From Candidatus Omnitrophota bacterium (GTDB lineage Bacteria; Omnitrophota; Gorgyraeia; Gorgyraeales; Gorgyraeaceae), in contig JBDRJN010000002.1 of NCBI GenBank assembly GCA_043814965.1, positions 39,984 through 103,983 of the forward strand: 64,000 bases of DNA, read 5' to 3'. This document shows, in pieces, positions 1 to 64,000 of the stretch (within the stretch, counting starts at the first letter, position 1; the number at the start of each line of letters is the position of its first letter). A program made the translations under genes and the position numbers. The notes under the pieces are model-generated. The model made no database searches and had not been told where the DNA came from. It was given only the letters and a program-made list of their open reading frames with translations.

Positions 1-65
1 AAGTAGAATTTGAAGTAGAGAAAGGACCTAAAGGAGATCAGGCTAAGAACGTAGTAAAGCTATAG
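1..65 (+). CDS. 3' end of an upstream CDS (partial, product unknown)
   Basis: Only frame 3 is open from the window start to TAG at 63-65 (..EFEVEKGPKGDQAKNVVKL*). A hairpin follows immediately. Confidence 0.3.
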   Translation, partial: VEFEVEKGPKGDQAKNVVKL

Positions 66-86
66 TCTTATAACTAAATAATCAGG

Positions 87-130
87 AAAAGATAAGGGCT
101 CGATGAAGATCGGGCCCTTATCTTTTGTAT
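87..130. terminator. Hairpin terminator, possibly bidirectional
   Basis: aaaaGATAAGGGC (87-99) pairs with GCCCTTATCtttt (114-126); 13 bp stem, 14 nt loop. A-run upstream and T-run downstream, between the upstream partial CDS and the permease gene. Confidence 0.55.
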
Positions 131-176
131 TGTAAAATCTAGTTATAAGCTATACAATATTCTTAAAGAGGGCTCT

Positions 177-2024
177 ATGAAAGAAAACTTAAAGAAAGAA
201 CTTAAACTTTTAGATATATTTTGTATTGCGACAGGAGCAATGATCTCTTCAGGCCTATTCATACTTCCCGGGCTTGCATTCAGTAAGGCTGGCCCAGCCG
301 TAGTCATATCCTATATATTATCAGGTATAATTTGTATCCCTACATTATGCAGTATGGCTGAACTGGTCACGGCTATGCCTAAAGCAGGAGGGGATTATTT
401 TTATATAATGCGCGGATTTGGGCCTCTATTGGGTACGGTAGCTGGATTCAGCTCGTGGTTCTCCCTGAGCCTTAAAGGCGCTTTTGCTTTAGTCGGCATG
501 GGAGCGTACCTGGCGTTGATAACAAACATACCTTTAAATATAATAGCATCTTTTTGCTGTATATTATTCATTGCGCTGAACCTGTTAGGGGTGAAAGAGG
601 CAGGGAGATTCCAAGTATTCTTGGTTTTCGGGCTTTTAGCGATACTTTTTTTATACATAGCATTAGGGGCCAGATCCATCAGTAGTTCAAATTTTTCACC
701 ATTTTTCTCTAAAGGCATGGGCTCTATATTTTCTACAGCGAGTTTTGTATTTATATCCTACGGGGGGCTTGTCAAGGTAGCTGCGCTTGCAGAAGAGACA
801 GAAAATCCAGGAAAGAACTTGCCGTTAGGTATGATGCTTTCTTTAGCGGTTACTACTATTATCTATGCATTAGTTGTCATAGTTACCGTGGGAATTCTCG
901 AGCCTATGGAACTCAGCAGTACTCTTATACCCATATCTGACGGCGCAAAAGCGCTTGGAGGCAGTGGGTTGACTATAGCTATAAGCATAGCAGCGTTCCT
1001 GGCGTTTATATCAACTGCTAATGCAGCAATAATGACAGCTTCGCGTTATCCTTTAAGTATGAGCAGGGATAAGCTGCTTCCGCCTTACTTCCAGAAACTG
1101 AGCAAGAATTCCAATATTCCATATATAGCAATATTATGCACTGGCAGTTTTATGATAGTTGCGCTTCTTTTTCTGAAACTTGAATTACTTGTAAAGGTAG
1201 CCTCAAGCATACTTATACTGCTTTTTATATTCGCAAATCTCACAGTGATACTTTTTAGGGAAAGCAAGATCCTTAGTTATAGGCCTAAATTTATTTCGCC
1301 ATTTTACCCGTATCTACAGATCATTGGTATAATAGGGGGGGCATTTTTATTGATGGAGATGGGTACATTTATAATATTTCTTACGATGATATTTCTTTTG
1401 TTGGGGTTAAGTTGGTATAAATTCTATGGGCAGAAAAGATCTAGCAAGGATTCCGCTCTTATCTATGTACTTGAAAGATTGGTGGCCAAGGACGAGGAAC
1501 TTGCTTCTGATAACCTGCTTACGGAACTAAAAGATATAGTCATAAAAAGGGATGAGGTCACTGAAGACAGATTTCATAGGTTGGTAGAAAATAGTCTTGT
1601 CGTTGATATAGAAGAACCTTTGAAGATGGAAGATTTTTTTGATAGGATCGCAGGGATGCTTTCCGATAGATTGGATCTGGATAAGGCAGAGTTATTTACA
1701 AAATTGCTAGGGAGAGAAAGAGAGTCAAGCACTGTCTTGAGAAAGGGCCTTGCTATTCCGCATATAGTCATCAAGGGTAAAAATATATTTACTATTATTT
1801 TAGTAAGGGCGAGGTCCGGTATTATATTTCCCGACGATAAATTAGCCCATATTATCTTTATATTAGCAGGCTCAAGCGACGAGAGAAACTTTCATTTAAA
1901 AGTTTTAGCCGCTATCGCTCAGATCACCGAGAACCCTGAATTTGATAGATCCTGGCTTGAAGCGCGGAACACCGATGAATTAAAAAATATAGTACTTCTC
2001 GCTGACAGGAGAAGGTCAGTCTAG
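177..2024 (+). CDS. APC-family amino acid permease fused to a C-terminal PTS EIIA type-2 (EIIA-Ntr/Fru-like) domain
   Basis: About 12 predicted TM helices with amino-acid-permease-like sequence in the N-terminal 430 aa. The C-terminal 150 aa carry the GLAIPH motif typical of PTS_EIIA_2, including the phosphorylatable His. Confidence 0.75.
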   Translation: MKENLKKELKLLDIFCIATGAMISSGLFILPGLAFSKAGPAVVISYILSGIICIPTLCSMAELVTAMPKAGGDYFYIMRGFGPLLGTVAGFSSWFSLSLKGAFALVGMGAYLALITNIPLNIIASFCCILFIALNLLGVKEAGRFQVFLVFGLLAILFLYIALGARSISSSNFSPFFSKGMGSIFSTASFVFISYGGLVKVAALAEETENPGKNLPLGMMLSLAVTTIIYALVVIVTVGILEPMELSSTLIPISDGAKALGGSGLTIAISIAAFLAFISTANAAIMTASRYPLSMSRDKLLPPYFQKLSKNSNIPYIAILCTGSFMIVALLFLKLELLVKVASSILILLFIFANLTVILFRESKILSYRPKFISPFYPYLQIIGIIGGAFLLMEMGTFIIFLTMIFLLLGLSWYKFYGQKRSSKDSALIYVLERLVAKDEELASDNLLTELKDIVIKRDEVTEDRFHRLVENSLVVDIEEPLKMEDFFDRIAGMLSDRLDLDKAELFTKLLGRERESSTVLRKGLAIPHIVIKGKNIFTIILVRARSGIIFPDDKLAHIIFILAGSSDERNFHLKVLAAIAQITENPEFDRSWLEARNTDELKNIVLLADRRRSV

Positions 2025-2157
2025 CTCTTTTAAAAATAAATAATTTTTTTTACCATTTTTATCTCCCTATCTCTTGACAAATCATCTATATGTGATATAC
2101 ATATAATAAAGAAATGTTTTTATGATTTTTTGAAAGAGAGTGTGAAGGGAGGTGAAT

Positions 2158-2208
2158 ATGGCGACAAAGAAAAAAGCAAAGAAAAAAGCAAAGAAAAAAA
2201 AGAAATAA
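2158..2208 (+). CDS. 16-codon lysine-rich mini-ORF (MATKKKAKKKAKKKKK)
   Basis: Strong SD (GGGAGGTG) 7 nt before ATG 2158. The body is a 12-bp A-rich unit (aagaaaaaagca) repeated three times. Stop TAA at 2206-2208. Confidence 0.3.
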   Translation: MATKKKAKKKAKKKKK

Positions 2209-2223
2209 ATCTTTATATTTTTG

Positions 2224-2277
2224 AAAAAGCTACATTTTTAGAAAAGGTTTTTATGATTTACTATGATGTAGCTTTTT
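2224..2277 (+). promoter_or_regulatory. 12-bp perfect-stem hairpin between the mini-ORF and the next gene
   Basis: aaaaagctacat (2224-2235) pairs with atgtagcttttt (2266-2277) around a 30 nt loop. The T-run is part of the 3' arm (attenuator-like geometry). Confidence 0.35.
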
Positions 2278-2293
2278 CATTTTAGGATTTTAT

Positions 2294-2869
2294 ATGAAAG
2301 AAGAAGATCAAAAACAAAGAATAAAGGACATAAAAGAGATATCCATCGCGATAGATACGTGGGATGATATCTTCTCGGATTTTGACCCAAGGCCTATGAA
2401 CGAGAGGGCATTGTCAGAGGATTTTAAGTCAGAGATAGCAAAAAGATATAGGGAGACCAGGAAGGGAGATTTTTTAGTCACTATATTTGCCCCAAATTCT
2501 TTAAATGACGGAAAATCCGAGAAGATCGTCATCCAGAGGCTTAAGAGGCATTTCAAGCACAAGGCGATGCAGAGTAAGAAAGAGATCTATGGTATAAGGA
2601 TCAGGGGAGTCTTTTTTGTGATAACCGGGATAATGTTCCTGGGTTTCTTGACGCTCGCAACATACCGCAAGCTTTTTAGAGATTTTACTATAGACATGCT
2701 AGGTATAATACTTTTGCCTCTGGGCTGGTTCGGGGTGTGGGAAGGTTTTTCAAAGATAGTAGATACGTCCATTTCTTTTATACAGGATCAAACCTTGTAC
2801 GATAAGCTCTCCAAAGCAAATTATAGATTTAAATATATAGAGGATGCTCCTAAAAAAGATGCTGTTTAA
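2294..2869 (+). CDS. Hypothetical membrane protein (2 TM helices in the C-terminal half)
   Basis: ORF with hydrophobic segments VFFVITGIMFLGFLTLA and MLGIILLPLGWFGVW. No recognisable family. Confidence 0.5.
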   Translation: MKEEDQKQRIKDIKEISIAIDTWDDIFSDFDPRPMNERALSEDFKSEIAKRYRETRKGDFLVTIFAPNSLNDGKSEKIVIQRLKRHFKHKAMQSKKEIYGIRIRGVFFVITGIMFLGFLTLATYRKLFRDFTIDMLGIILLPLGWFGVWEGFSKIVDTSISFIQDQTLYDKLSKANYRFKYIEDAPKKDAV

Positions 2870-3401
2870 AGAGCTTATATCTAACCGCAGGACACTCAGG
2901 AAATATTCCTCGGAAACTGTTCCGAGAGAAATCATAGACAGATGCCTTGACGCAGCGCGTCTTGCGCCTTCTGCCTGCAACAGCCAGCCATGGTATTTTG
3001 TAGTCATAGATGACGAGGGCTTAAGGAAGCGTGTTGGAGAGGCTGCCTTTTCAGGCGTATATTCTATGAATAGTTTTGCAAGGTCTGCGCCTATATTAAT
3101 AATAGTAGTGAGAGACTGCACAAAATATATAACAAAGCTTGGAGGATTCTTGAGGAAAGTTAATTTTAGCCTTATTGACATAGGTATCTCCTGCCAGAAT
3201 CTTGTTATGCAAGGAGAAGAAGAATCGCTCGGCAGCTGTTACCTGGGGTGGTTTGATGAAAAAAGAGTAAAAGGTATTTTAAATATCCCGAAAAATAAAA
3301 AAATAGACCTAATGATAAGCCTCGGTTACCCTGAAAAAGAAGAAAGGCCCATCAAAGAAAAGCTCCCTCTCGATAAAATAAGGTCCTTTAATAAAATCTA
3401 G
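2844..3401 (+). CDS. Nitroreductase-family flavoprotein
   Basis: RCLDAARLAPSACNSQPWYFVVI is nitroreductase-like, and the C-terminal GYP..E motif fits. The true start may be ATG 2859. Overlaps the upstream ORF. Confidence 0.8.
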   Translation: MLLKKMLFKELISNRRTLRKYSSETVPREIIDRCLDAARLAPSACNSQPWYFVVIDDEGLRKRVGEAAFSGVYSMNSFARSAPILIIVVRDCTKYITKLGGFLRKVNFSLIDIGISCQNLVMQGEEESLGSCYLGWFDEKRVKGILNIPKNKKIDLMISLGYPEKEERPIKEKLPLDKIRSFNKI

Positions 3402-3461
3402 ATCTTACTATATTATAAAGAGCAATAACGAAAACATTTTCGATGTGGATTGGGCACAGTC

Positions 3462-3633
3462 TTTTTTTATTGGTGAGAGTGCCTAGCAAAAAGCCTTTTT
3501 GTTTTGCGAAACACATAGATAATGCACTACAATTTAGATTGCCTGTCAAAACAAAACGGAGCGAAGCCCAACTTTACAAAACACTGATTCTGGCGCAGCG
3601 TCTTTTTGAAAGGCACTCTCACCAATAAAAAAA
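3462..3633. repeat. Structured repeat element, copy A (candidate ncRNA; see copy B at 59221-59340)
   Basis: A 23-bp perfect outer stem (3462-3484 pairs with 3611-3633) encloses a conserved core AAAAAGCCTTTTTGTTTTGCGAAAC..TGCCTGTCAAAACAAAACG. The inner ttttgtttt/aaaacaaaa stem shows compensatory changes in copy B. It lies between convergent genes. Confidence 0.5.
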
Positions 3634-3680
3634 CGAACAAGAGATATCATCTTGAGCGATTATCATCTCGTCCTGTCCGA

Positions 3681-6161
3681 TCAGACTCTTTTCTGTTGGC
3701 TTTCTAGATAGACATCTATGTTATTAATTGGTCTATTTGATGTAAGCTTTAGGAAGGTTTTCTTTTTTATAGGCGTATCTTTTGCGATACGCTCATTTAT
3801 AAGGACCTTTAATACTCTGTATTCTCCAAAATCAAGCCTCTCTGGATTGCGGTAGGTTATGTTTAAGCGCCTATTTAAAAAACTTGTCTCCAGGGAGATG
3901 GTCCCGGATGATTTGAACTGTTCTTTTACTAATTTCGGTTCTATCACAAGGTCTCCCATGTCTCCACGTACCCCGAAGACCTGTGTAATGAGCGTCAGCA
4001 TAAACCAGCTTGCGGAACCAGTAAGGTATGAATACATGCCTCTACCATCACTATTAAAATATTCAGGCAGGCATGGATAGATATTGCTTAGCTTGGTATT
4101 TTTGGACATATTGTATATGGAGTTCAGGACCTCGAAACCTTCTTTTACGAAGGCCCTTTTATATAATGAATAAGCGAACATTACGTTCATGTGGCTGAAA
4201 AACGCGCCATTCTCTTTTTCACCATATGCAAAACTAAACGCTCTTCCAAGCTCAGGATATATATCCTTAAAATCAGTATTAAGCCTGAAGCCTTTAAGGC
4301 CTTTATCCCATAGATATCTTTTAACGCTTTTATATATCTTTTTTATTTTTATAGGCTCTGCCACCCCGCTCATAATGGGGAATACCTGTCCGGTAAGGGT
4401 CATCCTGACGCCTTTTTTATTATTGCCTTCGACTTTCTTTGAAGAGTTGTCGTAGTAGCCATTAAAAAAACTATAGCCTGACTTTACAGTAAGCCACTCA
4501 TTTTTATTTATATTCTTTTTTAATCCTTCAGCTTTTTTTCTGAGCCATGTTATGGTATTTTTTTTATAATTTATCTTTTCAAGAAGGTTCGATAGCTCTA
4601 TCATATTGCCGATATAGGCAGCTGTAAATGCTACGCTCTCGCCATATTTATCAGCCATATCAAGCCCATCGTTCCAGTCGCCCCCCTCCAATAGGAAATT
4701 ACCATGGCGGGATATCTTGGAAAGCTCTCTTTTTATCTCTAGGAGTATATGATCAAGTACAGTATCTTTCTTTTTGCTTTCAAAATAGCCTACTTTTTCG
4801 AAGAGGATGCCAGTGTCCCCTGTCTGATTGATATATAGGTTGAGTGTTATAAACGGCCACAGGCCATGGTCCATCCATATCCTCTTGATATTATTTCTGT
4901 CGGGTATGAATTCCCCTAGTTTTTTGCCTATTATAGTGGCATTTGAACCATCTATACGTACACCCTTGAAGTTATTTAAAAGTATATTCCTGACGTCTCT
5001 GGGTGAGATAAGTAGGAGCGTAAGACAATCCTGCCATAGGTCGCGCCAGCCTCTCCCGCCCCTACCATAATCAAAATCAGGCAGGAATGAACACCCGAAT
5101 ATCTTCCTTAAGGTAGGCTGCAGCATCACCCAGTTTACCCATCTATCGAAATCATTGTCTTTTGTAGAGAGTTTTGCAGAGCTTACTACATTTTTCCAAT
5201 ATTTTTTAGTTGAGGCCAGGCTTGAGCGTATCTTCTGAACGGAGTTATATTTTTTTAATATCTGTATCGGGTCTTTTTTTTGGCTGATGCCAGCTATTGC
5301 TATATAGTAAACTGATCTATCAGGGGAGAGAAGGGTATTTTTAAATTTTAAGGCGCCTATAGCTTCTTTACCTTGCATGTTCTTTATGTCTATTGATTTA
5401 TCTTTGATGAGAGACATGGGCCTTTCCAGGTTTCCGCTTTCCCCAACAAAACTCTCTATTGTAGGATAGATCTTTAAAGGAGTTTTTCCCAGGCCGCTCG
5501 CGCCTAGTACAAAATAAGAGGTGTGGTTTACTTTATGGCCTTTCTCATAAAAGCTCATAGTAGGAGTCACTATGACCCCGTTTTTATGTAATTTTATGCG
5601 GTTCAAAAGAGAACTTACATGCCTATGGTCTCGCAGCCTATCCGCAGAACGAGCGAATATAGGTATAGCTATAGTAGGTTGTATATTTAATCTCTTCCTA
5701 GAGGTATTTGTGATCTTTATTAGCTCTAATTCTACAGCATCATCACTGATCGGCGCAAAATTTGTAAATTCCACTTTAAGCCCTGATCTTTTATTTATCC
5801 TGGTAAGTTTATGGTATAGAAAGCCTCCTTCTACATAGGAATTGGTAACCTCTCCTGACGCAGCTGACCAAAGAGAGTTATTATTTATCATTATCCAGAG
5901 ATTACGGTTGTACCTGGAATCTCTGAGGTCTTCAGTGGATTGGGGCACTGTGAGGAATGAATGTAGGCCTAGTTTTATATCGCCATGCAGCGTAGGGGTA
6001 ATGGATGAAAGCACTCCGTTGGGGCTGCAAAGAGGGAAATAGAGCCTGCTTATCTTATGAGGGTCTTTTGCGATAAAAGTACCTAAATCATCTATAAAGC
6101 GCCAGAAAGGTTTTTTTGAGATATTTTTTTTCATTTTTTTCACCTTTACCATTTTTCCCAA
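3681..6161 (-). CDS. Large glycoside hydrolase/phosphorylase, GH94-like (alpha/alpha)6-barrel family (cellobiose/chitobiose-phosphorylase-like)
   Basis: 826 aa. Motifs RGGRGWRDLWQD and LEGGDWNDGLDMA resemble the GH94 catalytic region. Family assignment is from memory and unverified. Confidence 0.55.
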   Translation of the reverse strand: MGKMVKVKKMKKNISKKPFWRFIDDLGTFIAKDPHKISRLYFPLCSPNGVLSSITPTLHGDIKLGLHSFLTVPQSTEDLRDSRYNRNLWIMINNNSLWSAASGEVTNSYVEGGFLYHKLTRINKRSGLKVEFTNFAPISDDAVELELIKITNTSRKRLNIQPTIAIPIFARSADRLRDHRHVSSLLNRIKLHKNGVIVTPTMSFYEKGHKVNHTSYFVLGASGLGKTPLKIYPTIESFVGESGNLERPMSLIKDKSIDIKNMQGKEAIGALKFKNTLLSPDRSVYYIAIAGISQKKDPIQILKKYNSVQKIRSSLASTKKYWKNVVSSAKLSTKDNDFDRWVNWVMLQPTLRKIFGCSFLPDFDYGRGGRGWRDLWQDCLTLLLISPRDVRNILLNNFKGVRIDGSNATIIGKKLGEFIPDRNNIKRIWMDHGLWPFITLNLYINQTGDTGILFEKVGYFESKKKDTVLDHILLEIKRELSKISRHGNFLLEGGDWNDGLDMADKYGESVAFTAAYIGNMIELSNLLEKINYKKNTITWLRKKAEGLKKNINKNEWLTVKSGYSFFNGYYDNSSKKVEGNNKKGVRMTLTGQVFPIMSGVAEPIKIKKIYKSVKRYLWDKGLKGFRLNTDFKDIYPELGRAFSFAYGEKENGAFFSHMNVMFAYSLYKRAFVKEGFEVLNSIYNMSKNTKLSNIYPCLPEYFNSDGRGMYSYLTGSASWFMLTLITQVFGVRGDMGDLVIEPKLVKEQFKSSGTISLETSFLNRRLNITYRNPERLDFGEYRVLKVLINERIAKDTPIKKKTFLKLTSNRPINNIDVYLESQQKRV

Positions 6162-6643
6162 TGCAGCATCTCTTTAATAGCCTTTTTTGCCTTAGGGCCT
6201 TCCTTAGGGTCTTTGGGGTAACCTACAGATATCATGCTGACGAGTCTATGACCTGAAGGGACATCAAGCATACCCCTTATAGTCTCTACATAGTCTTTTT
6301 TATCCCCAGCTACCCAACACCCTCCCAGGCCTAATGCCTCTATAGCAAGAAGCATGTTTTGTGTAGCAGCGGAGCAGTCTTCTATGTAGTATTTTGTATC
6401 TTTTGAGAATACTGCTATAAGGCATGATGCATCTTTTATAAAAGGCCCGTTCGGGCACATGCCGCATATCTTTTTTAGTATTTTCTTATCATATATTACT
6501 ATAAATTCCCATGGTTGTTCATTCCTTGCTGTGGCAGCAAGGCGGCCCGCGTCTATTATCTGTTCAATAAGAGATTTTTCAACCTTTTTATCAGAATATG
6601 ATCTTACGCTTTTCCTGTTTTTTATTATCTCGAAGAACTCCAT
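6146..6643 (-). CDS. Nitroreductase-family flavoprotein
   Basis: RKSVRSYSD..IIDAGRLAATARNEQPWEFIVI is nitroreductase-like. Overlaps the downstream GH gene by 16 nt, suggesting an operon. Confidence 0.8.
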   Translation of the reverse strand: MEFFEIIKNRKSVRSYSDKKVEKSLIEQIIDAGRLAATARNEQPWEFIVIYDKKILKKICGMCPNGPFIKDASCLIAVFSKDTKYYIEDCSAATQNMLLAIEALGLGGCWVAGDKKDYVETIRGMLDVPSGHRLVSMISVGYPKDPKEGPKAKKAIKEMLHWEKW

Positions 6644-6722
6644 AAAACCCCCTTGTTAGGTCAATGAATTCATTATTTATGGTAGGGAAGGTTTAGACCT
6701 CCCCTACCATAGTTATAGATCG

Positions 6723-7991
6723 TTAAGCTTTATTTAGTTTTGATGTAAACCTTCTTATCTTTTGTATATTCTCACTTGATCTCGGCTCGAGTAATTCAGA
6801 GAATATTGCCTTATTGTGCCATAGTGGGTCAGTGTCCTTTTTTAAGGTGTTGTTCTTTAACATGTTCTTATAATCCATGGTGCCTGGTATAGAGGAATAA
6901 CTTGCCAATACTACCTTTACTCCGAGAGAGTTTATAAATAATATATCTTTCATGGTCTTATCAATATTAAGCCAGTTTGCGCCTATTAATATGTATACGC
7001 CTAAGTCGCTTTTATTGAACCCGGCTTCTCTTAGATTGCGTATAGCCCTCTTTAAGTCTACATTAGTTACCTTTGCTCCTGTAAAGAACTGCAGGTCTTC
7101 ATCAGATGTCTCAAGAGATAATCTGAGTTCCTTGAAATTTGCATGTTTAAATAGATGGGCCAGGTCTTCATCTATGAATCTAGCATGGAGGCCATTCGGT
7201 GTATGGAATGTAAGTTTGCGTCCCGAAGCTATAACCATCCTCAGGAACTTTTTTATGCCAATGCCGCTCTTATAAATAAGGGCGTCATCGTAAAAGACGA
7301 ATTTATCCGTACCAAACGTATTATGATAATGCATGACCTCTTCAAATAGGTCTACAGGGTCTTTTAACATGAACCCTCCTGATATCATCCTGGATGCGCA
7401 GTAACTGCATCTAAAAGGACAGCCCTGAGTGAGCTGTATCGGGAGCATGTTTCTTTCAAATAATAGGTCGTAAGCTGGATAAAAACCTTTTTTAAAGAAG
7501 TAGTCTCTTTCGAGGTAATCTTTTTCCCATATAATATCTGCGCCACTATGTAGGGAGGCGTGTCTGGGGGAGAGCGTAGCGTATATGCCGCCAAGCGTGA
7601 TCTTTATATCTTTAAAATATTCTCTTAATGATTTTATAGTAAGTTGTACCCCAGGATACCAGTATGTCATGCCTGATGTAACAAATATCTCATCAATATC
7701 CTTTAAGGCGTTTAGTTTGTTTTTAAACTCCTCTATGGATATACCGTATCTAAAATAAGGCCTTTTAATGTCTTTTATAGTATCTGGTTTATCAACATTC
7801 TCTTTTCTGATCTTTGAGAAACCAAATTCGTCTTTACTCCTTCCGCAGTTCTCAAGGCAATCTACAAGATAGACGCGGCTGCCATCTCTACGCAGCGCCT
7901 CTCCTATACGTAGTAGCCCTATTGGCTTTATGCCGTAGTCGTGAGCAGCAAAATCATATATCCAAGGGTTTACAAGAAGGACTTTTCTCAT
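6723..7991 (-). CDS. B12-binding (class B) radical SAM enzyme
   Basis: N-terminal B12-binding-like fold (LLVNPWIYDF..). Radical SAM cluster QGCPFRCSYCAS (CxxxCxxC). Confidence 0.8.
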   Translation of the reverse strand: MRKVLLVNPWIYDFAAHDYGIKPIGLLRIGEALRRDGSRVYLVDCLENCGRSKDEFGFSKIRKENVDKPDTIKDIKRPYFRYGISIEEFKNKLNALKDIDEIFVTSGMTYWYPGVQLTIKSLREYFKDIKITLGGIYATLSPRHASLHSGADIIWEKDYLERDYFFKKGFYPAYDLLFERNMLPIQLTQGCPFRCSYCASRMISGGFMLKDPVDLFEEVMHYHNTFGTDKFVFYDDALIYKSGIGIKKFLRMVIASGRKLTFHTPNGLHARFIDEDLAHLFKHANFKELRLSLETSDEDLQFFTGAKVTNVDLKRAIRNLREAGFNKSDLGVYILIGANWLNIDKTMKDILFINSLGVKVVLASYSSIPGTMDYKNMLKNNTLKKDTDPLWHNKAIFSELLEPRSSENIQKIRRFTSKLNKA

Positions 7992-8365
7992 GTCATATTA
8001 TGTTATCATGATAGAATTTTAAAGGCAAGATTTAAGTCTCACAAAAGCATAGATCATTATAACCATAGCAAGACTTCCCTATAAGCTCAGGTGAAATTTT
8101 TCCCGAGTCCCGAAGTCTCTAGACTCGGGGCCGTCTTTTAAGGAGGTATTTTATATAGGGCTAAAAAAACTCGTCGCTAATATATATAGCAGGCTCAGAC
8201 AGTTTTTAGCCTATATTTAAAAGCTAAAATACTATTAATGAAAGACTAAACTTTCAATTTGCTTATATGGAAGCCTTACTATGGTTTATGGGTTTATTGC
8301 ATGTTTTTGGCTGAGCGTCTTTTTGAAGAGCTTCTGTCAGTCAAGAACAATAAGCAGCATAATTA

Positions 8366-9709
8366 TTAAAGGCTGGGATTTAAAGTAAGAGCTAATTCTT
8401 TCCACATGGATATGTGTTCCATACATAGGTATATTGGAAGGTCCTTGGAGTGTTTTCTCAAGGCTTCGAGTATCTTTTCATATATCGATCTTCTTAGCGC
8501 ATAAGGATACCTTAGCTTATTATCAAAACCTTTCAGGAGTTCTCCGTCGAGGATGGTATTATACGGGAAGCGTTTTTCAATAGTTGTCTTTACCTTTGGG
8601 TTGAACCTTAAGGTCCCTATACTGATCCATGCTATGTGTTTTGGCTTTATCCTGGAGAATAGGGCATCTATGAGTTTTTTATATTCTTTTTCCCATCCAA
8701 TAAAATATATCACTGGATCAAAATGTATACCTATCTTGTAACCTGCCTGAGCGCATAGTGCCATGGCCTCAAGCCTTTCCGAAAGAGAGGATGCGGAGAA
8801 TTCATTTTCATCGATCATCTTTTGAGGGTTGAGCGACCAGGAGGCTACTATATTGCCTGCATGCCGGGCGTTTAATAGATTTTTTATATTTTTGCTCTTT
8901 GTCTTAAATTCAAAACGGATGTTCGTATGGTCTTTAAAAAAATCTATTATATGGAGGGAGTATCCTGTTATATCATCGAGCATCAGGGAATCAGAAAATT
9001 CGCCTGTACCTATGCGCATACGACATTTTTTAAAGCCCTTGAAGCTATCAAAGAACTTATCAAGGTTTGACGGGAATATGATGCCAGGCGTATTTGTATA
9101 TTCCTGGAGGTAGCAGTAAGTGCAGTCATATATACACCCAAAGCTCAGGTTGAATATATTGTACCCGCAGCATACAGCTTTTTTTGTACAGGGGCATCTT
9201 TTAAAAAGATCATGCATCTCGTTGGTGATAAATACAGTATCAAGCCTTTTATTGTAGTCTTTTATCGAGAATCTCTTGTTGTGCTCCAAATAGCTCTTGA
9301 GGGAAGGGATCATCTTTATGCTAGACTCGGAAAATGCTTTTTTAAATGAATTTGCTAGCGAAGAGTCCGAGGATGCTTCTTCGATAAGTATATCTTTTGG
9401 ATAAAAGTGTTTTTCGGGTTTAGCTATAGAGCCCGGATCAAGTTCTAACTTTGGAAGGTGCGCATTTAACTCCCTATTAAGATATCCCTGAGGGAAACGT
9501 GTTTTAAGAAGGATATCTTTTATCTTGTGGAAGTCTTTTGTTTCAATACTGCTTAGGATATTGGATGGTTTGCGTGAATCCCTTTTTGATATCTCAAAAA
9601 CAAGCCTTACAAGTTCCTGGGCCTTGTTTACGCCGAGAGCTGGGAAGTCTTTTGATATGAGCTTTTTAATATCTTTTAAGAGCTCGATATTTTTTGTATG
9701 AACTTCCAT
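8366..9709 (-). CDS. Radical SAM protein, SPL-like family (spore-photoproduct-lyase/COG1533-like)
   Basis: CxxxCxxC in GCIYDCTYCYLQ, with extra upstream Cys (CPCTKKAVCCGYN). 447 aa. Confidence 0.7.
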   Translation of the reverse strand: MEVHTKNIELLKDIKKLISKDFPALGVNKAQELVRLVFEISKRDSRKPSNILSSIETKDFHKIKDILLKTRFPQGYLNRELNAHLPKLELDPGSIAKPEKHFYPKDILIEEASSDSSLANSFKKAFSESSIKMIPSLKSYLEHNKRFSIKDYNKRLDTVFITNEMHDLFKRCPCTKKAVCCGYNIFNLSFGCIYDCTYCYLQEYTNTPGIIFPSNLDKFFDSFKGFKKCRMRIGTGEFSDSLMLDDITGYSLHIIDFFKDHTNIRFEFKTKSKNIKNLLNARHAGNIVASWSLNPQKMIDENEFSASSLSERLEAMALCAQAGYKIGIHFDPVIYFIGWEKEYKKLIDALFSRIKPKHIAWISIGTLRFNPKVKTTIEKRFPYNTILDGELLKGFDNKLRYPYALRRSIYEKILEALRKHSKDLPIYLCMEHISMWKELALTLNPSL

Positions 9710-10395
9710 ATAAGGTCCAGTGAGAGTGATATAGAGCCCGAGAGCCTATCTTTTTCTTTACCTTCCAGCGGCACGTAAAATGGTTTTACATTTATGATAT
9801 CTGTTATATAAAAAAGCGCCATGGCGTTTAATCCAGCTTTACTGGCTGCAGAAAATAACGCAGAGCATTCCATATCTACGACGTCTATACCAAGAGAGCT
9901 GAATCTATCAATATAACCTTCTTCTAGAAGAAGGGAAGCCAGTGTAGCGCATGTGACTTTTTTGATAGATGATGAAATGTTATCTTCCAGGAATTTTTCT
10001 GAGAGCTCTCTATCAGGGTAGAACATCTTCGGGCCTTCAATGTCATTTAAGAGCATGTCGCTGAAGCTTTCAAATGCATAGCATTTATCAGGCATTACGA
10101 GGCTTGCTACATCTAAGTCGGGCGTTTTTTGTGTAAGGCCGCACGAGCCCAGTATTATTACGTTTTTGCATCCTGTGTTTTTTAGGTGCAGTACGCAATC
10201 ACCAGTCAGGGATGGGCCTATGCCAGTATGTATTACAGTAGAGAACTTATTCTCTGCAGATGAATATATCTTACCTCTTGAAAAATTTGTTATGTTGAAC
10301 TTTTTTAGGAGATCTTTTGGTATAAGGGGAAGGAGGATGCACGTGTCTTTGACCTGGGAACTATCTATGCCAAATAAGGCCTTGAATTTATTCAT
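9676..10395 (-). CDS. PNP_UDP_1-family nucleosidase, MTA/SAH (5'-deoxyadenosine) nucleosidase-like
   Basis: VIILGSCGL, VVDMECSALF and ALFYITDII match E. coli Pfs motifs (INTGSAGG, AVEMEATAIA, VVVRAISDV). A DeoD/MqnB-type function cannot be excluded. Confidence 0.65.
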   Translation of the reverse strand: MNKFKALFGIDSSQVKDTCILLPLIPKDLLKKFNITNFSRGKIYSSAENKFSTVIHTGIGPSLTGDCVLHLKNTGCKNVIILGSCGLTQKTPDLDVASLVMPDKCYAFESFSDMLLNDIEGPKMFYPDRELSEKFLEDNISSSIKKVTCATLASLLLEEGYIDRFSSLGIDVVDMECSALFSAASKAGLNAMALFYITDIINVKPFYVPLEGKEKDRLSGSISLSLDLIWKFIQKISSS

Positions 10396-11468
10396 AATTC
10401 AATAAGATTGTAATCTATGTTACCCAGGCCTATTTTGTGCGCGTATTCAAAGATCTTTTTATATGAGTTTCCCGGGCGTTCTTTTAGTATCACGTCACCA
10501 GCTTTATTCATGATATCTATAGTTGCTTTGTCCATGCTTAATATGTCGCGCGAGGCGATTATGCCTATATCATCCGATATCATGGGCTCATCCTTAGTGG
10601 ATATACAGTCGCATTCTTTGGTTATATCGAATGCAAAATTTATAAATAGCTTGTTTTTGAACTTTGATAGTATGAACTTTGCTACATCAACAGTCCTTTT
10701 GATAAATATATCGACATCCTCGTGCCAGTTTACGCCTATTGCATCGAATTTGCAGGCGCAGAGGCATTCTCCACAGCCAACGCATATAGATCTATCTATA
10801 GCAGCCTTAGAGGTGTCTTTGTCCGAAGTTATTGCGTTTACTGGGCATATTTTTATGCATAAGCCGCAGGCAGTACACTTTTTTTGTATCACCTGTGGTT
10901 TTAGCGAAGAATGCTGGATCTGTTTTGTGGATTTCGAGGACATGCCCATAGCGACATTTTTGATACCAGCTGCAAATCCAGAGAGTATGTGACTAGTGAC
11001 ATGGGAAAGGACTACAACGCTATCGACCATGCCTATAAAAGATGGGATCTTGACCTTTTTTATGTATTCCGAGTCTATGTCATAGGTCGATCCATCCTGG
11101 CCAAAGAGGCCGTCAGCTATTATAAATGGGGCGCCTATCCTGGAATGTGAAAATCTTTTATTTAAGGCCAGTGTCAAGTGGTCTACTGCATTAAGGCGGG
11201 AGCCCTTATATATGACATTTGTATCAAATAAGAATGGTTTTGCTTTTTTATCTTTTATGTCCGATATGACCAGTTTTACGAGCTCCGGGTCGACGTGATA
11301 TACGCATTCGCTGTCGCCTATAGTGATCTTTACAGGCACGAATTCGTCCTTTTTGTAGGCTATCTCAGGGCCTAATGCCTCTAGTAGTTTTAAAAGACAA
11401 TTCCTGCGTGACTGTAAGTCCTTGCCGTTAGATCTAACAAAATAAACCTTGCTTTTCATAGTAGTCAT
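10392..11468 (-). CDS. DUF362-domain protein with a C-terminal 2x[4Fe-4S] ferredoxin domain
   Basis: Two CxxCxxCxxxCP motifs (CTACGLCIKICPVNAI and CVGCGECLCACKFDAI). The N-terminal 200 aa are DUF362-like. Confidence 0.7.
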   Translation of the reverse strand: MTTMKSKVYFVRSNGKDLQSRRNCLLKLLEALGPEIAYKKDEFVPVKITIGDSECVYHVDPELVKLVISDIKDKKAKPFLFDTNVIYKGSRLNAVDHLTLALNKRFSHSRIGAPFIIADGLFGQDGSTYDIDSEYIKKVKIPSFIGMVDSVVVLSHVTSHILSGFAAGIKNVAMGMSSKSTKQIQHSSLKPQVIQKKCTACGLCIKICPVNAITSDKDTSKAAIDRSICVGCGECLCACKFDAIGVNWHEDVDIFIKRTVDVAKFILSKFKNKLFINFAFDITKECDCISTKDEPMISDDIGIIASRDILSMDKATIDIMNKAGDVILKERPGNSYKKIFEYAHKIGLGNIDYNLIEL

Positions 11469-11569
11469 TTTATTCCTATCGTGTTCTTAACTGGAGAGGC
11501 TTTTCAAAAAGACGTTCGGCCTATATTGTAATTTGTAAATGTGGGCCTCACCAGTGTTTATATATACTA

Positions 11570-11595
11570 GTAGGGGAGCTTTAAAGCTCCCCTAC
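11570..11595. repeat. REP-like perfect palindromic hairpin GTAGGGGAGCTTTAAAGCTCCCCTAC (copy 1 of the family)
   Basis: 26-nt perfect palindrome. It sits in a 130-bp element also seen at 16881-16995. A second 9-bp hairpin lies at 11639-11661. Confidence 0.6.
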
Positions 11596-11713
11596 TAAAG
11601 AAAAGGTTTAGGCGAGAGCGAAAAAGAAAATAGAGTAACCCTGCACCATACTGGTGCAGGGCACGCTGGTGAAATTTAACGTTCTCGAAAACAGCGCTTG
11701 CCCGCAGACAAGG

Positions 11714-12562
11714 TTAATATCTTTTATACTTATTGTCAAAATAAGCATCGAGCTTATGTATGTATATATTGTGATCTTTGCCAGAGGACTTTGCCTCTTT
11801 TTTGATGCTTTCCTCGATATTATACCAGAAAGAAGTGTAATAGTCTTTATCTTTTGAGAGCTTGGCGTAATTATCCTTTAATTCAGGATAGATGCCTACT
11901 ATGGCAGTTATTATATTTTTTATGTTTCCCACCATAAAATTCAACCCTTCAAACTCAACTGCTCTTGCCTTGGGAAATCTTGTAAATATGCCGCTAATAT
12001 CTGATACATAAGGCAGGATCGGAGAAAAGTACGGCGTGACATTGATGCCTTTTTCCAGAAGTCCATTTATAGCATTAAATCTATCTACATATTCAGGGCT
12101 TTTTGCCTCCAAGACATTTTTAAGCATAAAAGGGATGTTATTTATAGTAAAATATATATTTTTACAGAACCCTTGAGAAAGAAGGCCTGTGTATTCTGCT
12201 ATATAATTTGAACGCGTGAGGATGTTGTAATATACACCGTATCTATTTAATATCTCAAGGACCTGTTTTGTTATCCTATATTTTTTTTCAATATCCTGGA
12301 AGCAATCAGTGGTGGAGCCCAGGAGTACGCATTTTGGTTTTTTGAGGAGTATTTCTTTTTCAAGCAGTCTTGGCGCATTTACTCTTATATCAACATAGCT
12401 TCCCCAGGTCTCTTTTTTCTTTGATATGACTTTATTGTGCCTTACATAGCAATAAAGGCATGAATACTCGCATCCCATATATGGGTTTATGACGTATTCC
12501 CCGAGGTCTATGGAGGTCGGGTTAAGTATCCTGGATATCTTTACAGTATTAAAATCCGTCAT
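11714..12562 (-). CDS. Radical SAM protein, SPL-like family
   Basis: MGCEYSCLYCYVRHN (CxxxCxxC). 282 aa. Overlaps the upstream B12-radical SAM gene by 4 nt. Confidence 0.7.
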   Translation of the reverse strand: MTDFNTVKISRILNPTSIDLGEYVINPYMGCEYSCLYCYVRHNKVISKKKETWGSYVDIRVNAPRLLEKEILLKKPKCVLLGSTTDCFQDIEKKYRITKQVLEILNRYGVYYNILTRSNYIAEYTGLLSQGFCKNIYFTINNIPFMLKNVLEAKSPEYVDRFNAINGLLEKGINVTPYFSPILPYVSDISGIFTRFPKARAVEFEGLNFMVGNIKNIITAIVGIYPELKDNYAKLSKDKDYYTSFWYNIEESIKKEAKSSGKDHNIYIHKLDAYFDNKYKRY

Positions 12563-13869
12563 TTTTCTATCAGGTTGCCCAAAAAGGCGTTTGTGTACTT
12601 AAAGCCATGTCTTTTTATCTCGCTTACAAAATATTCATACCTTTTTATTGCAATACCATTGGTCGAATTGCCTGAACTTTTCTTAAGAGGGGTTCCTTCA
12701 TAGTAAGTAAAAGGGTTTATCTGTTCTATCTTTGGTATAAGAGTTTTATTTTTTATCAAAAATTCCAGGCTTTCCTCAAAGTCTTTTTCTGTCTCTCCTG
12801 GGTAGCCTGTTATCATGCTTATGCCAAATCTTAAGCCAGCATCCTGCAGATCCTTAAAGAATATCACCGCATCGCTGGTAGTAAAACCCTTATTCATATT
12901 CAGCAATGTACGATCACACCCTGACTCAAGTCCTACAAAGAGATTATAGCATCCGCTTTTTTTTATTTTTTCGAACAACTCTTTAGGCATATCTTTTCTT
13001 ATACATATCTGCGCTTCCCATGGGATGGATCTAAAATTTCTAATGATCTCTTCGGAAAGTCCGTCAAGTTTTCCTAGGTCAGCATTTATCATAGAGTCAT
13101 TGAATACAAAATTCCGCGCTATTTTATTATGAAGCTTGTGATATTCGACCTCATCCATGAGGCTTTCTATAGATCTTGCCCTAAATCTTTTATAAAGCAG
13201 GCGCTCGGAACAAAAAGAGCATTTTTTAATACACCCCCTTGATAAAAGGAGAGATATAGTTTTTTTTGGGTAACTAGATATGTCAATAGAGCGGTATTTT
13301 GGAAAGCTTGCGTCATCCAGGCACTTTAGTTCTTTAAAGCAGGATGTTTCATTAGTAGCGTTGTCAGGCCCTTTTATAAGGTCAAATAGCGAAAGCTCTC
13401 CTTCGCCAACCACGATATGGTCTACAAGGTTTTTTATTTCTTCAGGGAATGAGCCATTGTATTTAAAGAATAGCCTAGCTATCTCTGGCCCGCCGAGTAT
13501 TATCTTTGTAAGAGGCTTTTTTGATCTTATAAACTTTATTATTTTTATAGTCGATGAGAAATTACTTTTAAAACATGAAAACCCTATTATATCGCAGGAG
13601 AGGAGCTTATTTATAACATCATCGAACTTTTCAGGAAAATCTTTCTCTAGGAGAGACAGGATATTTTTTTCTAAAGCAGAATTACAGCTTATTGACCAGT
13701 CTTTTTTTAGGCTGCCAGAGGCCAGGTTATAAAATATATTATTTATATCCAGGATATCCGCATGAATGCCTTTTTCGATCAAAAAACTTTCAAGATAAGA
13801 TAGCCCCAGAGGCGGCATCATAGGATAGAAAACAGGAAGTATCGTGAGTAATATCTTTTGCTGGGCCAT
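12559..13869 (-). CDS. B12-binding (class B) radical SAM enzyme
   Basis: N-terminal B12-binding-like region. LLSRGCIKKCSFCSE (CxxxCxxC). Confidence 0.8.
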   Translation of the reverse strand: MAQQKILLTILPVFYPMMPPLGLSYLESFLIEKGIHADILDINNIFYNLASGSLKKDWSISCNSALEKNILSLLEKDFPEKFDDVINKLLSCDIIGFSCFKSNFSSTIKIIKFIRSKKPLTKIILGGPEIARLFFKYNGSFPEEIKNLVDHIVVGEGELSLFDLIKGPDNATNETSCFKELKCLDDASFPKYRSIDISSYPKKTISLLLSRGCIKKCSFCSERLLYKRFRARSIESLMDEVEYHKLHNKIARNFVFNDSMINADLGKLDGLSEEIIRNFRSIPWEAQICIRKDMPKELFEKIKKSGCYNLFVGLESGCDRTLLNMNKGFTTSDAVIFFKDLQDAGLRFGISMITGYPGETEKDFEESLEFLIKNKTLIPKIEQINPFTYYEGTPLKKSSGNSTNGIAIKRYEYFVSEIKRHGFKYTNAFLGNLIEK

Positions 13870-13889
13870 ATTTTATTGTAAAGGAAGGA

Positions 13890-15278
13890 TTAATTAGCGG
13901 AGTTATTATTTAACCAAAAAGGCTCGCCATTGTGTATATCAACTATATCCAGCGCGACCTTTACTATGTCTTTATCATATTTTGTGCCAGCATGGTCAGT
14001 GATCTCTTTTACAGCTTTATTGATCCCAAGAGCAGCTCTATATGGCCTATGGAATGTCATTGCCTCCAACACATCAGATATAGCAAGTATCCTTGCCTCT
14101 GGTATAATATCTTTTCCTGAAAGCCCCCTTGGGTACCCCTCGCCGTTTAGCCTTTCATGATGCTGGTATATAGCTTCTGGAAGAGGGAATGGGAATGTAT
14201 GGGGTTTAAGCATATCATAGCACTTTATTACATGTTCTCGTATCATCTCGTGTTCTAGCTTGGAAAGTATACCAGGTTTGTTGAGTATCTCAAGAGGAAT
14301 AAGTATTTTTCCTATATCATGCAGTTCCGCAGACATCTTTAACTCAAGTATCTTGTTTTCATCCCAGCCCATTGCCTGAGCTATTCTTTCAGCTATTATT
14401 GATACACGTCTAGTGTGTCCGAACGTATAAGGGTCTCTTATCTCAAGGACCTTATCAAGCACTTTTAGAGAGGTCACTACTATATTAAGGCGGCTTTTTT
14501 CCATCTTGTCATACGCAGTGATGTCTCTAGTGATACCCATAGTCCCTATGATAGTGCCGCGCTTATTGTGTATAGGTATCTTTGTGGTAGTAACGCAGTT
14601 ATAAGTGCCGTTTGGAAGAAGTGTGCGTTCGATCTTGCCTATGATAAGTTTTCCGGATTTAAGTACATATGTATCATCCTCGAACATTAACTTGGCCTGT
14701 TCTTTAGGGAAGAAATCAAAATCAGTCTTGCCCATGAGCTCTTCAGGCCTTTTCTTGAAACCATTAGCGTAAAAACGGTTCACTCTTATCAGCCTATTTT
14801 TATTGTCCTTAAAATATACTGCATCAGGCAGGTTATCAAGGAGGTTTTGAAAAAGCTCTTTTTCAAACGCGAAACTTTCTTCAAGCTGTTTGTGATCGGA
14901 TATATCTTCTATGACGCCTTCAAGGCAAAGATATCGGCTGTCATAAGGTGATTCTGTCACATACGCAGTAATGCCTACCCAGACATCTTTTCTGTCTTCC
15001 CTGATGAATTTTGCCTCATATAGCCTTACGATCTTTTCTTTCTTGAGGATATTAAAGAATATATTTGCGTCCTTCTGATGTTTAAAGAGGGACTTAAATG
15101 TAAGTTGTTGTATCTTGTCATCGGAGGAAAAACCCAGGATCTTGCTAAGGCTTGAATTTATAGCAAGAAACTTTTCATTAGGGGATAGCTGGTATCTAAA
15201 TAGACACAACCCTAACTTATCAGCTGTAGAGAACTTAAGATAAAACTTGTCTTTTCCTTTGGATTTGACTTTGATCAT
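13890..15278 (-). CDS. PAS-sensor HD-GYP c-di-GMP phosphodiesterase
   Basis: HDIGKILIP and HHERLNGEGYP (HD and GYP motifs). Two PAS-like segments in the N-terminal half. Confidence 0.75.
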   Translation of the reverse strand: MIKVKSKGKDKFYLKFSTADKLGLCLFRYQLSPNEKFLAINSSLSKILGFSSDDKIQQLTFKSLFKHQKDANIFFNILKKEKIVRLYEAKFIREDRKDVWVGITAYVTESPYDSRYLCLEGVIEDISDHKQLEESFAFEKELFQNLLDNLPDAVYFKDNKNRLIRVNRFYANGFKKRPEELMGKTDFDFFPKEQAKLMFEDDTYVLKSGKLIIGKIERTLLPNGTYNCVTTTKIPIHNKRGTIIGTMGITRDITAYDKMEKSRLNIVVTSLKVLDKVLEIRDPYTFGHTRRVSIIAERIAQAMGWDENKILELKMSAELHDIGKILIPLEILNKPGILSKLEHEMIREHVIKCYDMLKPHTFPFPLPEAIYQHHERLNGEGYPRGLSGKDIIPEARILAISDVLEAMTFHRPYRAALGINKAVKEITDHAGTKYDKDIVKVALDIVDIHNGEPFWLNNNSAN

Positions 15279-15365
15279 AGTGTATAATATATTAACATAT
15301 AGATAGCACCAAAGTAAAGTAAAATATAATATTATTTATAATATTTGTAGTAGTAAATGATCGTA

Positions 15366-15391
15366 GTAGGGGAGCTTTAAAGCTCCCCTAC
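15366..15391. repeat. REP-like palindromic hairpin GTAGGGGAGCTTTAAAGCTCCCCTAC (copy 2)
   Basis: Identical 26-nt palindrome, in the divergent intergenic region between the HD-GYP and pyruvate kinase genes. Confidence 0.6.
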
Positions 15392-15467
15392 TACCCCCTA
15401 CATTGTGGTTAGAATTGTCAGATTGGAATATAGTGTATCATATTAAATATAAAGGAGTTATAAACAT

Positions 15468-16478
15468 ATGGTAAAGACAAAGATCATCTGTACTCTTGGC
15501 CCAGCTAGCTCAAATGAGACAATTATAAGAAAAATGACGCTTTCCGGCATGGATGTAGCGAGGCTTAATTGCTCGCATGGGACATCTAAGAGCCAGGTAT
15601 CCAATATTGAGCTTGTAAGGAAGGTAAATAAAAAGTATAAAAGGGCTGTAAAGGTCCTTTTGGACCTCGAAGGCCCGAGGATAAGGATAGGGGACCTTAA
15701 GGATAAAAAACCCATATTACTTAAAAAAAGAGAGAGGTTCTATCTCTCAAAAAATAAAATTCACTCGGGAAATGTCATACCTTTTGACTATAAAGGCCCT
15801 CTTGATAGCATTAAAAAGGCGGAGTTTATCTATATTGATGACGGTAATATCATATTAAGAGTAAGATCTATTGATAAAAATAACGTAAAAGTAGAAGTGG
15901 TGATCGGCGGCATCTTAAAAGAGCATAAGGGTGTAAATATCCCCGGCGCAAGACTCGAGTTCCCTGTAATAAGCGAAAAAGATAAGCTGGATATTGAATT
16001 TGGAAATTCTTTTTTTGTCGACTATATTGCCCAGTCTTTTGTAAGAAATAAATTAGATGTATTGGAGCTTAAAAAAAGGATAAATTCTAAATCCGGGCCT
16101 CTAGTGATATCCAAGATAGAAAACCAGGATGGAGTAAAAAATATCGATTCGATCATAGATGAATCCGACGGCATAATGATAGCAAGGGGCGATATGGGAG
16201 TATCCCTACCTATATATAAAGTCCCGATCATACAAAAAGAGATCATTAAAAAGTGTAATAAGAAAAAAAAGTTTGTCATCACTGCTACACAGATGCTTGA
16301 GAGCATGACAGAGCATCTCCGCCCGACGAGGGCAGAAGTGACTGACGTTGCAAATGCGATAATAGACGGCACTGATTTTGTGATGCTATCAGGCGAAACA
16401 GCTATCGGCAAATACCCGGTAGAGTCAGTAAAAATGATGAATGATATCATCAAATTCACAGAGAAGCCTATCAAGTAG
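15468..16478 (+). CDS. pyk: Pyruvate kinase (barrel domains only; C-terminal alpha/beta domain absent)
   Basis: [25 protein letters not shown] is a PK signature. SD AAGGAG at 15451. The ORF ends after about 336 aa, where the C-terminal domain normally begins. Confidence 0.8.
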
Positions 16479-16880
16479 TTAAATATTTTTATAAACTAAA
16501 AAAGAGCCTTGTCCGCTCATGTGAAAATTTCCTTTCGTTCTGAGATTTCAAGACTCGAGGTCGCCTTTTATTCCTCATTTTGTCGGGGCTCGAAAAACTT
16601 GCCACCACAAAATCTGGCATGGTGGCTTCGGACAGTTTCGAGCCTTTTAAAAACCGACAAAATGTTTTATAAAAGGCTAAATTTTCAAATTCGCTTACAA
16701 GCCTCTTTTTTAGTTTATAACTGTGTTAGTTTATTTAATGGATTTGTCGATTTTAGTGCCTGAGTAGGCCTAAGAAAAGCCTTGTTTTTTTGAGCGGGCC
16801 CCGTACCAAATTTATTATACTTAATGTAACTGGTATAAATTTTGATACGGGGCGGGCATGGTTCGCCCTCGCATCTACTG

Positions 16881-16906
16881 GTAGGGGAGCCTTAAGGCTC
16901 CCCTAC
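16881..16906. repeat. REP-like palindromic hairpin GTAGGGGAGCCTTAAGGCTCCCCTAC (copy 3, compensatory variant)
   Basis: The palindrome is preserved with ctttaaag changed to ccttaagg. It is followed by AGGCGAGAGCGAAAAA..CTCGAAAACAGC, as in copy 1. Confidence 0.6.
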
Positions 16907-17101
16907 CTTAGACAAAGTTCAGGCGAGAGCGAAAAAAACGAGAGTAAAATTTCCACGCTGAGAAAATTTTACGTCCTCGAAAACAGCTCCCACAGATAGA
17001 TAAAAATGATCTTCCATTAGGATTTGTATTTACAAACATATATTATTTGTTATAATGGCACTTTGATGAACACAATATATTAAATTGAAAGGAGTCTTGC
17101 G

Positions 17102-18076
17102 ATGAGTGTTTCTTACAAAGAATTAGGACTGGTAAATACACGAGAGATGTTTAAAAAAGCAATGGCTGGCAAGTATGCTATTCCTGCATATAACTTCAAC
17201 AATATGGAGCAGTTACAAGCGATAATCACTGCCTGTATAGAGAGTAGATCACCTGTTATCTTACAAGTATCATCCGGCGCCAGAAAATACGCCAACCAGA
17301 TACTCTTAAGGCACATGGCAAAAGGCGCTATTGAGATAATAAAAGACTCTGGAAGCAATATTCCTGTTACGCTTCATCTAGACCATGGTGATACATATGA
17401 GCTATGCGTATCCTGCATAGAGAGCGGGTTTTCCAGTGTCATGATAGACGGCTCAAGCCACACATTTGAAGATAATATCAAACTGACAAAAAAGGTAGTT
17501 GAATACGCCCATAAATATGACGTGACAGTAGAGGGTGAGCTTGGCGTGTTAGCAGGCATAGAGGATGAAGTAAGCCATGAACAGTCTCACTATACCCACC
17601 CTGAAGAAGTAGAAGAATTTGTCAAAAAAACCGGTGTGGACAGCCTTGCGATATCTATCGGTACAAGCCATGGCGCTTATAAATTTAAATTAGCGCCAGG
17701 AGAGAGTGTGCCGGAATTACGTTTTGATATATTGCATGAAGTTGAGAAAAAACTTCCTGGTTTTCCAATAGTCTTGCATGGAGCAAGTTCTGTGCCAAAA
17801 GAATATGTGGATATCATCAATAAGTATGGCGGAAAAATGGAAAATACTGCAGGCGTGCCTGAAGATCAGCTCCGTAAAGCTACTCAATCAGCAGTATGTA
17901 AGATCAACATTGACTCAGACGGCCGCTTAGTAGTAACTGCAAAGATAAGGGAAGTATTCGCCAACTCTCCAAAAGAGTTTGACCCTCGTAAATACCTGGG
18001 CCCGGCAAGGACAGAACTTGTAAAGATGTATAAGCACAAGAATGAACATGTGCTTGGAAGCGCTGGAAAGGCGTAA
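17102..18076 (+). CDS. fba: Fructose-bisphosphate aldolase, class II
   Basis: N-terminal KYAIPAYNFNNMEQ and the LHLDHG motif. 324 aa. SD GGAG precedes the start. Confidence 0.85.
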   Translation: MSVSYKELGLVNTREMFKKAMAGKYAIPAYNFNNMEQLQAIITACIESRSPVILQVSSGARKYANQILLRHMAKGAIEIIKDSGSNIPVTLHLDHGDTYELCVSCIESGFSSVMIDGSSHTFEDNIKLTKKVVEYAHKYDVTVEGELGVLAGIEDEVSHEQSHYTHPEEVEEFVKKTGVDSLAISIGTSHGAYKFKLAPGESVPELRFDILHEVEKKLPGFPIVLHGASSVPKEYVDIINKYGGKMENTAGVPEDQLRKATQSAVCKINIDSDGRLVVTAKIREVFANSPKEFDPRKYLGPARTELVKMYKHKNEHVLGSAGKA

Positions 18077-18333
18077 TGATAGATAAGCTTGCTTTGATCA
18101 GCTCAATAATACTTCCTTTGTGGAACATTCCGCTTATTATAAAGATCATAAAGCGGCGTTCAGCCGAAGATATTAGTATGTCCTGGGCAATAGGTGTATG
18201 GACGTGCCTTTTAATAATGCTCCCATCTGGCCTAAAGACTGATTTTTTGGTCTGGAAGGCATTTACTGTATCTAACTTCATTTTATTCAGTGGGGTAGCT
18301 TTTTCTACGGTTTTGTTCCACAAGAAGAAATAA
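18076..18333 (+). CDS. Small membrane protein, function unknown
   Basis: 85 aa with 3 hydrophobic helices. Start overlaps the fba stop (ATGA), suggesting translational coupling. Confidence 0.4.
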   Translation: MIDKLALISSIILPLWNIPLIIKIIKRRSAEDISMSWAIGVWTCLLIMLPSGLKTDFLVWKAFTVSNFILFSGVAFSTVLFHKKK

Positions 18334-18391
18334 CCTATCATAATTTCTATAACTCTAATATTTACAATAAGTTAAAATCTCTTCCAAGCCC

Positions 18392-18419
18392 TTGAAATAC
18401 CCTTATAGTATGGTATAAT
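18392..18419 (+). promoter_or_regulatory. Sigma-70-like promoter for the giant gene
   Basis: TTGAAA (18392-18397), 16-nt spacer, TATAAT (18414-18419). About 130 nt upstream of ATG 18547. Confidence 0.5.
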
Positions 18420-18546
18420 TAATATATGGTAATACACGCTATATAAGAGCCTAAATAGCTCTAATATAGCTTTTATAAATAACCTTAAATCTATCCGATG
18501 GAACCAGTCTTTAGGCTGGGGAAAACGGAAATTTTTTACCCCTTTT

Positions 18547-21500
18547 ATGACACACTTTAAAAAACATTTAATTAAAAACCCCATCTCCAAGAAAGTCAAA
18601 GTTTATGGCTTTAAGCTTATGACTTTACTTATAGCATCTATATTTTTCTTAAATAATATAGCTTATGGGATGGATCTGTCTGGTACAGCCCACCTAAGAG
18701 GTAACTCTCCATTTGATAAGATAAATGAAAAAGAAGATAAAGACAGGGTCAATGAACTACTTAAAGCAGTCCAGGATGCATCTGAAAAGAAAAAAGAAAA
18801 CAAGGAAGACTCGAGAGGGCCATCTATTTCCTCGACAGGCGTAGGCGATGAACACCAGGCAAATAGAAATATCCTGGAGGGCATACTCAGCACTGCTTTA
18901 AGACAGGGAAAGATCGATCCTAAAGAAAAAGAAAGAAGATTAAAAGAGTTTGATGACTTTGGGAAAGCCTTATCAGATGATATCGACCTAGAAGTAGACA
19001 ATAAAAACGTATTTTTAATAAATGGGCAAAAGCTTATTGTTGTGGATGGAGTAGATGTTTTATCAACTACAGAAGAAGGGGAACAGTATGCTTCAGCAGG
19101 CCTTAGGAGAGGGGCAGTATATATTACGAGGAATAAGTTTAATGAATGGGTGCTTGCAGGTACGCTTATGCAGAAGATACGACACGAGCAGGATGAAGTC
19201 AGTCATTTATTAAAACAAGCTGAAAATATGGGCCTATCGAGCGAGGAATTGAGCGAATATCTGAAAGACCCTCGCAATAAAGCTTCTGCCAAAAACATGA
19301 TCCAGGATGCGCATAAATTTGCTGAAGAGAATGAAAGATTAAGCGCATTGCTTAGCGAGGCCTCAGAAGATGAGGCCAGGCAGTCCTTTAAAGATAAGTT
19401 TCTTGATATGTTTAGAGGAAGATCCAAGCTATTGCAGGCACAAAGAGAGAATGCTTTAGTCAGAGAGAATGGAAGGGAAGTAAAGGTGTTTAGAGATAAT
19501 AGCCTTACACAAGAGTTTGCAGATTTTACAAAATCTCTAAAACTTCAAAAAGTCAGAGTTGTAGAAGAAAGCAATAATGGAAAAAATAAGATATATGCTG
19601 TAGATGATGTTAACGATAATAGATTTTTAGTATTTGAAGAAGAAGGCCATGTTTACATGATAGCAGTAAAAGCTGCTACTTTGTCTACGGGAGAGTTTTT
19701 TATAGAGACAAAAGATGAGCAAGTGTTACAAGGTTTTAAGAAAGCATGGGATGGGTTTGGAAGCAGAAAGACTGGAAGATTCGACGAGCATAAATTTTTA
19801 TATGCGTCAGCATTTTCAAAGAGCGGGATAGAAGTTTTGTTGAATAAGGTAGCAGGCAACCCTATTTTACGCAATTTATTTGCTCTGATAATAGAAAGAT
19901 CTGATGAGCTGCGCTTAGCGGGCGGGTTCTTTCTGAGTGATAGACAAGACGCAGGCGGATTTTACATGCCATATTTGAAATTGATCTTGTGGAGAGCTAA
20001 GCATAGCATTCCTAGCGCAGGGCTTATAGGGCATGAAGCAATGCATCATCTATTTAGTGAAGATGGAGAAATCTATAAAAAATTCCATAAGTATATAGAA
20101 GAGAACCATGAAAAGCTTCTAAAAGAGCTAAGGCATAGCCCATTATATTCTTATTTATCCGAAAAGAACCTTATCGATGAAGTGATCGCGTATTTAATGG
20201 ATGGCATAGCAGATGGCCGCGTAGAAATATTTCAATTTGGTAGATTGAAATACGGAGATCTGAAGATGTTTAAACAAATAATCCCGTCACTTGAAGAATA
20301 TTTTCCAGAAGAACTTCTCTTGCGCTTTTCCGATGAAGATATTATACGCGGGAGATTTTTTGATCTGCTTAAAGAATTATATAAGATAAGATCTGAGAAC
20401 AAGGGAATGGATTTAAAAGACGCTCTTAGTGAATGCGCCAAGAGGGAATATGGAAAAGAAGCGCCATCTCATGAGACATTATTGATAGTGGCAGATTTTT
20501 TCAAAGAAGCAGGTGATCTTAAAAGAGCAGAAAATATATACAAAAGATTATTAGATAGTTCTGAAGTTGATATGGCAACAAAAGCGATCATACGATTAGG
20601 TTTGATAGACCTGTATGTAAAAGAAGGAGATGTGCCAGAAGCAGGTAAATTGTTTGAGGTTTCAAAGGAAGAACTTACAGATGCAGGGTTTACAGAAGAT
20701 CTAATTGATAAAGCTTTTTCAATGGTCATATATCCGTCCGAGGTTTTGGCTATTTTGCTTTCAGTGACAGATGCGGAAACCATAAGAGACATATTTTCTC
20801 ATACTATAAAGGCAATAGAGAGTAAGATCGTAAAGGTAAAAGAAAAACTACAGCCCACCACAGTTCAATTTGAAATTGGAGGCCGTACAATAGAATGGGA
20901 TAGAGAATTTGTCAACCCTTACGATGTTAATATTACAGATGAAAAAACGATAAGGGACAGTGTGACATCTGGCCTAATAAAGAAAAGGAAAGATCATGAT
21001 GAATTATTGAGTTTATTAAATAAATCCGCGTTTTTATATTATTTATCAGGAGATAATGAGAAATATGAGTCTACTTTAAAAGAAGTAGAAAAGACTGAGC
21101 AAGAGATTTTAATGTTGGAAGAAAAGATCGAAAGAAGGTTAGAAGAAGACAGAGAGGCCTCCGTAAACGAAAGTTTAGAAAAGAAAAAATCTGAAAATGA
21201 ATTTTGGGATAATTTACCTAATACAGATTGGCTTAGAGATATGAAGATAGAGGATTTCCAGCTAATATATGGTGAACTTGGTAAAGTTGAGCCAGTAAAT
21301 AACCAGGTAGCCGATATAGTACCTATATTTGGCTATATAGAAGACCTATCATCTCAAGAAGATATCAAGGCCCCTGAAGCAAGTGCTTTATTGTTAGAAG
21401 TCGAACAGTTTGATTATAGCGCTGGTATTGAGCTAGTAGAGTATGACCCAGAACTTATAAAGAATATGACCTTATTACACAAAAGAAACCACTCGTCATT

Positions 21501-24500
21501 ATTTAGATGGGTATTATCAGCTATCAAAAATATTATCGGAGATAAGAGTTTAGGTGAAAAAGACAAAAAATATTATATGAAGTTTGTTTTTGATATCCTG
21601 AAGACTTATCTTAAAAATACGATCTTAAAAGATAGATTAAGCAGTGCGTTCAGGGAAAGATTAGAATCATTAGGCCTAAGCAGTGATGCAATAGGCTCTA
21701 TTATAGAACGCGGGGCTTTATCTATAGAAGATGGGCAGGTAAGAGGCAACATGGATATATTGAAGTTAATAGCAGAGATAGAAGGAGTCAAAGTAGGTGA
21801 TGTCTTAAGAAGGAGCTTGTTCCACGAAAGAGCGCACGATATCCTTGAGCTTTTATTAAAAGAAGATAAAAAAGATGTGCTTAAGGATGTAAAAGATGGC
21901 CTTGGCAGTGACTATTATCTGGTAAAAGCTATTATGGAAGAAGAGTTCGGCGAGTTTGAAAGTGAACAGGAATTTTTAGAGGAATTAGTCGTCAAGTACT
22001 ATACGTACAGATTTTCCGGCAGTGATACTTCTATTTTTGAAAAAAGCGAGATGCTAAAAGTAGCTAGCGTTATAGATTCTTTAATGCCGGATGGCCTAAA
22101 GGAGCTATTTACTATAAAAGGAGAAAACACACAACATGCGCAGTCCGAGAAGTTGAAAGAGCTTTCCAGGGAATCCAAAAGATTAGGCGGAAAACTCGAG
22201 ATAGAATTTGAAGAAGGTGAAGCTATAAAAGAACTTTCTGATGAGATAAAAAATGTTATAGCTAGTATAAATATGACTCAAAGCGCACAAGACCCTGAAG
22301 AAGCTGTATCAATTAATGAAACTGTGTTAGGGCTAGGAGCTAAGATGGTGACTTTGCGAGATATAGATTTAGAAGAGATAAATAGGCTTAGGAGATCAAA
22401 TATAGACAAGTTTGTTATTGAAAGAAAACCAGGCCTAGAGCCAATAATAAATAGCGATACAAGAGATCAGCAGAATTGGCCATATACATATTCTGACCTA
22501 AATATCGTTGATTCCAATTTTGGCATAGATATATTTGATATGATAGAGAAAAAATCAGATTCCGAACCAGATAAGACTTTTACTGTAGTGGATTGGGGGT
22601 GTGGCGCAGGCATAGCCTTGAATGATATAGCAAAGAAGTTAAAAGAAAAAGGCATAAACAATGTAAGATTAATTGGTTTTGCTGATCAATATCATTCTGC
22701 GTGGGAGAAGGCTGACGAGAGTATAACCTTTATTTTAGACGAAGCCAAAGCGCTGCCCAAATATCGTGACGTATTAAAAAGCCCATATTTAATTTATAGT
22801 TTTATGGGCCTAAGGCACTTAATAGGAAAGAATATTGATGATCACTCTGATTATAGCGACTATATAATGGAGTTAACCGATAATTTATCCAAAGACGGGA
22901 AAATAATCACTGAATATGATAGATCTAAATATGAAAGGGTATATGAACATATAAAATCAGATTTAGCCTCCAAAGGGATCGAGTTCGAACAAGTAATAAA
23001 TCCAGTAAGAGGCTCTGCTATGATCATATCCAAAGAAGATCCAAATAAACAGCCTGCCTCAAGTGGAAAAATAGAAGAGCCGATGATCAGGTTTATTCCA
23101 GGTATAGTGGATATGGTAGATCTGGGAATTTTATTCAAGAAATATAAAGGAAACCTTTTTTATAGAGTTTCTGACGAAGGAGATACTAAAAAGGCAGTCG
23201 TATTTTCTCACGATAAGAACAAGAATGAAATAGTACGCGGTGAATGGCAGCTTGTAAATAGATTTGACCTTAATATATGGGAGCCAGTGTATATTCCCAG
23301 CTCTACAGCTTCATACGGAGAAAAGAAAGCATATGAATTTATAACTAAATTCGATGAGCTTATATATAAGATAGAACCTTTGAATTTTTTATTCCCAGAT
23401 ATAAATCTTAGGGATATCAGAAACCAGTCGATTTATCTAAGAGATATCGCTAGGAACCACAAAACTGAGCAGCAATTATTAAAGGTACTATCCAAGGCAA
23501 AAGATGCGATAGAGGACAAGGTGATAAAGCTGGCATTGAAGGACAGCAGTAAGTTTGACATCTCAAGACAGAATAGGATCAAAGAACGCCTAAAATCCAC
23601 AAAGTCAGATTTTAAAGGATTATACAATATCTTGTCTGACATAGAAAAGAATCTCAATAAAAAAGGCACAAAGACTAATATAGTAGGAAAATTGACTTTG
23701 TTCGCAGCAGGTGTTTTGAGTTCATTAGGCACTATGGAGGCAAGTGATATCTCAGGTCAAGATTTATCCCAGGTAAAAGACCCAGCACCCATAGTGCAGT
23801 ACGTAGATAATGCGCCAAATGCTATAGATCTATTAGAACAAGATCCTAAAGATTTAGCGCTTCAGGATGAGAGGTTTATTATAGACGTAGGAGGTATTGA
23901 GTTTGACCTTACTGGTAAAGCAATGCGGGAGGTGTTGGATGACGGGACTACCGTAGCTACAGTCCTGGAGTATATAAATATTAAAGATGGGAATTTTGAT
24001 ATAGGGACCCATAAAGACGTATTTATCTTCCATCCAAATGACAAGATAATAATATCTCCTGCGAAACCCGGCATACCCAGCATTATAACTTTGAATACTT
24101 CATGGGAGGTCACGCCTCCTTCTTTCGTTGATCTCGGCACTCTATACATTAAGGGTTCTGAAGAATATAAGACTATACTTACTTTGGTAACATATGGCAT
24201 GGGTAGTCTCGATGAAAACGATATCCCTGCATTTAATAATGGACGTATGACAGAGTTTGACATGGCGCCATATGAGTTATCAGGAAGCTTAATATTATAT
24301 CCCGCGTATGGCTCTTATGGTACTGGCCGCAATTCATCTACGGGGGAACTCGTAGGATTTATATTTATAGATAATAAAACCAAAGAAATATTGATGATAG
24401 ATAGAGAGAACTATAGTTTTAATGAACTTAAAATGTTATATGAAGCGACATATAAAGGAGTGACGAATATTGATGAATTTGAGACTGCTACAAACAGTCT

Positions 24501-27500
24501 TATAAAAAGAGGAGGTAGTATTTATAATGAATTACGCAGCGCCCGTTCCTATATATTGGACGCGGTTACTAATGATAAGGAATTTAAATTAGAACTTTTA
24601 GATGGATCAGGCAATAAGACAGGAGAATTCGTAATTTTTAATAAAGGAACAAGGATAGATATGAATACGATGATGCCTAAAGACGGCTCAAAGGGCCTTC
24701 TGAATGGAGATAGTTCTAAACCCGTAAGATATATGAAAGGTGATATCATAACCGAAGAAGAATATCAAAAAGACATGTTTTATGATGATGAGAACCAGGG
24801 TATGCTAGATCTGCAAAATACCTCGTTTTCCTTGAAACAGCCTGATCTGGCAGGGCTAAAGACTACCCATGATACAAAATCACGAGTTCTGTTAGAAAGC
24901 ATATTTGACAGTAGGAAAGTAGACCTTGGTAGATATGCGGTAGATGAGCCTGTAACCGAAGGGACAGGCGTGAATCTATACTGGGTCAAAGACACTCAAT
25001 CTGAACTAGAATTCTTTGTTTTGTGTGTAGACAGTAGGGGAAGCATTATTTTAATAGCTGAAGGTATGGAAGGCTATGATGAACTACTTTCTCCTTACAT
25101 TTCAAATGATATCGAACGCCTTAAAAACAAGATGGTTGAGATAATAAGCCGCGGTATAGATAATCCATATGGCATAGGAGACGTCATCCTCTTTGATAAA
25201 AATAATATTTCAGTAAGGCTCAATAATGGACAGGTGATAGACTATAAGTTTAGGTCAGAAGAAATAGACAATCCTGATGGAACAATAAGCTTGGTATATA
25301 TAGGTGATAAGCCTGTAAATGTAGGCAATCAGACCTTCGAGAAAGGCGACAAGATAGTCTTGGAATGGAGCGATGATAAGTACGGAAAGAGTGACACAGG
25401 ATTTATCATTAAAGAGATCGTAAAAGGAGAATTATATAAAGATATCATTGATACCCAGGATAAAAAAAGCGAGGAAAGCAAGATAGGTGATAAAGAAGTC
25501 CATTCTCTCATAGCTGTACTAAGAGCAGGTGATTATAATAAGATAATCTGGGCCAAAAAAATGTTGCTGCAAATGGGAGATATAGCAGTAGATCAGCTTA
25601 TTGAAGCGTTGAGCGATAGTTCAATAAAATCCAACGTTCTTAGTTCAATTATAGATATATTGGGAAATGTCGGTGATCCAAAGGCAATACAGCCATTATT
25701 GATTTCTATTGAGAAACAGTCTAATTATTTTGGTGCCTATTTGGCTGCAAAAGCAGTATTCAAGATCGATGAAGAAAAACTTTCTACAATATTCCAGGCC
25801 TTGGCAAATAGGGCTAAGGTTAAAGGCAATAGCTGGAGAAGCTATCTACTATTTGCAAATAGTCTAAATATGGGATTATCCGACCATCAAAAAGAACGTT
25901 ATAGTGTTTTCTATAATGGATTACAAGCTGGAATACAGGAAGGAGTTCTATGTATTCATGAAGCAGGTATGGACAATAATCAGATCGAGGATGTAGGAAT
26001 TCGTAGGGTATTTTCGAACATAGATGAAGTAAAGGAATGGATTAATAGAGATTATGAATTGGGTTTTCAATATTATCCTCCTTTTGACGAAATGTCAAAT
26101 ATGTTATCGCCAGATTTTATATTACAGATCAGTAATGGAAAAATTTCCATGGTTTATCATACAGATGTAAAACTTAGACAGATAGTTGGTGAAAAAGAAG
26201 TAGAAGAAGAGCTACGAAATATTGGCTTTATTGGTGGTTCTGGAATTATAGCAGTAGAGAAGGGAGGCGATATCGGGAATAATAGCCTATATCTAAGAGT
26301 TTTTAATAGTGTACATTCACATAGCCATCCTAAAAAATATGAATCGCATATCGTAGTTCCATCCGAGACAGATCTGAATTGTTATAAAGGTGAAATTGAT
26401 AAACGTAACGAGTTAGAGTTAGAAGATCAAAAAAAGGATCCTTCAAAGGCTGATACTTTGGCTGAATCAACTTATGTCTATACTAAAATATTGGGATTTG
26501 GGTACAAAGATAATGAAGCTGAGCGTATTACAAAAATGATCTCAGATTTTTATATGGAAAACAATATAAGTGTTTTAGAAAACTTACCAGAGTTGGAACA
26601 GATCAAAGGGCTCAAGGATATATTATCAGGTAATCTTGAGATAGAATTCGGACTTCCAACGAATTTAGAAGAAGTATTTACTGGAAGAAAGGCAAATTGT
26701 TATGGCAGCAGCCAACTGTTTAAGATATTAGGGGAAATGATAGGTTTGGATATAACTCCGTTAGAGATAATAGTGTCCAATGATAAACAACTGCATCTTT
26801 CTAGCCATGGAGCCTTATTAGTTAATTTAAGTAATGGCACTTCAGTAATTGTGGATATGGCTTTGCCTAGTATGGGTGAAAATGGCATTAGTGATGCTTT
26901 TTCTATAAATATGCAATACAAGAAAGAAGGGAACTATCTTATATTGAATGATAATGTCAACCCTTTAAATCTATACTATAAATTTAGAATAGGAGATATC
27001 GGGTTGATTAATTCATGGGTTATCTTATCGAATGTGCATTATCCCGATTCTTATACTATTCCGGATGTAGATAGTAATAATGTTAAGATAATAGAGAAAG
27101 CTATAGAGAAAGATCCTCTGTACATACGCTCATATTTTGGTCTAGCAAACGCGTATTGCACAAATATATTATACGCCAATGTTTATTCTGAAGATGATAT
27201 TATCAAATGGGTAAAAGATAATCCTGAAAATATAGAAAAGGCGTTGAAATTGATGGATAAGGCCTTAGGATTGGACCCTAAAAATGAACAGGGCCTATTG
27301 TACAAAAATAGACTAGAAGAATTGTTGGAAAAAGCAGAAAGCAGAGGAAGTCTTGAAGTTATTCCAAATTCCGACTCCGGCTCATTGATGCCTGAGTCAA
27401 GCATGCAGCCTCACAGATTAGAACTTTTAGATGGGACTGGCAATAAGACAGGAGAATTCGTTATTTTTAATAAGGGGACAAGGGTAAAACCTAGCACGAT

Positions 27501-29982
27501 GACACCCGAAGACGGCTCCAGGGGTTTCTTAAATGGCAATAGCTCAAAACCTGTTAGATATATGAATGGTAAGATAATAACCGAAGAGGAATATCAAAAA
27601 GATATGTTCTATGATGGCGGTAAAGATCAGGGCATGATAGATTGGAATAATATACCTTCTAATATATCTCCCAAGGTTCCTTTTACTATCTCTAGTATTA
27701 ATAGTTATGATTTTAAGCTAAATGGAGCATTAGATAGAAATAACGTGGCAAGTATCTTACCGGAAGGCCTTAGCGTAATCCCGTATTATACCGGAGGAGG
27801 TGTCTTACCTATTGGATTGACAGTAGGCTATGAGAATTTATTCGGGAATAATATGATAGGAGGAGGGTTTAATACTATAGGGCTGAACTTAAGAGAGTTC
27901 GAAGCTAAATACGGATATATGTTAGATAAAGATGAATATTTAGCTGGTTCAATCAAGCTGTTTGGGAAAGGTTACCATCCTCTTTTGGATAACACATTGA
28001 TAGCAAAGTTTCAGTATGCAGGCGGAAGACATCAATTAACAGCTGGATATGCAAACTTTCTTGCGCAGTTCGCTAATAAAAATATGAAAAATAGCTCTAC
28101 AAACCTGATATTTTCTAACTATATATATGATTATGACAAAAATATCAATGAAGGATTTGATTATTATTTAAATATAAATTTGAATGGGGGCTGGAACTCT
28201 GCAAATTCTGAAACATGGGAGTCTTTTTTGGGGTTGTTTGACGAAGGATTTTTAGCTTATAGTAGATTTTTAGGCAAGGCAAAATACGCATTATCCATAG
28301 ATGACCATTTTAATGCCTATGGCGAGAGCGTATTGGAACTTGGGGCCAGAACAGAGCTTAATAATATTTTGATGTTAAAATGGCGCTTGTCCCCGTCTAC
28401 AAAATTGTCAGGAGGGCTTCAAACCAGGCATAATCTAGACCTATGGTCTAGTGTCGCGCTTAGAGAAATTTATGGTTCTACAGAAGTTTTATTACCGTTT
28501 ATAATAGATTTAGAGCTTTACGGAAACTATCTGGAAGTAAAGGGCAATTATTACCCTAAGACTAATTTTTTAGGATTTGAACTTACACTTAGGACAGATT
28601 ATATATGGATAAAGGCATTTAAAGAATCTTATTTGTCAGATGTCCCAAGGTATGGCATAGGGCTTTCGGTTCCTTTGGGCAGGGATAAAGAAAGATATAT
28701 GCCAGATTTTTACCAGTTTGATAATAGAGATGTTTTTATAACTGATTCTATCGTGCAGATGCCTGAAAACATCTTAGCTTCTTTCGAAGAATATCCAGCA
28801 GAAGTTGTCCCGCAAGACCCTGCTTTTTATGAGGAGCTTAAAAAGAGATTAGTGGAGTCAGGCCTACTACGTCCGGAAATTCCCATAGAAGAGATAAAGT
28901 ACCATTATATACTGGAGCTAAAGGCATCAAGAGACATATTTGGCCTGACATCTGCAGAAGTAGTAAATAATTTTAGGAAATATAATTGGGGACTTAATGA
29001 ACTTTTATATCTTGGGAAGTCATTAGAGTGGGATTATCATGAAAGTATTTTTACTACTCCTCAAGAGACCTGGAGCAAAGAACCAAGTGTGTGCAGGGAC
29101 CATTCAGCTTTTCTTGCATTAATCATGAGAGATGGCATGGGATTGAGCACTGCAAGGGCGTATAATCTTATTGGTATGTATGGTTTTGCGCATGTAGTAG
29201 CAGTAGCTGTGGGAGAAAATGGGCATGGCAGAGAAGGATATGTTATGGTAGTTGATAAGGATAAGATCTATCTGCCAGGTGAGAATGGTTTTCCAGCAAT
29301 AAAATATGAGAATGAGGGCTCTTTTGTAAGGGCGTTGAGCTATATATATCCCAATGCTATTACTACACAGGGAGGAGATACATTTTTTGGAAAGATATTA
29401 AGAGATAATATAGAGAAGCCGATATTTGATATTAAAAGTAATAAAAATAATCCTTCACTGGAGGAAGAAGAATTAGAACAAGATGGGGTAAAAGAAGAAC
29501 AGAGAGATGATAAAGAAATAGAAAAACAGGAAGATAAAGAACAAGATAGTGATGGTTCTTTGATGATGCCTATACCATTGGTCCCTGTAGGAAAGAGAAA
29601 TAACAACACTTTTACTGATATACCCAAAAGATCTACGGCTAATAGTATGAGCCAGATCGAAGCTGTATTCGCAGATACTATCATAGGTAATGAAGAAAAA
29701 TTCGAAGACTGGCTGCGTGATAAGCGTAATGCAGGGCACCAGGTAGTGATAATATCAGAACCCGAAGATTTTAAGAATATAGAAAAATATAAAGAAATAG
29801 CCTATATAAAGGTTCTCGGGGAAGACATAAAGGATGAAAGTTATATAAATAAACTAAGGGAGTTAAGAGTATTATGTGAATTTAAGCCATTTAGTGGTTT
29901 TAATTTTGATGATCTACTGCAGGTAGAGTCGAATCTCGACCAATATAAAGAAGTCCTGGTATCAGTAGCAGGGGATATGTAA
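18547..29982 (+). CDS. Giant secreted/surface multidomain protein (3811 aa): HExxH x2, SAM-methyltransferase motif, HEAT/TPR, beta-rich aromatic region, transglutaminase-like core
   Basis: Uninterrupted 11.4 kb ORF with an N-terminal signal-like segment (LMTLLIASIFFLNNIAYG). HEAMHH at about 20032 and HERAHD at about 21823. VVDWGCGAGIAL at about 22590. CRDHSAFLALIMR..GFAHVV at about 29090. Own promoter and terminator. Confidence 0.85.
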   Translation: MTHFKKHLIKNPISKKVKVYGFKLMTLLIASIFFLNNIAYGMDLSGTAHLRGNSPFDKINEKEDKDRVNELLKAVQDASEKKKENKEDSRGPSISSTGVGDEHQANRNILEGILSTALRQGKIDPKEKERRLKEFDDFGKALSDDIDLEVDNKNVFLINGQKLIVVDGVDVLSTTEEGEQYASAGLRRGAVYITRNKFNEWVLAGTLMQKIRHEQDEVSHLLKQAENMGLSSEELSEYLKDPRNKASAKNMIQDAHKFAEENERLSALLSEASEDEARQSFKDKFLDMFRGRSKLLQAQRENALVRENGREVKVFRDNSLTQEFADFTKSLKLQKVRVVEESNNGKNKIYAVDDVNDNRFLVFEEEGHVYMIAVKAATLSTGEFFIETKDEQVLQGFKKAWDGFGSRKTGRFDEHKFLYASAFSKSGIEVLLNKVAGNPILRNLFALIIERSDELRLAGGFFLSDRQDAGGFYMPYLKLILWRAKHSIPSAGLIGHEAMHHLFSEDGEIYKKFHKYIEENHEKLLKELRHSPLYSYLSEKNLIDEVIAYLMDGIADGRVEIFQFGRLKYGDLKMFKQIIPSLEEYFPEELLLRFSDEDIIRGRFFDLLKELYKIRSENKGMDLKDALSECAKREYGKEAPSHETLLIVADFFKEAGDLKRAENIYKRLLDSSEVDMATKAIIRLGLIDLYVKEGDVPEAGKLFEVSKEELTDAGFTEDLIDKAFSMVIYPSEVLAILLSVTDAETIRDIFSHTIKAIESKIVKVKEKLQPTTVQFEIGGRTIEWDREFVNPYDVNITDEKTIRDSVTSGLIKKRKDHDELLSLLNKSAFLYYLSGDNEKYESTLKEVEKTEQEILMLEEKIERRLEEDREASVNESLEKKKSENEFWDNLPNTDWLRDMKIEDFQLIYGELGKVEPVNNQVADIVPIFGYIEDLSSQEDIKAPEASALLLEVEQFDYSAGIELVEYDPELIKNMTLLHKRNHSSLFRWVLSAIKNIIGDKSLGEKDKKYYMKFVFDILKTYLKNTILKDRLSSAFRERLESLGLSSDAIGSIIERGALSIEDGQVRGNMDILKLIAEIEGVKVGDVLRRSLFHERAHDILELLLKEDKKDVLKDVKDGLGSDYYLVKAIMEEEFGEFESEQEFLEELVVKYYTYRFSGSDTSIFEKSEMLKVASVIDSLMPDGLKELFTIKGENTQHAQSEKLKELSRESKRLGGKLEIEFEEGEAIKELSDEIKNVIASINMTQSAQDPEEAVSINETVLGLGAKMVTLRDIDLEEINRLRRSNIDKFVIERKPGLEPIINSDTRDQQNWPYTYSDLNIVDSNFGIDIFDMIEKKSDSEPDKTFTVVDWGCGAGIALNDIAKKLKEKGINNVRLIGFADQYHSAWEKADESITFILDEAKALPKYRDVLKSPYLIYSFMGLRHLIGKNIDDHSDYSDYIMELTDNLSKDGKIITEYDRSKYERVYEHIKSDLASKGIEFEQVINPVRGSAMIISKEDPNKQPASSGKIEEPMIRFIPGIVDMVDLGILFKKYKGNLFYRVSDEGDTKKAVVFSHDKNKNEIVRGEWQLVNRFDLNIWEPVYIPSSTASYGEKKAYEFITKFDELIYKIEPLNFLFPDINLRDIRNQSIYLRDIARNHKTEQQLLKVLSKAKDAIEDKVIKLALKDSSKFDISRQNRIKERLKSTKSDFKGLYNILSDIEKNLNKKGTKTNIVGKLTLFAAGVLSSLGTMEASDISGQDLSQVKDPAPIVQYVDNAPNAIDLLEQDPKDLALQDERFIIDVGGIEFDLTGKAMREVLDDGTTVATVLEYINIKDGNFDIGTHKDVFIFHPNDKIIISPAKPGIPSIITLNTSWEVTPPSFVDLGTLYIKGSEEYKTILTLVTYGMGSLDENDIPAFNNGRMTEFDMAPYELSGSLILYPAYGSYGTGRNSSTGELVGFIFIDNKTKEILMIDRENYSFNELKMLYEATYKGVTNIDEFETATNSLIKRGGSIYNELRSARSYILDAVTNDKEFKLELLDGSGNKTGEFVIFNKGTRIDMNTMMPKDGSKGLLNGDSSKPVRYMKGDIITEEEYQKDMFYDDENQGMLDLQNTSFSLKQPDLAGLKTTHDTKSRVLLESIFDSRKVDLGRYAVDEPVTEGTGVNLYWVKDTQSELEFFVLCVDSRGSIILIAEGMEGYDELLSPYISNDIERLKNKMVEIISRGIDNPYGIGDVILFDKNNISVRLNNGQVIDYKFRSEEIDNPDGTISLVYIGDKPVNVGNQTFEKGDKIVLEWSDDKYGKSDTGFIIKEIVKGELYKDIIDTQDKKSEESKIGDKEVHSLIAVLRAGDYNKIIWAKKMLLQMGDIAVDQLIEALSDSSIKSNVLSSIIDILGNVGDPKAIQPLLISIEKQSNYFGAYLAAKAVFKIDEEKLSTIFQALANRAKVKGNSWRSYLLFANSLNMGLSDHQKERYSVFYNGLQAGIQEGVLCIHEAGMDNNQIEDVGIRRVFSNIDEVKEWINRDYELGFQYYPPFDEMSNMLSPDFILQISNGKISMVYHTDVKLRQIVGEKEVEEELRNIGFIGGSGIIAVEKGGDIGNNSLYLRVFNSVHSHSHPKKYESHIVVPSETDLNCYKGEIDKRNELELEDQKKDPSKADTLAESTYVYTKILGFGYKDNEAERITKMISDFYMENNISVLENLPELEQIKGLKDILSGNLEIEFGLPTNLEEVFTGRKANCYGSSQLFKILGEMIGLDITPLEIIVSNDKQLHLSSHGALLVNLSNGTSVIVDMALPSMGENGISDAFSINMQYKKEGNYLILNDNVNPLNLYYKFRIGDIGLINSWVILSNVHYPDSYTIPDVDSNNVKIIEKAIEKDPLYIRSYFGLANAYCTNILYANVYSEDDIIKWVKDNPENIEKALKLMDKALGLDPKNEQGLLYKNRLEELLEKAESRGSLEVIPNSDSGSLMPESSMQPHRLELLDGTGNKTGEFVIFNKGTRVKPSTMTPEDGSRGFLNGNSSKPVRYMNGKIITEEEYQKDMFYDGGKDQGMIDWNNIPSNISPKVPFTISSINSYDFKLNGALDRNNVASILPEGLSVIPYYTGGGVLPIGLTVGYENLFGNNMIGGGFNTIGLNLREFEAKYGYMLDKDEYLAGSIKLFGKGYHPLLDNTLIAKFQYAGGRHQLTAGYANFLAQFANKNMKNSSTNLIFSNYIYDYDKNINEGFDYYLNINLNGGWNSANSETWESFLGLFDEGFLAYSRFLGKAKYALSIDDHFNAYGESVLELGARTELNNILMLKWRLSPSTKLSGGLQTRHNLDLWSSVALREIYGSTEVLLPFIIDLELYGNYLEVKGNYYPKTNFLGFELTLRTDYIWIKAFKESYLSDVPRYGIGLSVPLGRDKERYMPDFYQFDNRDVFITDSIVQMPENILASFEEYPAEVVPQDPAFYEELKKRLVESGLLRPEIPIEEIKYHYILELKASRDIFGLTSAEVVNNFRKYNWGLNELLYLGKSLEWDYHESIFTTPQETWSKEPSVCRDHSAFLALIMRDGMGLSTARAYNLIGMYGFAHVVAVAVGENGHGREGYVMVVDKDKIYLPGENGFPAIKYENEGSFVRALSYIYPNAITTQGGDTFFGKILRDNIEKPIFDIKSNKNNPSLEEEELEQDGVKEEQRDDKEIEKQEDKEQDSDGSLMMPIPLVPVGKRNNNTFTDIPKRSTANSMSQIEAVFADTIIGNEEKFEDWLRDKRNAGHQVVIISEPEDFKNIEKYKEIAYIKVLGEDIKDESYINKLRELRVLCEFKPFSGFNFDDLLQVESNLDQYKEVLVSVAGDM

Positions 29983-30007
29983 AACAAGACACAAGTTGCA
30001 AGACACA

Positions 30008-30040
30008 GGTCACAGGTAATGTATTGTGACCCTTTTTTAT
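30008..30040 (+). terminator. Rho-independent terminator of the giant gene
   Basis: ggtcaca (30008-30014) pairs with tgtgacc (30025-30031), followed by TTTTTT (30033-30038). It lies 26 nt after stop 29982. Confidence 0.6.
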
Positions 30041-30057
30041 TGTGTTATAATATCTCC

Positions 30058-31572
30058 ATGAAGATCATACCTATATTTATCCCGCATGCAGGGTGTCCAT
30101 ATAAGTGTATATATTGTGACCAGAATAAGATCTCAGGCGCAGTGAGGCTTCCTTCAAAAAAAGAGGTCCAATCTATAATAGATGAGAGGCTAAAAACCAT
30201 CCCAAAAGAAGAAGTAAAAGAAATAGCGTTCTTCGGCGGCACGTTCACATCTTTACCTAATAAATTACAAGAGGAATATCTGAGGATAGCCCACTCATAT
30301 GTGAAAAAAGGCGTAGTTGATTCTATTCGCATGTCTACCCACCCTGAATCAGTAACTAAGGAATCCATGAAAAGATTTAAAAGATACGGAGGAAGATTAG
30401 TAGAGCTTGGCATACAATCCCTGGATAAAAAGGTCTTAAAAAGTATTAAAAGAGAAGTAGATCTTAAGAATGTTAAAGATGCAGTTGAGATCATAAAGAG
30501 TTCAGGGCTTAAATTAGGGGTGCAGGTGATGCTGGGCCTTCCAGGAGATACACTTAAAAGGTCTATTGATACAGCCAAGAGACTTGTAAGATTCAAGCCA
30601 GAGACAGCCCGCATATATCCAGCGCTTGTCATAGAAGGGACAGAGTTAGCTGGTTTATATAAGAAAAGAAAATATAAACCAATGGCCTTAAAAAGAGCTA
30701 TAGAAGAAGCAAGTGTTATAACAGATATCTTTGAAAAGAATAAAGTAAAGGTTATCCGTATTGGCCTTCATCCTTCAAGGGACTTGGAATCAAAAGAGAC
30801 TTTGTTAGCCGGGCCGTACCATGTGAATTTTGGGAGTTTAGTGCGTTCTAGGATCATGCAAAATAAAACTAGAGATGTCAAAAAGGACATTGCTTTAATA
30901 GACCCACGGATGCCGAGGAAAGCCAAAGAAAAACTTAAGTGCCTAAATTTTAATTTAATCGAAGTACCATTGCATAAAAGGCTTCAAAAACCTATTAAAG
31001 GTCATACTGATATGATGATCTTTAAGTACAATAAAACTGTGGTATATGAACCGAGACTTGAAAAGATAGCAAGGATCTTGAGGCTAAATGGATATAAATG
31101 CATAAAGGGAGATGAGATCTTATCAGGTAGATACCCCAAAGATATAATCTATAATGCATGCAGTGTTGGTAGAGCGATAATCCATTATAAAGGTGATATT
31201 GATAAGCATATAAAATCTTTGAAAGCAGGGCATATACTGGTTAATCAGGGATATGCAAAATGCTCTATAGTGCCTGTAGATAATAAGCGCATTATTACAT
31301 CTGATACAGGTATAGCTAATGCTTGGACTAAAAAACGCGGGATGTCTCTACTCGTAAAGCCTGGGCATGTGAAGCTGCCTGGATATAAGGCTGGATTTAT
31401 AGGAGGCGCAACAGGAGTGACAGATAAGACAGTGTTTTTTGTAGGTAGACTAGATACTCACCCAGATTCTAGAAAGATAAGGAGTTTTATCAAAAAATCA
31501 GGCAAAAGCATAGTAGAGCTCTACGAGGGCCCGTTATATGATGTAGGGAGTGTAGTATTTTTTGATTGCTGA
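30058..31572 (+). CDS. Radical SAM protein with a C-terminal 250-aa domain of unknown function
   Basis: IPHAGCPYKCIYCDQ (CxxxCxxC), with the glycine-rich FFGGTFTSLP. Start moved to ATG 30058 because 30019 lies inside the upstream terminator. Confidence 0.75.
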   Translation: MKIIPIFIPHAGCPYKCIYCDQNKISGAVRLPSKKEVQSIIDERLKTIPKEEVKEIAFFGGTFTSLPNKLQEEYLRIAHSYVKKGVVDSIRMSTHPESVTKESMKRFKRYGGRLVELGIQSLDKKVLKSIKREVDLKNVKDAVEIIKSSGLKLGVQVMLGLPGDTLKRSIDTAKRLVRFKPETARIYPALVIEGTELAGLYKKRKYKPMALKRAIEEASVITDIFEKNKVKVIRIGLHPSRDLESKETLLAGPYHVNFGSLVRSRIMQNKTRDVKKDIALIDPRMPRKAKEKLKCLNFNLIEVPLHKRLQKPIKGHTDMMIFKYNKTVVYEPRLEKIARILRLNGYKCIKGDEILSGRYPKDIIYNACSVGRAIIHYKGDIDKHIKSLKAGHILVNQGYAKCSIVPVDNKRIITSDTGIANAWTKKRGMSLLVKPGHVKLPGYKAGFIGGATGVTDKTVFFVGRLDTHPDSRKIRSFIKKSGKSIVELYEGPLYDVGSVVFFDC

Positions 31573-31578
31573 ACAGGC

Positions 31579-31646
31579 GTAGGTGACACTTAAGGGTCAC
31601 CTACCGACTCGCATAAACCAGTAGGGGAGCCTTAAGGCTCCCCTAC
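31579..31646. repeat. Tandem pair of REP-like hairpins (copies 4a and 4b)
   Basis: GTAGGTGACACTTAAGGGTCACCTAC (31579-31604) and GTAGGGGAGCCTTAAGGCTCCCCTAC (31621-31646). Both start 7 nt after the radical SAM stop, with conserved GTAGG..CTTAAG..CCTAC ends. Confidence 0.6.
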
Positions 31647-31715
31647 TTGAGCTAAAGCCGGCTATCCTAAAATTACCTTGTTTATGCAAGCGCACGGTGT
31701 TATACTAAATTCACT

Positions 31716-32681
31716 ATGAAAATAAGCGATTTTTTAAAGAAAAATTTCAAGCATTTCAATGCAAGAGCGCTTATAGATGCTTCAGATAGCTATATAGAGC
31801 ACCTCGACAAGGGTGGCAAGATGCTTCTAGCAATGGCAGGAGCTATGAGTACAGCTGAGCTTGGGATAAGCCTTGCTGAGATGATAAGGCAGGACAAGAT
31901 CCATGCTGTATGTACTACTGGAGCGAACCTTGAAGAGGACATATTTAACCTTGTCGCGCACTCTCACTATAAAGTCATACCTAATTATAGGGACCTTTCT
32001 CCAGAGGACGAGCTCAAACTTCGCAAAAAAGGCCTCAACAGAGTGACAGATACCTGCATACCCGAAGAAGAGGCAATACGAAGGATCGAGGGTAAGATCC
32101 TCCCTTTGTGGGAAGAAGCCAGTAAAAATAATAAGAGATATTTTCCCTATGAATATTTTTATGAACTTATACGTAAAGATGAATTAAAGGAGTTTTATGA
32201 GATAGATCCTTTGGACAGTTGGGTAGTGGCTGCATCTAAAAAGAATATCCCTATATTTACTCCTGGGTGGGAAGACTCTACTTTAGGCAATGTTATAGTA
32301 GGACATCTTAAAAAAGGCGTTTTTAAGGGCCTTGGTTTTATAAAAAGCGGCTTGGAACAGATGTCGTATCTAGTGGACTGGTATCTTGAGAACACAAAGT
32401 GCTCTTCTATAGGGTTCTTTCAGATAGGAGGAGGGATCGCAGGTGACTTTCCTATATGCGTAGTGCCTCTTATAAGGCAGGACCTCGGAAAAGACTGTCC
32501 TCTCTGGGGATATTTTTGCCAGATAAGTGACTCTACCACATCCTATGGCTCCTATAGCGGGGCAGTGCCTAATGAAAAGATCACTTGGGAGAAGCTCGGA
32601 TTAGACACACCAAAGTTTTTAATAGAATCAGATGCCAGCATTGTAGCGCCTCTTATGTTCCAATATATCCTGGAAAAGTAA
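31716..32681 (+). CDS. Deoxyhypusine synthase-like protein
   Basis: MSTAELGISLAEMIRQDKIHAVCTTGANLEED and overall DHS-like layout. 321 aa. Confidence 0.65.
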   Translation: MKISDFLKKNFKHFNARALIDASDSYIEHLDKGGKMLLAMAGAMSTAELGISLAEMIRQDKIHAVCTTGANLEEDIFNLVAHSHYKVIPNYRDLSPEDELKLRKKGLNRVTDTCIPEEEAIRRIEGKILPLWEEASKNNKRYFPYEYFYELIRKDELKEFYEIDPLDSWVVAASKKNIPIFTPGWEDSTLGNVIVGHLKKGVFKGLGFIKSGLEQMSYLVDWYLENTKCSSIGFFQIGGGIAGDFPICVVPLIRQDLGKDCPLWGYFCQISDSTTSYGSYSGAVPNEKITWEKLGLDTPKFLIESDASIVAPLMFQYILEK

Positions 32682-32682
32682 T

Positions 32683-33549
32683 ATGCCCATTATATTCGGC
32701 GGAAAAGATACTGACTTTACTGCATTCAATCATTCAAAGGCTGTTATCGTGCCTGTTCCTTATGGAAAGACTGTAAGTTATAAGAAAGGCACAGAGCACG
32801 GGCCTCTTGCAATATTAAAGGCCTCGGATAACCTGGAGCTTTTTGATGAGGAATTAAACCTTGAAACATATAAATTCGGTATAGCTACACTTCCTTTTTT
32901 AAAGGTAGGAGGGCTTAAACCTGAAAAGATGATATCTCGAGTAGAAAAGAACGTATCAAAGGTTCTTGAAAAAGAAAAGTTTCCTATAGTGATAGGAGGA
33001 GAACACTCTGTTACTATCGGGGCTATAAAGGCTGTCAGAAAAAAACACAGTGATTTTTCAGTACTATATTTTGACGCGCACAGCGATTTAAGGGATAGTT
33101 ACAATCACTCAAAGTACAATCATGCGTGTGTAGCAAGAAGGATATTGGAGTATGCTGGTATAGTTGAGGTTGGCATAAGAAGCTTTAGTAAGGAAGAGAA
33201 TGATTTTTCTGTAGAAAATAAGCTTAATGTCATAAAGATGTTGGATGTATTGGAAGATAAAGACATAAAAAATTCTATAAAAAGAGGCTTAAAGCAAAAA
33301 GTATATATCAGTATAGACCTTGATGTATTTGATCCAAGTATCATGCCGTCGGTCGGCACTCCTGAGCCAGGCGGGATGAGCTGGTATGGTTTTTTAAATA
33401 TATTAAAGGAAGTAATAAAAGAAAAACACATAGTCGGGTTTGACGTAGTAGAGCTTTGCCCTACAAGGAACATGGTGAGGTCTGATTTTTTTGCAGCTAA
33501 ACTTATATATAAAACGCTCGGCTACATCTTTTCCAAAAAGGAGAGTTGA
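32683..33549 (+). CDS. speB: Agmatinase (arginase/ureohydrolase family)
   Basis: Mn-ligand motifs GGEHS, FDAHSDL and SIDLDVFDP. Confidence 0.75.
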   Translation: MPIIFGGKDTDFTAFNHSKAVIVPVPYGKTVSYKKGTEHGPLAILKASDNLELFDEELNLETYKFGIATLPFLKVGGLKPEKMISRVEKNVSKVLEKEKFPIVIGGEHSVTIGAIKAVRKKHSDFSVLYFDAHSDLRDSYNHSKYNHACVARRILEYAGIVEVGIRSFSKEENDFSVENKLNVIKMLDVLEDKDIKNSIKRGLKQKVYISIDLDVFDPSIMPSVGTPEPGGMSWYGFLNILKEVIKEKHIVGFDVVELCPTRNMVRSDFFAAKLIYKTLGYIFSKKES

Positions 33550-33552
33550 TAT

Positions 33553-34098
33553 ATGCTGGTACCGACCAAGGTATTCTTGACAAAAGGCGTTGGCTCAAAT
33601 AAAGAAGAGCTCAGGTCATTTGAGCTTGCATTGAGGGATGCTGGTATAGAAAAATGCAATCTTGTAGAAGGTTCTGGCATACTTCCTCCAGGATGCAAGA
33701 TAATATCTAAAAATGAAGGCATAAAGGAACTTAAACCAGGCATGATAACTTTTGCGGTTGTCTCCCGCTGTGCAAGCAATGAACCGAGGAGGCTTATAGC
33801 TGCTTCAATTGGCCTGGCAAAGCCAGCTGATGATGCTGCTTATGGATACCTTTCACAGAACTATGCATATGGCCAGACAGATGAAGTAGCAGGGGACTAT
33901 GCAGAGGATATGGCGGCTTGCATGCTTGCCTCTAGTCTCGGCATAGAATTTGACGAGGAAAAATCCTGGGACGAAAAAAAGGAATTTTTTAAAATAAATG
34001 AACAGATCATAAGGACCAGCAATATCACTCAATCTACTATTATAGGCAATAATGGCTGGTATTCGACTGTTATTGCAGCAGCAGTATTTATCTTCTAA
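33553..34098 (+). CDS. pdaD: Pyruvoyl-dependent arginine decarboxylase
   Basis: MLVPTKVFLTKGVG..LVEGSGILPPG is PdaD-like. 181 aa. Confidence 0.7.
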   Translation: MLVPTKVFLTKGVGSNKEELRSFELALRDAGIEKCNLVEGSGILPPGCKIISKNEGIKELKPGMITFAVVSRCASNEPRRLIAASIGLAKPADDAAYGYLSQNYAYGQTDEVAGDYAEDMAACMLASSLGIEFDEEKSWDEKKEFFKINEQIIRTSNITQSTIIGNNGWYSTVIAAAVFIF

Positions 34099-34101
34099 AA
34101 A

Positions 34102-34695
34102 ATGATCATTCTTGCATCGCGCTCAAAACGTAGGTCGCAGATACTTTCATCTTGTGGGATCAAGCATAAGGTTGTGATAAGCAAGATCTCTGAAGACATA
34201 TCAGGAGTTTCTCCAAAAAATATCTCTATTAAGAATGCAAGGCTCAAGGCAGTAGATATTGCAATGGGTCTAAAAGATGGTTATGTAATAGGCGCTGACA
34301 CTGTGGTACAGTTGGGTAAAAATATAATAGGCAAGCCAAAGGACGCTAAACATGCAAAGAGCATGCTAAAAGAGATATCAGGTAAGAGTATAGCCGTATA
34401 TACAGGATTATGTGTAGTGGATGTAAAGAAAAAAAACTTGGTTTTAGGATGCGAGAGGTCAATTGTCAAAGTGAAAAAGATCAAAAATAGCGAGTTCTCC
34501 CGCACGCTTAAGCTTCTTGCGCCTTATGATAAAGCAGGCGGGTTTTCTATAGAAGGAGTAGGATCCATGATATTTGATGATATAAAAGGGTCGTATTTTA
34601 ATATATTGGGCCTTCCGATGATATTACTGAAAGATATGTTTAATATATTAGGCGTAGATCTGTTTAAATTTGTAAATAAAAAGGTAAAATGCTGA
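34102..34695 (+). CDS. maf: Maf-like nucleoside-triphosphate pyrophosphatase
   Basis: MIILASRSKRRSQIL..GADTVV..KP and a C-terminal GF.IEG motif. Confidence 0.75.
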   Translation: MIILASRSKRRSQILSSCGIKHKVVISKISEDISGVSPKNISIKNARLKAVDIAMGLKDGYVIGADTVVQLGKNIIGKPKDAKHAKSMLKEISGKSIAVYTGLCVVDVKKKNLVLGCERSIVKVKKIKNSEFSRTLKLLAPYDKAGGFSIEGVGSMIFDDIKGSYFNILGLPMILLKDMFNILGVDLFKFVNKKVKC

Positions 34696-35666
34696 ATCTA
34701 GTTTTTTTGATAGTAGTGGTCTTATTTTTCTCAGGTATATGTTCCATGGTAGAAGCAGCTATCCTGAGCCTGCCTTTAGTAAGGGCAAGGATGCTTTTTG
34801 ACCAAAAACGTAAAGGCTCAAAAGACCTGCTTTTTATAAAGGAAAATATCCATGTAGCTGTTGCTACAGTAGTAGTCCTTAATAATTCTATAAATATTAT
34901 AGGTTCTATTTTTGTAGGACAGCGTGTTACAAGGATCTTTGGAAATGAATGGCTTGGGATGTCCTCAGCCATACTTACATTTTTGATAATAGTCCTTGCA
35001 GAGGTGATCCCTAAGACCATAGGTGAGCATTATAAGATAGCTATATCTTTGATGAGCGCCAAGCCATTGAGAGGCGTAACATGGGCCCTAAAGCCTTTCA
35101 TAAGATTACTTATACTCACAGCCACTATTTTTAAAGGTAAAGTAGCTGTCCCTAAGGTAACTGAAGAAGAGATAAAGGCTATGCTTAAACTGGGCAGGGA
35201 CTCAGGTACTGTAGAAGTGGATGAGGAGAACCTTTGCAACAAGGTCTTTAAGCTTAATGATGTAAAAGCCCATCATATCATGAAACCAATCGACAAGATC
35301 TATGCATTGCCAGTTGAGAGCAAACTAGTAGACATAAAAGACTCTATATTGGATTCGCAGTATAGCAGGATCGCTGTATATGATAAGGATACATCCAATA
35401 TTGTAGGCACAACTCAGCAAAGGGTCCTTTTAAGGGAGATCGCAAAGGATAATTATGAGGCAAAGGTAAAAGATTTTATGACCAGGCCGATATTTGTAAA
35501 TGAGTTTGAAAAGGCAGATGACCTTCTCAGTAAATTCCAGGCTTACCACCAGCACCTTTTTATAGTAAGGAATAAGGACAATAAGAATATCGGTATAGTA
35601 TCCATGGAAGATGTCTTAGAAGAGCTATTCGGAGAGATATACGACGAAAAGGATAAAGTTACCTAA
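34689..35666 (+). CDS. CNNM/DUF21 transmembrane domain plus CBS-pair protein (CorC/HlyC-like)
   Basis: 4 N-terminal TM helices followed by two CBS-like segments. Overlaps maf by 7 nt. Confidence 0.7.
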   Translation: MLNLVFLIVVVLFFSGICSMVEAAILSLPLVRARMLFDQKRKGSKDLLFIKENIHVAVATVVVLNNSINIIGSIFVGQRVTRIFGNEWLGMSSAILTFLIIVLAEVIPKTIGEHYKIAISLMSAKPLRGVTWALKPFIRLLILTATIFKGKVAVPKVTEEEIKAMLKLGRDSGTVEVDEENLCNKVFKLNDVKAHHIMKPIDKIYALPVESKLVDIKDSILDSQYSRIAVYDKDTSNIVGTTQQRVLLREIAKDNYEAKVKDFMTRPIFVNEFEKADDLLSKFQAYHQHLFIVRNKDNKNIGIVSMEDVLEELFGEIYDEKDKVT

Positions 35667-36250
35667 TCTAAGAGTATTGCTTTTTTGATCTTCAAAGAAG
35701 CCTCTTTACTTACCAGCATCTCAACTATTTTTAGTGAAAATAAGATTGCTGTAGCAGGCCCCTGGCTTGTTATAATATTTCCATCTACAACAACAGCTTC
35801 ATTTTTATATGAGGTATCTTTATTAAAAGTATCCTCCATCCCGGGATAGCACGTTGCTCTTTTACCATTGAGTACTCCCAGCGGCGCGAGTACTACTGCG
35901 GGCGAGGCGCAGATCGCAGCGATAAGTTTTTCTTTTTTGTACATATTTTCTATCAATAAGGTTACTTTATCTGACCTGGAAAGATTTGTTGCGCCAGGCA
36001 TACCGCCAGGCAGTATCAATGCGTCAAAATCATCTCCTGCGCCGCTCAGTTTTTTATCAGCCAAGATCACTGTGTTACGCGATGCCTTGACCTTTATATC
36101 CCCTATGCTGGCTACAGTAAGGCCTATACCAGCTCTTCTTAAGATATCTATGACACTTACTGCCTCTATGTCTTCAAACCCCTCTGCAAGTATTATAATA
36201 GCTTTTTTATTCATAACCTTATTATAGTATAGAAACGTTTTCTGAGTCAA
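35663..36250 (-). CDS. DJ-1/PfpI family protein
   Basis: AIIILAEGFEDIEAVSVIDILRRAG with a nucleophile-elbow AICASP. Confidence 0.75.
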   Translation of the reverse strand: MTQKTFLYYNKVMNKKAIIILAEGFEDIEAVSVIDILRRAGIGLTVASIGDIKVKASRNTVILADKKLSGAGDDFDALILPGGMPGATNLSRSDKVTLLIENMYKKEKLIAAICASPAVVLAPLGVLNGKRATCYPGMEDTFNKDTSYKNEAVVVDGNIITSQGPATAILFSLKIVEMLVSKEASLKIKKAILLD

Positions 36251-36359
36251 TCGGGAAACAGTTTAGACAAGGTTGTATTTTTAAGGATTATAGGGTAAAC
36301 TTCTTCTATTAAACGTGTTATATGCTATATTTATCTTATTATAATATATAGAAAGGGTT

Positions 36360-36626
36360 ATGGTTGTGCAAAAGGCTTCCGATAAAGAGCTAAAACAAAG
36401 ATTACTTAATTTACTGGCAGATATCGCAAGAATGGATGTTAACGACATAGATGAAAATGCCAGCATAAGAGATGATCTCGGCTTAGACTCCGTATCTTCC
36501 GTAGAGATACTTGCCGCTGTAGAAACGAGACTTGATATAAATATAGATGAAGCAAAGGCTATGGATGTTGTCTCAGTTAAAGATCTGATAAATTTAGTAT
36601 TTGCTACACTGAAAGAAAAGACATGA
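36360..36626 (+). CDS. Acyl carrier protein-like (stand-alone)
   Basis: DLGLDSVSSVEILAAVETRLDINIDE matches the phosphopantetheine-attachment pattern (DSL/DSV). 88 aa. Confidence 0.65.
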   Translation: MVVQKASDKELKQRLLNLLADIARMDVNDIDENASIRDDLGLDSVSSVEILAAVETRLDINIDEAKAMDVVSVKDLINLVFATLKEKT

Positions 36627-37939
36627 AACTCGCTTTGATTTCTCCCAAAGGCAAAATCAGTAACAATCCCGCTTTTATAGATTTTTGGAACAGTTCAAAA
36701 GACATAGATTTCTATCGTAACCATTTTACAGGCTCCAGTTCAGGATTATTGATAATGGCATCTTTAACTCCCAAAGATTGGGAGATAGATCTTATAGATG
36801 AGAATCTTGAAGATATAAATTTCGATAAGGATTATGATCTTATTGGATTAGGTTCTATGACTCAACAGGCAACCAGGGCTTATGAAATAGCAGATAAATT
36901 TAGAAAAAAGGGCAGCAAAGTAGTGATGGGAGGAATACATGCTACTGTTTTATTCGAAGAAGCTAAGGAACATGTAGATAGCGTAGTGATTGGAGAAGGG
37001 GAAGAGATATGGCCTAACGTATTGTCCGATTTTATAGATAATAAATTAAAACCATACTATAAATCAGAAAGTTTTTTTGATTTAACTAAATCTCCTATTC
37101 CTAGATACGATTTATTAGATCCCAATAAATATAAAACAATATGGATACAGACTACGCGGGGATGCCCTATAGATTGTGAATTCTGCTGCGCTTCCAATGT
37201 ATATGGATCTAAATTTAGATACAAGACTGTTAATCAGATAGTAAAAGAACTAGAGAAGATAAAATCTATTTGGGGGAGAAAGGCATTGATCAATTTTGCA
37301 GATGACAATATGTTTGTTAATAAGAAATTTTCCAGTGAATTGATAGCAGAAATAAAAAGATTAAAGATAAGATGGTTTGCGCAGACAGATATATCTGTCT
37401 CTGATGATGAGGATTTTTTGACACTTCTTAAAGATAGTGGTTGTGCTATATTATTCGTAGGATTCGAAAGTCTTAATTATGACAATTTCAAGACTATGAA
37501 TAAGAGCAATAAGAAAGCAAAATATTTTAAAGATTATTCAAAGATTATTGCAAAAATACAAAGACACGGCATTGGTATAATGGGAAGTTTTATAGTAGGA
37601 TTTGATGGGGATGATGTGTCGGTTTTTGATAAGACAGCTAATTTTATAATAGAAAACGATTTATTTGCTACGCAGGCTACGGTGTTGACTCCTTTACCAG
37701 GCACAAGACTGCAAAAACGGCTTTCAAAGGAAAATAGGTTAATTGTTTCTAAATGGGATAATTATACATTTACGAATGTTAATTTTAAGCCAAATAAAAT
37801 GTCCATAAGTGAATTGGAAAAAGGATTATTGAATATTTATAAGAAAGTATATTCTCGAGAAGTCACTCTTAAAAAGACCCAATATTTTAGAAAGATATAT
37901 ATCGACTTGGAAAGGCAGAAGATAGATAGAGGTATTTAA
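36623..37939 (+). CDS. B12-binding (class B) radical SAM enzyme
   Basis: N-terminal B12-binding-like region. TRGCPIDCEFCCAS (CxxxCxxC). Overlaps the ACP stop by 4 nt. Confidence 0.8.
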   Translation: MKLALISPKGKISNNPAFIDFWNSSKDIDFYRNHFTGSSSGLLIMASLTPKDWEIDLIDENLEDINFDKDYDLIGLGSMTQQATRAYEIADKFRKKGSKVVMGGIHATVLFEEAKEHVDSVVIGEGEEIWPNVLSDFIDNKLKPYYKSESFFDLTKSPIPRYDLLDPNKYKTIWIQTTRGCPIDCEFCCASNVYGSKFRYKTVNQIVKELEKIKSIWGRKALINFADDNMFVNKKFSSELIAEIKRLKIRWFAQTDISVSDDEDFLTLLKDSGCAILFVGFESLNYDNFKTMNKSNKKAKYFKDYSKIIAKIQRHGIGIMGSFIVGFDGDDVSVFDKTANFIIENDLFATQATVLTPLPGTRLQKRLSKENRLIVSKWDNYTFTNVNFKPNKMSISELEKGLLNIYKKVYSREVTLKKTQYFRKIYIDLERQKIDRGI

Positions 37940-37940
37940 G

Positions 37941-40124
37941 ATGAATTTATACGCAGTCCCTCTTTTACTGGCTGGTCTTTTAATGTTTTTGAATGGTCTT
38001 TTTATATTCTGGAACAATAAAAAATCCGAAGTCAACATTGCTTTTGCATTATTTAATCTATCCTGCACTATATGGCTTTTTGGGTACTCTTCTGTTTATT
38101 ATTTTGCAAAGACAGAAGAAGTAGCGCTTAATCTGGTAAAATTTCTTTATATAGGTGTATTGTTTATTCCTAGTACTTTCTATCATTTTAATATAAAATT
38201 TTTGAAGATAGAGAGAAAGAAGATTTATATAAAACTTTTTTATTTGGCAAGTTTTGTGCTTGTAGGGTTGCTTTATGCAACACCTTATGTAATCTCAGGC
38301 GTATATAAGTATTTTTGGGGATATTATGCAAAGGGCTCTTTTTTACATACGTTATATCTGGGGCTTTTAGGTTTTTCTGTTTTTAGATGCTTATTTCTTT
38401 TATATGTAAATTCTGAAGCAAAAAAACAAAAAGAGCCTCTTGAATCTTTAAGAATAAAGTATATTTTCTGGGCTTTTACCATAGGGTTTATGGGCGGTTT
38501 TCAGGATTTTGTACCAAATTATGGTATTATAGAATTTTATCCATTAGGCTCTATATTTGTAGCTATAGCAGCATCTGTTATTGCCTACACTATAATACAT
38601 TTGCACCTACTTGATATTAAACTAGTTTTTACCCGAGCCGGGATATTAACTCTAGTATATGCTCTTGTATTAGGCATTCCTTTTGGATTAGGAGCATTTA
38701 TAAACAAGGCTGAAGTTTATAGACTGTGGTTTTTACCAATGATATTAATGGCTGTTTTAGCTACAGCAGGCCCTTTTATATACCGCCGCTTACAGCAGAA
38801 AGCAGAAGATATATTATTAGCCAAGCAGAAACACTACCAAAGGCTCCTTCTCCAGGCAGGAGAAGGGATGGTAAGAGAGCATAACTTAGATAAGCTCCTT
38901 AACTTAATAGTGCATATTGTAAAAAAGGCAGTAAAAATTAAGTTTGCAGCTATATTTTTTCATGATAAAGCTAATAAGGCCTATACGCTAAAGGCTGTAA
39001 GAGACCATAAGGCCATTTCTCCTGATATAGCCTTAAAGGAAGATTCTTCTCTGATAAAATATATTAAGATAAGAGAAGGCCCTTTTCTCTCTGAAGAGAT
39101 GCCTTATGGTCTAAGGAAGCCACTGCAGGAGAAATTAAACTCTTCTTTTGATTTAATCGTCCCTTCTCTTATTGAAGACAGGATGTTAGGGTTCTTGATC
39201 CTGGGCCAAAAACTGAATAAGACTACTTATACCCAGGATGACATAAATGTATTTAATATCCTTTCTCATCAGACAGCCTTAGCTGTAGATTACTGTGTGT
39301 TCTTAGAAGAATTCAAAAAGAGCCAGCAAAGACTTTTCACCGCTGAAAAACTAGCTTCTATCGGAGGCATGGCATCAGGAGTAGCTCATCAGATAAGGAA
39401 CCGTTTAGGAGTATTCAGCGCCCATGCAGGAACGCAGGAGCTCGAGATACAGGATTTTATTGAAAAGCACCCTGATCTTATAATCAAGTACCCTGATCTT
39501 AAAAAAACCTTTGACCGCCTGATAGAAGAGGCAGGAGATATACAAGATAATGTCCAGAGAGCAGGTAAGCTCATAAAAGGTATTTTAGATTTTGCAGGCA
39601 CACAGGAAAGGGAGATATCTTTTTCATTTTTCCCTTTACAGGAGACTATAGATCTTTCAATATCTCCTCTTAGAGCAAAACATTCTATATCCGATGATTT
39701 CCCATTAGAGATAAGGACTGAAAACACTAATACTATTATTTATGCGTCCAAAGGACAGATGGCTGAAGTAATATTTAACTTTATAGATAATAGCTATGAA
39801 GCTATTATGGAGAAGATAAATCTTTGCTTGAATGAAGATGAGAAGGCAGCATTTAAGCCTTTTATTGAAATAAAGCTAAAAGAGACAGAAGCCTCTTTTA
39901 TAATCCAGATTTCAGACAATGGGATTGGCATGAAAGAAGAGGATAAATTAAGGATATTCTCGCCTTATTTTACTACAAAGATCTCTACCATATCAGGCAC
40001 AGGCATTGGCATGTTTGTAGTAAAAAGGATAATAGAGGAAAATCATAGAGGCAAAATATGGTTTGAATCTACATATATGAAAGGAACAACTTTCTTTATA
40101 GAGCTTCCTAAAAAGAAAGGATAA
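37941..40124 (+). CDS. Membrane sensor histidine kinase (multi-TM sensor, GAF-like, HisKA, HATPase_c)
   Basis: About 8 N-terminal TM helices. H-box ASGVAHQIRNRLGV. ATPase motifs ISDNGIGM and GTGIGM. Confidence 0.75.
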   Translation: MNLYAVPLLLAGLLMFLNGLFIFWNNKKSEVNIAFALFNLSCTIWLFGYSSVYYFAKTEEVALNLVKFLYIGVLFIPSTFYHFNIKFLKIERKKIYIKLFYLASFVLVGLLYATPYVISGVYKYFWGYYAKGSFLHTLYLGLLGFSVFRCLFLLYVNSEAKKQKEPLESLRIKYIFWAFTIGFMGGFQDFVPNYGIIEFYPLGSIFVAIAASVIAYTIIHLHLLDIKLVFTRAGILTLVYALVLGIPFGLGAFINKAEVYRLWFLPMILMAVLATAGPFIYRRLQQKAEDILLAKQKHYQRLLLQAGEGMVREHNLDKLLNLIVHIVKKAVKIKFAAIFFHDKANKAYTLKAVRDHKAISPDIALKEDSSLIKYIKIREGPFLSEEMPYGLRKPLQEKLNSSFDLIVPSLIEDRMLGFLILGQKLNKTTYTQDDINVFNILSHQTALAVDYCVFLEEFKKSQQRLFTAEKLASIGGMASGVAHQIRNRLGVFSAHAGTQELEIQDFIEKHPDLIIKYPDLKKTFDRLIEEAGDIQDNVQRAGKLIKGILDFAGTQEREISFSFFPLQETIDLSISPLRAKHSISDDFPLEIRTENTNTIIYASKGQMAEVIFNFIDNSYEAIMEKINLCLNEDEKAAFKPFIEIKLKETEASFIIQISDNGIGMKEEDKLRIFSPYFTTKISTISGTGIGMFVVKRIIEENHRGKIWFESTYMKGTTFFIELPKKKG

Positions 40125-40128
40125 TTTA

Positions 40129-40494
40129 ATGAAGGCTATTTTAATTGTTGATGATGAAAAAGAATTAATAGGGTATCTTTCCATGTTTATAGAAAGAAAA
40201 GGTTTTAAAGCCTTAACTGCTTCTACAGGAGAAAAAGGAATAGAACTCTATAAAGAAAATCTGCCAATCTGCGTATTTTTAGATCTGCATCTTCCCAAGA
40301 TGGACGGCATTACTGTATTGAAGAAAATAAAAGAAATAAACCCTGATCCATGCGTTTATCTAGTTACAGGGGATGACAGCCCTGAACTTCGCCAAAAAGG
40401 AGAACAGCTTGGGATAAAAGGTTATCTCTTGAAACCTTTAGATATAAGAATTATTATAAAGATACTGGATGACCTGAAAAAAGAAGGAGTTTAG
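40129..40494 (+). CDS. Single-domain response regulator (receiver only)
   Basis: ILIVDDE..DLHLPKMDG..K receiver motifs. 121 aa. Confidence 0.75.
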   Translation: MKAILIVDDEKELIGYLSMFIERKGFKALTASTGEKGIELYKENLPICVFLDLHLPKMDGITVLKKIKEINPDPCVYLVTGDDSPELRQKGEQLGIKGYLLKPLDIRIIIKILDDLKKEGV

Positions 40495-40498
40495 CTTT

Positions 40499-40759
40499 AT
40501 GAAAGAAATAAGGATGGGTTTTCATGATCTGGCTAATAAACTTAATAAGGTCTCTATTGAAGGAGGCTCAGTCGTAGAGATCGCCAAACTAAAAGATATT
40601 GATAAGATGAGTCCTGAAGAGCTAAAGAAAGAGCTTAAAAAAGCTCTTGATACCCTTTCTAACGCAGTAGACTATGCCCTCGAAGCAGGAACGCTTCTAA
40701 GTAACCTTAAAAAGACTATCTATAAAGAGTTTAATATAGATACAACAGAATCCATATAA
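40499..40759 (+). CDS. Hypothetical protein
   Basis: 86-aa ORF tightly following the RR. No recognisable family. Confidence 0.35.
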   Translation: MKEIRMGFHDLANKLNKVSIEGGSVVEIAKLKDIDKMSPEELKKELKKALDTLSNAVDYALEAGTLLSNLKKTIYKEFNIDTTESI

Positions 40760-40787
40760 TAGGACTTTAACCAGAAAGGACTAACTC

Positions 40788-41075
40788 ATGGCAGGCTTAT
40801 TTTTTAAAAGACGCAAGGCTAAACCGGTAGATGAAGATGTCTTTATTAAAGTAAGGTCCATTCTTGCTAAACAAGCTAACATACATGAAGATAAAATTAC
40901 TCTTGAGACAAGATTAATCGATGATATGAATATTGACTCACTCCAGAGTATAAAGCTTGTTATAGAGCTTGAAGAAGTTTTTGATATAGAGATACCGGAT
41001 GAGGATGCTGAGAAGGCGCTCACAGTAAGAGACATTGATTCCTATATAACCGCCAAACTTAAAGAACAGAAGTAA
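40788..41075 (+). CDS. Acyl carrier protein-like (second stand-alone copy)
   Basis: DMNIDSLQSIKLVIELEEVFDIEIPDEDAE matches the ACP helix II-III pattern. Confidence 0.6.
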   Translation: MAGLFFKRRKAKPVDEDVFIKVRSILAKQANIHEDKITLETRLIDDMNIDSLQSIKLVIELEEVFDIEIPDEDAEKALTVRDIDSYITAKLKEQK

Positions 41076-41170
41076 TCCCTATCATGTGTTTAATGGAGCC
41101 GATAGATTCCTTTCAATAACAGAAAAAGGGCGGTTTCCTTCTCGGCTTGGAAAACGTCTCTGGTTTTTTC

Positions 41171-41199
41171 TTGACATGGTACGAATTTATGTTAATATA
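41171..41199 (+). promoter_or_regulatory. Candidate sigma-70 promoter of pflBA
   Basis: TTGACA (41171-41176), 16-17 nt spacer, TAATAT/AATATA (41193-41199). This would give a leader of about 200 nt. Confidence 0.45.
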
Positions 41200-41311
41200 A
41201 AGATACAAAATTAAATATCCCGCGCAACTGGTGTCTTACATGGGAAACCATGAGGAAGCGCGTAAAAAATAAACGGTAAATCGTCCACCTGGGTTTTATA
41301 ACCCGGGTTTT

Positions 41312-41346
41312 TTGTTTTTAGGCAACATAAAGTTGCCTAAAAACAA
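41312..41346 (+). promoter_or_regulatory. 15-bp perfect-stem hairpin in the pfl leader
   Basis: ttgtttttaggcaac pairs with gttgcctaaaaacaa around loop ATAAA. It is preceded by the AACCCGGGTT mini-palindrome. No U-tract follows, so it is not a simple terminator. Confidence 0.5.
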
Positions 41347-41405
41347 TCCCGAGCCGCTTTTGTATGATACTATGTGGCGAGGGATAAAGAAAGGTAAGGT
41401 GCGAT

Positions 41406-43616
41406 ATGTTTACAAGAGGAAGATGGGACAAGACGATCGATGTAAGGGATTTTATCAATCGTAATTACACTCCTTATGACGGAGACAGTTCTTTTTTGAA
41501 AGGCCCTACAGAGCGCACAAAAAGACTCTGGGCAAAATGCCTGGAACTTTTTGAAGAAGAAAGAAAACGCGGCGGAGTCCTGGATATAGATACATCTACT
41601 GTCTCGACCATCGCAAGCCATAAGGCCGGATATATTGATAAAAAACTGGAGATAATAAAGGGCCTGCAGACAGATAAGCCTTTAAAAAGGGCAATAAAAC
41701 CGCTGGGCGGTATAAAGATAGTCGAGAAAGCCTGCAAGGACTATGGGTATAGCCTTGATAAAAAAGTAAAGGATATCTACCTAAAATATAGAAAAACACA
41801 TAATGACGCTGTATTTGATGCTTATACAGAGGATATATTGAGGGCCCGCCGCAATGGCCTTATAACAGGGCTCCCTGACAATTATTCAAGGGGAAGGATA
41901 ATAGGGGACTATAGGAGAGTCGCTCTTTATGGTATAGATAGGTTGATAGATTCCAAGAAAAAATATAAAAGGATACTTGAGGACTATTCTACTAATGAAG
42001 CTCTCCAGCTCAGGGAAGAGATAGCGGATCAGATCACAGCGTTAAATGAAATGAAAGAACTTGGCAGTATCTATGGATTTGATATCTCAAAACCAGCTAA
42101 AGACGCTAAAGAGGCAATACAGTGGACATATTTCGGGTATCTAGCAGCTATAAAAGAGCAGGATGGAGCTGCGATGAGCCTGGGGAGTGTAAGTAATTTC
42201 TTCGATGTATTTGTAGAAAGGGATATCCAGAATCACAGATTGACAGAGGATGAAGCGCAGGAACTGATAGATGATTTTGTGATAAAGCTGAGGCTTGTAA
42301 GGCAGTTAAGGACAAAGGCCTACACTGATATCTTTGCAGGAGATCCTGTATGGGTGACTGAAGCGATAGGAGGCATGACAATAGATGGAAGGCACAAGGT
42401 CACAAAATCATCCTTTAGGTTTTTACAGACCCTCTTCAATCTTGGGCCATCGCCTGAGCCGAATCTAACTATACTTTGGTCAAATAGGCTGCCAGAAAAC
42501 TTTAAGAAATTCTGCAGTTTTACCTCTATAAAGACAAGCTCCATACAGTATGAAAATGACGACCTTATGAGGATGATGGGAGGCGATGACTATAGTATTT
42601 CCTGCTGTGTATCGCTTTTAAAAAATGGGAGCGAGATGCAGTATTTTGGCGCAAGATGCAACCTGGCAAAAGTACTTTTATACGCGCTTAATAGAGGCAG
42701 AGATGAAGTGACTGGCGAAAAAGTAGTCCCTAATATCGCGCCTATCTTATCTGACCCGTTTGATTTTAACGAAGTAAAAGAAAGGTTCCACCAGGTATTG
42801 CGCTGGACCATTAATACTTATGTAGAGGCTCTCAATATAATACACTCTATGCATGATAAATATTATTACGAGAGGGCTCAGATGGCGCTTCTGGACAGTG
42901 AACTTACCAGATATATGGCATTTGGTGTAGCTGGGTTAAGCGTGGCAGCGGATTCCTTGAGCGCGATAAGATACGCAAAAGTAAAACCCGTCAGAAATAA
43001 AAAAGGAGTTGCAATCGACTTTAATGTAAAGGGCGATTTTCCTAAATTCGGCAATGATGATGATAGAGTAGACGGGAGAGCAGTGGATCTCGTGACAAGT
43101 TTTCTGGGAGAATTAAAAAAACACCCTCTTCACAGAAACTCTATACCAGCTATCTCTATACTTACTATAACTTCCAATGTCATGTATGGCAAAAAGACTG
43201 GCGCGACCCCTGACGGAAGAAAAAAGGGCGACCCATTTGCGCCAGGAGCCAGCCCTATGCATGGAAGAGATGAAAACGGCATTATAGCCAGCCTTAATTC
43301 AGTCGCAGGCCTTCCTTATAGCGAGTGCAGGGATGGTATCTCGAACACTTTTACTGTAATACCATCCATATTAGGCAAGCTGGAAGAAGAAAGAATAGAT
43401 AATCTGTCGCATTTACTGGAAGGTTATTTTACAAAAGGCGCTCATCACCTCAATGTAAATGTGATAGACAAAGATACATTAAAAGACGCAATAAAAAATC
43501 CACATAAATACCCTCAGCTTACAATAAGGGTATCAGGATACGCGGTTCACTTCAGTAAATTGTCGTTAGAGCAGCAAAAAGAAGTTCTATCAAGGACATT
43601 CCATGAAAACATGTAA
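41406..43616 (+). CDS. pflB: Pyruvate formate-lyase (formate C-acetyltransferase)
   Basis: 736 aa. C-terminal glycyl-radical motif [11 protein letters not shown]. Overall PFL-like. Confidence 0.9.
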
Positions 43617-44346
43617 AGATCGTGATAATAGTTCAGGAAGGATCCATTCTTTTGAAAGCTTCAGTACGCTGGACGGGCCAGGCATAAGGTATGTTGTATT
43701 TATGCAGGGGTGCCTTGGAAGGTGCATCTATTGCCAGAACCCAGATACCTGGAAACTTAACGCCGGTGATCTATATACGGCTAAAGAGGTGTTCCATAAA
43801 ATAGAAAAGTGTATTCCCTATATGGCTTCATCTAATGGAGGGGTGACGCTTTCAGGCGGAGAGCCGCTGTTACAGCCTGATTTTATAATAGAGCTGTTTA
43901 AGTTGTGCAGGGCTAGTTCTATCCATACTACGATAGACACAAGCGCTTTTTATGCTAAGTCCCTATCCAAAGAAAAACTAGATAAGATAACAGCTCTTAC
44001 TGGCCTATTTATGGTTGATTTAAAAGCCTCTTCTAAAAAACTGCATAAGGATATAACAGGGAGAGAGATGGGAGAAGCAGTCTCTTTTATAGAAGATCTG
44101 GAAGAAAAAAAGAAGCCTTACTGGATCAGGTATGTGCTTGTACCTGGTTTAAATGATTCAGAAAAAGATATATCAGGTTTAAAAGAGATATTAAGTACTC
44201 TTAGATATTGCAAGAATTTTGAGTTCTTGCCATATCACACGCTCGGTAACCACAAGTGGAGCCACCTAGGATTAAAGTATAGACTCAAAGACACCCCGCC
44301 TGCCGCCAAAGAAGACATCAAAAAAGCTGAAAAATTATTAAGTTAA
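43603..44346 (+). CDS. pflA: Pyruvate formate-lyase activating enzyme (radical SAM)
   Basis: [15 protein letters not shown] (CxxxCxxC). Overlaps the pflB stop. Confidence 0.85.
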
Positions 44347-44390
44347 AATAAGTTTATTTTATTCTATTTTAATGTATAATCAGTAATTAT

Positions 44391-45059
44391 ATGAAGGTAC
44401 TTCTTGTGGAAGATGAAAAGAAGATAGCCAGCTTTATCAATAGAGGCCTTAAGGAAGAGCATTATGCCGTAGATATAGCATATGACGGGGAAGAGGGCCT
44501 TTTTTTAGCCAAGGCCAATGTATATGACCTCGTAATACTTGATGTGATGCTTCCAAAAAAAGACGGGATAACATTATGCAGGGAACTTAGGCATAGCAAG
44601 ATTGATGTCCCGATATTGATGCTGACAGCAAAGGACAGGATCATCGATAAGGTCTCCGGATTAGATGCTGGAGCGGATGATTATCTTACAAAGCCTTTTT
44701 CATTTCAGGAGTTTTTAGCCAGGATCAGGTCTTTACTCAGGAGAAAAAGGGATGAAAAGGTAAATCTGCTTAAAGTAGGGGATTTGGAGCTTGACCAATT
44801 GACCCACAAGGTAAAGAGACAGGACAAAGAAATATCGCTTACCAGCAAAGAATACGCTCTCCTCGAGTATCTTATGCTCAATGCTGATCAGATCGTCACC
44901 AGGACAATGATCTCGGAACATGTATGGAATGAAGATTTTGACAGTTTTACCAATGTTATAGATGTCTATGTAAACTATCTTCGGAATAAAATAGATTCTG
45001 ATTTCAAAAAAAAGCTTATCCATACTATCCGCGGCGCAGGGTATATAATAAAAGATTAA
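44391..45059 (+). CDS. OmpR-family response regulator
   Basis: Receiver (MKVLLVEDE..D..K) plus a winged-helix output domain (TIRGAGY). Confidence 0.85.
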   Translation: MKVLLVEDEKKIASFINRGLKEEHYAVDIAYDGEEGLFLAKANVYDLVILDVMLPKKDGITLCRELRHSKIDVPILMLTAKDRIIDKVSGLDAGADDYLTKPFSFQEFLARIRSLLRRKRDEKVNLLKVGDLELDQLTHKVKRQDKEISLTSKEYALLEYLMLNADQIVTRTMISEHVWNEDFDSFTNVIDVYVNYLRNKIDSDFKKKLIHTIRGAGYIIKD

Positions 45060-45060
45060 T

Positions 45061-46551
45061 ATGAAACTAAACTCAGTAAGGTTTAAGATCAGCGTTTTAT
45101 ATGTAGCTATTCTTGGCGTGATCCTAGTTACGTACAGCGCGTTTTTATATCTTTCTTTACACTACACTCTCTATGATGAGCTTGATGATGAGCTTCATGT
45201 AAAGGTCAATGGGATAAATTCTGCCATTAACCTTTACAAAGAAATACTCCCGGATAATAAGGATTCTTTTTTATTTTCAGTTAAAAAGGCTGTTACGCTG
45301 GAAGGTTCTTATCCAGATCAAGGTAAGATGCTTGAGATAGATCAGCTTGAAAGATTGTGGCTTGGTAAAGTAGATATATTCAACCTGAGAGAGGATTTTA
45401 TAGCATTTATGGATCAGGATGGAAAGGTTCTTGTAAACTCCAGACCCACGCCTCCAGACCTTAAAGCCGCCTTTTTAAAAAATTCTAAACTGCTGGACAA
45501 AGATGAAGCGATATATAAAAGTGTAAAACATGACAAAAAAGACCTAAGAGTCATTACAAAGGTATTTATCTATAACGGCAAAAATTATTATATCCATATA
45601 GCCACATCTTTAAAGCCTGTTATACATCTTTTAAGGATAAGACTGGCGCATATCTTGACAAGCATTCCGATAATACTGATAATAGCGAGTTTTATAGGCC
45701 AGCTTTTTGCGACCCGTATCCTTACCCCTGTCCTAGAGATCACTAAGACCGCAGAAAATATTACCCACGAGGACCTTAGCTTGAGAGTAAAAAGCCTTCA
45801 CGCTGACTCTGAGATGAAGTATCTTGTAGATGCTTTTAATGATATGATAGCGCGCCTTGAAAAATCGTTCAAATATATAGCGGAGTTTAGTTCTTACGCA
45901 TCTCATGAGCTGAAGACACCTTTGGCTATAATAAGAGGAGAGTCAGAGGTCGCGCTTAGAAAAGACCGCGATATAGAAGAATATAAAAGGGTCATCAGGA
46001 TAAATATCGAGGAAACAGAAAGGATGCTTAAGCTCATAGAAGACCTCCTTCTCCTTACAAAACTTGATTACAAGCCCGAGGTTTTTAAGTTTGAGAGATT
46101 TGACCTTGTTGGGTTTTTGAAGGAGATATATGAACAGACAGAACTTCTTTCAGGTAAAAAAAATATAGAAGTTACTTTAAGAGGGAGTATAGATAAGCCT
46201 ATTTTTATTAAAGGAGACAGGCTTCACCTGAGGCGGCTTTTTTTTAATCTGATAAGTAATGCAATCAAATTTAGTTTTAAAGACGGGAGAATAGACATCA
46301 GATTAAATAAAGAAGACAAAAAAGCCGTTATATCTATCTCTGACATAGGTATTGGCATAGATAAAGATGATATACCTCACATATTCAACAAGTTCTTCCA
46401 CAAAGACACGTTAAATGAAGATGATACGTCGGGAAATGGGCTTGGCCTGAGCATAGCCCAGTCGATCGTCAATATACACCAGGGATATATTGGAGTTAAG
46501 TCTGTTCCCAACAAGGGCTCCACCTTTACTGTATTTTTACCTATCTTTTGA
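45061..46551 (+). CDS. Sensor histidine kinase (2 TM, HAMP, HisKA, HATPase_c)
   Basis: H-box SHELKTPL. N/G boxes ISNAIKF, DIGIGI and GNGLGLSIA. Confidence 0.8.
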   Translation: MKLNSVRFKISVLYVAILGVILVTYSAFLYLSLHYTLYDELDDELHVKVNGINSAINLYKEILPDNKDSFLFSVKKAVTLEGSYPDQGKMLEIDQLERLWLGKVDIFNLREDFIAFMDQDGKVLVNSRPTPPDLKAAFLKNSKLLDKDEAIYKSVKHDKKDLRVITKVFIYNGKNYYIHIATSLKPVIHLLRIRLAHILTSIPIILIIASFIGQLFATRILTPVLEITKTAENITHEDLSLRVKSLHADSEMKYLVDAFNDMIARLEKSFKYIAEFSSYASHELKTPLAIIRGESEVALRKDRDIEEYKRVIRINIEETERMLKLIEDLLLLTKLDYKPEVFKFERFDLVGFLKEIYEQTELLSGKKNIEVTLRGSIDKPIFIKGDRLHLRRLFFNLISNAIKFSFKDGRIDIRLNKEDKKAVISISDIGIGIDKDDIPHIFNKFFHKDTLNEDDTSGNGLGLSIAQSIVNIHQGYIGVKSVPNKGSTFTVFLPIF

Positions 46552-46647
46552 TCGCCTCCAACATTAGAAAAATTTAATATTGTTCTAATCTTCTTTTAAT
46601 GGTCTTTATGCTAAGCTCTACGCGAGTGATAGAAAGAGAGGGCTTTT

Positions 46648-47010
46648 ATGAAGAAGATACTTGTGGTTGACGACGAAAAAAAGATAAGAAAGATTTATGT
46701 TAAATTGCTGAGCGCAGAAGGGTATGAAGTCGTAGAGTCACTGAATCCAATGCAGGCCAGCGAGATACTTGTCAAGGAGCGTATAGATCTTGTTTTACTT
46801 GATATAAACATGCCAGAGGTCGATGGAAGCGTGCTTTATGATGTAATGCAGCTTTTTCATAAAAAGGTAAAAGTAATAGTCGCCAGTGTATATCCTCTTG
46901 ACGAACAAAAGCACAGGATAAAGGATGCATATGACTATTATGATAAATCAGACGGCAGCGAGATATTGCTTTATAAGATAAAAAAAGCACTTGAGAACGG
47001 GGTTTCTTGA
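46648..47010 (+). CDS. Single-domain response regulator
   Basis: MKKILVVDDE..DINMPEVDG receiver motifs. 120 aa. Confidence 0.7.
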   Translation: MKKILVVDDEKKIRKIYVKLLSAEGYEVVESLNPMQASEILVKERIDLVLLDINMPEVDGSVLYDVMQLFHKKVKVIVASVYPLDEQKHRIKDAYDYYDKSDGSEILLYKIKKALENGVS

Positions 47011-47034
47011 TCTCTAAAAAACTAAGGAGGCGGT

Positions 47035-47586
47035 ATGGCTGTTTTGTATATATTTAAGAGATTTTTAATATACCTATCTCTTGTTATAGGAGGAGTGCTC
47101 TTGTTTTCAGGATGCGGTAATATGGATCTAGCGGCAAAGAAGGCTTCTCAGGAAGAAAAAGAGATATTTGGGCCTCTAACAGGATATAATTATCTAGCCA
47201 AAGAAGCGGAGATCTGCTTGGATAAAGCTGGTTTTGATCCAGGCCCTATAGATGGAGTGTTGGATGGGGCTGCGCGAAAAGCTGTAATAGGATTCCAGAA
47301 ATCAAATAATTTAAAGATGTCGGCATTTATTGATAAAACAACTTGGGAGAAGCTCAGGCCGTATAAGATAACCAGTAAGATAGATCGTAAAGAAAAAGTG
47401 TCTATAAAGAGTATACAGCAGGCATTAAAAACTGCTGGATTCGACCCTGGGCCGATAGATGGGAAAATGGGCCCTAAGACTAAAAAAGCAGTTACTGATT
47501 TTCAGAGGAAAGTAGGTTTAGCCGATAGCGGGAAATTAGACCCCAAGACATTAGAAAAATTAAAAACATATATTGCAATAAAATAA
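47035..47586 (+). CDS. Lipoprotein with two peptidoglycan-binding (PG_binding_1-like) domains
   Basis: Lipobox LLFSGC. Two G(F/Y)DPGPIDG(x)..TKKAV..FQ repeats. Confidence 0.65.
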   Translation: MAVLYIFKRFLIYLSLVIGGVLLFSGCGNMDLAAKKASQEEKEIFGPLTGYNYLAKEAEICLDKAGFDPGPIDGVLDGAARKAVIGFQKSNNLKMSAFIDKTTWEKLRPYKITSKIDRKEKVSIKSIQQALKTAGFDPGPIDGKMGPKTKKAVTDFQRKVGLADSGKLDPKTLEKLKTYIAIK

Positions 47587-47600
47587 TAAGGAGGAGATGG

Positions 47601-48050
47601 ATGAAAAGAAATTTGATGAGCGTATTATTTATCACTTTAATATTAACGGGCTGCGCTACTACAGGAAGGGGCCTTAAAAGCCAGGAATACAAGAGCCTTC
47701 AATGTAAGGTAGCAAATCTTGAAACTGAGTTAAGGGAAAAAGACAGATTGATCTCTGAGCTTGAATATCAGCTGGAAGAAAAAAAGGCCGAGCCAGCAAA
47801 ACCCGCTTATATAACACCTAGTAAAAAAGCAGTTAGCCAAAAAAGCGAAAAGAAAAAGACTTACAAAAAGACCCCTGAAAGGATCCAGAAAGCCCTTAAA
47901 AACGCAGGTTTTTATAAAGGGCCGATAGATTCTAAGATAGGAAAGAACACAAAGAAGGCTATTTCTGACTTTCAAAAGGCGAACGGTATAACATCCGATG
48001 GAGTAGTAGGAAAAAAGACCTGGTCTAAGCTGAGTAAATTTTTAGAGTAA
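47601..48050 (+). CDS. Lipoprotein with a coiled coil and a peptidoglycan-binding domain
   Basis: Lipobox LTGCAT. GFYKGPIDSKIGKNTKKAISDFQKANG. Confidence 0.6.
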   Translation: MKRNLMSVLFITLILTGCATTGRGLKSQEYKSLQCKVANLETELREKDRLISELEYQLEEKKAEPAKPAYITPSKKAVSQKSEKKKTYKKTPERIQKALKNAGFYKGPIDSKIGKNTKKAISDFQKANGITSDGVVGKKTWSKLSKFLE

Positions 48051-48082
48051 AAAGATACCAATAATAAGGGAGGTGTGTTAAA

Positions 48083-48391
48083 ATGATTAAGACAAGTTAT
48101 ATTACATTATTAACAATAGTATTGGCATTTACTTTATTATCCTGTACTGGTACGCAGAAAGGCGCTGGATTGGGGACTTTGGTAGGCGCTGGGGCTGGAG
48201 CTATAATAGGCCATCAATCAGGGCATGCCAAAGAAGGAGCTCTCATAGGCGGCGTAGCAGGTGCAGCAGGAGGAGCCCTTATAGGTAACAGTATGGAGAC
48301 AAAGTTTTGTCCTGCGTGTGGAGCTAGTTATGGCTCAAGCGTAACATATTGCCCTAAAGATGGCTCAGAGTTAAAAGCCAAACAAAAATAA
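48083..48391 (+). CDS. Glycine-zipper lipoprotein with a C-terminal zinc ribbon
   Basis: Lipobox LLSCTG. GAGLGTLVGAGAGAIIG..GGVAGAAGGALIG. CPACG..CPKDG. Confidence 0.5.
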   Translation: MIKTSYITLLTIVLAFTLLSCTGTQKGAGLGTLVGAGAGAIIGHQSGHAKEGALIGGVAGAAGGALIGNSMETKFCPACGASYGSSVTYCPKDGSELKAKQK

Positions 48392-48409
48392 AAAAGGAGA
48401 AGTTTATAT

Positions 48410-49375
48410 ATGGATAGACTACTCAAGATATTTATATGCGTTATTCTTTTTCTAGCAATTTTAGACCTTAATCTTTATAGCCAGGCAGCCCAAAAGGCCG
48501 AAGGGGTGAGGGAACAGCTTGAGAATATGCAGAAGGAGTTTGACTGGTGGCCTACAGATGCAAAGCCAGGGCCTTACAAAGATATGGATAAAGGCGGTTA
48601 CTGGTGGTGGCCTGAAGAACCAGGAAAGGCCAGGCCTTGGGGTAATAGAGGCTATATATATGTATATAAGATAATATTTGATTACAAGGAAGAGGAACTT
48701 CCTCCTCCGAAACAAAAAGAACTCAGGCCGTCATTGCTGATAAAAAAGATAATAAAGAATGTAAAGGTATATTTTGATTATGACAAGTCTGACTTAAGAA
48801 GCGATGCTGCAAAGATATTGGAAGATGCAGTAGGAACACTTAGAAGGAGCCCTGAGACAAGCATACTTATAACTGGTAATTGTGATATAAGGGGCACTGA
48901 AAAATACAATGAAAAATTGGGTAGGCACAGGGCAGAGTCTGTCAGGAGATTTATGCTTGGTAAAGGCTTGCCAGAAGACCGCATCAAAATAGTAAGCAGG
49001 GGAAAGCTGGATGCGATAGCTCATGTGACAGACCTTGAAGGTATGCAGAAAGATAGAAACGCCCAGTTCATGGTTGCTGAAGTCGAAGAGGTCATGATCC
49101 CTTATGAAGGGGCTGAGAGATTAGAGGCGTCTCCCGAGATGGAAGCAATAGATGAAAATAAATATCTAGTTGAGGAAGAAGAAAACCTGGAATCAGAAAT
49201 AAAAGTCTCGACAAAAGAATATATTGTAAAAAAAGGCGATACTTTATCAAAGATAGCAAAGGATGAGCTGGGCAGCGCTCATAGATGGAAGTATCTCTAT
49301 CAGGTAAATAAGGATAGGATAAAGAACCCGGATAAGCTCAGGCCAGGCCAGAAAATAATCATACCGATAGAGTAG
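48410..49375 (+). CDS. OmpA-family peptidoglycan-associated protein with a C-terminal LysM domain
   Basis: Signal peptide. OmpA_C-like segment VYFDYDKSDL..TGNCDIRGTEKYNEKLGRHRAESV. LysM EYIVKKGDTLSKIA..PGQKIIIP. Confidence 0.75.
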   Translation: MDRLLKIFICVILFLAILDLNLYSQAAQKAEGVREQLENMQKEFDWWPTDAKPGPYKDMDKGGYWWWPEEPGKARPWGNRGYIYVYKIIFDYKEEELPPPKQKELRPSLLIKKIIKNVKVYFDYDKSDLRSDAAKILEDAVGTLRRSPETSILITGNCDIRGTEKYNEKLGRHRAESVRRFMLGKGLPEDRIKIVSRGKLDAIAHVTDLEGMQKDRNAQFMVAEVEEVMIPYEGAERLEASPEMEAIDENKYLVEEEENLESEIKVSTKEYIVKKGDTLSKIAKDELGSAHRWKYLYQVNKDRIKNPDKLRPGQKIIIPIE

Positions 49376-49432
49376 TTTGTAGTTTTATTGACATAGATTG
49401 CTTATATAAGCATAAGGTATTGTGAAGGTTTT

Positions 49433-49894
49433 ATGAAGAGAAGCCAGCTTGCAATGATATGGTTTTTACCTTTGATCATTATAGGAGGGATTTTTAATCC
49501 ATTACTTGGATATTTAGTTTTAGGAATGATGATATTTTTTCTGACATTATCTGTTTTTAAGGGAAGATATTGGTGCTGGAACTTATGCCCAAGAGGCGCT
49601 TTTTTAGACTCTGTTTTATCAAAGATCAGTCGTAAAAAACCTACACCTAAACTTTTTACAAAACAATATTTTCGCTGGATAGTTTTTGTATTACTTACGA
49701 GTTTTTTGATTTTACGTATTATCGCTAAAGGCAAAAGCTTGGCCGCTATTGGTTCTATTTTGATAGTCATGTGTATAATAACAACTATTATCTCTATCGT
49801 ACTGGGTATTATCATGAAACATAGGACATGGTGTATGATATGCCCTATGGGAACTTTGCAGGATAAGATCGGTAAGTTATCTGATTCTAAATAA
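49433..49894 (+). CDS. 4-TM membrane protein with two CxxC motifs (metal or Fe-S binding?)
   Basis: CWNLCPRG and CMICPMG flank TM helices. Family unknown. Confidence 0.45.
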   Translation: MKRSQLAMIWFLPLIIIGGIFNPLLGYLVLGMMIFFLTLSVFKGRYWCWNLCPRGAFLDSVLSKISRKKPTPKLFTKQYFRWIVFVLLTSFLILRIIAKGKSLAAIGSILIVMCIITTIISIVLGIIMKHRTWCMICPMGTLQDKIGKLSDSK

Positions 49895-49910
49895 GATAAA
49901 AATAGATATA

Positions 49911-51203
49911 TTATTTTGTGAGAGGGTCTTTAAATCTTTCTTTTATAGAAGTTATTTCCGGAAGCAGCTCTTTAAATTTTTCAACTAACCTCGGTTCAAA
50001 ATAAGTCCCGCTTGATCTTTGTATCTCTTCCACGGCATTTTCTATTGACCACGCTTCTTTATAGGTACGTTTTGAAGTCAAGGCGTCAAATACATCGCAT
50101 AATCCTACGATACGGCCTGTAACTGGTATCTCTTCTTTTGAAAGGCTATTAGGATATCCTGAACCATCCCATTTTTCATGATGGGTCAGTGCTATTGTCT
50201 GAGCGAGTTGTAAGAGTTTGGAATTATTTATGGAAAGTATCTTTGAACCTATTGTAGTATGAGTCTTCATGAGGTCGTATTCTTCAGGCGTCAAGCGGCC
50301 AGGCTTTAGGAGTATCGAGTCAGGTATGCCTATCTTGCCTATATCATGCATTTGACTGGCATGGAACAAGAGATGGCAGTCTTTTCCTTGCATCCCGATA
50401 GCGTGCGCCAGTACTGCACAGTAATGGCTCATGCGTTTTATATGAGAACCAGTCTCATTGTCCCTATATTCAGCTGCTACACCCAGGGTATAGACTATCT
50501 CCTGTTGTGTATCATGCAGTTCTTTGGTGCGTTCCTGTACTTTTAATTCAAGATTATCTCTATGTTCTTCAAGAAGCTTTGAATGCAGGAAGTTTTTTCT
50601 GGCAAAAAGTTCCATGGTATAGCATACATACATGCCTATAAAATTACCCATTATAAGAAAAAAACTATTATTTATGAACATGGCTATAGGCACATGCCTG
50701 ATGAAAATAGATACTGCTATATGAGAAGAGAGTATTACAAGGCCCGTTATTGATGCAGGTATAAACCTATTACGCATAGTAGCGTATCCATATATGAATA
50801 TGATAATGAGACTGGCATTCCATATGGAACTTATCTCAGAAGGAAGCATCGCGAATTTAGCGACAACGCCTAATCCGCATGCACCTATTCCCATAGAGAT
50901 AGCAATATCCAGGTATTTTTTAGGTTTTTTAGTAAAACTCAGCGCAAAAGAAATAAGCATCACTGGCCAGACAAATGCGTAACGCATTAAAAGTAGTTTT
51001 GGCATTACTTCTTTTGGGGCAAAGAAAGAGTCTATGATACCAAAAAGGCCCCATATGATTATGCCTAGTATCATGGACATGCGCATATTATTTAGATAGT
51101 GTGAGAAATAATAAGTACGGAACTTTTCTTCCAGTGCCTTATTGAAGGAAAGCGTGATGGGGTTTATCTTTACATTTTCAAACTGTGAATTGAGATCTCG
51201 CAT
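49911..51203 (-). CDS. Membrane-anchored HD-GYP c-di-GMP phosphodiesterase
   Basis: 6 N-terminal TM helices. HDIGKIGIP and HHEKWDGSGYP. Confidence 0.75.
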   Translation of the reverse strand: MRDLNSQFENVKINPITLSFNKALEEKFRTYYFSHYLNNMRMSMILGIIIWGLFGIIDSFFAPKEVMPKLLLMRYAFVWPVMLISFALSFTKKPKKYLDIAISMGIGACGLGVVAKFAMLPSEISSIWNASLIIIFIYGYATMRNRFIPASITGLVILSSHIAVSIFIRHVPIAMFINNSFFLIMGNFIGMYVCYTMELFARKNFLHSKLLEEHRDNLELKVQERTKELHDTQQEIVYTLGVAAEYRDNETGSHIKRMSHYCAVLAHAIGMQGKDCHLLFHASQMHDIGKIGIPDSILLKPGRLTPEEYDLMKTHTTIGSKILSINNSKLLQLAQTIALTHHEKWDGSGYPNSLSKEEIPVTGRIVGLCDVFDALTSKRTYKEAWSIENAVEEIQRSSGTYFEPRLVEKFKELLPEITSIKERFKDPLTK

Positions 51204-51290
51204 AAGTCTTTATATATTATACACATATAAAGACTGGTAGTACAACATTTTTTACGATATAGATTATGTAATGTCAATGGATTAAAATTG

Positions 51291-51434
51291 TTCTTGGTAA
51301 GCATACGAAAAGACGCTTGATTACCCCAGCGTGGTAATCTTCGCTCGGTGCCGCTTCTCGCTCATCCGCCATAAATCTTGGCGGATACCATGCCCGCTCA
51401 AACCGGCAACGCTTTTCTTTAGGCTTACCAAGAA
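51291..51434. other. GC-rich structured element flanked by 12-bp inverted repeats (candidate ncRNA or MITE)
   Basis: ttcttggtaagc (51291-51302) pairs with gcttaccaagaa (51423-51434). Internal hairpins lie at 51319-51339 and 51366-51384. About 50% GC in a 35% GC genome. Confidence 0.4.
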
Positions 51435-51475
51435 TAATTGCGGTTTGGCGTATTATTTAAGCATTAGATTGTACA

Positions 51476-52312
51476 ATGCAGATTATTACTAGATTATTGA
51501 TATTAAAGGTGTATAATAATATATCAATCATGAATAAATCCGATAGCAGTTATAAATATATATACGGCCCGGTCTCATCATGGAGGCTTGGAAATTCACT
51601 AGGGGTGGACCTTATATCCAAAAAGGAAAAGACCTGTACATTCGATTGCGCGTATTGCCAGATAGGAAAGACTGAAGACTTTCTAGACCAGAGAAAGATC
51701 TTTGTAAAGACAAAGGACGTATTAAAAGAGATAAATCTAGTAGAGGCTGGTAATATTGATTATATAACGTTCTCAGGCAAGGGTGAGCCGACACTGGCAT
51801 CTAATCTTGGAGATGTAATAGAGGGGATAAGGAAGATAAGGCATGAGAAGATAGCTATTATAACGAATACCTCCTTGATAGACAGGCCAGATGTACAGCA
51901 GGACCTGAAATTAGCGGATATTGTCATGATCAAGATAGATGCATGTAATGAGGACCTTTTTTTAAAGATCAATAGACCCATGAAAGATATGCGCCTAAAA
52001 AATATGATCGAAGGTATAAAAGAATTTAGATCTAGTTATAAGGGGAAGATAGCCTTACAGATCATGTTCGTAGAAGATAATAAAAAATACGCGCAGGAAT
52101 TTGCCAAGATAGCCAAGGATATTTCACCAAATGAAGTAGATATAAATACTCCATTAAGGCCTAGCCCTGTAAAGCCATTATCCAAGAAAGGCATAGATCT
52201 GATATTGCCTTATTTTAAAGGACAAAATGCGATATCTGTATATGATTCTTATAGAAAGCCTATAACACCTTTAAGCACAAAAGATACATTGAAGAGAAGG
52301 GGATCTCTCTGA
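51476..52312 (+). CDS. Radical SAM protein
   Basis: KTCTFDCAYCQIGK (CxxxCxxC). The real start may be ATG 51530. Function not assignable. Confidence 0.7.
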   Translation: MQIITRLLILKVYNNISIMNKSDSSYKYIYGPVSSWRLGNSLGVDLISKKEKTCTFDCAYCQIGKTEDFLDQRKIFVKTKDVLKEINLVEAGNIDYITFSGKGEPTLASNLGDVIEGIRKIRHEKIAIITNTSLIDRPDVQQDLKLADIVMIKIDACNEDLFLKINRPMKDMRLKNMIEGIKEFRSSYKGKIALQIMFVEDNKKYAQEFAKIAKDISPNEVDINTPLRPSPVKPLSKKGIDLILPYFKGQNAISVYDSYRKPITPLSTKDTLKRRGSL

Positions 52313-52321
52313 GCTTGCGAT

Positions 52322-52978
52322 ATGATACAAGAGAATGTCCAAAAAATACTTAGAGAATTGCCTGTAGGAGTAAAACTTGTAGCTGCGGCAAAGGCAAGGT
52401 CTCCTGAGGAGATTTTAGAGGCATTAGATAGCGGTGTAGAGATAATAGGCGAGAATTATATACAAGAAGCTGAACTTGCTTTTAAGGTAATAGGAAAAAA
52501 AGCAAGATGGCATTTTATAGGCCACTTGCAAAAAAACAAAGTCAAAAAAGCAGTCAGTATATTCGACATGATAGAGACAGTTGATTCTTTTGGCCTGGCA
52601 GAGGAGATAGGTAAATATTCAGGCAAGATCAATAAGCCGATGGAGGTCTTGATAGAGATAAATAGTGGAGAAGAGCTGCAAAAGTCCGGCGTATTTCCAA
52701 AAGATGCGGAGAGCATTATAAGAAAGGCAGCTGGCTTAAAGAATATAAAGGTAATGGGGCTTATGACAATGGGGCCCTTAAAAGATGACCCTGAAGACAT
52801 AAGGCCATATTTTATTAAAACTAGAGAGGTTTTTGAAAAAATAAGGTCATTGAGCATAGAGAACGTGGAGATGAAATACCTTTCTATGGGGATGAGTGAT
52901 AGTTATAAAGTTGCCATAGAAGAAGGCGCTAATATGGTGAGGATCGGTACCAGGATATTTGGGGAGAGAAAAATATGA
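52322..52978 (+). CDS. YggS-family PLP-binding protein (PLP homeostasis)
   Basis: KLVAAAKARS..IIGENYIQE..HFIGHLQKNK resembles the alanine-racemase N-terminal fold. 218 aa. Confidence 0.8.
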   Translation: MIQENVQKILRELPVGVKLVAAAKARSPEEILEALDSGVEIIGENYIQEAELAFKVIGKKARWHFIGHLQKNKVKKAVSIFDMIETVDSFGLAEEIGKYSGKINKPMEVLIEINSGEELQKSGVFPKDAESIIRKAAGLKNIKVMGLMTMGPLKDDPEDIRPYFIKTREVFEKIRSLSIENVEMKYLSMGMSDSYKVAIEEGANMVRIGTRIFGERKI

Positions 52979-53919
52979 TATACGATGTAATTATTATAGG
53001 CGGCGGGCCAGCCGGGCTTACAGCCAGCCTTTATAGTTCACGAGCAAGGCTAAAGACACTGGTCATTGAAAGCTACATGGTAGCAGTACAGGCGGTCTTG
53101 ACTGAAAAAATAGAGAATTACCCTGGTTTTCCAGGAGGCATAGGCGGATTTGAGCTTATAGAGAACTTTAAGAAACAATCCAGGGAATTTGGATCAGAGT
53201 TTATCATAGGAGATGTTAAAAATATAGAAGAGACTATACAGGATAATAAAAGATATTTTAATGTGATAACAGATGACAAGTCATTTACTGCCTTATCAAT
53301 TATCATTGCTTCAGGCGCAAAGCTGAAAGAACTAGGAGTAGAAGGCGAAAAAAAGTTCCAGGGAAGAGGCGTATCATATTGCGCTACTTGCGATGGAGCG
53401 TTCTTCAAAGACAAGGATATAGTTGTCATAGGAGGAGGAGATACTGCGGTTGAGGAGGCCTTATTTTTGACAAGGTTTGGTAAAAAGGTGACGCTTATCC
53501 ATCGTAAAGACAGGTTAAGAGCTACGAAGGTGCTGCAAGAGAGGGCATTTGAGAATAAAAAACTTGATATCATATGGGATTCTACTTTGGTCAAGATCTT
53601 AGGTAAAGACAAAATCGAGAGCTGTTTACTAAAGAATATAAAGACCAATGAAGAGAAAAGCATAGAATGCAGCGGTGTATTTATCTTTGTCGGCTATATA
53701 CCTAATGCAAGTTTTAGTAAGGATATCTTAAAATTAGACAAGGATGGATATATAATCACGGATAAAGAGATGGGTACTTCTAAAAAAGGCATATTTGCTT
53801 GCGGTGATTGTACTAGTAAGAGGCTTCGCCAGGTAGTAACAGCATGCGGAGACGGCGCAACAGCTTCTTTTAGCGCCCAGGCTTATGTAGAGGACTTAAA
53901 AGGTATAGCATATAAGTAG
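52975..53919 (+). CDS. trxB: Thioredoxin reductase
   Basis: IIIGGGPAGLTAS and the redox motif CATCDG. 314 aa. Confidence 0.85.
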   Translation: MIYDVIIIGGGPAGLTASLYSSRARLKTLVIESYMVAVQAVLTEKIENYPGFPGGIGGFELIENFKKQSREFGSEFIIGDVKNIEETIQDNKRYFNVITDDKSFTALSIIIASGAKLKELGVEGEKKFQGRGVSYCATCDGAFFKDKDIVVIGGGDTAVEEALFLTRFGKKVTLIHRKDRLRATKVLQERAFENKKLDIIWDSTLVKILGKDKIESCLLKNIKTNEEKSIECSGVFIFVGYIPNASFSKDILKLDKDGYIITDKEMGTSKKGIFACGDCTSKRLRQVVTACGDGATASFSAQAYVEDLKGIAYK

Positions 53920-53932
53920 AAAGGGGGAGGTC

Positions 53933-54310
53933 ATGAGAAAAATATTGGTTGTTTCCATGTTAGCGGTATTTTCTCTAGGGATAATAGGTATATCTTACGG
54001 AGAAGATATAGCAGCTACTGAAGAAGCTGTTCCAAAATGCGAGATGTGCAAGATGCGCATGAAAAAAGATGGTGAAAAAGGCGGCATGCATGAGATGAAG
54101 TCAATGATGATGAAAGGCATGATGCAGAAGGAGATGGTGCCTACCAAGGACGGAGGAGTGATAGTCCTTTCAGGGAATAAACTTTTGCAATATGACAAGG
54201 ACCTAAACCTTAAGAAAGAGGTTGAGATCAAGACAGATATGGAATGCATGATGAAAAAGATGAAGAAGTGCATGGAAGACAAAGAAAAGACGAAAGAAGA
54301 GCCTCAATAA
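53933..54310 (+). CDS. Secreted Met/Lys-rich protein (putative Cu(I)/Ag(I)-binding)
   Basis: Signal peptide. MHEMKSMMMKGMMQKEM and CMMKKMKKCM. Met-rich Mx(n)M clusters as in CusF/CopC/PcoC-type metallochaperones. Confidence 0.5.
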   Translation: MRKILVVSMLAVFSLGIIGISYGEDIAATEEAVPKCEMCKMRMKKDGEKGGMHEMKSMMMKGMMQKEMVPTKDGGVIVLSGNKLLQYDKDLNLKKEVEIKTDMECMMKKMKKCMEDKEKTKEEPQ

Positions 54311-54322
54311 AAGGAAGCCCTT

Positions 54323-55477
54323 ATGGCAAAAGACCCAGTATGCGGTATGGATGTGGATGTATCCAGGTCTTTAAAGCTTACAAAAAATAACGAGGTGTAT
54401 TATTTTTGCAGTAAGCATTGCCTTGAAAAATTTTTAGGCTCTAGAAATATAGCTGGCTCTCAACTAAAAGGTTGTATAGTTGAGAGCCAGTCAAAATGGT
54501 ACCATAATAGACTTTTTATCGCATCGCTGGTTTTGTTTTTTATATATAGCTTGTCTTTTATCCTGCCTATTCTAGCCCCATTCAGGGAAAATCTTATAAT
54601 GTATTTCAAAAAGATGTGGTGGGCTGTCTCGTTGGGCCTTATATTGGGCGGAGTCATAGACCATTTTATACCGAGAGAGTATGTTTCGCATATATTGTCA
54701 AAACCGCGTAAACGCACGATCCTGTATTCGGTCATACTTGGGTTTTTTATGAGCGCATGCAGTCATGGGATACTGGCTTTATCCATTGAGCTGCATAAAA
54801 AAGGCGCGTCCAATCCTGCGGTAGTCGCATTTTTACTCGCAAGTCCCTGGGCGAACCTGCCTCTTACAATAATGCTTCTGGCGTTTTTTGGCCTCAAGGC
54901 ATTGTATATAATAGTAGCTGCTGTGATAATAGCCATAACAACAGGCTTTATATACCAGGTCTTGGAGTCAAAGAACCTGATAGAGATAAATAAGAACATT
55001 TTAGAGACCAAAAAAGATTTTTCTATAGCCAAAGATATAAGAAGCAGGTTTTTCTCTCATAAATTTTCAATGGAAGACATCAAAGGTATATATAGAGGAA
55101 GTGTATCGTTAGCTAATATGGTGCTTTGGTGGATAATCATAGGCATGGTGTTCGCAAGCCTGGCCAGCAGCTATGTTCCCCGCAGTGTGTTCCAAAATTA
55201 TATGGGCCCAAGCATATTTGGCATGCTGGTTACCCTAACTGTTGCGACTATACTCGAGGTGTGTTCTGAAGGTACAGCGCCTTTGGCATTTGAGATATAT
55301 AGACAGACGCTCGCATTCGGTAATGCATTTGTGTTTTTAATGGCAGGGGTAGTGACTGACTATACAGAGATCGGGCTTTTGTATTTTAATGTAGGTAAAC
55401 GCGTTGCAATATTACTGCCTATAATAACAGTCCCCCAGGTAATAATCTTTGGTATAATAGCAAATAAGTTGTTCTGA
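54323..55477 (+). CDS. YHS/TRASH-domain-fused membrane permease (DUF318-like)
   Basis: N-terminal CGMDVD..YYFCSKHC (YHS/TRASH) followed by about 8 TM helices. Confidence 0.65.
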   Translation: MAKDPVCGMDVDVSRSLKLTKNNEVYYFCSKHCLEKFLGSRNIAGSQLKGCIVESQSKWYHNRLFIASLVLFFIYSLSFILPILAPFRENLIMYFKKMWWAVSLGLILGGVIDHFIPREYVSHILSKPRKRTILYSVILGFFMSACSHGILALSIELHKKGASNPAVVAFLLASPWANLPLTIMLLAFFGLKALYIIVAAVIIAITTGFIYQVLESKNLIEINKNILETKKDFSIAKDIRSRFFSHKFSMEDIKGIYRGSVSLANMVLWWIIIGMVFASLASSYVPRSVFQNYMGPSIFGMLVTLTVATILEVCSEGTAPLAFEIYRQTLAFGNAFVFLMAGVVTDYTEIGLLYFNVGKRVAILLPIITVPQVIIFGIIANKLF

Positions 55478-55594
55478 GGTTCTTAGGTTATTGAATCCAA
55501 GTTTAAAGTTGGCTGTCTATATTTTTATTGATTCATAGTTATAACTTGAAAAATAATACAATTTGCCTTAGTATAACATAAAAAGGAGAGTCGT

Positions 55595-56116
55595 ATGGCA
55601 GATGAGCGCAAGATCACGATCAAAGGAAATCCTCTTACTTTATTGGGCAGTGAGCTCGATGTAGGCGGAAAAGTTGCAAATTTTAAAGTATTGGATAGCG
55701 AGCTCAAGGAGGTATCTTCGGGAGATTTCTCTGGAAAGATAAAACTTATAGCTTCAGTCCCGTCCCTGGATACGCCTGTATGCGATACAGAGATAAAGCG
55801 TTTCAATGATGAGGCAAGTAAATCATCAAAGGACCTTGTCGTACTTTTTATATCAATGGATCTTCCTTTTGCGCAAAAAAGATTCTGCCAGATGAATAAT
55901 ATAAAAAATATAAAGACCTTATCTGACCATAGAGATGCTGATTTTGGCATGAAGTATGGGGTTCTTATAAAGGAGCTTAGGCTTCTAGCCAGGGCTATAT
56001 TTATAGTTGATAAAGATGATATATTAAGATATCATGAACTAGTAAAAGAGCTTTCATCCCCGCCGGATTATGATAAGGCATTGGGGGCTTTAAAGGCTGT
56101 AACAGCTAAAAAATAA
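55595..56116 (+). CDS. tpx: Thiol peroxidase (Tpx-type peroxiredoxin)
   Basis: SVPSLDTPVCDTE active-site context. 173 aa. Promoter-like TTGAAA..TAGTAT at 55520-55550. Confidence 0.8.
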   Translation: MADERKITIKGNPLTLLGSELDVGGKVANFKVLDSELKEVSSGDFSGKIKLIASVPSLDTPVCDTEIKRFNDEASKSSKDLVVLFISMDLPFAQKRFCQMNNIKNIKTLSDHRDADFGMKYGVLIKELRLLARAIFIVDKDDILRYHELVKELSSPPDYDKALGALKAVTAKK

Positions 56117-56131
56117 ACAGGAGGAGTAAAG

Positions 56132-56272
56132 ATGAAGAAATATAAATGCACAGTATGTGATTATATATATGACCCAAAGGAAAACGGCAATGTCGCGTTT
56201 AGTGATCTACCCGATGATTGGGTATGCCCTGAATGTGGTGTAGGAAAAGATATGTTCGAGGCGGAAGGTTAA
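56132..56272 (+). CDS. Rubredoxin (46 aa; below the ORF-track cutoff)
   Basis: Hand translation gives [46 protein letters not shown], with CxxC..CPxCG. SD GGAGGAG at 56119. Confidence 0.85.
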
Positions 56273-56326
56273 AAATAGAGCAGTGAACTGATTTACAGCG
56301 CAGCTTCAGCAACTTAAGGATTCTAG

Positions 56327-56749
56327 ATGAAAGAAAAAAGTTTTGTCTGCCATGATTGTTTTAAATTAAAGAATTGCAAAGAATCAGGCCTATCATGGCT
56401 ATTCTTTTTTATTGCCTTAGTAGCTGTCATAGCATTGAGAGCAGTAAATCTAGTATTTGATTTTAACCCGTTATTCGCAAAATCTCTTTGGTATCTGGGC
56501 GTGACTGGTTTTTTTGTATTTTTTATATATAAATTCAGGTATGACCAGATACTGCATAAAGAACTTTATAAGACCAGGCTCAAAGACAAACTTCTCAATA
56601 AAGAAGACCTCACCGAGCATGACAAAGAAGTTCTTGGGACTATAGTATGTAAGTTGAGTTCGAGAAAGGATAAGATAAATTATTTTTTTATATTTGTGTC
56701 TTCTTTTTTAGCATTGGTCTTCGGAGTATACCTAGATTTTTTTAAATAA
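56327..56749 (+). CDS. Membrane protein with an N-terminal CxxC motif, function unknown
   Basis: CHDCFKLKNC followed by 3 TM helices. Confidence 0.4.
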   Translation: MKEKSFVCHDCFKLKNCKESGLSWLFFFIALVAVIALRAVNLVFDFNPLFAKSLWYLGVTGFFVFFIYKFRYDQILHKELYKTRLKDKLLNKEDLTEHDKEVLGTIVCKLSSRKDKINYFFIFVSSFLALVFGVYLDFFK

Positions 56750-56775
56750 AAAAGAAAGGAAAAAAAGGTGTCTAT

Positions 56776-57168
56776 ATGCCAGAAGCAAAATACACATGTA
56801 ATGATGATATCCTTTGCGGAGTAAATGTCCCTAAGGATAAAAACAACCTGGCTGACCTTGAGAAGAAACATTTACCTGTAATAGATAGCCCTGAAAAAGT
56901 GAAAAAGGATGGGGCCTTTGAGATCAAAATAGAAGTAGGCGGCATAGATGGAGTAATCCATCCTAACGAAGCAGCTCATTTTATTGAATGGATAGAACTA
57001 TACTGCGGAGATACATTTTTAGGCAGGTCATCTTTTAGCGGCGGAACTAGCTATGGCGTGGCAAGGTTTAAGGTAAGGTTAAGTCATACGCATGGCTCTA
57101 TAAAAGCCAGAGCAAAATGTAATCTTCACGGACTTTGGGAAAGCTCCAGGGATATCACTATAGAATAA
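56776..57168 (+). CDS. Superoxide reductase (1Fe-SOR/neelaredoxin-like)
   Basis: EKKHLPVID (compare the EKHVP motif). HPNEAAHFIEWIELYCGD..H ligand pattern. 130 aa. Confidence 0.65.
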   Translation: MPEAKYTCNDDILCGVNVPKDKNNLADLEKKHLPVIDSPEKVKKDGAFEIKIEVGGIDGVIHPNEAAHFIEWIELYCGDTFLGRSSFSGGTSYGVARFKVRLSHTHGSIKARAKCNLHGLWESSRDITIE

Positions 57169-57629
57169 TGCAGAAACTTACAGAAGGCGTAATCAGATTT
57201 TTTTATCACCAACCGTATACTGTTATCACTACTATAGATGGTAATGGCTATCCTCATAATTCTTGTAAAGGTATAGTAGATATTGAGAAAGACAATAAAG
57301 TATATTTGATAGACCTTTATAAGAAGAAGACTTATGAAAACCTTAGAGTCAACCCAAACATAAGCATCACTGCTGTAGATGAGCATAAGTTTATGGGTTT
57401 TTCTTTAAAGGGTAAGGGTAAACTGGTAGATATAGAAGCAGTTTCTGAAGACAGCCTCAAAAAATGGGAAGATAAGATACTTAAGAGAATATCCTATAGG
57501 CTTGTAAAGAACTTAAAAGGCGAAAAAGGGCATCCACGGCACCCAGAGTCGCTCTTACCAAAACCAGAATATCTTATTTTAGTAGAAGTCGAAGAAGTAA
57601 TAGACCTTACACCGCATAATATAAAATAA
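57169..57629 (+). CDS. Pyridoxamine-5'-phosphate-oxidase-like FMN-binding family protein (start adjusted)
   Basis: MQKLTEGVIRFFYHQPYTVITTIDGNGYPH. Start placed at ATG 57169, directly after the SOR stop. Confidence 0.45.
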
Positions 57630-57633
57630 AATC

Positions 57634-58536
57634 ATGCTAGACCTTATTATAATAGGCGCAGGGCCTGCAGGTATTACTGCATCGGTCTATGCAGCCAGGA
57701 AAAAAATGGATTTTCTTGTTATCTCAGAAGATATAGGAGGCCAGACTGCCTGGAGCGGAGACATAGAGAACTATACTGGGTATCAGTTTGTGAGCGGCCC
57801 TGAATTAGTCGCTAAGTTTGAAGAACATATGCGCAGCTACGGGACAAGCTTAAAAGAGAATGAAAGAGTTGAAGAAGTCAAAAAGCTGGACAATAGTATC
57901 TATATAAAGACCAATAAAGGAGAATATCATTCGAAGACAGCTATTATAGCATCCGGGAAACGCTCAAGAGAACTAGGTGTCAGTGGAGAAAAAGAATTCA
58001 AGAACAAGGGGCTTACGTATTGCGCGACCTGTGACGGCCCGCTCTTTGCAGGCAAGGATGTTGCGGTAATAGGCGGAGGGAATTCCGCGCTGGATGCAGC
58101 GCTGCAGCTAATCAGGATAGCAAGCCATGTATATATCATAAATATTGCTAAGGGCCTTACAGGCGATGCTATAATGCAGGAGAAATTAAGGCGGTCAAAG
58201 AATGTCACTATATTAAATGATACTAAGATCCAGTCTATATATGGAGAAAAGTTCGTAAATGGCATAAAGATAAAAAGTTCTTCTAAGGAAAAAGATATAA
58301 AAGTAGAAGGGATATTTGTAGAGATAGGCCTTATACCTAATTCTTTTTTTATAGATGGAGTAGAAAAGAACAAGGCTGGAGAGATAAAGGTAAATTCTTA
58401 TAACGAGACCAATATCCCAGGCATCTTTGCTGCAGGAGATGTCACAGATATACCTGAAAAACAGATCATAATAGCTGCAGGAGAAGGCGCGAAAGCAGCT
58501 CTTAGCGCCTTTAGATACCTATCGCGTCTTAAATAA
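57634..58536 (+). CDS. Thioredoxin-reductase-like pyridine nucleotide-disulfide oxidoreductase (second copy)
   Basis: IIIGAGPAGITAS and CATCDG. 300 aa. Confidence 0.75.
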   Translation: MLDLIIIGAGPAGITASVYAARKKMDFLVISEDIGGQTAWSGDIENYTGYQFVSGPELVAKFEEHMRSYGTSLKENERVEEVKKLDNSIYIKTNKGEYHSKTAIIASGKRSRELGVSGEKEFKNKGLTYCATCDGPLFAGKDVAVIGGGNSALDAALQLIRIASHVYIINIAKGLTGDAIMQEKLRRSKNVTILNDTKIQSIYGEKFVNGIKIKSSSKEKDIKVEGIFVEIGLIPNSFFIDGVEKNKAGEIKVNSYNETNIPGIFAAGDVTDIPEKQIIIAAGEGAKAALSAFRYLSRLK

Positions 58537-58551
58537 TTTTCTACTATACTG

Positions 58552-59190
58552 ATGAAACCTATAAAGATAAGAGTAGTAGAGATAATAAAGACCTTACGGA
58601 AATTATATCCAAAAAGCCGCACAGCTTTATGCTATAGGTCTCCTTTGGAGATACTTGTGGCGACTATACTTTCAGCTCAGTGTACGGATAAGAGAGTCAA
58701 TAAAGTTACCCCGGGCCTATTTAAAAAATATAAAAATGTATATGGTTTTTCCAGGGCTAAACAAGCTAGTCTTGAAAAAGATATCCACTCGTGCGGTTTT
58801 TTTAGATCTAAGGCAAAAAATATTATAGCCAGTTCCAGGAGGATCGTAGAAGTTTTCAGCGGAAAGGTCCCGGACACAATAGATGACCTATTGACCCTTC
58901 CGGGAGTTGCGCGTAAGACAGCAAATATAGTTTTATCGAGTGCGTTTAAAAAATCAGAAGGTATAGCAGTAGATACCCATGTAAAGAGGCTTTCCGGAAG
59001 ATTAGGCCTTAGTAAAAATCTCGATCCAAATAAGATCGAGGAGGACCTATTAAAAATAGTGCCTAAAAAATACTGGATAGATTTTAATTATATATTAGTG
59101 GACCATGGCCGCGCGATCTGTGATGCAAGGAAACCGCTATGCAGTGAATGCGCTATTAGGAAGCTTTGCCCCTCGCTTAATAAGATTTGA
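58552..59190 (+). CDS. nth: Endonuclease III
   Basis: HhH-GPD segment LPGVARKTANIVL and a [4Fe-4S] loop CDARKPLCSECAIRKLC. Confidence 0.85.
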   Translation: MKPIKIRVVEIIKTLRKLYPKSRTALCYRSPLEILVATILSAQCTDKRVNKVTPGLFKKYKNVYGFSRAKQASLEKDIHSCGFFRSKAKNIIASSRRIVEVFSGKVPDTIDDLLTLPGVARKTANIVLSSAFKKSEGIAVDTHVKRLSGRLGLSKNLDPNKIEEDLLKIVPKKYWIDFNYILVDHGRAICDARKPLCSECAIRKLCPSLNKI

Positions 59191-59220
59191 TTGTTAGGAT
59201 AGGTTCTTGGCTTATATTGT

Positions 59221-59340
59221 TTTTGATTTGGCGAGGTCTGAAAAAAGCCTTTTTATTTTGCGAAACCTATAGATCTTGCATTACATAATATACTGCCTGT
59301 CAAAATAAAACGTCTTTTTGAAGACCTTGCCGAATCAAAA
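59221..59340. repeat. Structured repeat element, copy B (same family as 3462-3633)
   Basis: Outer stem ttttgatttggcgaggtctgaaaaaagcc pairs with gtctttttgaagaccttgccgaatcaaaa. Conserved core AAAAAGCCTTTTTATTTTGCGAAAC..TGCCTGTCAAAATAAAACG with a compensatory G-to-A/C-to-T pair relative to copy A. Ends 44 nt before the radical SAM gene. Confidence 0.5.
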
Positions 59341-59383
59341 TATACTAGGAATAAATTTACGTCTTCGAATACTTTAAATTATT

Positions 59384-60391
59384 ATGTTAAAAGAAGCATT
59401 ATTATACGATAAGTTAAGTGATTCGAAAGTGCAGTGCATATTGTGCAGGCATAATTGCACTATATTACCTGGTGAATTCGGAATATGCGGGGTCAGGAAG
59501 AATATAGATGGAAAACTTTACACTTATGCTTTCGGCAGTGTAATAGCTAGCCATGTTGATCCTGTCGAGAAAAAGCCTTTATATCATTTTTTACCCGGCT
59601 CGATGTCTTTTTCCATAGCTACTATAGGGTGCAATTTTAAATGTTCTTTCTGCCAGAACCACGAGATATCCCAGCGCTCATTTAAAGATGGAGAAAATGA
59701 AGGATATGCGATGTCTCCCGAGGAAGTAGCAAAAGAGGCAAAGAAGAATAATTGTAAGAGTGTATCCTATACATATACAGAGCCGACAATATTTTTTGAG
59801 TATGCTTATGAGTGTAGTAAACTTGCTAAAAAAGCAGGGCTTAAGAATGTCTTTGTCACCAACGGTTATATGACTGAAAAAGCGCTTAATATGATATCTC
59901 CGTATCTAGATGCATGCAATGTAGACTTAAAGAGCTTTAATAAAGGTTTCTATAAAAATATATGCGGCGCTGACCTTGATGGTGTCTTGGATTCAATAAG
60001 GATAATGAAAAAACAAGGCATTTGGATAGAGATAACTACTTTGGTCGTGACAGGAGAGAATGACTCAGAAAAGGAACTCAAAGATGTAGCTCGTTTTATA
60101 TCCAGCTTGGATAAAAATATCCCATGGCATGTAAGTAGATATCACCCTGATTATAAATATGTCAAAGGTGGGCCTACTCCTATAGAGAGATTGCGATTAG
60201 CAAGATCCATAGGTGAAAACGCGGGTCTTAGATATATATATCTAGGTAATGTCCTTGAAGGAGGAAACACTTATTGTTATAATTGTAGGAAGCTTCTAGT
60301 AGAAAGAGAAACATTCAGCGTAAGAGAAGGCTATGTAAGACAAAATAAATGCCCCAATTGTTCTAAGGAAATAGAAGGGAGATGGCAATGA
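59384..60391 (+). CDS. AmmeMemoRadiSam-type (PFL-activase-like) radical SAM enzyme
   Basis: N-terminal CILCRHNC and GCNFKCSFCQNHEIS clusters. No AMMECR1 or Memo gene adjacent. Confidence 0.75.
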   Translation: MLKEALLYDKLSDSKVQCILCRHNCTILPGEFGICGVRKNIDGKLYTYAFGSVIASHVDPVEKKPLYHFLPGSMSFSIATIGCNFKCSFCQNHEISQRSFKDGENEGYAMSPEEVAKEAKKNNCKSVSYTYTEPTIFFEYAYECSKLAKKAGLKNVFVTNGYMTEKALNMISPYLDACNVDLKSFNKGFYKNICGADLDGVLDSIRIMKKQGIWIEITTLVVTGENDSEKELKDVARFISSLDKNIPWHVSRYHPDYKYVKGGPTPIERLRLARSIGENAGLRYIYLGNVLEGGNTYCYNCRKLLVERETFSVREGYVRQNKCPNCSKEIEGRWQ

Positions 60392-61488
60392 AAAAAGCTA
60401 TTCTTGGAAATTTGGCTGAGGCCGGACAAAGCGCTTGGCTTGATAATATCAATAGGTCCATGTTAGAGTCCGGCAAATTGTCGGGCTTAGTATATCTTGG
60501 ATTACGCGGTATGACATCTAACCCAGCTATATTTGATAAATCTATACGCTTAAGTGATGATTATGATAGATATATAGAGGAATTGGCAAATGCTGGAAAA
60601 AGCGCATTCGAGATATATGACGCATTGACTATAAAAGATGTGCAAGATGCATCGGATATATTTAAACCTGTATATGAGAAGACCAATAGAGTAGACGGAT
60701 ATGTGAGTTTAGAGGTAAACCCAAAATTAGCTTTTAATAAAGAAGAGACTATAAAAGACGCCCTAAGACTTCATAAAAGCGTAAATAGGGAAAACGTAAT
60801 GTTCAAAATACCTGCGACAGATGAGGGATGCGCTGCTATAGAAGAATTATTGGGGCAAGGCATCAACATAAATGCAACGCTTATATTTTCTAGAGCGCAG
60901 TATATAAAAGTAGCAGATAGTTTTATAAAAGGCATAAGGAGATTTTTAAAAAAGGGAGGAGATATAACTAAAGTTCATTCTGTGGCAAGTGTATTTGTAA
61001 GCCGCATAGATTCAACTATTGATAAATTACTTGATGAAAAAGATGCTAAAGGCCTAGAAGGAAAGGCTGCTGTAGCAAATTCCAGAGCGATATATAAAAG
61101 TTATCTTGAGATCTTCGGAGAAAAGGATTTTAAGAGCTTAAAAGAAAAAGGCGCTAATATACAAAGGGTCTTATGGGCATCTACCAGCACAAAGAACCCT
61201 AATTACAGTGACCTTAAATATGTAGAGGAGCTGATAGGAAAAGATACTGTAAATACAATGCCGGACAATACGCTTGATGCATTTTTGGATCATGGCAGCG
61301 TAAAAGATGCATTAAATGGAGATCTTAGTGAAGACGATATTGCCATAGAAGAGTTAAACAAACTAGGTATCAATGTAGATGATGTATGTTTAACTCTTCT
61401 AAAGGACGGCCTCACAGCATTTGAAAAATCGTTCGACGCGCTTTTATCTTCGATAGAAAATAAAATAAAGGATTTGTGTAGTATATGA
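60382..61488 (+). CDS. tal: Transaldolase
   Basis: GMTSNPAIF, VSLEV, FKIPAT, TLIFS and VFVSRID motifs. 368 aa. Confidence 0.8.
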   Translation: MAMKKAILGNLAEAGQSAWLDNINRSMLESGKLSGLVYLGLRGMTSNPAIFDKSIRLSDDYDRYIEELANAGKSAFEIYDALTIKDVQDASDIFKPVYEKTNRVDGYVSLEVNPKLAFNKEETIKDALRLHKSVNRENVMFKIPATDEGCAAIEELLGQGININATLIFSRAQYIKVADSFIKGIRRFLKKGGDITKVHSVASVFVSRIDSTIDKLLDEKDAKGLEGKAAVANSRAIYKSYLEIFGEKDFKSLKEKGANIQRVLWASTSTKNPNYSDLKYVEELIGKDTVNTMPDNTLDAFLDHGSVKDALNGDLSEDDIAIEELNKLGINVDDVCLTLLKDGLTAFEKSFDALLSSIENKIKDLCSI

Positions 61489-61631
61489 TATTAGGTATAC
61501 AAGATTCGACCTTTATAAATGCCCAGCCTATGGATGCGCTTGGAATAGAAGCGCGAGAGTCCAAGATCAAAGAAGCATCCCGGATAGCAATAGACCTAGC
61601 AAACAAGCTTTAGTGTTTAAGTAGAATTATA

Positions 61632-61683
61632 TTGACATTGTAAAGCAATCTGTTATAATTGATATTGAATTTCAATATCAATT
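61632..61683 (+). promoter_or_regulatory. fur-feoAB promoter with an overlapping Fur-box-like 13-1-13 palindrome
   Basis: TTGACA (61632-61637), 16 nt spacer, TATAAT (61653-61658). AATTGATATTGAA T TTCAATATCAATT (61657-61683) is a perfect inverted repeat overlapping the -10 and +1 region. Confidence 0.55.
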
Positions 61684-61696
61684 TAAATGGAGGCAC

Positions 61697-62146
61697 ATGA
61701 TGCCTAAAGAATTCGAGATATTTACCGATTACTTAAAGCAAAAAGACCTCAAGCTTACCAGCCAGAGAAAAGAGATCCTAGGCCAGTTCCTAAAGATAGA
61801 CAAACACCTGAGCGTTGAGGACCTGTATGATATTGTGAAGAAAAAAGACCCTTCCATAGGCCAGGCCACTGTATTTAGGACCATGAAGCTACTATGCGAA
61901 GCAGATATTGCAAAAGAGGTGACCCTAGGCGGAAAGATAGCAAGATATGAGCATAAATACGGCCACAAACACCACGACCACCTTATATGTACTGAGTGCA
62001 GGAGTTTTATAGAGGCAGTGGACCCTAGGATAGAAGAGCTTCAGGAAAAACTATGTAAAAAATTTGAATTTATATCAAAGCGCCACAAGATGGAGATATT
62101 TGGCCTGTGCAAAAAATGTGCTTCAAAGAAAGAGGTTAAAAAATGA
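61697..62146 (+). CDS. fur: Fur-family metalloregulator
   Basis: N-terminal DNA-binding helix (LKLTSQRKEIL). HHDHLICTEC and CKKC metal sites. Confidence 0.8.
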   Translation: MMPKEFEIFTDYLKQKDLKLTSQRKEILGQFLKIDKHLSVEDLYDIVKKKDPSIGQATVFRTMKLLCEADIAKEVTLGGKIARYEHKYGHKHHDHLICTECRSFIEAVDPRIEELQEKLCKKFEFISKRHKMEIFGLCKKCASKKEVKK

Positions 62147-62376
62147 TACTGGACCTTACGAAGTTAAGGCACGACGAAGAAGGAGTGATAGCTGAATTTG
62201 ATGGAGGAAGCGGTTTTTCTATGCGTATGGAAAAGATGGGCATAAGGACCGGTAAAAGGATAAAGAAGATAAGTAGTCATTTTTGGGGAGGCCCTCAGAC
62301 CATAGAGATAGATAAGGCGAGATTTGCTATTGGGCATGGTATGGCGAAAAAAGTTCTTGTAGAGGTAGATAGATGA
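62143..62376 (+). CDS. feoA: Ferrous iron transport protein A
   Basis: GVIAEFDGGSGFSMRMEKMGIRTGKRI is FeoA SH3-like. Overlaps the fur stop (ATGA). Confidence 0.8.
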   Translation: MILDLTKLRHDEEGVIAEFDGGSGFSMRMEKMGIRTGKRIKKISSHFWGGPQTIEIDKARFAIGHGMAKKVLVEVDR

Positions 62377-63998
62377 GCATGAAAAATATACTCCTGATGG
62401 GAAATCCTAATGTCGGAAAAAGCGCTATTTTTTCAAGGCTCACAGGAGCTAAGATAGCGATCTCAAATTATCCTGGGTCTACAGTAGAATTTTGTCAAGG
62501 CAGGATGAAAATAGATGACGAGATGCATATAGTTATAGATGTTCCAGGTACATATGACCTAAAGGCATCCTGCAAAGCAGAGGAAGTAGCTTGCAATATG
62601 GTGTTGGAGGGAGATTTTATTATAAATGTGGTCAATGCTACGAATCTAGAGAGGAATCTATATCTTACTCTGGAGCTTATAGAAAAAAACATTCCTATGG
62701 TAGTGTGCCTAAACATGTGGGATGAGACTAGGCATCAAGGGATCAGTATAGATGTAAAAGAACTCGAGAGAAAATTAGGCATTCCAGTTATCGCTACATG
62801 TGCTTTGACTGGTGAAGGCATAAAAGAGATGATAGAGCGGTTGAAAGCCGCAAAACCATTGCTATCACACAAGACCAATGGTAAGGATAAATGGAAAATA
62901 ATAGGAGAGATAGTAGATAGTGTACAGAAGCTTACTCACCATCATCATACAATTCTTCAGAGATTAGAGGACCTCAGTATAAGGCCTGTCACAGGTATAC
63001 CTATAGCATTAGGTATGATATACGCATCTTTTTGGATCATCAGGTTCATTGGAGAGGGCCTCATAGGATTTTTATTTGAACCGTTGTTTAAAAAAATATG
63101 GCTCCCTATAATACTTGAACTAAGCGATCTTCTGGGAAAAGAAAGTCTATTAAGTAATATACTCATAGGTAACTTTATTGATGGAAAAATAGACTTTGGC
63201 CAGTCTTTCGGAGTTTTAACCACAGGACTTTTTGTACCAATAGCAATGGTGTTACCTTATATATTAAGTTTTTATCTAGTACTTGGCATATTGGAAGACC
63301 TTGGATATCTTCCTCGTCTCGCAGTATTAGTGGATAACATCATGCATAAGATAGGCTTACATGGCTATGCAATAATACCTATGATGCTTGGCTTAGGTTG
63401 CAATGTGCCGGGGGCTCTTGCATTGAGATTGCTAGAAGGAAGGCGCGAGAAGTTTATAGCAGCCACCTTGTTAGCCATATCAGTTCCGTGCATGGCGCAG
63501 ATCGCCATGATAGTAGGCCTTTTAGGTAAAAGAGGCGGCGGGCCATTACTGATAGTGTTTGGAACATTGTTTTCTCTGTTGGTCATAAAGGGGCTTCTTT
63601 TGAATAGATTTTTGAAAGGCGCGTCTCCCGAAATACTTTTAGAGATACCGCCATATAGAAAACCTCAGATCCAGGCAGTACTTAAGAAACTCTGGATGAG
63701 GGTGTCTGGATTTTTAAAAGAAGCAGTGCCATATGTGCTCTTAGGTGTATTCATAGTAAATATACTTTATTTATTAAATGTGATAGATTTTTTATCTAAT
63801 ATATTCGCGCCTGTATTCACTAAGCTTTGGGGCCTTCCAAAAGAGGCAATATCCGCGCTTTTAGTAGGTTTTTTAAGAAAAGACGTTGCAGTGGGTATGC
63901 TTGCCCCGCTAAATCTGACAACAAAAGAGCTTATCATAGGTTCAGTAATACTTTCTGTCTATTTTCCGTGTATAGCTACATTTATAGTATTGGTAAAA
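62373..63998 (+). CDS. feoB: Ferrous iron transporter FeoB (3' end beyond the window)
   Basis: N-terminal G-protein MSMKNILLMGNPNVGKSAIFSRLTG. Open to the end of the window with later TM segments. Start overlaps the feoA stop. Confidence 0.85.
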   Translation, partial: MSMKNILLMGNPNVGKSAIFSRLTGAKIAISNYPGSTVEFCQGRMKIDDEMHIVIDVPGTYDLKASCKAEEVACNMVLEGDFIINVVNATNLERNLYLTLELIEKNIPMVVCLNMWDETRHQGISIDVKELERKLGIPVIATCALTGEGIKEMIERLKAAKPLLSHKTNGKDKWKIIGEIVDSVQKLTHHHHTILQRLEDLSIRPVTGIPIALGMIYASFWIIRFIGEGLIGFLFEPLFKKIWLPIILELSDLLGKESLLSNILIGNFIDGKIDFGQSFGVLTTGLFVPIAMVLPYILSFYLVLGILEDLGYLPRLAVLVDNIMHKIGLHGYAIIPMMLGLGCNVPGALALRLLEGRREKFIAATLLAISVPCMAQIAMIVGLLGKRGGGPLLIVFGTLFSLLVIKGLLLNRFLKGASPEILLEIPPYRKPQIQAVLKKLWMRVSGFLKEAVPYVLLGVFIVNILYLLNVIDFLSNIFAPVFTKLWGLPKEAISALLVGFLRKDVAVGMLAPLNLTTKELIIGSVILSVYFPCIATFIVLVK

Positions 63999-64000
63999 GA

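Follow-up and report, generated by a model that had tools for sequence, protein, structure and literature searches.

The window, by which we mean the whole 64 kb stretch of DNA analysed here, comes from an uncultured Omnitrophota bacterium and contains a run of six genes on the plus strand, all found intact in an ORF check and situated at the positions, and with the short gaps, reported in the initial annotation. The operon and its flanking elements are as follows:

35663-36250, minus strand: divergent DJ-1 gene, the upstream limit of the operon
36251..36359, plus strand: AT-rich intergenic leader between ACP1 and the divergent DJ-1 gene, where the operon promoter presumably lies
36360-36626, plus strand: ACP1, 88 aa, the carrier dedicated to the rSAM module, with Ser44 in an LDSV motif
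36623-37939, plus strand: rSAM, 438 aa, class-B (B12-binding-domain) radical SAM enzyme of an uncharacterised clade
37941-40124, plus strand: HK, a sensor histidine kinase made up of a polytopic membrane region (residues ~1-285), a GAF domain (~314-450), a DHp domain bearing His483, and an ATPase domain for catalysis
40129-40494, plus strand: REC, 121 aa single-domain receiver with Asp52 and Lys102, the putative first phospho-acceptor of the relay
40499-40759, plus strand: ORF86, predicted stand-alone His-phosphotransfer (DHp-like) protein with the motif FH(9)xxNNxLNK
40788-41075, plus strand: ACP2, 95 aa AcpP-like carrier, with Ser51 in an IDSL motif and a basic N-terminal extension
41171-41198: promoter-like site belonging to pyruvate formate-lyase, at the downstream limit of the operon
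41214-41301: ZTP riboswitch, likewise belonging to pyruvate formate-lyase and marking the downstream limit

The successive intergenic gaps are -4 (an ATGA overlap of the ACP1 stop with the rSAM start), 1, 4, 4 and 28 nt, which indicates a single transcript. The leader holds a weak sigma-70-like match at 36264-36291 (9/12) and no more promoter-like sites than shuffled sequences, so the operon promoter is a presumed one. The G+C content of the operon (0.34-0.35) is slightly below that of most of the window (0.35-0.42). As the gene order recurs across phyla (see below), the six-gene arrangement is not due to chance. The operon is best read as two halves, namely a lipid-tailoring pair, ACP1 and rSAM, and a membrane phosphorelay.

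ACP1 matches the PP-binding domain (Pfam, 2.2e-12), scores 35-40 bits on NCBIfam models of housekeeping AcpP, whose cutoffs are at least 66, and is 50-62% identical to the ACPs of full-length operons in relatives; judged by its sequence, it is the ortholog of the ACP of this conserved cassette. The rSAM protein matches the B12-binding (6e-11), Radical_SAM (7.8e-19) and DUF4070 (2.9e-8) entries of Pfam, and contains a CxxxCxxC motif (C181/C185/C188) that is invariant across 21 orthologs. Its top NCBIfam matches, HpnJ, PhpK and BchE, reach about 100 bits, far under their cutoffs of 480-600. The AF2 model (pLDDT 91.8) shows fold matches to AprD4, MgmA, TsrM, CysS and TokK, the last two of which were solved by crystallography with pantetheinylated substrates. 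Taken with the translational coupling of ACP1 and rSAM, and with an ACP found within four genes of rSAM in 67 of the 82 best-scoring loci, this makes chemistry on a phosphopantetheine-tethered substrate, as proposed in the initial annotation, the best reading; both carriers also keep the conserved serine motif. That annotation had allowed for either an acyl or an aminoacyl chain. The former is favoured over the latter because in relatives the ligase gives a score typical of long-chain fatty-acid ligases (339 bits) and adjoins FadL and a thioester reductase. The search for a phosphopantetheinyl transferase (PPTase) and an acyl-ACP ligase, which had been suggested alongside, recovered neither in the 64 kb window. 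AprD4, the top structural match, is a B12-domain dehydratase rather than a methylase, which counts against C-methylation; to our knowledge it does not use cobalamin.

The second half begins with HK, which matches GAF_2/GAF_3 (GAF_3 27.6 bits, cutoff 27) and HATPase_c (3.5e-20), and retains the H-box histidine His483 (AHQIRNRL) together with the N and G boxes. Hydropathy of residues 1-285 indicates about 7-9 hydrophobic segments with no large loop, and orthologs of the protein match HisKA_7TM (PF16927). HK and its counterpart in the 11-gene operon of locus L086 share 43% identity. REC shows a full-domain Response_reg match (1.4e-23) with no output domain detected by Pfam, and relatives place a receiver of 120-130 aa at the same position. 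ORF86 has no family match in Pfam or NCBIfam; its residues F8, H9, N13, L15, N16 and K17 are invariant in eight homologs, which always come after the HK-REC pair, even at loci lacking rSAM. Its DHp-like nature is apparent from an hhalign comparison with the DHp region of the kinase (93% probability, E 2.9e-7), in which His9 falls on the H-box histidine. A single-sequence model of low confidence (pLDDT 67) is all-helical.

ACP2 (PP-binding, 1.4e-9; Pfam) exceeds the cutoff of the AcpP subfamily model NF002148 (73.4 bits, cutoff 71), falls under that of the AcpP equivalog TIGR00517 (66.8 bits, cutoff 70.45), and shares about 50% identity with AcpPs of Firmicutes. Its gene context is not fab. Its best matches among the fetched loci are ACPs lying amid REC genes after 7TM-GAF kinases (L158, L154, L132) and the ACP domain of a REC-REC-ACP-REC fusion (L103). 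Its N-terminal extension is common to relay-embedded ACPs, and REC-ACP fusions constitute a family of 14 clusters adjoining HisKA_7TM kinases. Rather than the two carriers bracketing one pathway, as first annotated, ACP1 is the cassette carrier and ACP2 probably belongs with the signalling half. Counting against this reading, ACP2 is almost as close to ordinary AcpPs as to relay-embedded ACPs, and relay-embedded ACPs of its type occur in only 4 of the 80 best-scoring kinase-anchored loci.

We compared 82 non-duplicate loci anchored on rSAM (38-66% identity), drawn from the best-scoring 80 per scan, with crude gene calls and with many loci from related Spirochaetota MAGs. They span Omnitrophota, Spirochaetota, Bacteroidales, Desulfobacula, Nitrospirota, Fibrobacterota, Myxococcota, Aminicenantes and others, and the operon described here is a trimmed copy of a cassette present in at least eight bacterial phyla. 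We found no published description of this cassette, which appears to be undescribed. Among these best-scoring loci a kinase gene is the next one downstream of rSAM in 58 of the 82, and 68 have one no more than four genes away; a fatty-acid-type AMP ligase (62/82) and an HD-GYP domain (41/82) are found within the same distance. The linkage is kept despite altered gene order and across kinase architectures (7TM-GAF, MASE8-hybrid-HD-GYP and HK-REC), and in all partner kinases hydropathy shows a polytopic hydrophobic region at the N terminus. Thus the arrangement is conserved in relatives, and the two-component system, which had been viewed as an unusual insertion, is instead the most constant partner of rSAM.

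In the closest relative (66% identity) the cassette comprises 11 genes, in the order HTH_17, FadL, ACP, ligase, thioester reductase, rSAM, HK, REC, ORF83, REC-REC and GAF-HD-GYP. Of these components, five (FadL, ligase, thioester reductase, REC-REC and GAF-HD-GYP) are missing from our operon and occur nowhere else in the 64 kb, and the six genes include no PilZ domain. Other fatty-acid-type enzymes in relatives include the thioester reductase (TIGR01746-like) and serine-palmitoyltransferase/BioF-like (AONS-like) proteins, which score 202 and 92 bits on the alpha-hydroxyketone autoinducer synthase model (cutoff 428). In relatives PilZ is fused to the ACP (L001, L017, L019), and also to methyltransferases, a thioesterase and a FemAB-like enzyme, which points to feedback from the relay onto the enzymes.

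The kinase family extends well beyond rSAM, which is present in only 9 of the 80 best-scoring kinase-anchored loci, so that the kinase is not the dedicated sensor that had been supposed. The remaining 71 have other lipid enzymes instead, in many cases as PilZ fusions. Immediately upstream, the kinase is nearly always preceded by the gene of a lipid-type enzyme (annotated from one representative per cluster), and neighbours include ketoacyl synthase, HMG-CoA reductase, PEMT/ICMT-type methyltransferase and desaturase-like enzymes.

Our preferred reading, held tentatively at a little short of an even chance, is that a sensor relay is coupled to radical tailoring of an ACP-bound fatty-acyl chain. 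The chain would be held on the phosphopantetheine arm of ACP1 and modified by rSAM at an unactivated carbon, most likely by C-methylation, with cyclisation, dehydration or C-C coupling as possible alternatives. The kinase would autophosphorylate at His483 and pass the phosphate to Asp52 of the receiver, from which it would move via His9 of ORF86 to a final acceptor encoded outside the operon. Most likely the relay responds to a lipid or membrane-borne cue by tuning the tailoring reaction; in relatives such control would act via the HD-GYP c-di-GMP phosphodiesterase and the PilZ domains fused to enzymes or ACP, and in this operon probably via ACP2. As both the rSAM clade and the kinase family are uncharacterised, the chemistry and the cue are proposed by analogy. 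The five cassette genes missing from the 64 kb, and the lack of a PilZ domain in the operon, also weigh against this reading.

A rather unlikely alternative is a quorum-sensing-like pairing of a signal synthase with its cognate receptor, as in CqsA/CqsS or RpfF/RpfC/RpfG, in which ACP1 and rSAM, joined in relatives by the ligase and the reductase or AONS-like enzyme, would make an exported modified fatty aldehyde, alcohol or amino-ketone perceived by the adjoining membrane kinase. The frequent adjacency of the two genes (58/82 best-scoring loci) is consistent with this, as are release enzymes in relatives that would yield free small lipids, the match of the AONS-like enzyme to the autoinducer synthase model (202 bits, under the cutoff), transporters at the loci (FadL, EamA, RND), membrane-embedded sensors devoid of a periplasmic domain, and HD-GYP outputs that fit the Rpf design. 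Also in its favour, one MAG has two cassettes (L006, L015), paralogous kinases occur in tandem (L122, L133, L157, L166), and the kinase GAF is 32% identical to that of the terminal HD-GYP protein, which would permit a shared ligand. However, the window lacks a release enzyme and exporter, the kinase family adjoins housekeeping-type lipid enzymes rather than typical signal synthases, and the fusions involving PilZ or joining REC with ACP speak for control of the enzymes by the relay. The two schemes are compatible, and can coexist as a closed loop.

It appears improbable that the halves are mere neighbours in this genome, with ACP1 and rSAM as a small gene pair for a lipid or natural product, kinase and receiver serving other targets, and ACP2 a housekeeping AcpP. 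The AcpP-like scores and identity of ACP2, the general lack of rSAM near the kinase family (71/80) and a receiver with no output domain pointing to the module would fit such a view. Against it stand the spacing indicative of one transcript, the rSAM-kinase adjacency across phyla and kinase architectures, the REC-ACP fusions, and the sub-cutoff equivalog score, non-fab context and relay-type N-terminal extension of ACP2. A decaying, non-functional remnant of the 11-gene operon is very improbable: although it lacks five genes present in the full form, with no ligase in the 64 kb, and the G+C content is slightly lowered, all six ORFs are intact with every catalytic residue kept, the tight spacing leaves no room for pseudogene debris, and other Omnitrophota (L006, L010, L015) likewise have the short form, ACP-rSAM-HK.

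Among known systems, the anammox ladderane clusters likewise have a dedicated carrier, amxACP, adjacent to a B12-domain rSAM enzyme, in what is proposed to be a lipid pathway (PMC13459092). In contrast, our rSAM scores 68 bits on the ladderane model TIGR04072 (cutoff 360), the operon has no FabF/FabZ paralogs, and a kinase is absent from descriptions of the ladderane clusters. With CysS and TokK/ThnK the enzyme shares a three-part fold of Rossmann B12 domain, radical SAM barrel and helical C-terminal domain, at only 14-16% identity; those are antibiotic-pathway enzymes of 620-660 aa, whereas this clade is about 435 aa long and linked to kinases. The order in relatives of kinase, single-domain receiver, small His-phosphotransfer protein and further receivers recalls Spo0F-Spo0B-Spo0A, but ORF86 represents a novel family of ~80 aa that resembles the DHp of the kinase it accompanies. 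Moreover, HD-GYP takes the place of a transcription factor as terminal output in relatives, and the operon lacks the terminal acceptor. The alpha-hydroxyketone systems CqsA/CqsS and LqsA/LqsS are approached in L012 and Bacteroidales L081-L084, where an AONS-family PLP enzyme adjoins a polytopic kinase; however, these proteins score below the synthase cutoff (202 and 92 vs 428 bits), are absent from the window, and give way to a thioester reductase in the closest relatives. Forms from Spirochaetota and Desulfobacula, with fatty-acid ligase, lipid-modifying enzyme, hybrid membrane kinase and REC-HD-GYP, resemble the Rpf/DSF system (RpfB ligase, RpfF synthase, RpfC hybrid kinase, RpfG HD-GYP regulator), but the constant enzyme is the ACP and B12-domain rSAM pair instead of a crotonase-type RpfF, and the operon in the window has neither HD-GYP nor ligase. 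In the membrane-fluidity control of Bacillus subtilis by DesK/DesR-Des, a kinase without an extracellular domain is encoded beside an acyl-chain-modifying enzyme; DesR is a DNA-binding regulator and Des an O2-dependent desaturase acting on phospholipids. The operon described here has instead a receiver without an output domain followed by a His-phosphotransfer protein, with HD-GYP and PilZ outputs in relatives, and an anaerobic radical SAM enzyme predicted to work with an ACP. What the two would share is the sensing of membrane state to adjust lipid tailoring, as in the explanation favoured above.

The six open reading frames recognized in the initial annotation are present as described, all on the + strand and separated by gaps of -4, 1, 4, 4 and 28 nt. 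Pfam searches identify two PP-binding proteins (ACP1 and ACP2, the first and last genes), one protein that combines B12-binding, Radical_SAM and DUF4070 domains (rSAM, the second gene), a kinase carrying GAF and HATPase_c domains (HK), a receiver-only regulator (REC) and an 86-aa protein without a family (ORF86). The catalytic residues are complete throughout, namely Ser44 and Ser51 of the two ACPs, C181/C185/C188 of rSAM, His483 and the N and G boxes of HK, and Asp52 and Lys102 of REC. The 5' neighbor of the operon is a divergent DJ-1 gene, and on the 3' side the following features are found:

41171-41198, promoter-like site, 5' of the riboswitch
41214-41301 (+), ZTP/ZMP riboswitch of the pfl motif (Rfam RF01750; 43.6 bits, gathering score 39)
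41287-41308, terminator-like hairpin
41406-43616, pyruvate formate-lyase, directly 3' of the riboswitch
43603-44346, pyruvate formate-lyase activase

The promoter-like site and the riboswitch are a property of the pyruvate formate-lyase gene and mark the 3' boundary of the operon; together with the DJ-1 gene upstream they delimit a unit spanning 36360-41075. As promoter and terminator scans within the operon gave nothing above shuffled sequences, these boundaries rest on gene spacing and the downstream riboswitch.

The radical SAM domain of rSAM is recovered with 68.9 bits (cutoff 29.5) and contains a CxxxCxxC motif whose three cysteines are invariant in 21 orthologs, while the N-terminal B12-binding domain (PF02310) is recovered with 42.7 bits against 32.1. 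An AlphaFold model based on the 21 orthologs (pLDDT 91.8) matches over its full length the solved structures of AprD4 (the best match), MgmA, TsrM, CysS and TokK; a sequence search of solved structures with rSAM yielded distant matches only. Judged from sequence and model, the architecture is that of the class B (cobalamin-domain) radical SAM enzymes. AprD4 has the same B12 domain and is not known to use cobalamin, and hence the domain alone is no proof that rSAM uses it. As this top match is a dehydratase, C-methylation by rSAM is likely by analogy, but not assured. The crystal structures of CysS and TokK contain pantetheinylated substrates, and thereby offer a precedent for a carrier-linked substrate. 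The best 120 database matches to rSAM are all 50-66% identical and ~430-450 aa long. Assignments to named families were rejected: HpnJ (101.5 bits against an NCBIfam cutoff of 577.6), PhpK (99.9 against 600), BchE (99.4 against 481), MgmA/TIGR04014 (81.1 against 360), the ladderane family TIGR04072 (68 against 360) and HpnR (66.2 against 650). By these sequence comparisons rSAM is a member of a large unnamed clade (~435 aa) without a characterized member. A RiPP-type reading, with rSAM as rSAM_ocin_1 (TIGR03975) and ACP2 as ocin_ACP_rel (TIGR04069), was likewise rejected on account of the tiny scores (42.7 bits against 281.85 and 14.4 against 70, respectively) and the lipid-enzyme neighbors in relatives.

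Contextual analysis was anchored on rSAM, using the best 80 loci from a scan of one genome per species, five exact look-up loci and the window (86 loci in all). Genes were called as greedy longest ORFs and labelled by iterated, seed-based profile searches. Linkage was counted over 82 non-duplicate countable loci, many of them from related Spirochaetota metagenome-assembled genomes (MAGs), whose taxonomic labels, like those of MAGs in general, are uncertain. Conservation of the arrangement in relatives, which the initial annotation had named as a test, is borne out in that 58 of the 82 loci have a kinase gene immediately 3' of rSAM on the same strand. Within four genes of rSAM there is a kinase in 68 loci, an ACP in 67, an AMP-dependent ligase in 62, a receiver in 56 and an HD-GYP domain in 41. 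rSAM and the kinase are direct neighbors in MAGs that bear the labels Omnitrophota, 'Planctomycetia', Pseudomonadota, Desulfobacula, Spirochaetota, 'Eubacteriales', Aminicenantes and Bacteroidales, and in Nitrospirota, Fibrobacterota and Myxococcota the kinase lies within four genes. The linkage is kept when the other genes are reshuffled and also across kinase types, i.e. 7TM-GAF kinases in Omnitrophota-like genomes, HK-REC proteins in Bacteroidales and, in Spirochaetota, a hybrid kinase of the MASE8 type to which REC-HD-GYP is fused; all partner kinases bear a polytopic N-terminal membrane region. In ~40 Spirochaetota loci (e.g. L004:2646-6155) this recurrent gene group, or cassette, always begins with a protein of 1150-1200 aa having an N-terminal PilZ domain, a C-terminal methyltransferase domain and ~700 residues without an assigned domain between them.

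The kinase-less rSAM loci are of a different type, with several rSAM paralogs and HGD-D/BcrAD proteins or, in Dehalococcoidales, an rSAM-rSAM-ACP arrangement. Such paralogous B12-domain rSAMs, three to five per locus (two seen in L072), occur without a kinase in L068 (Bianquea renquensis), L072 (Lutispora saccharofermentans), L077 and L085; in L016, grouped with these clusters, a 7TM-GAF kinase is encoded four to six genes further downstream. ACPs are encoded in L068, L077, L085 and L016, L072 has an ACP-AMP ligase fusion, and HGD-D/BcrAD-type proteins are also encoded by L068, L072 and L077. Cultured Clostridia are the source of two of these loci, which may offer an experimental way into the enzyme clade.

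The closest relative (L086, 66% identity) has 11 genes in a row, encoding an HTH_17 protein, a FadL-type outer-membrane channel, an ACP, an AMP ligase, a thioester reductase, rSAM, a 7TM-GAF kinase, a REC, an 83-aa ORF, a REC-REC protein and a GAF-HD-GYP protein. This order recurs in L087 and in eight to nine metagenome loci. By profile score, relatives have a ligase of the long-chain fatty-acid type (339 bits), a thioester reductase of the TIGR01746 type and a FadL channel, and in some of them a serine-palmitoyltransferase/BioF-like PLP enzyme replaces the reductase. These accessory genes point to a fatty acid that would be taken up, attached to the ACP, modified and then released. An aminoacyl substrate, which had been entertained earlier, is disfavored, because the ligases in relatives resemble fatty-acid ligases.

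A search of the 64-kb window found no orthologs of the ligase, FadL, reductase, REC-REC or GAF-HD-GYP proteins, and yielded only unrelated HD-GYP paralogs and a second B12-domain rSAM; likewise no phosphopantetheinyl transferase gene (AcpS- or Sfp-like) was found within the 64 kb. Other features of the window include:

8366-15278 (-), second HD-GYP/radical SAM cluster, which also encodes a DUF362/ferredoxin protein and a PNP_UDP_1 phosphorylase-family protein
8366-9709 (-), SPL-like rSAM
11714-12562 (-), small rSAM
12559-13869 (-), second B12-domain rSAM, 28% identical to that of the operon
13890-15278 (-), PAS-PAS-HD-GYP protein
18547-29982 (+), giant ORF (3811 aa) without Pfam domains at E <=1e-4
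30019-31572 (+), 517-aa fusion of radical SAM, Radical_SAM_C and DUF6873 (217 bits), an uncharacterized architecture
31716-34098 (+), polyamine-type gene run starting with a deoxyhypusine-synthase-family protein (Pfam DS), followed by 288-aa and 181-aa ORFs that looked like agmatinase and pyruvoyl-dependent arginine decarboxylase
44391-48050 (+), second two-component set, with a 222-aa response-regulator-like ORF, a 496-aa putative kinase whose C-terminal part is similar to HK, and two PG_binding_1 proteins
46648-47010 (+), receiver-only protein (Pfam Response_reg)
49911-51203 (-), HD-GYP protein whose N-terminal half is without an assigned domain

HK has a hydrophobic N-terminus of ~285 residues ahead of its GAF and HATPase_c domains (the latter 72.9 bits), His483 within AHQIRNRL, and the motifs NFIDN at 613, DNGIG at 659 and GTGIG at 686. 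The HisKA_7TM profile (PF16927) has no match on it at E <=0.1; orthologs in L001 and L086 (43% identical) do match, the latter weakly. Identification of HK as the PEP-CTERM kinase PrsK (TIGR02916) was rejected, as it reaches 68.9 bits against a cutoff of 300 and only over the C-terminal part, and as its partner is a receiver-only protein rather than the sigma-54 regulator expected of a PrsK/PrsR pair. REC scores 83.7 bits, with positions 1-110 of the 111-position profile covered, and has an acidic pair (DD) at 8-9 in addition to Asp52 and Lys102. ORF86 shows no match to the Pfam Hpt domain (PF01627), but its eight homologs have in common an invariant F-H-x-x-x-N-x-L-N-K motif (the histidine being His9) that mirrors the H-box of the adjacent kinases (SHQFNNRL/AHQIRNRL). 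Profile-profile comparison (hhalign) of ORF86 with the kinase DHp region gives a probability of 93% and an E-value of 2.9e-7 with both histidines aligned, and a single-sequence structure model is all-helical, at low confidence (pLDDT 67). The gene always follows the kinase and REC and precedes further receiver proteins, and it is present also in kinase loci that lack rSAM (L088, L120, L159, L164). ORF86 is most plausibly a free-standing His-phosphotransfer protein of a putative kinase-REC-His-REC relay.

This kinase family was followed further by a metagenome scan with its sensor region (residues 1-460), from which the best 80 loci were taken. rSAM is present in only nine of these, and the gene that immediately precedes the kinase varies but is almost always lipid-related.

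Genes directly upstream of 7TM-GAF kinases (counts are cluster sizes, with one annotated representative per cluster)
PilZ-methyltransferase, 20
FAD amine-oxidase/desaturase-like, 9
rSAM, 8
PilZ-thioesterase, 7
Aldehyde dehydrogenase, 6
Acyl-ACP-reductase-like, 4
Thioester reductase, 3
Ketoacyl synthase, 3
ICMT/PEMT-type methyltransferase, 3
HMG-CoA reductase, 2
AONS-like, 2

Paralogous 7TM-GAF kinases often occur in tandem (L122, L133, L157, L166). A PilZ-ACP fusion is found in L001, L017 and L019, and in the Spirochaetota form PilZ is borne by the giant methyltransferase. These PilZ fusions, with HD-GYP as the usual output of the relay, suggest that the relay sets local c-di-GMP, which would act on the PilZ-bearing enzymes. 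The kinase and the terminal HD-GYP protein have GAF domains that are 32% identical.

Both carrier proteins exceed the PP-binding (PF00550) cutoff of 20.8 bits (ACP1 47.5, ACP2 38.5). The conserved serine context, the lack of which was to count against the initial annotation, is present as LDSV (Ser44) in ACP1 and IDSL (Ser51) in ACP2; both serines align with those of all 19 related ACPs and with Ser36 of E. coli AcpP. By domain score and attachment motif, ACP1 and ACP2 thus qualify as acyl carrier proteins. ACP1 is an ortholog of the cassette ACP (50-62% identity) and clearly fails the housekeeping AcpP models (<=40 bits). ACP2 scores 66.8 bits against TIGR00517, under the equivalog cutoff of 70.45, and 73.4 bits against the NF002148 subfamily, over the cutoff of 71; it has an N-terminal extension of 15-20 residues, ordinary Firmicute AcpPs are ~50% identical to it, and no fab genes adjoin it. 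Its best matches across all fetched loci are ACPs lying between receiver genes, 3' of 7TM-GAF kinases (L158, L154, L132). The picture of two ACPs bracketing a pathway is therefore not upheld; ACP2 probably goes with the signalling genes, with its likeness to AcpP leaving room for doubt. Receiver-linked ACPs are a minority feature, seen in 4 of the 80 kinase-anchored loci and in fusions. L103 has an ACP of this kind as an in-frame part of a 500-aa protein, for which Pfam gives the architecture REC-REC-ACP-REC (L103:8979-10481, +). This family (~500 aa) comprises 12 clusters of 55-94% identity, accompanied by two shorter REC-ACP proteins (~377 aa). The fusions (P0171-P0184) come from Omnitrophota-like metagenome contigs, and HisKA_7TM kinases adjoin them (L168, L169). 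A literature search found no description of receiver-ACP fusions.

Taken together, the best-supported reading, which we hold tentatively and at somewhat short of even chances, is that a fatty acyl chain bound to the ACP undergoes radical tailoring and that a sensor phosphorelay is coupled to this step, the relay controlling the enzymes. The reaction and the cue are inferred, and so are the way ACP1 is loaded in this genome, the phospho-acceptor at the end of the relay and the part played by ACP2. The main rival is a quorum-sensing-like pair, in which the enzymes would act as synthase and the membrane-embedded kinase as receptor; we regard this as rather unlikely, and both readings could hold together in the form of a closed loop. 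That the enzyme module and the two-component system are mere neighbors appears improbable, set beside the rSAM-kinase adjacency in 58 of 82 loci, although most kinase-anchored loci lack rSAM. Least probable of all is decay, in which the operon, short of the accessory genes of its relatives, would be a remnant: the short ACP-rSAM-kinase form is seen again in other Omnitrophota (L006, L010, L015) and all six genes are intact, and on these grounds the operon is treated as a functional minimal variant of the cassette rather than debris.

A more specific and doubtful elaboration of relay control is that the output of the relay is the carrier protein itself. Receiver phosphorylation would then gate which ACP or cargo reaches the radical SAM lipid-tailoring enzyme, and anaerobic lipid modification would be switched post-translationally by a two-component system, with the ACP-receiver link made by fusion in relatives and here via ORF86 and the free ACP2. 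If true, the 7TM-GAF kinase family would define previously unrecognized lipid-homeostasis or lipid-signal circuits, built of the kinase, REC, a small His-phosphotransfer protein, HD-GYP and PilZ-fused enzymes, in Omnitrophota and other anaerobes.

Anaerobes functionalize inert lipid chains mainly by means of radical SAM enzymes. The uncharacterized ~435-aa clade now gains a testable substrate hypothesis, a fatty acyl-ACP, and a constant genetic link to membrane-embedded sensor kinases across at least eight phylum-level groups. The evidence also shows one kinase family systematically attached to different lipid enzymes, along with HD-GYP and PilZ-fusion c-di-GMP components. If functional, this link would reveal how modified lipids are sensed and adjusted, or used as signals, by uncultured anaerobes, and would provide new enzymes whose products are perhaps of interest as lipid biomarkers. 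All the parts are of known kinds, and their combination appears to be new: an ACP-rSAM-kinase cassette is not among the systems covered by a 2026 review of radical SAM enzymes that modify lipids (PMC13459092), and a full-text literature search found no description of the cassette or of the function of the HisKA_7TM kinase family.

The window system lacks the defining features of each of the known systems with which it was compared. Membership in the Rpf/DSF group was rejected, there being no crotonase (RpfF-type) in the window or the related loci and no HD-GYP in the operon. In its logic it is akin to DesK/DesR-Des, Rpf/DSF and CqsA/CqsS, and in its wiring to a relay of the Spo0F-Spo0B type.
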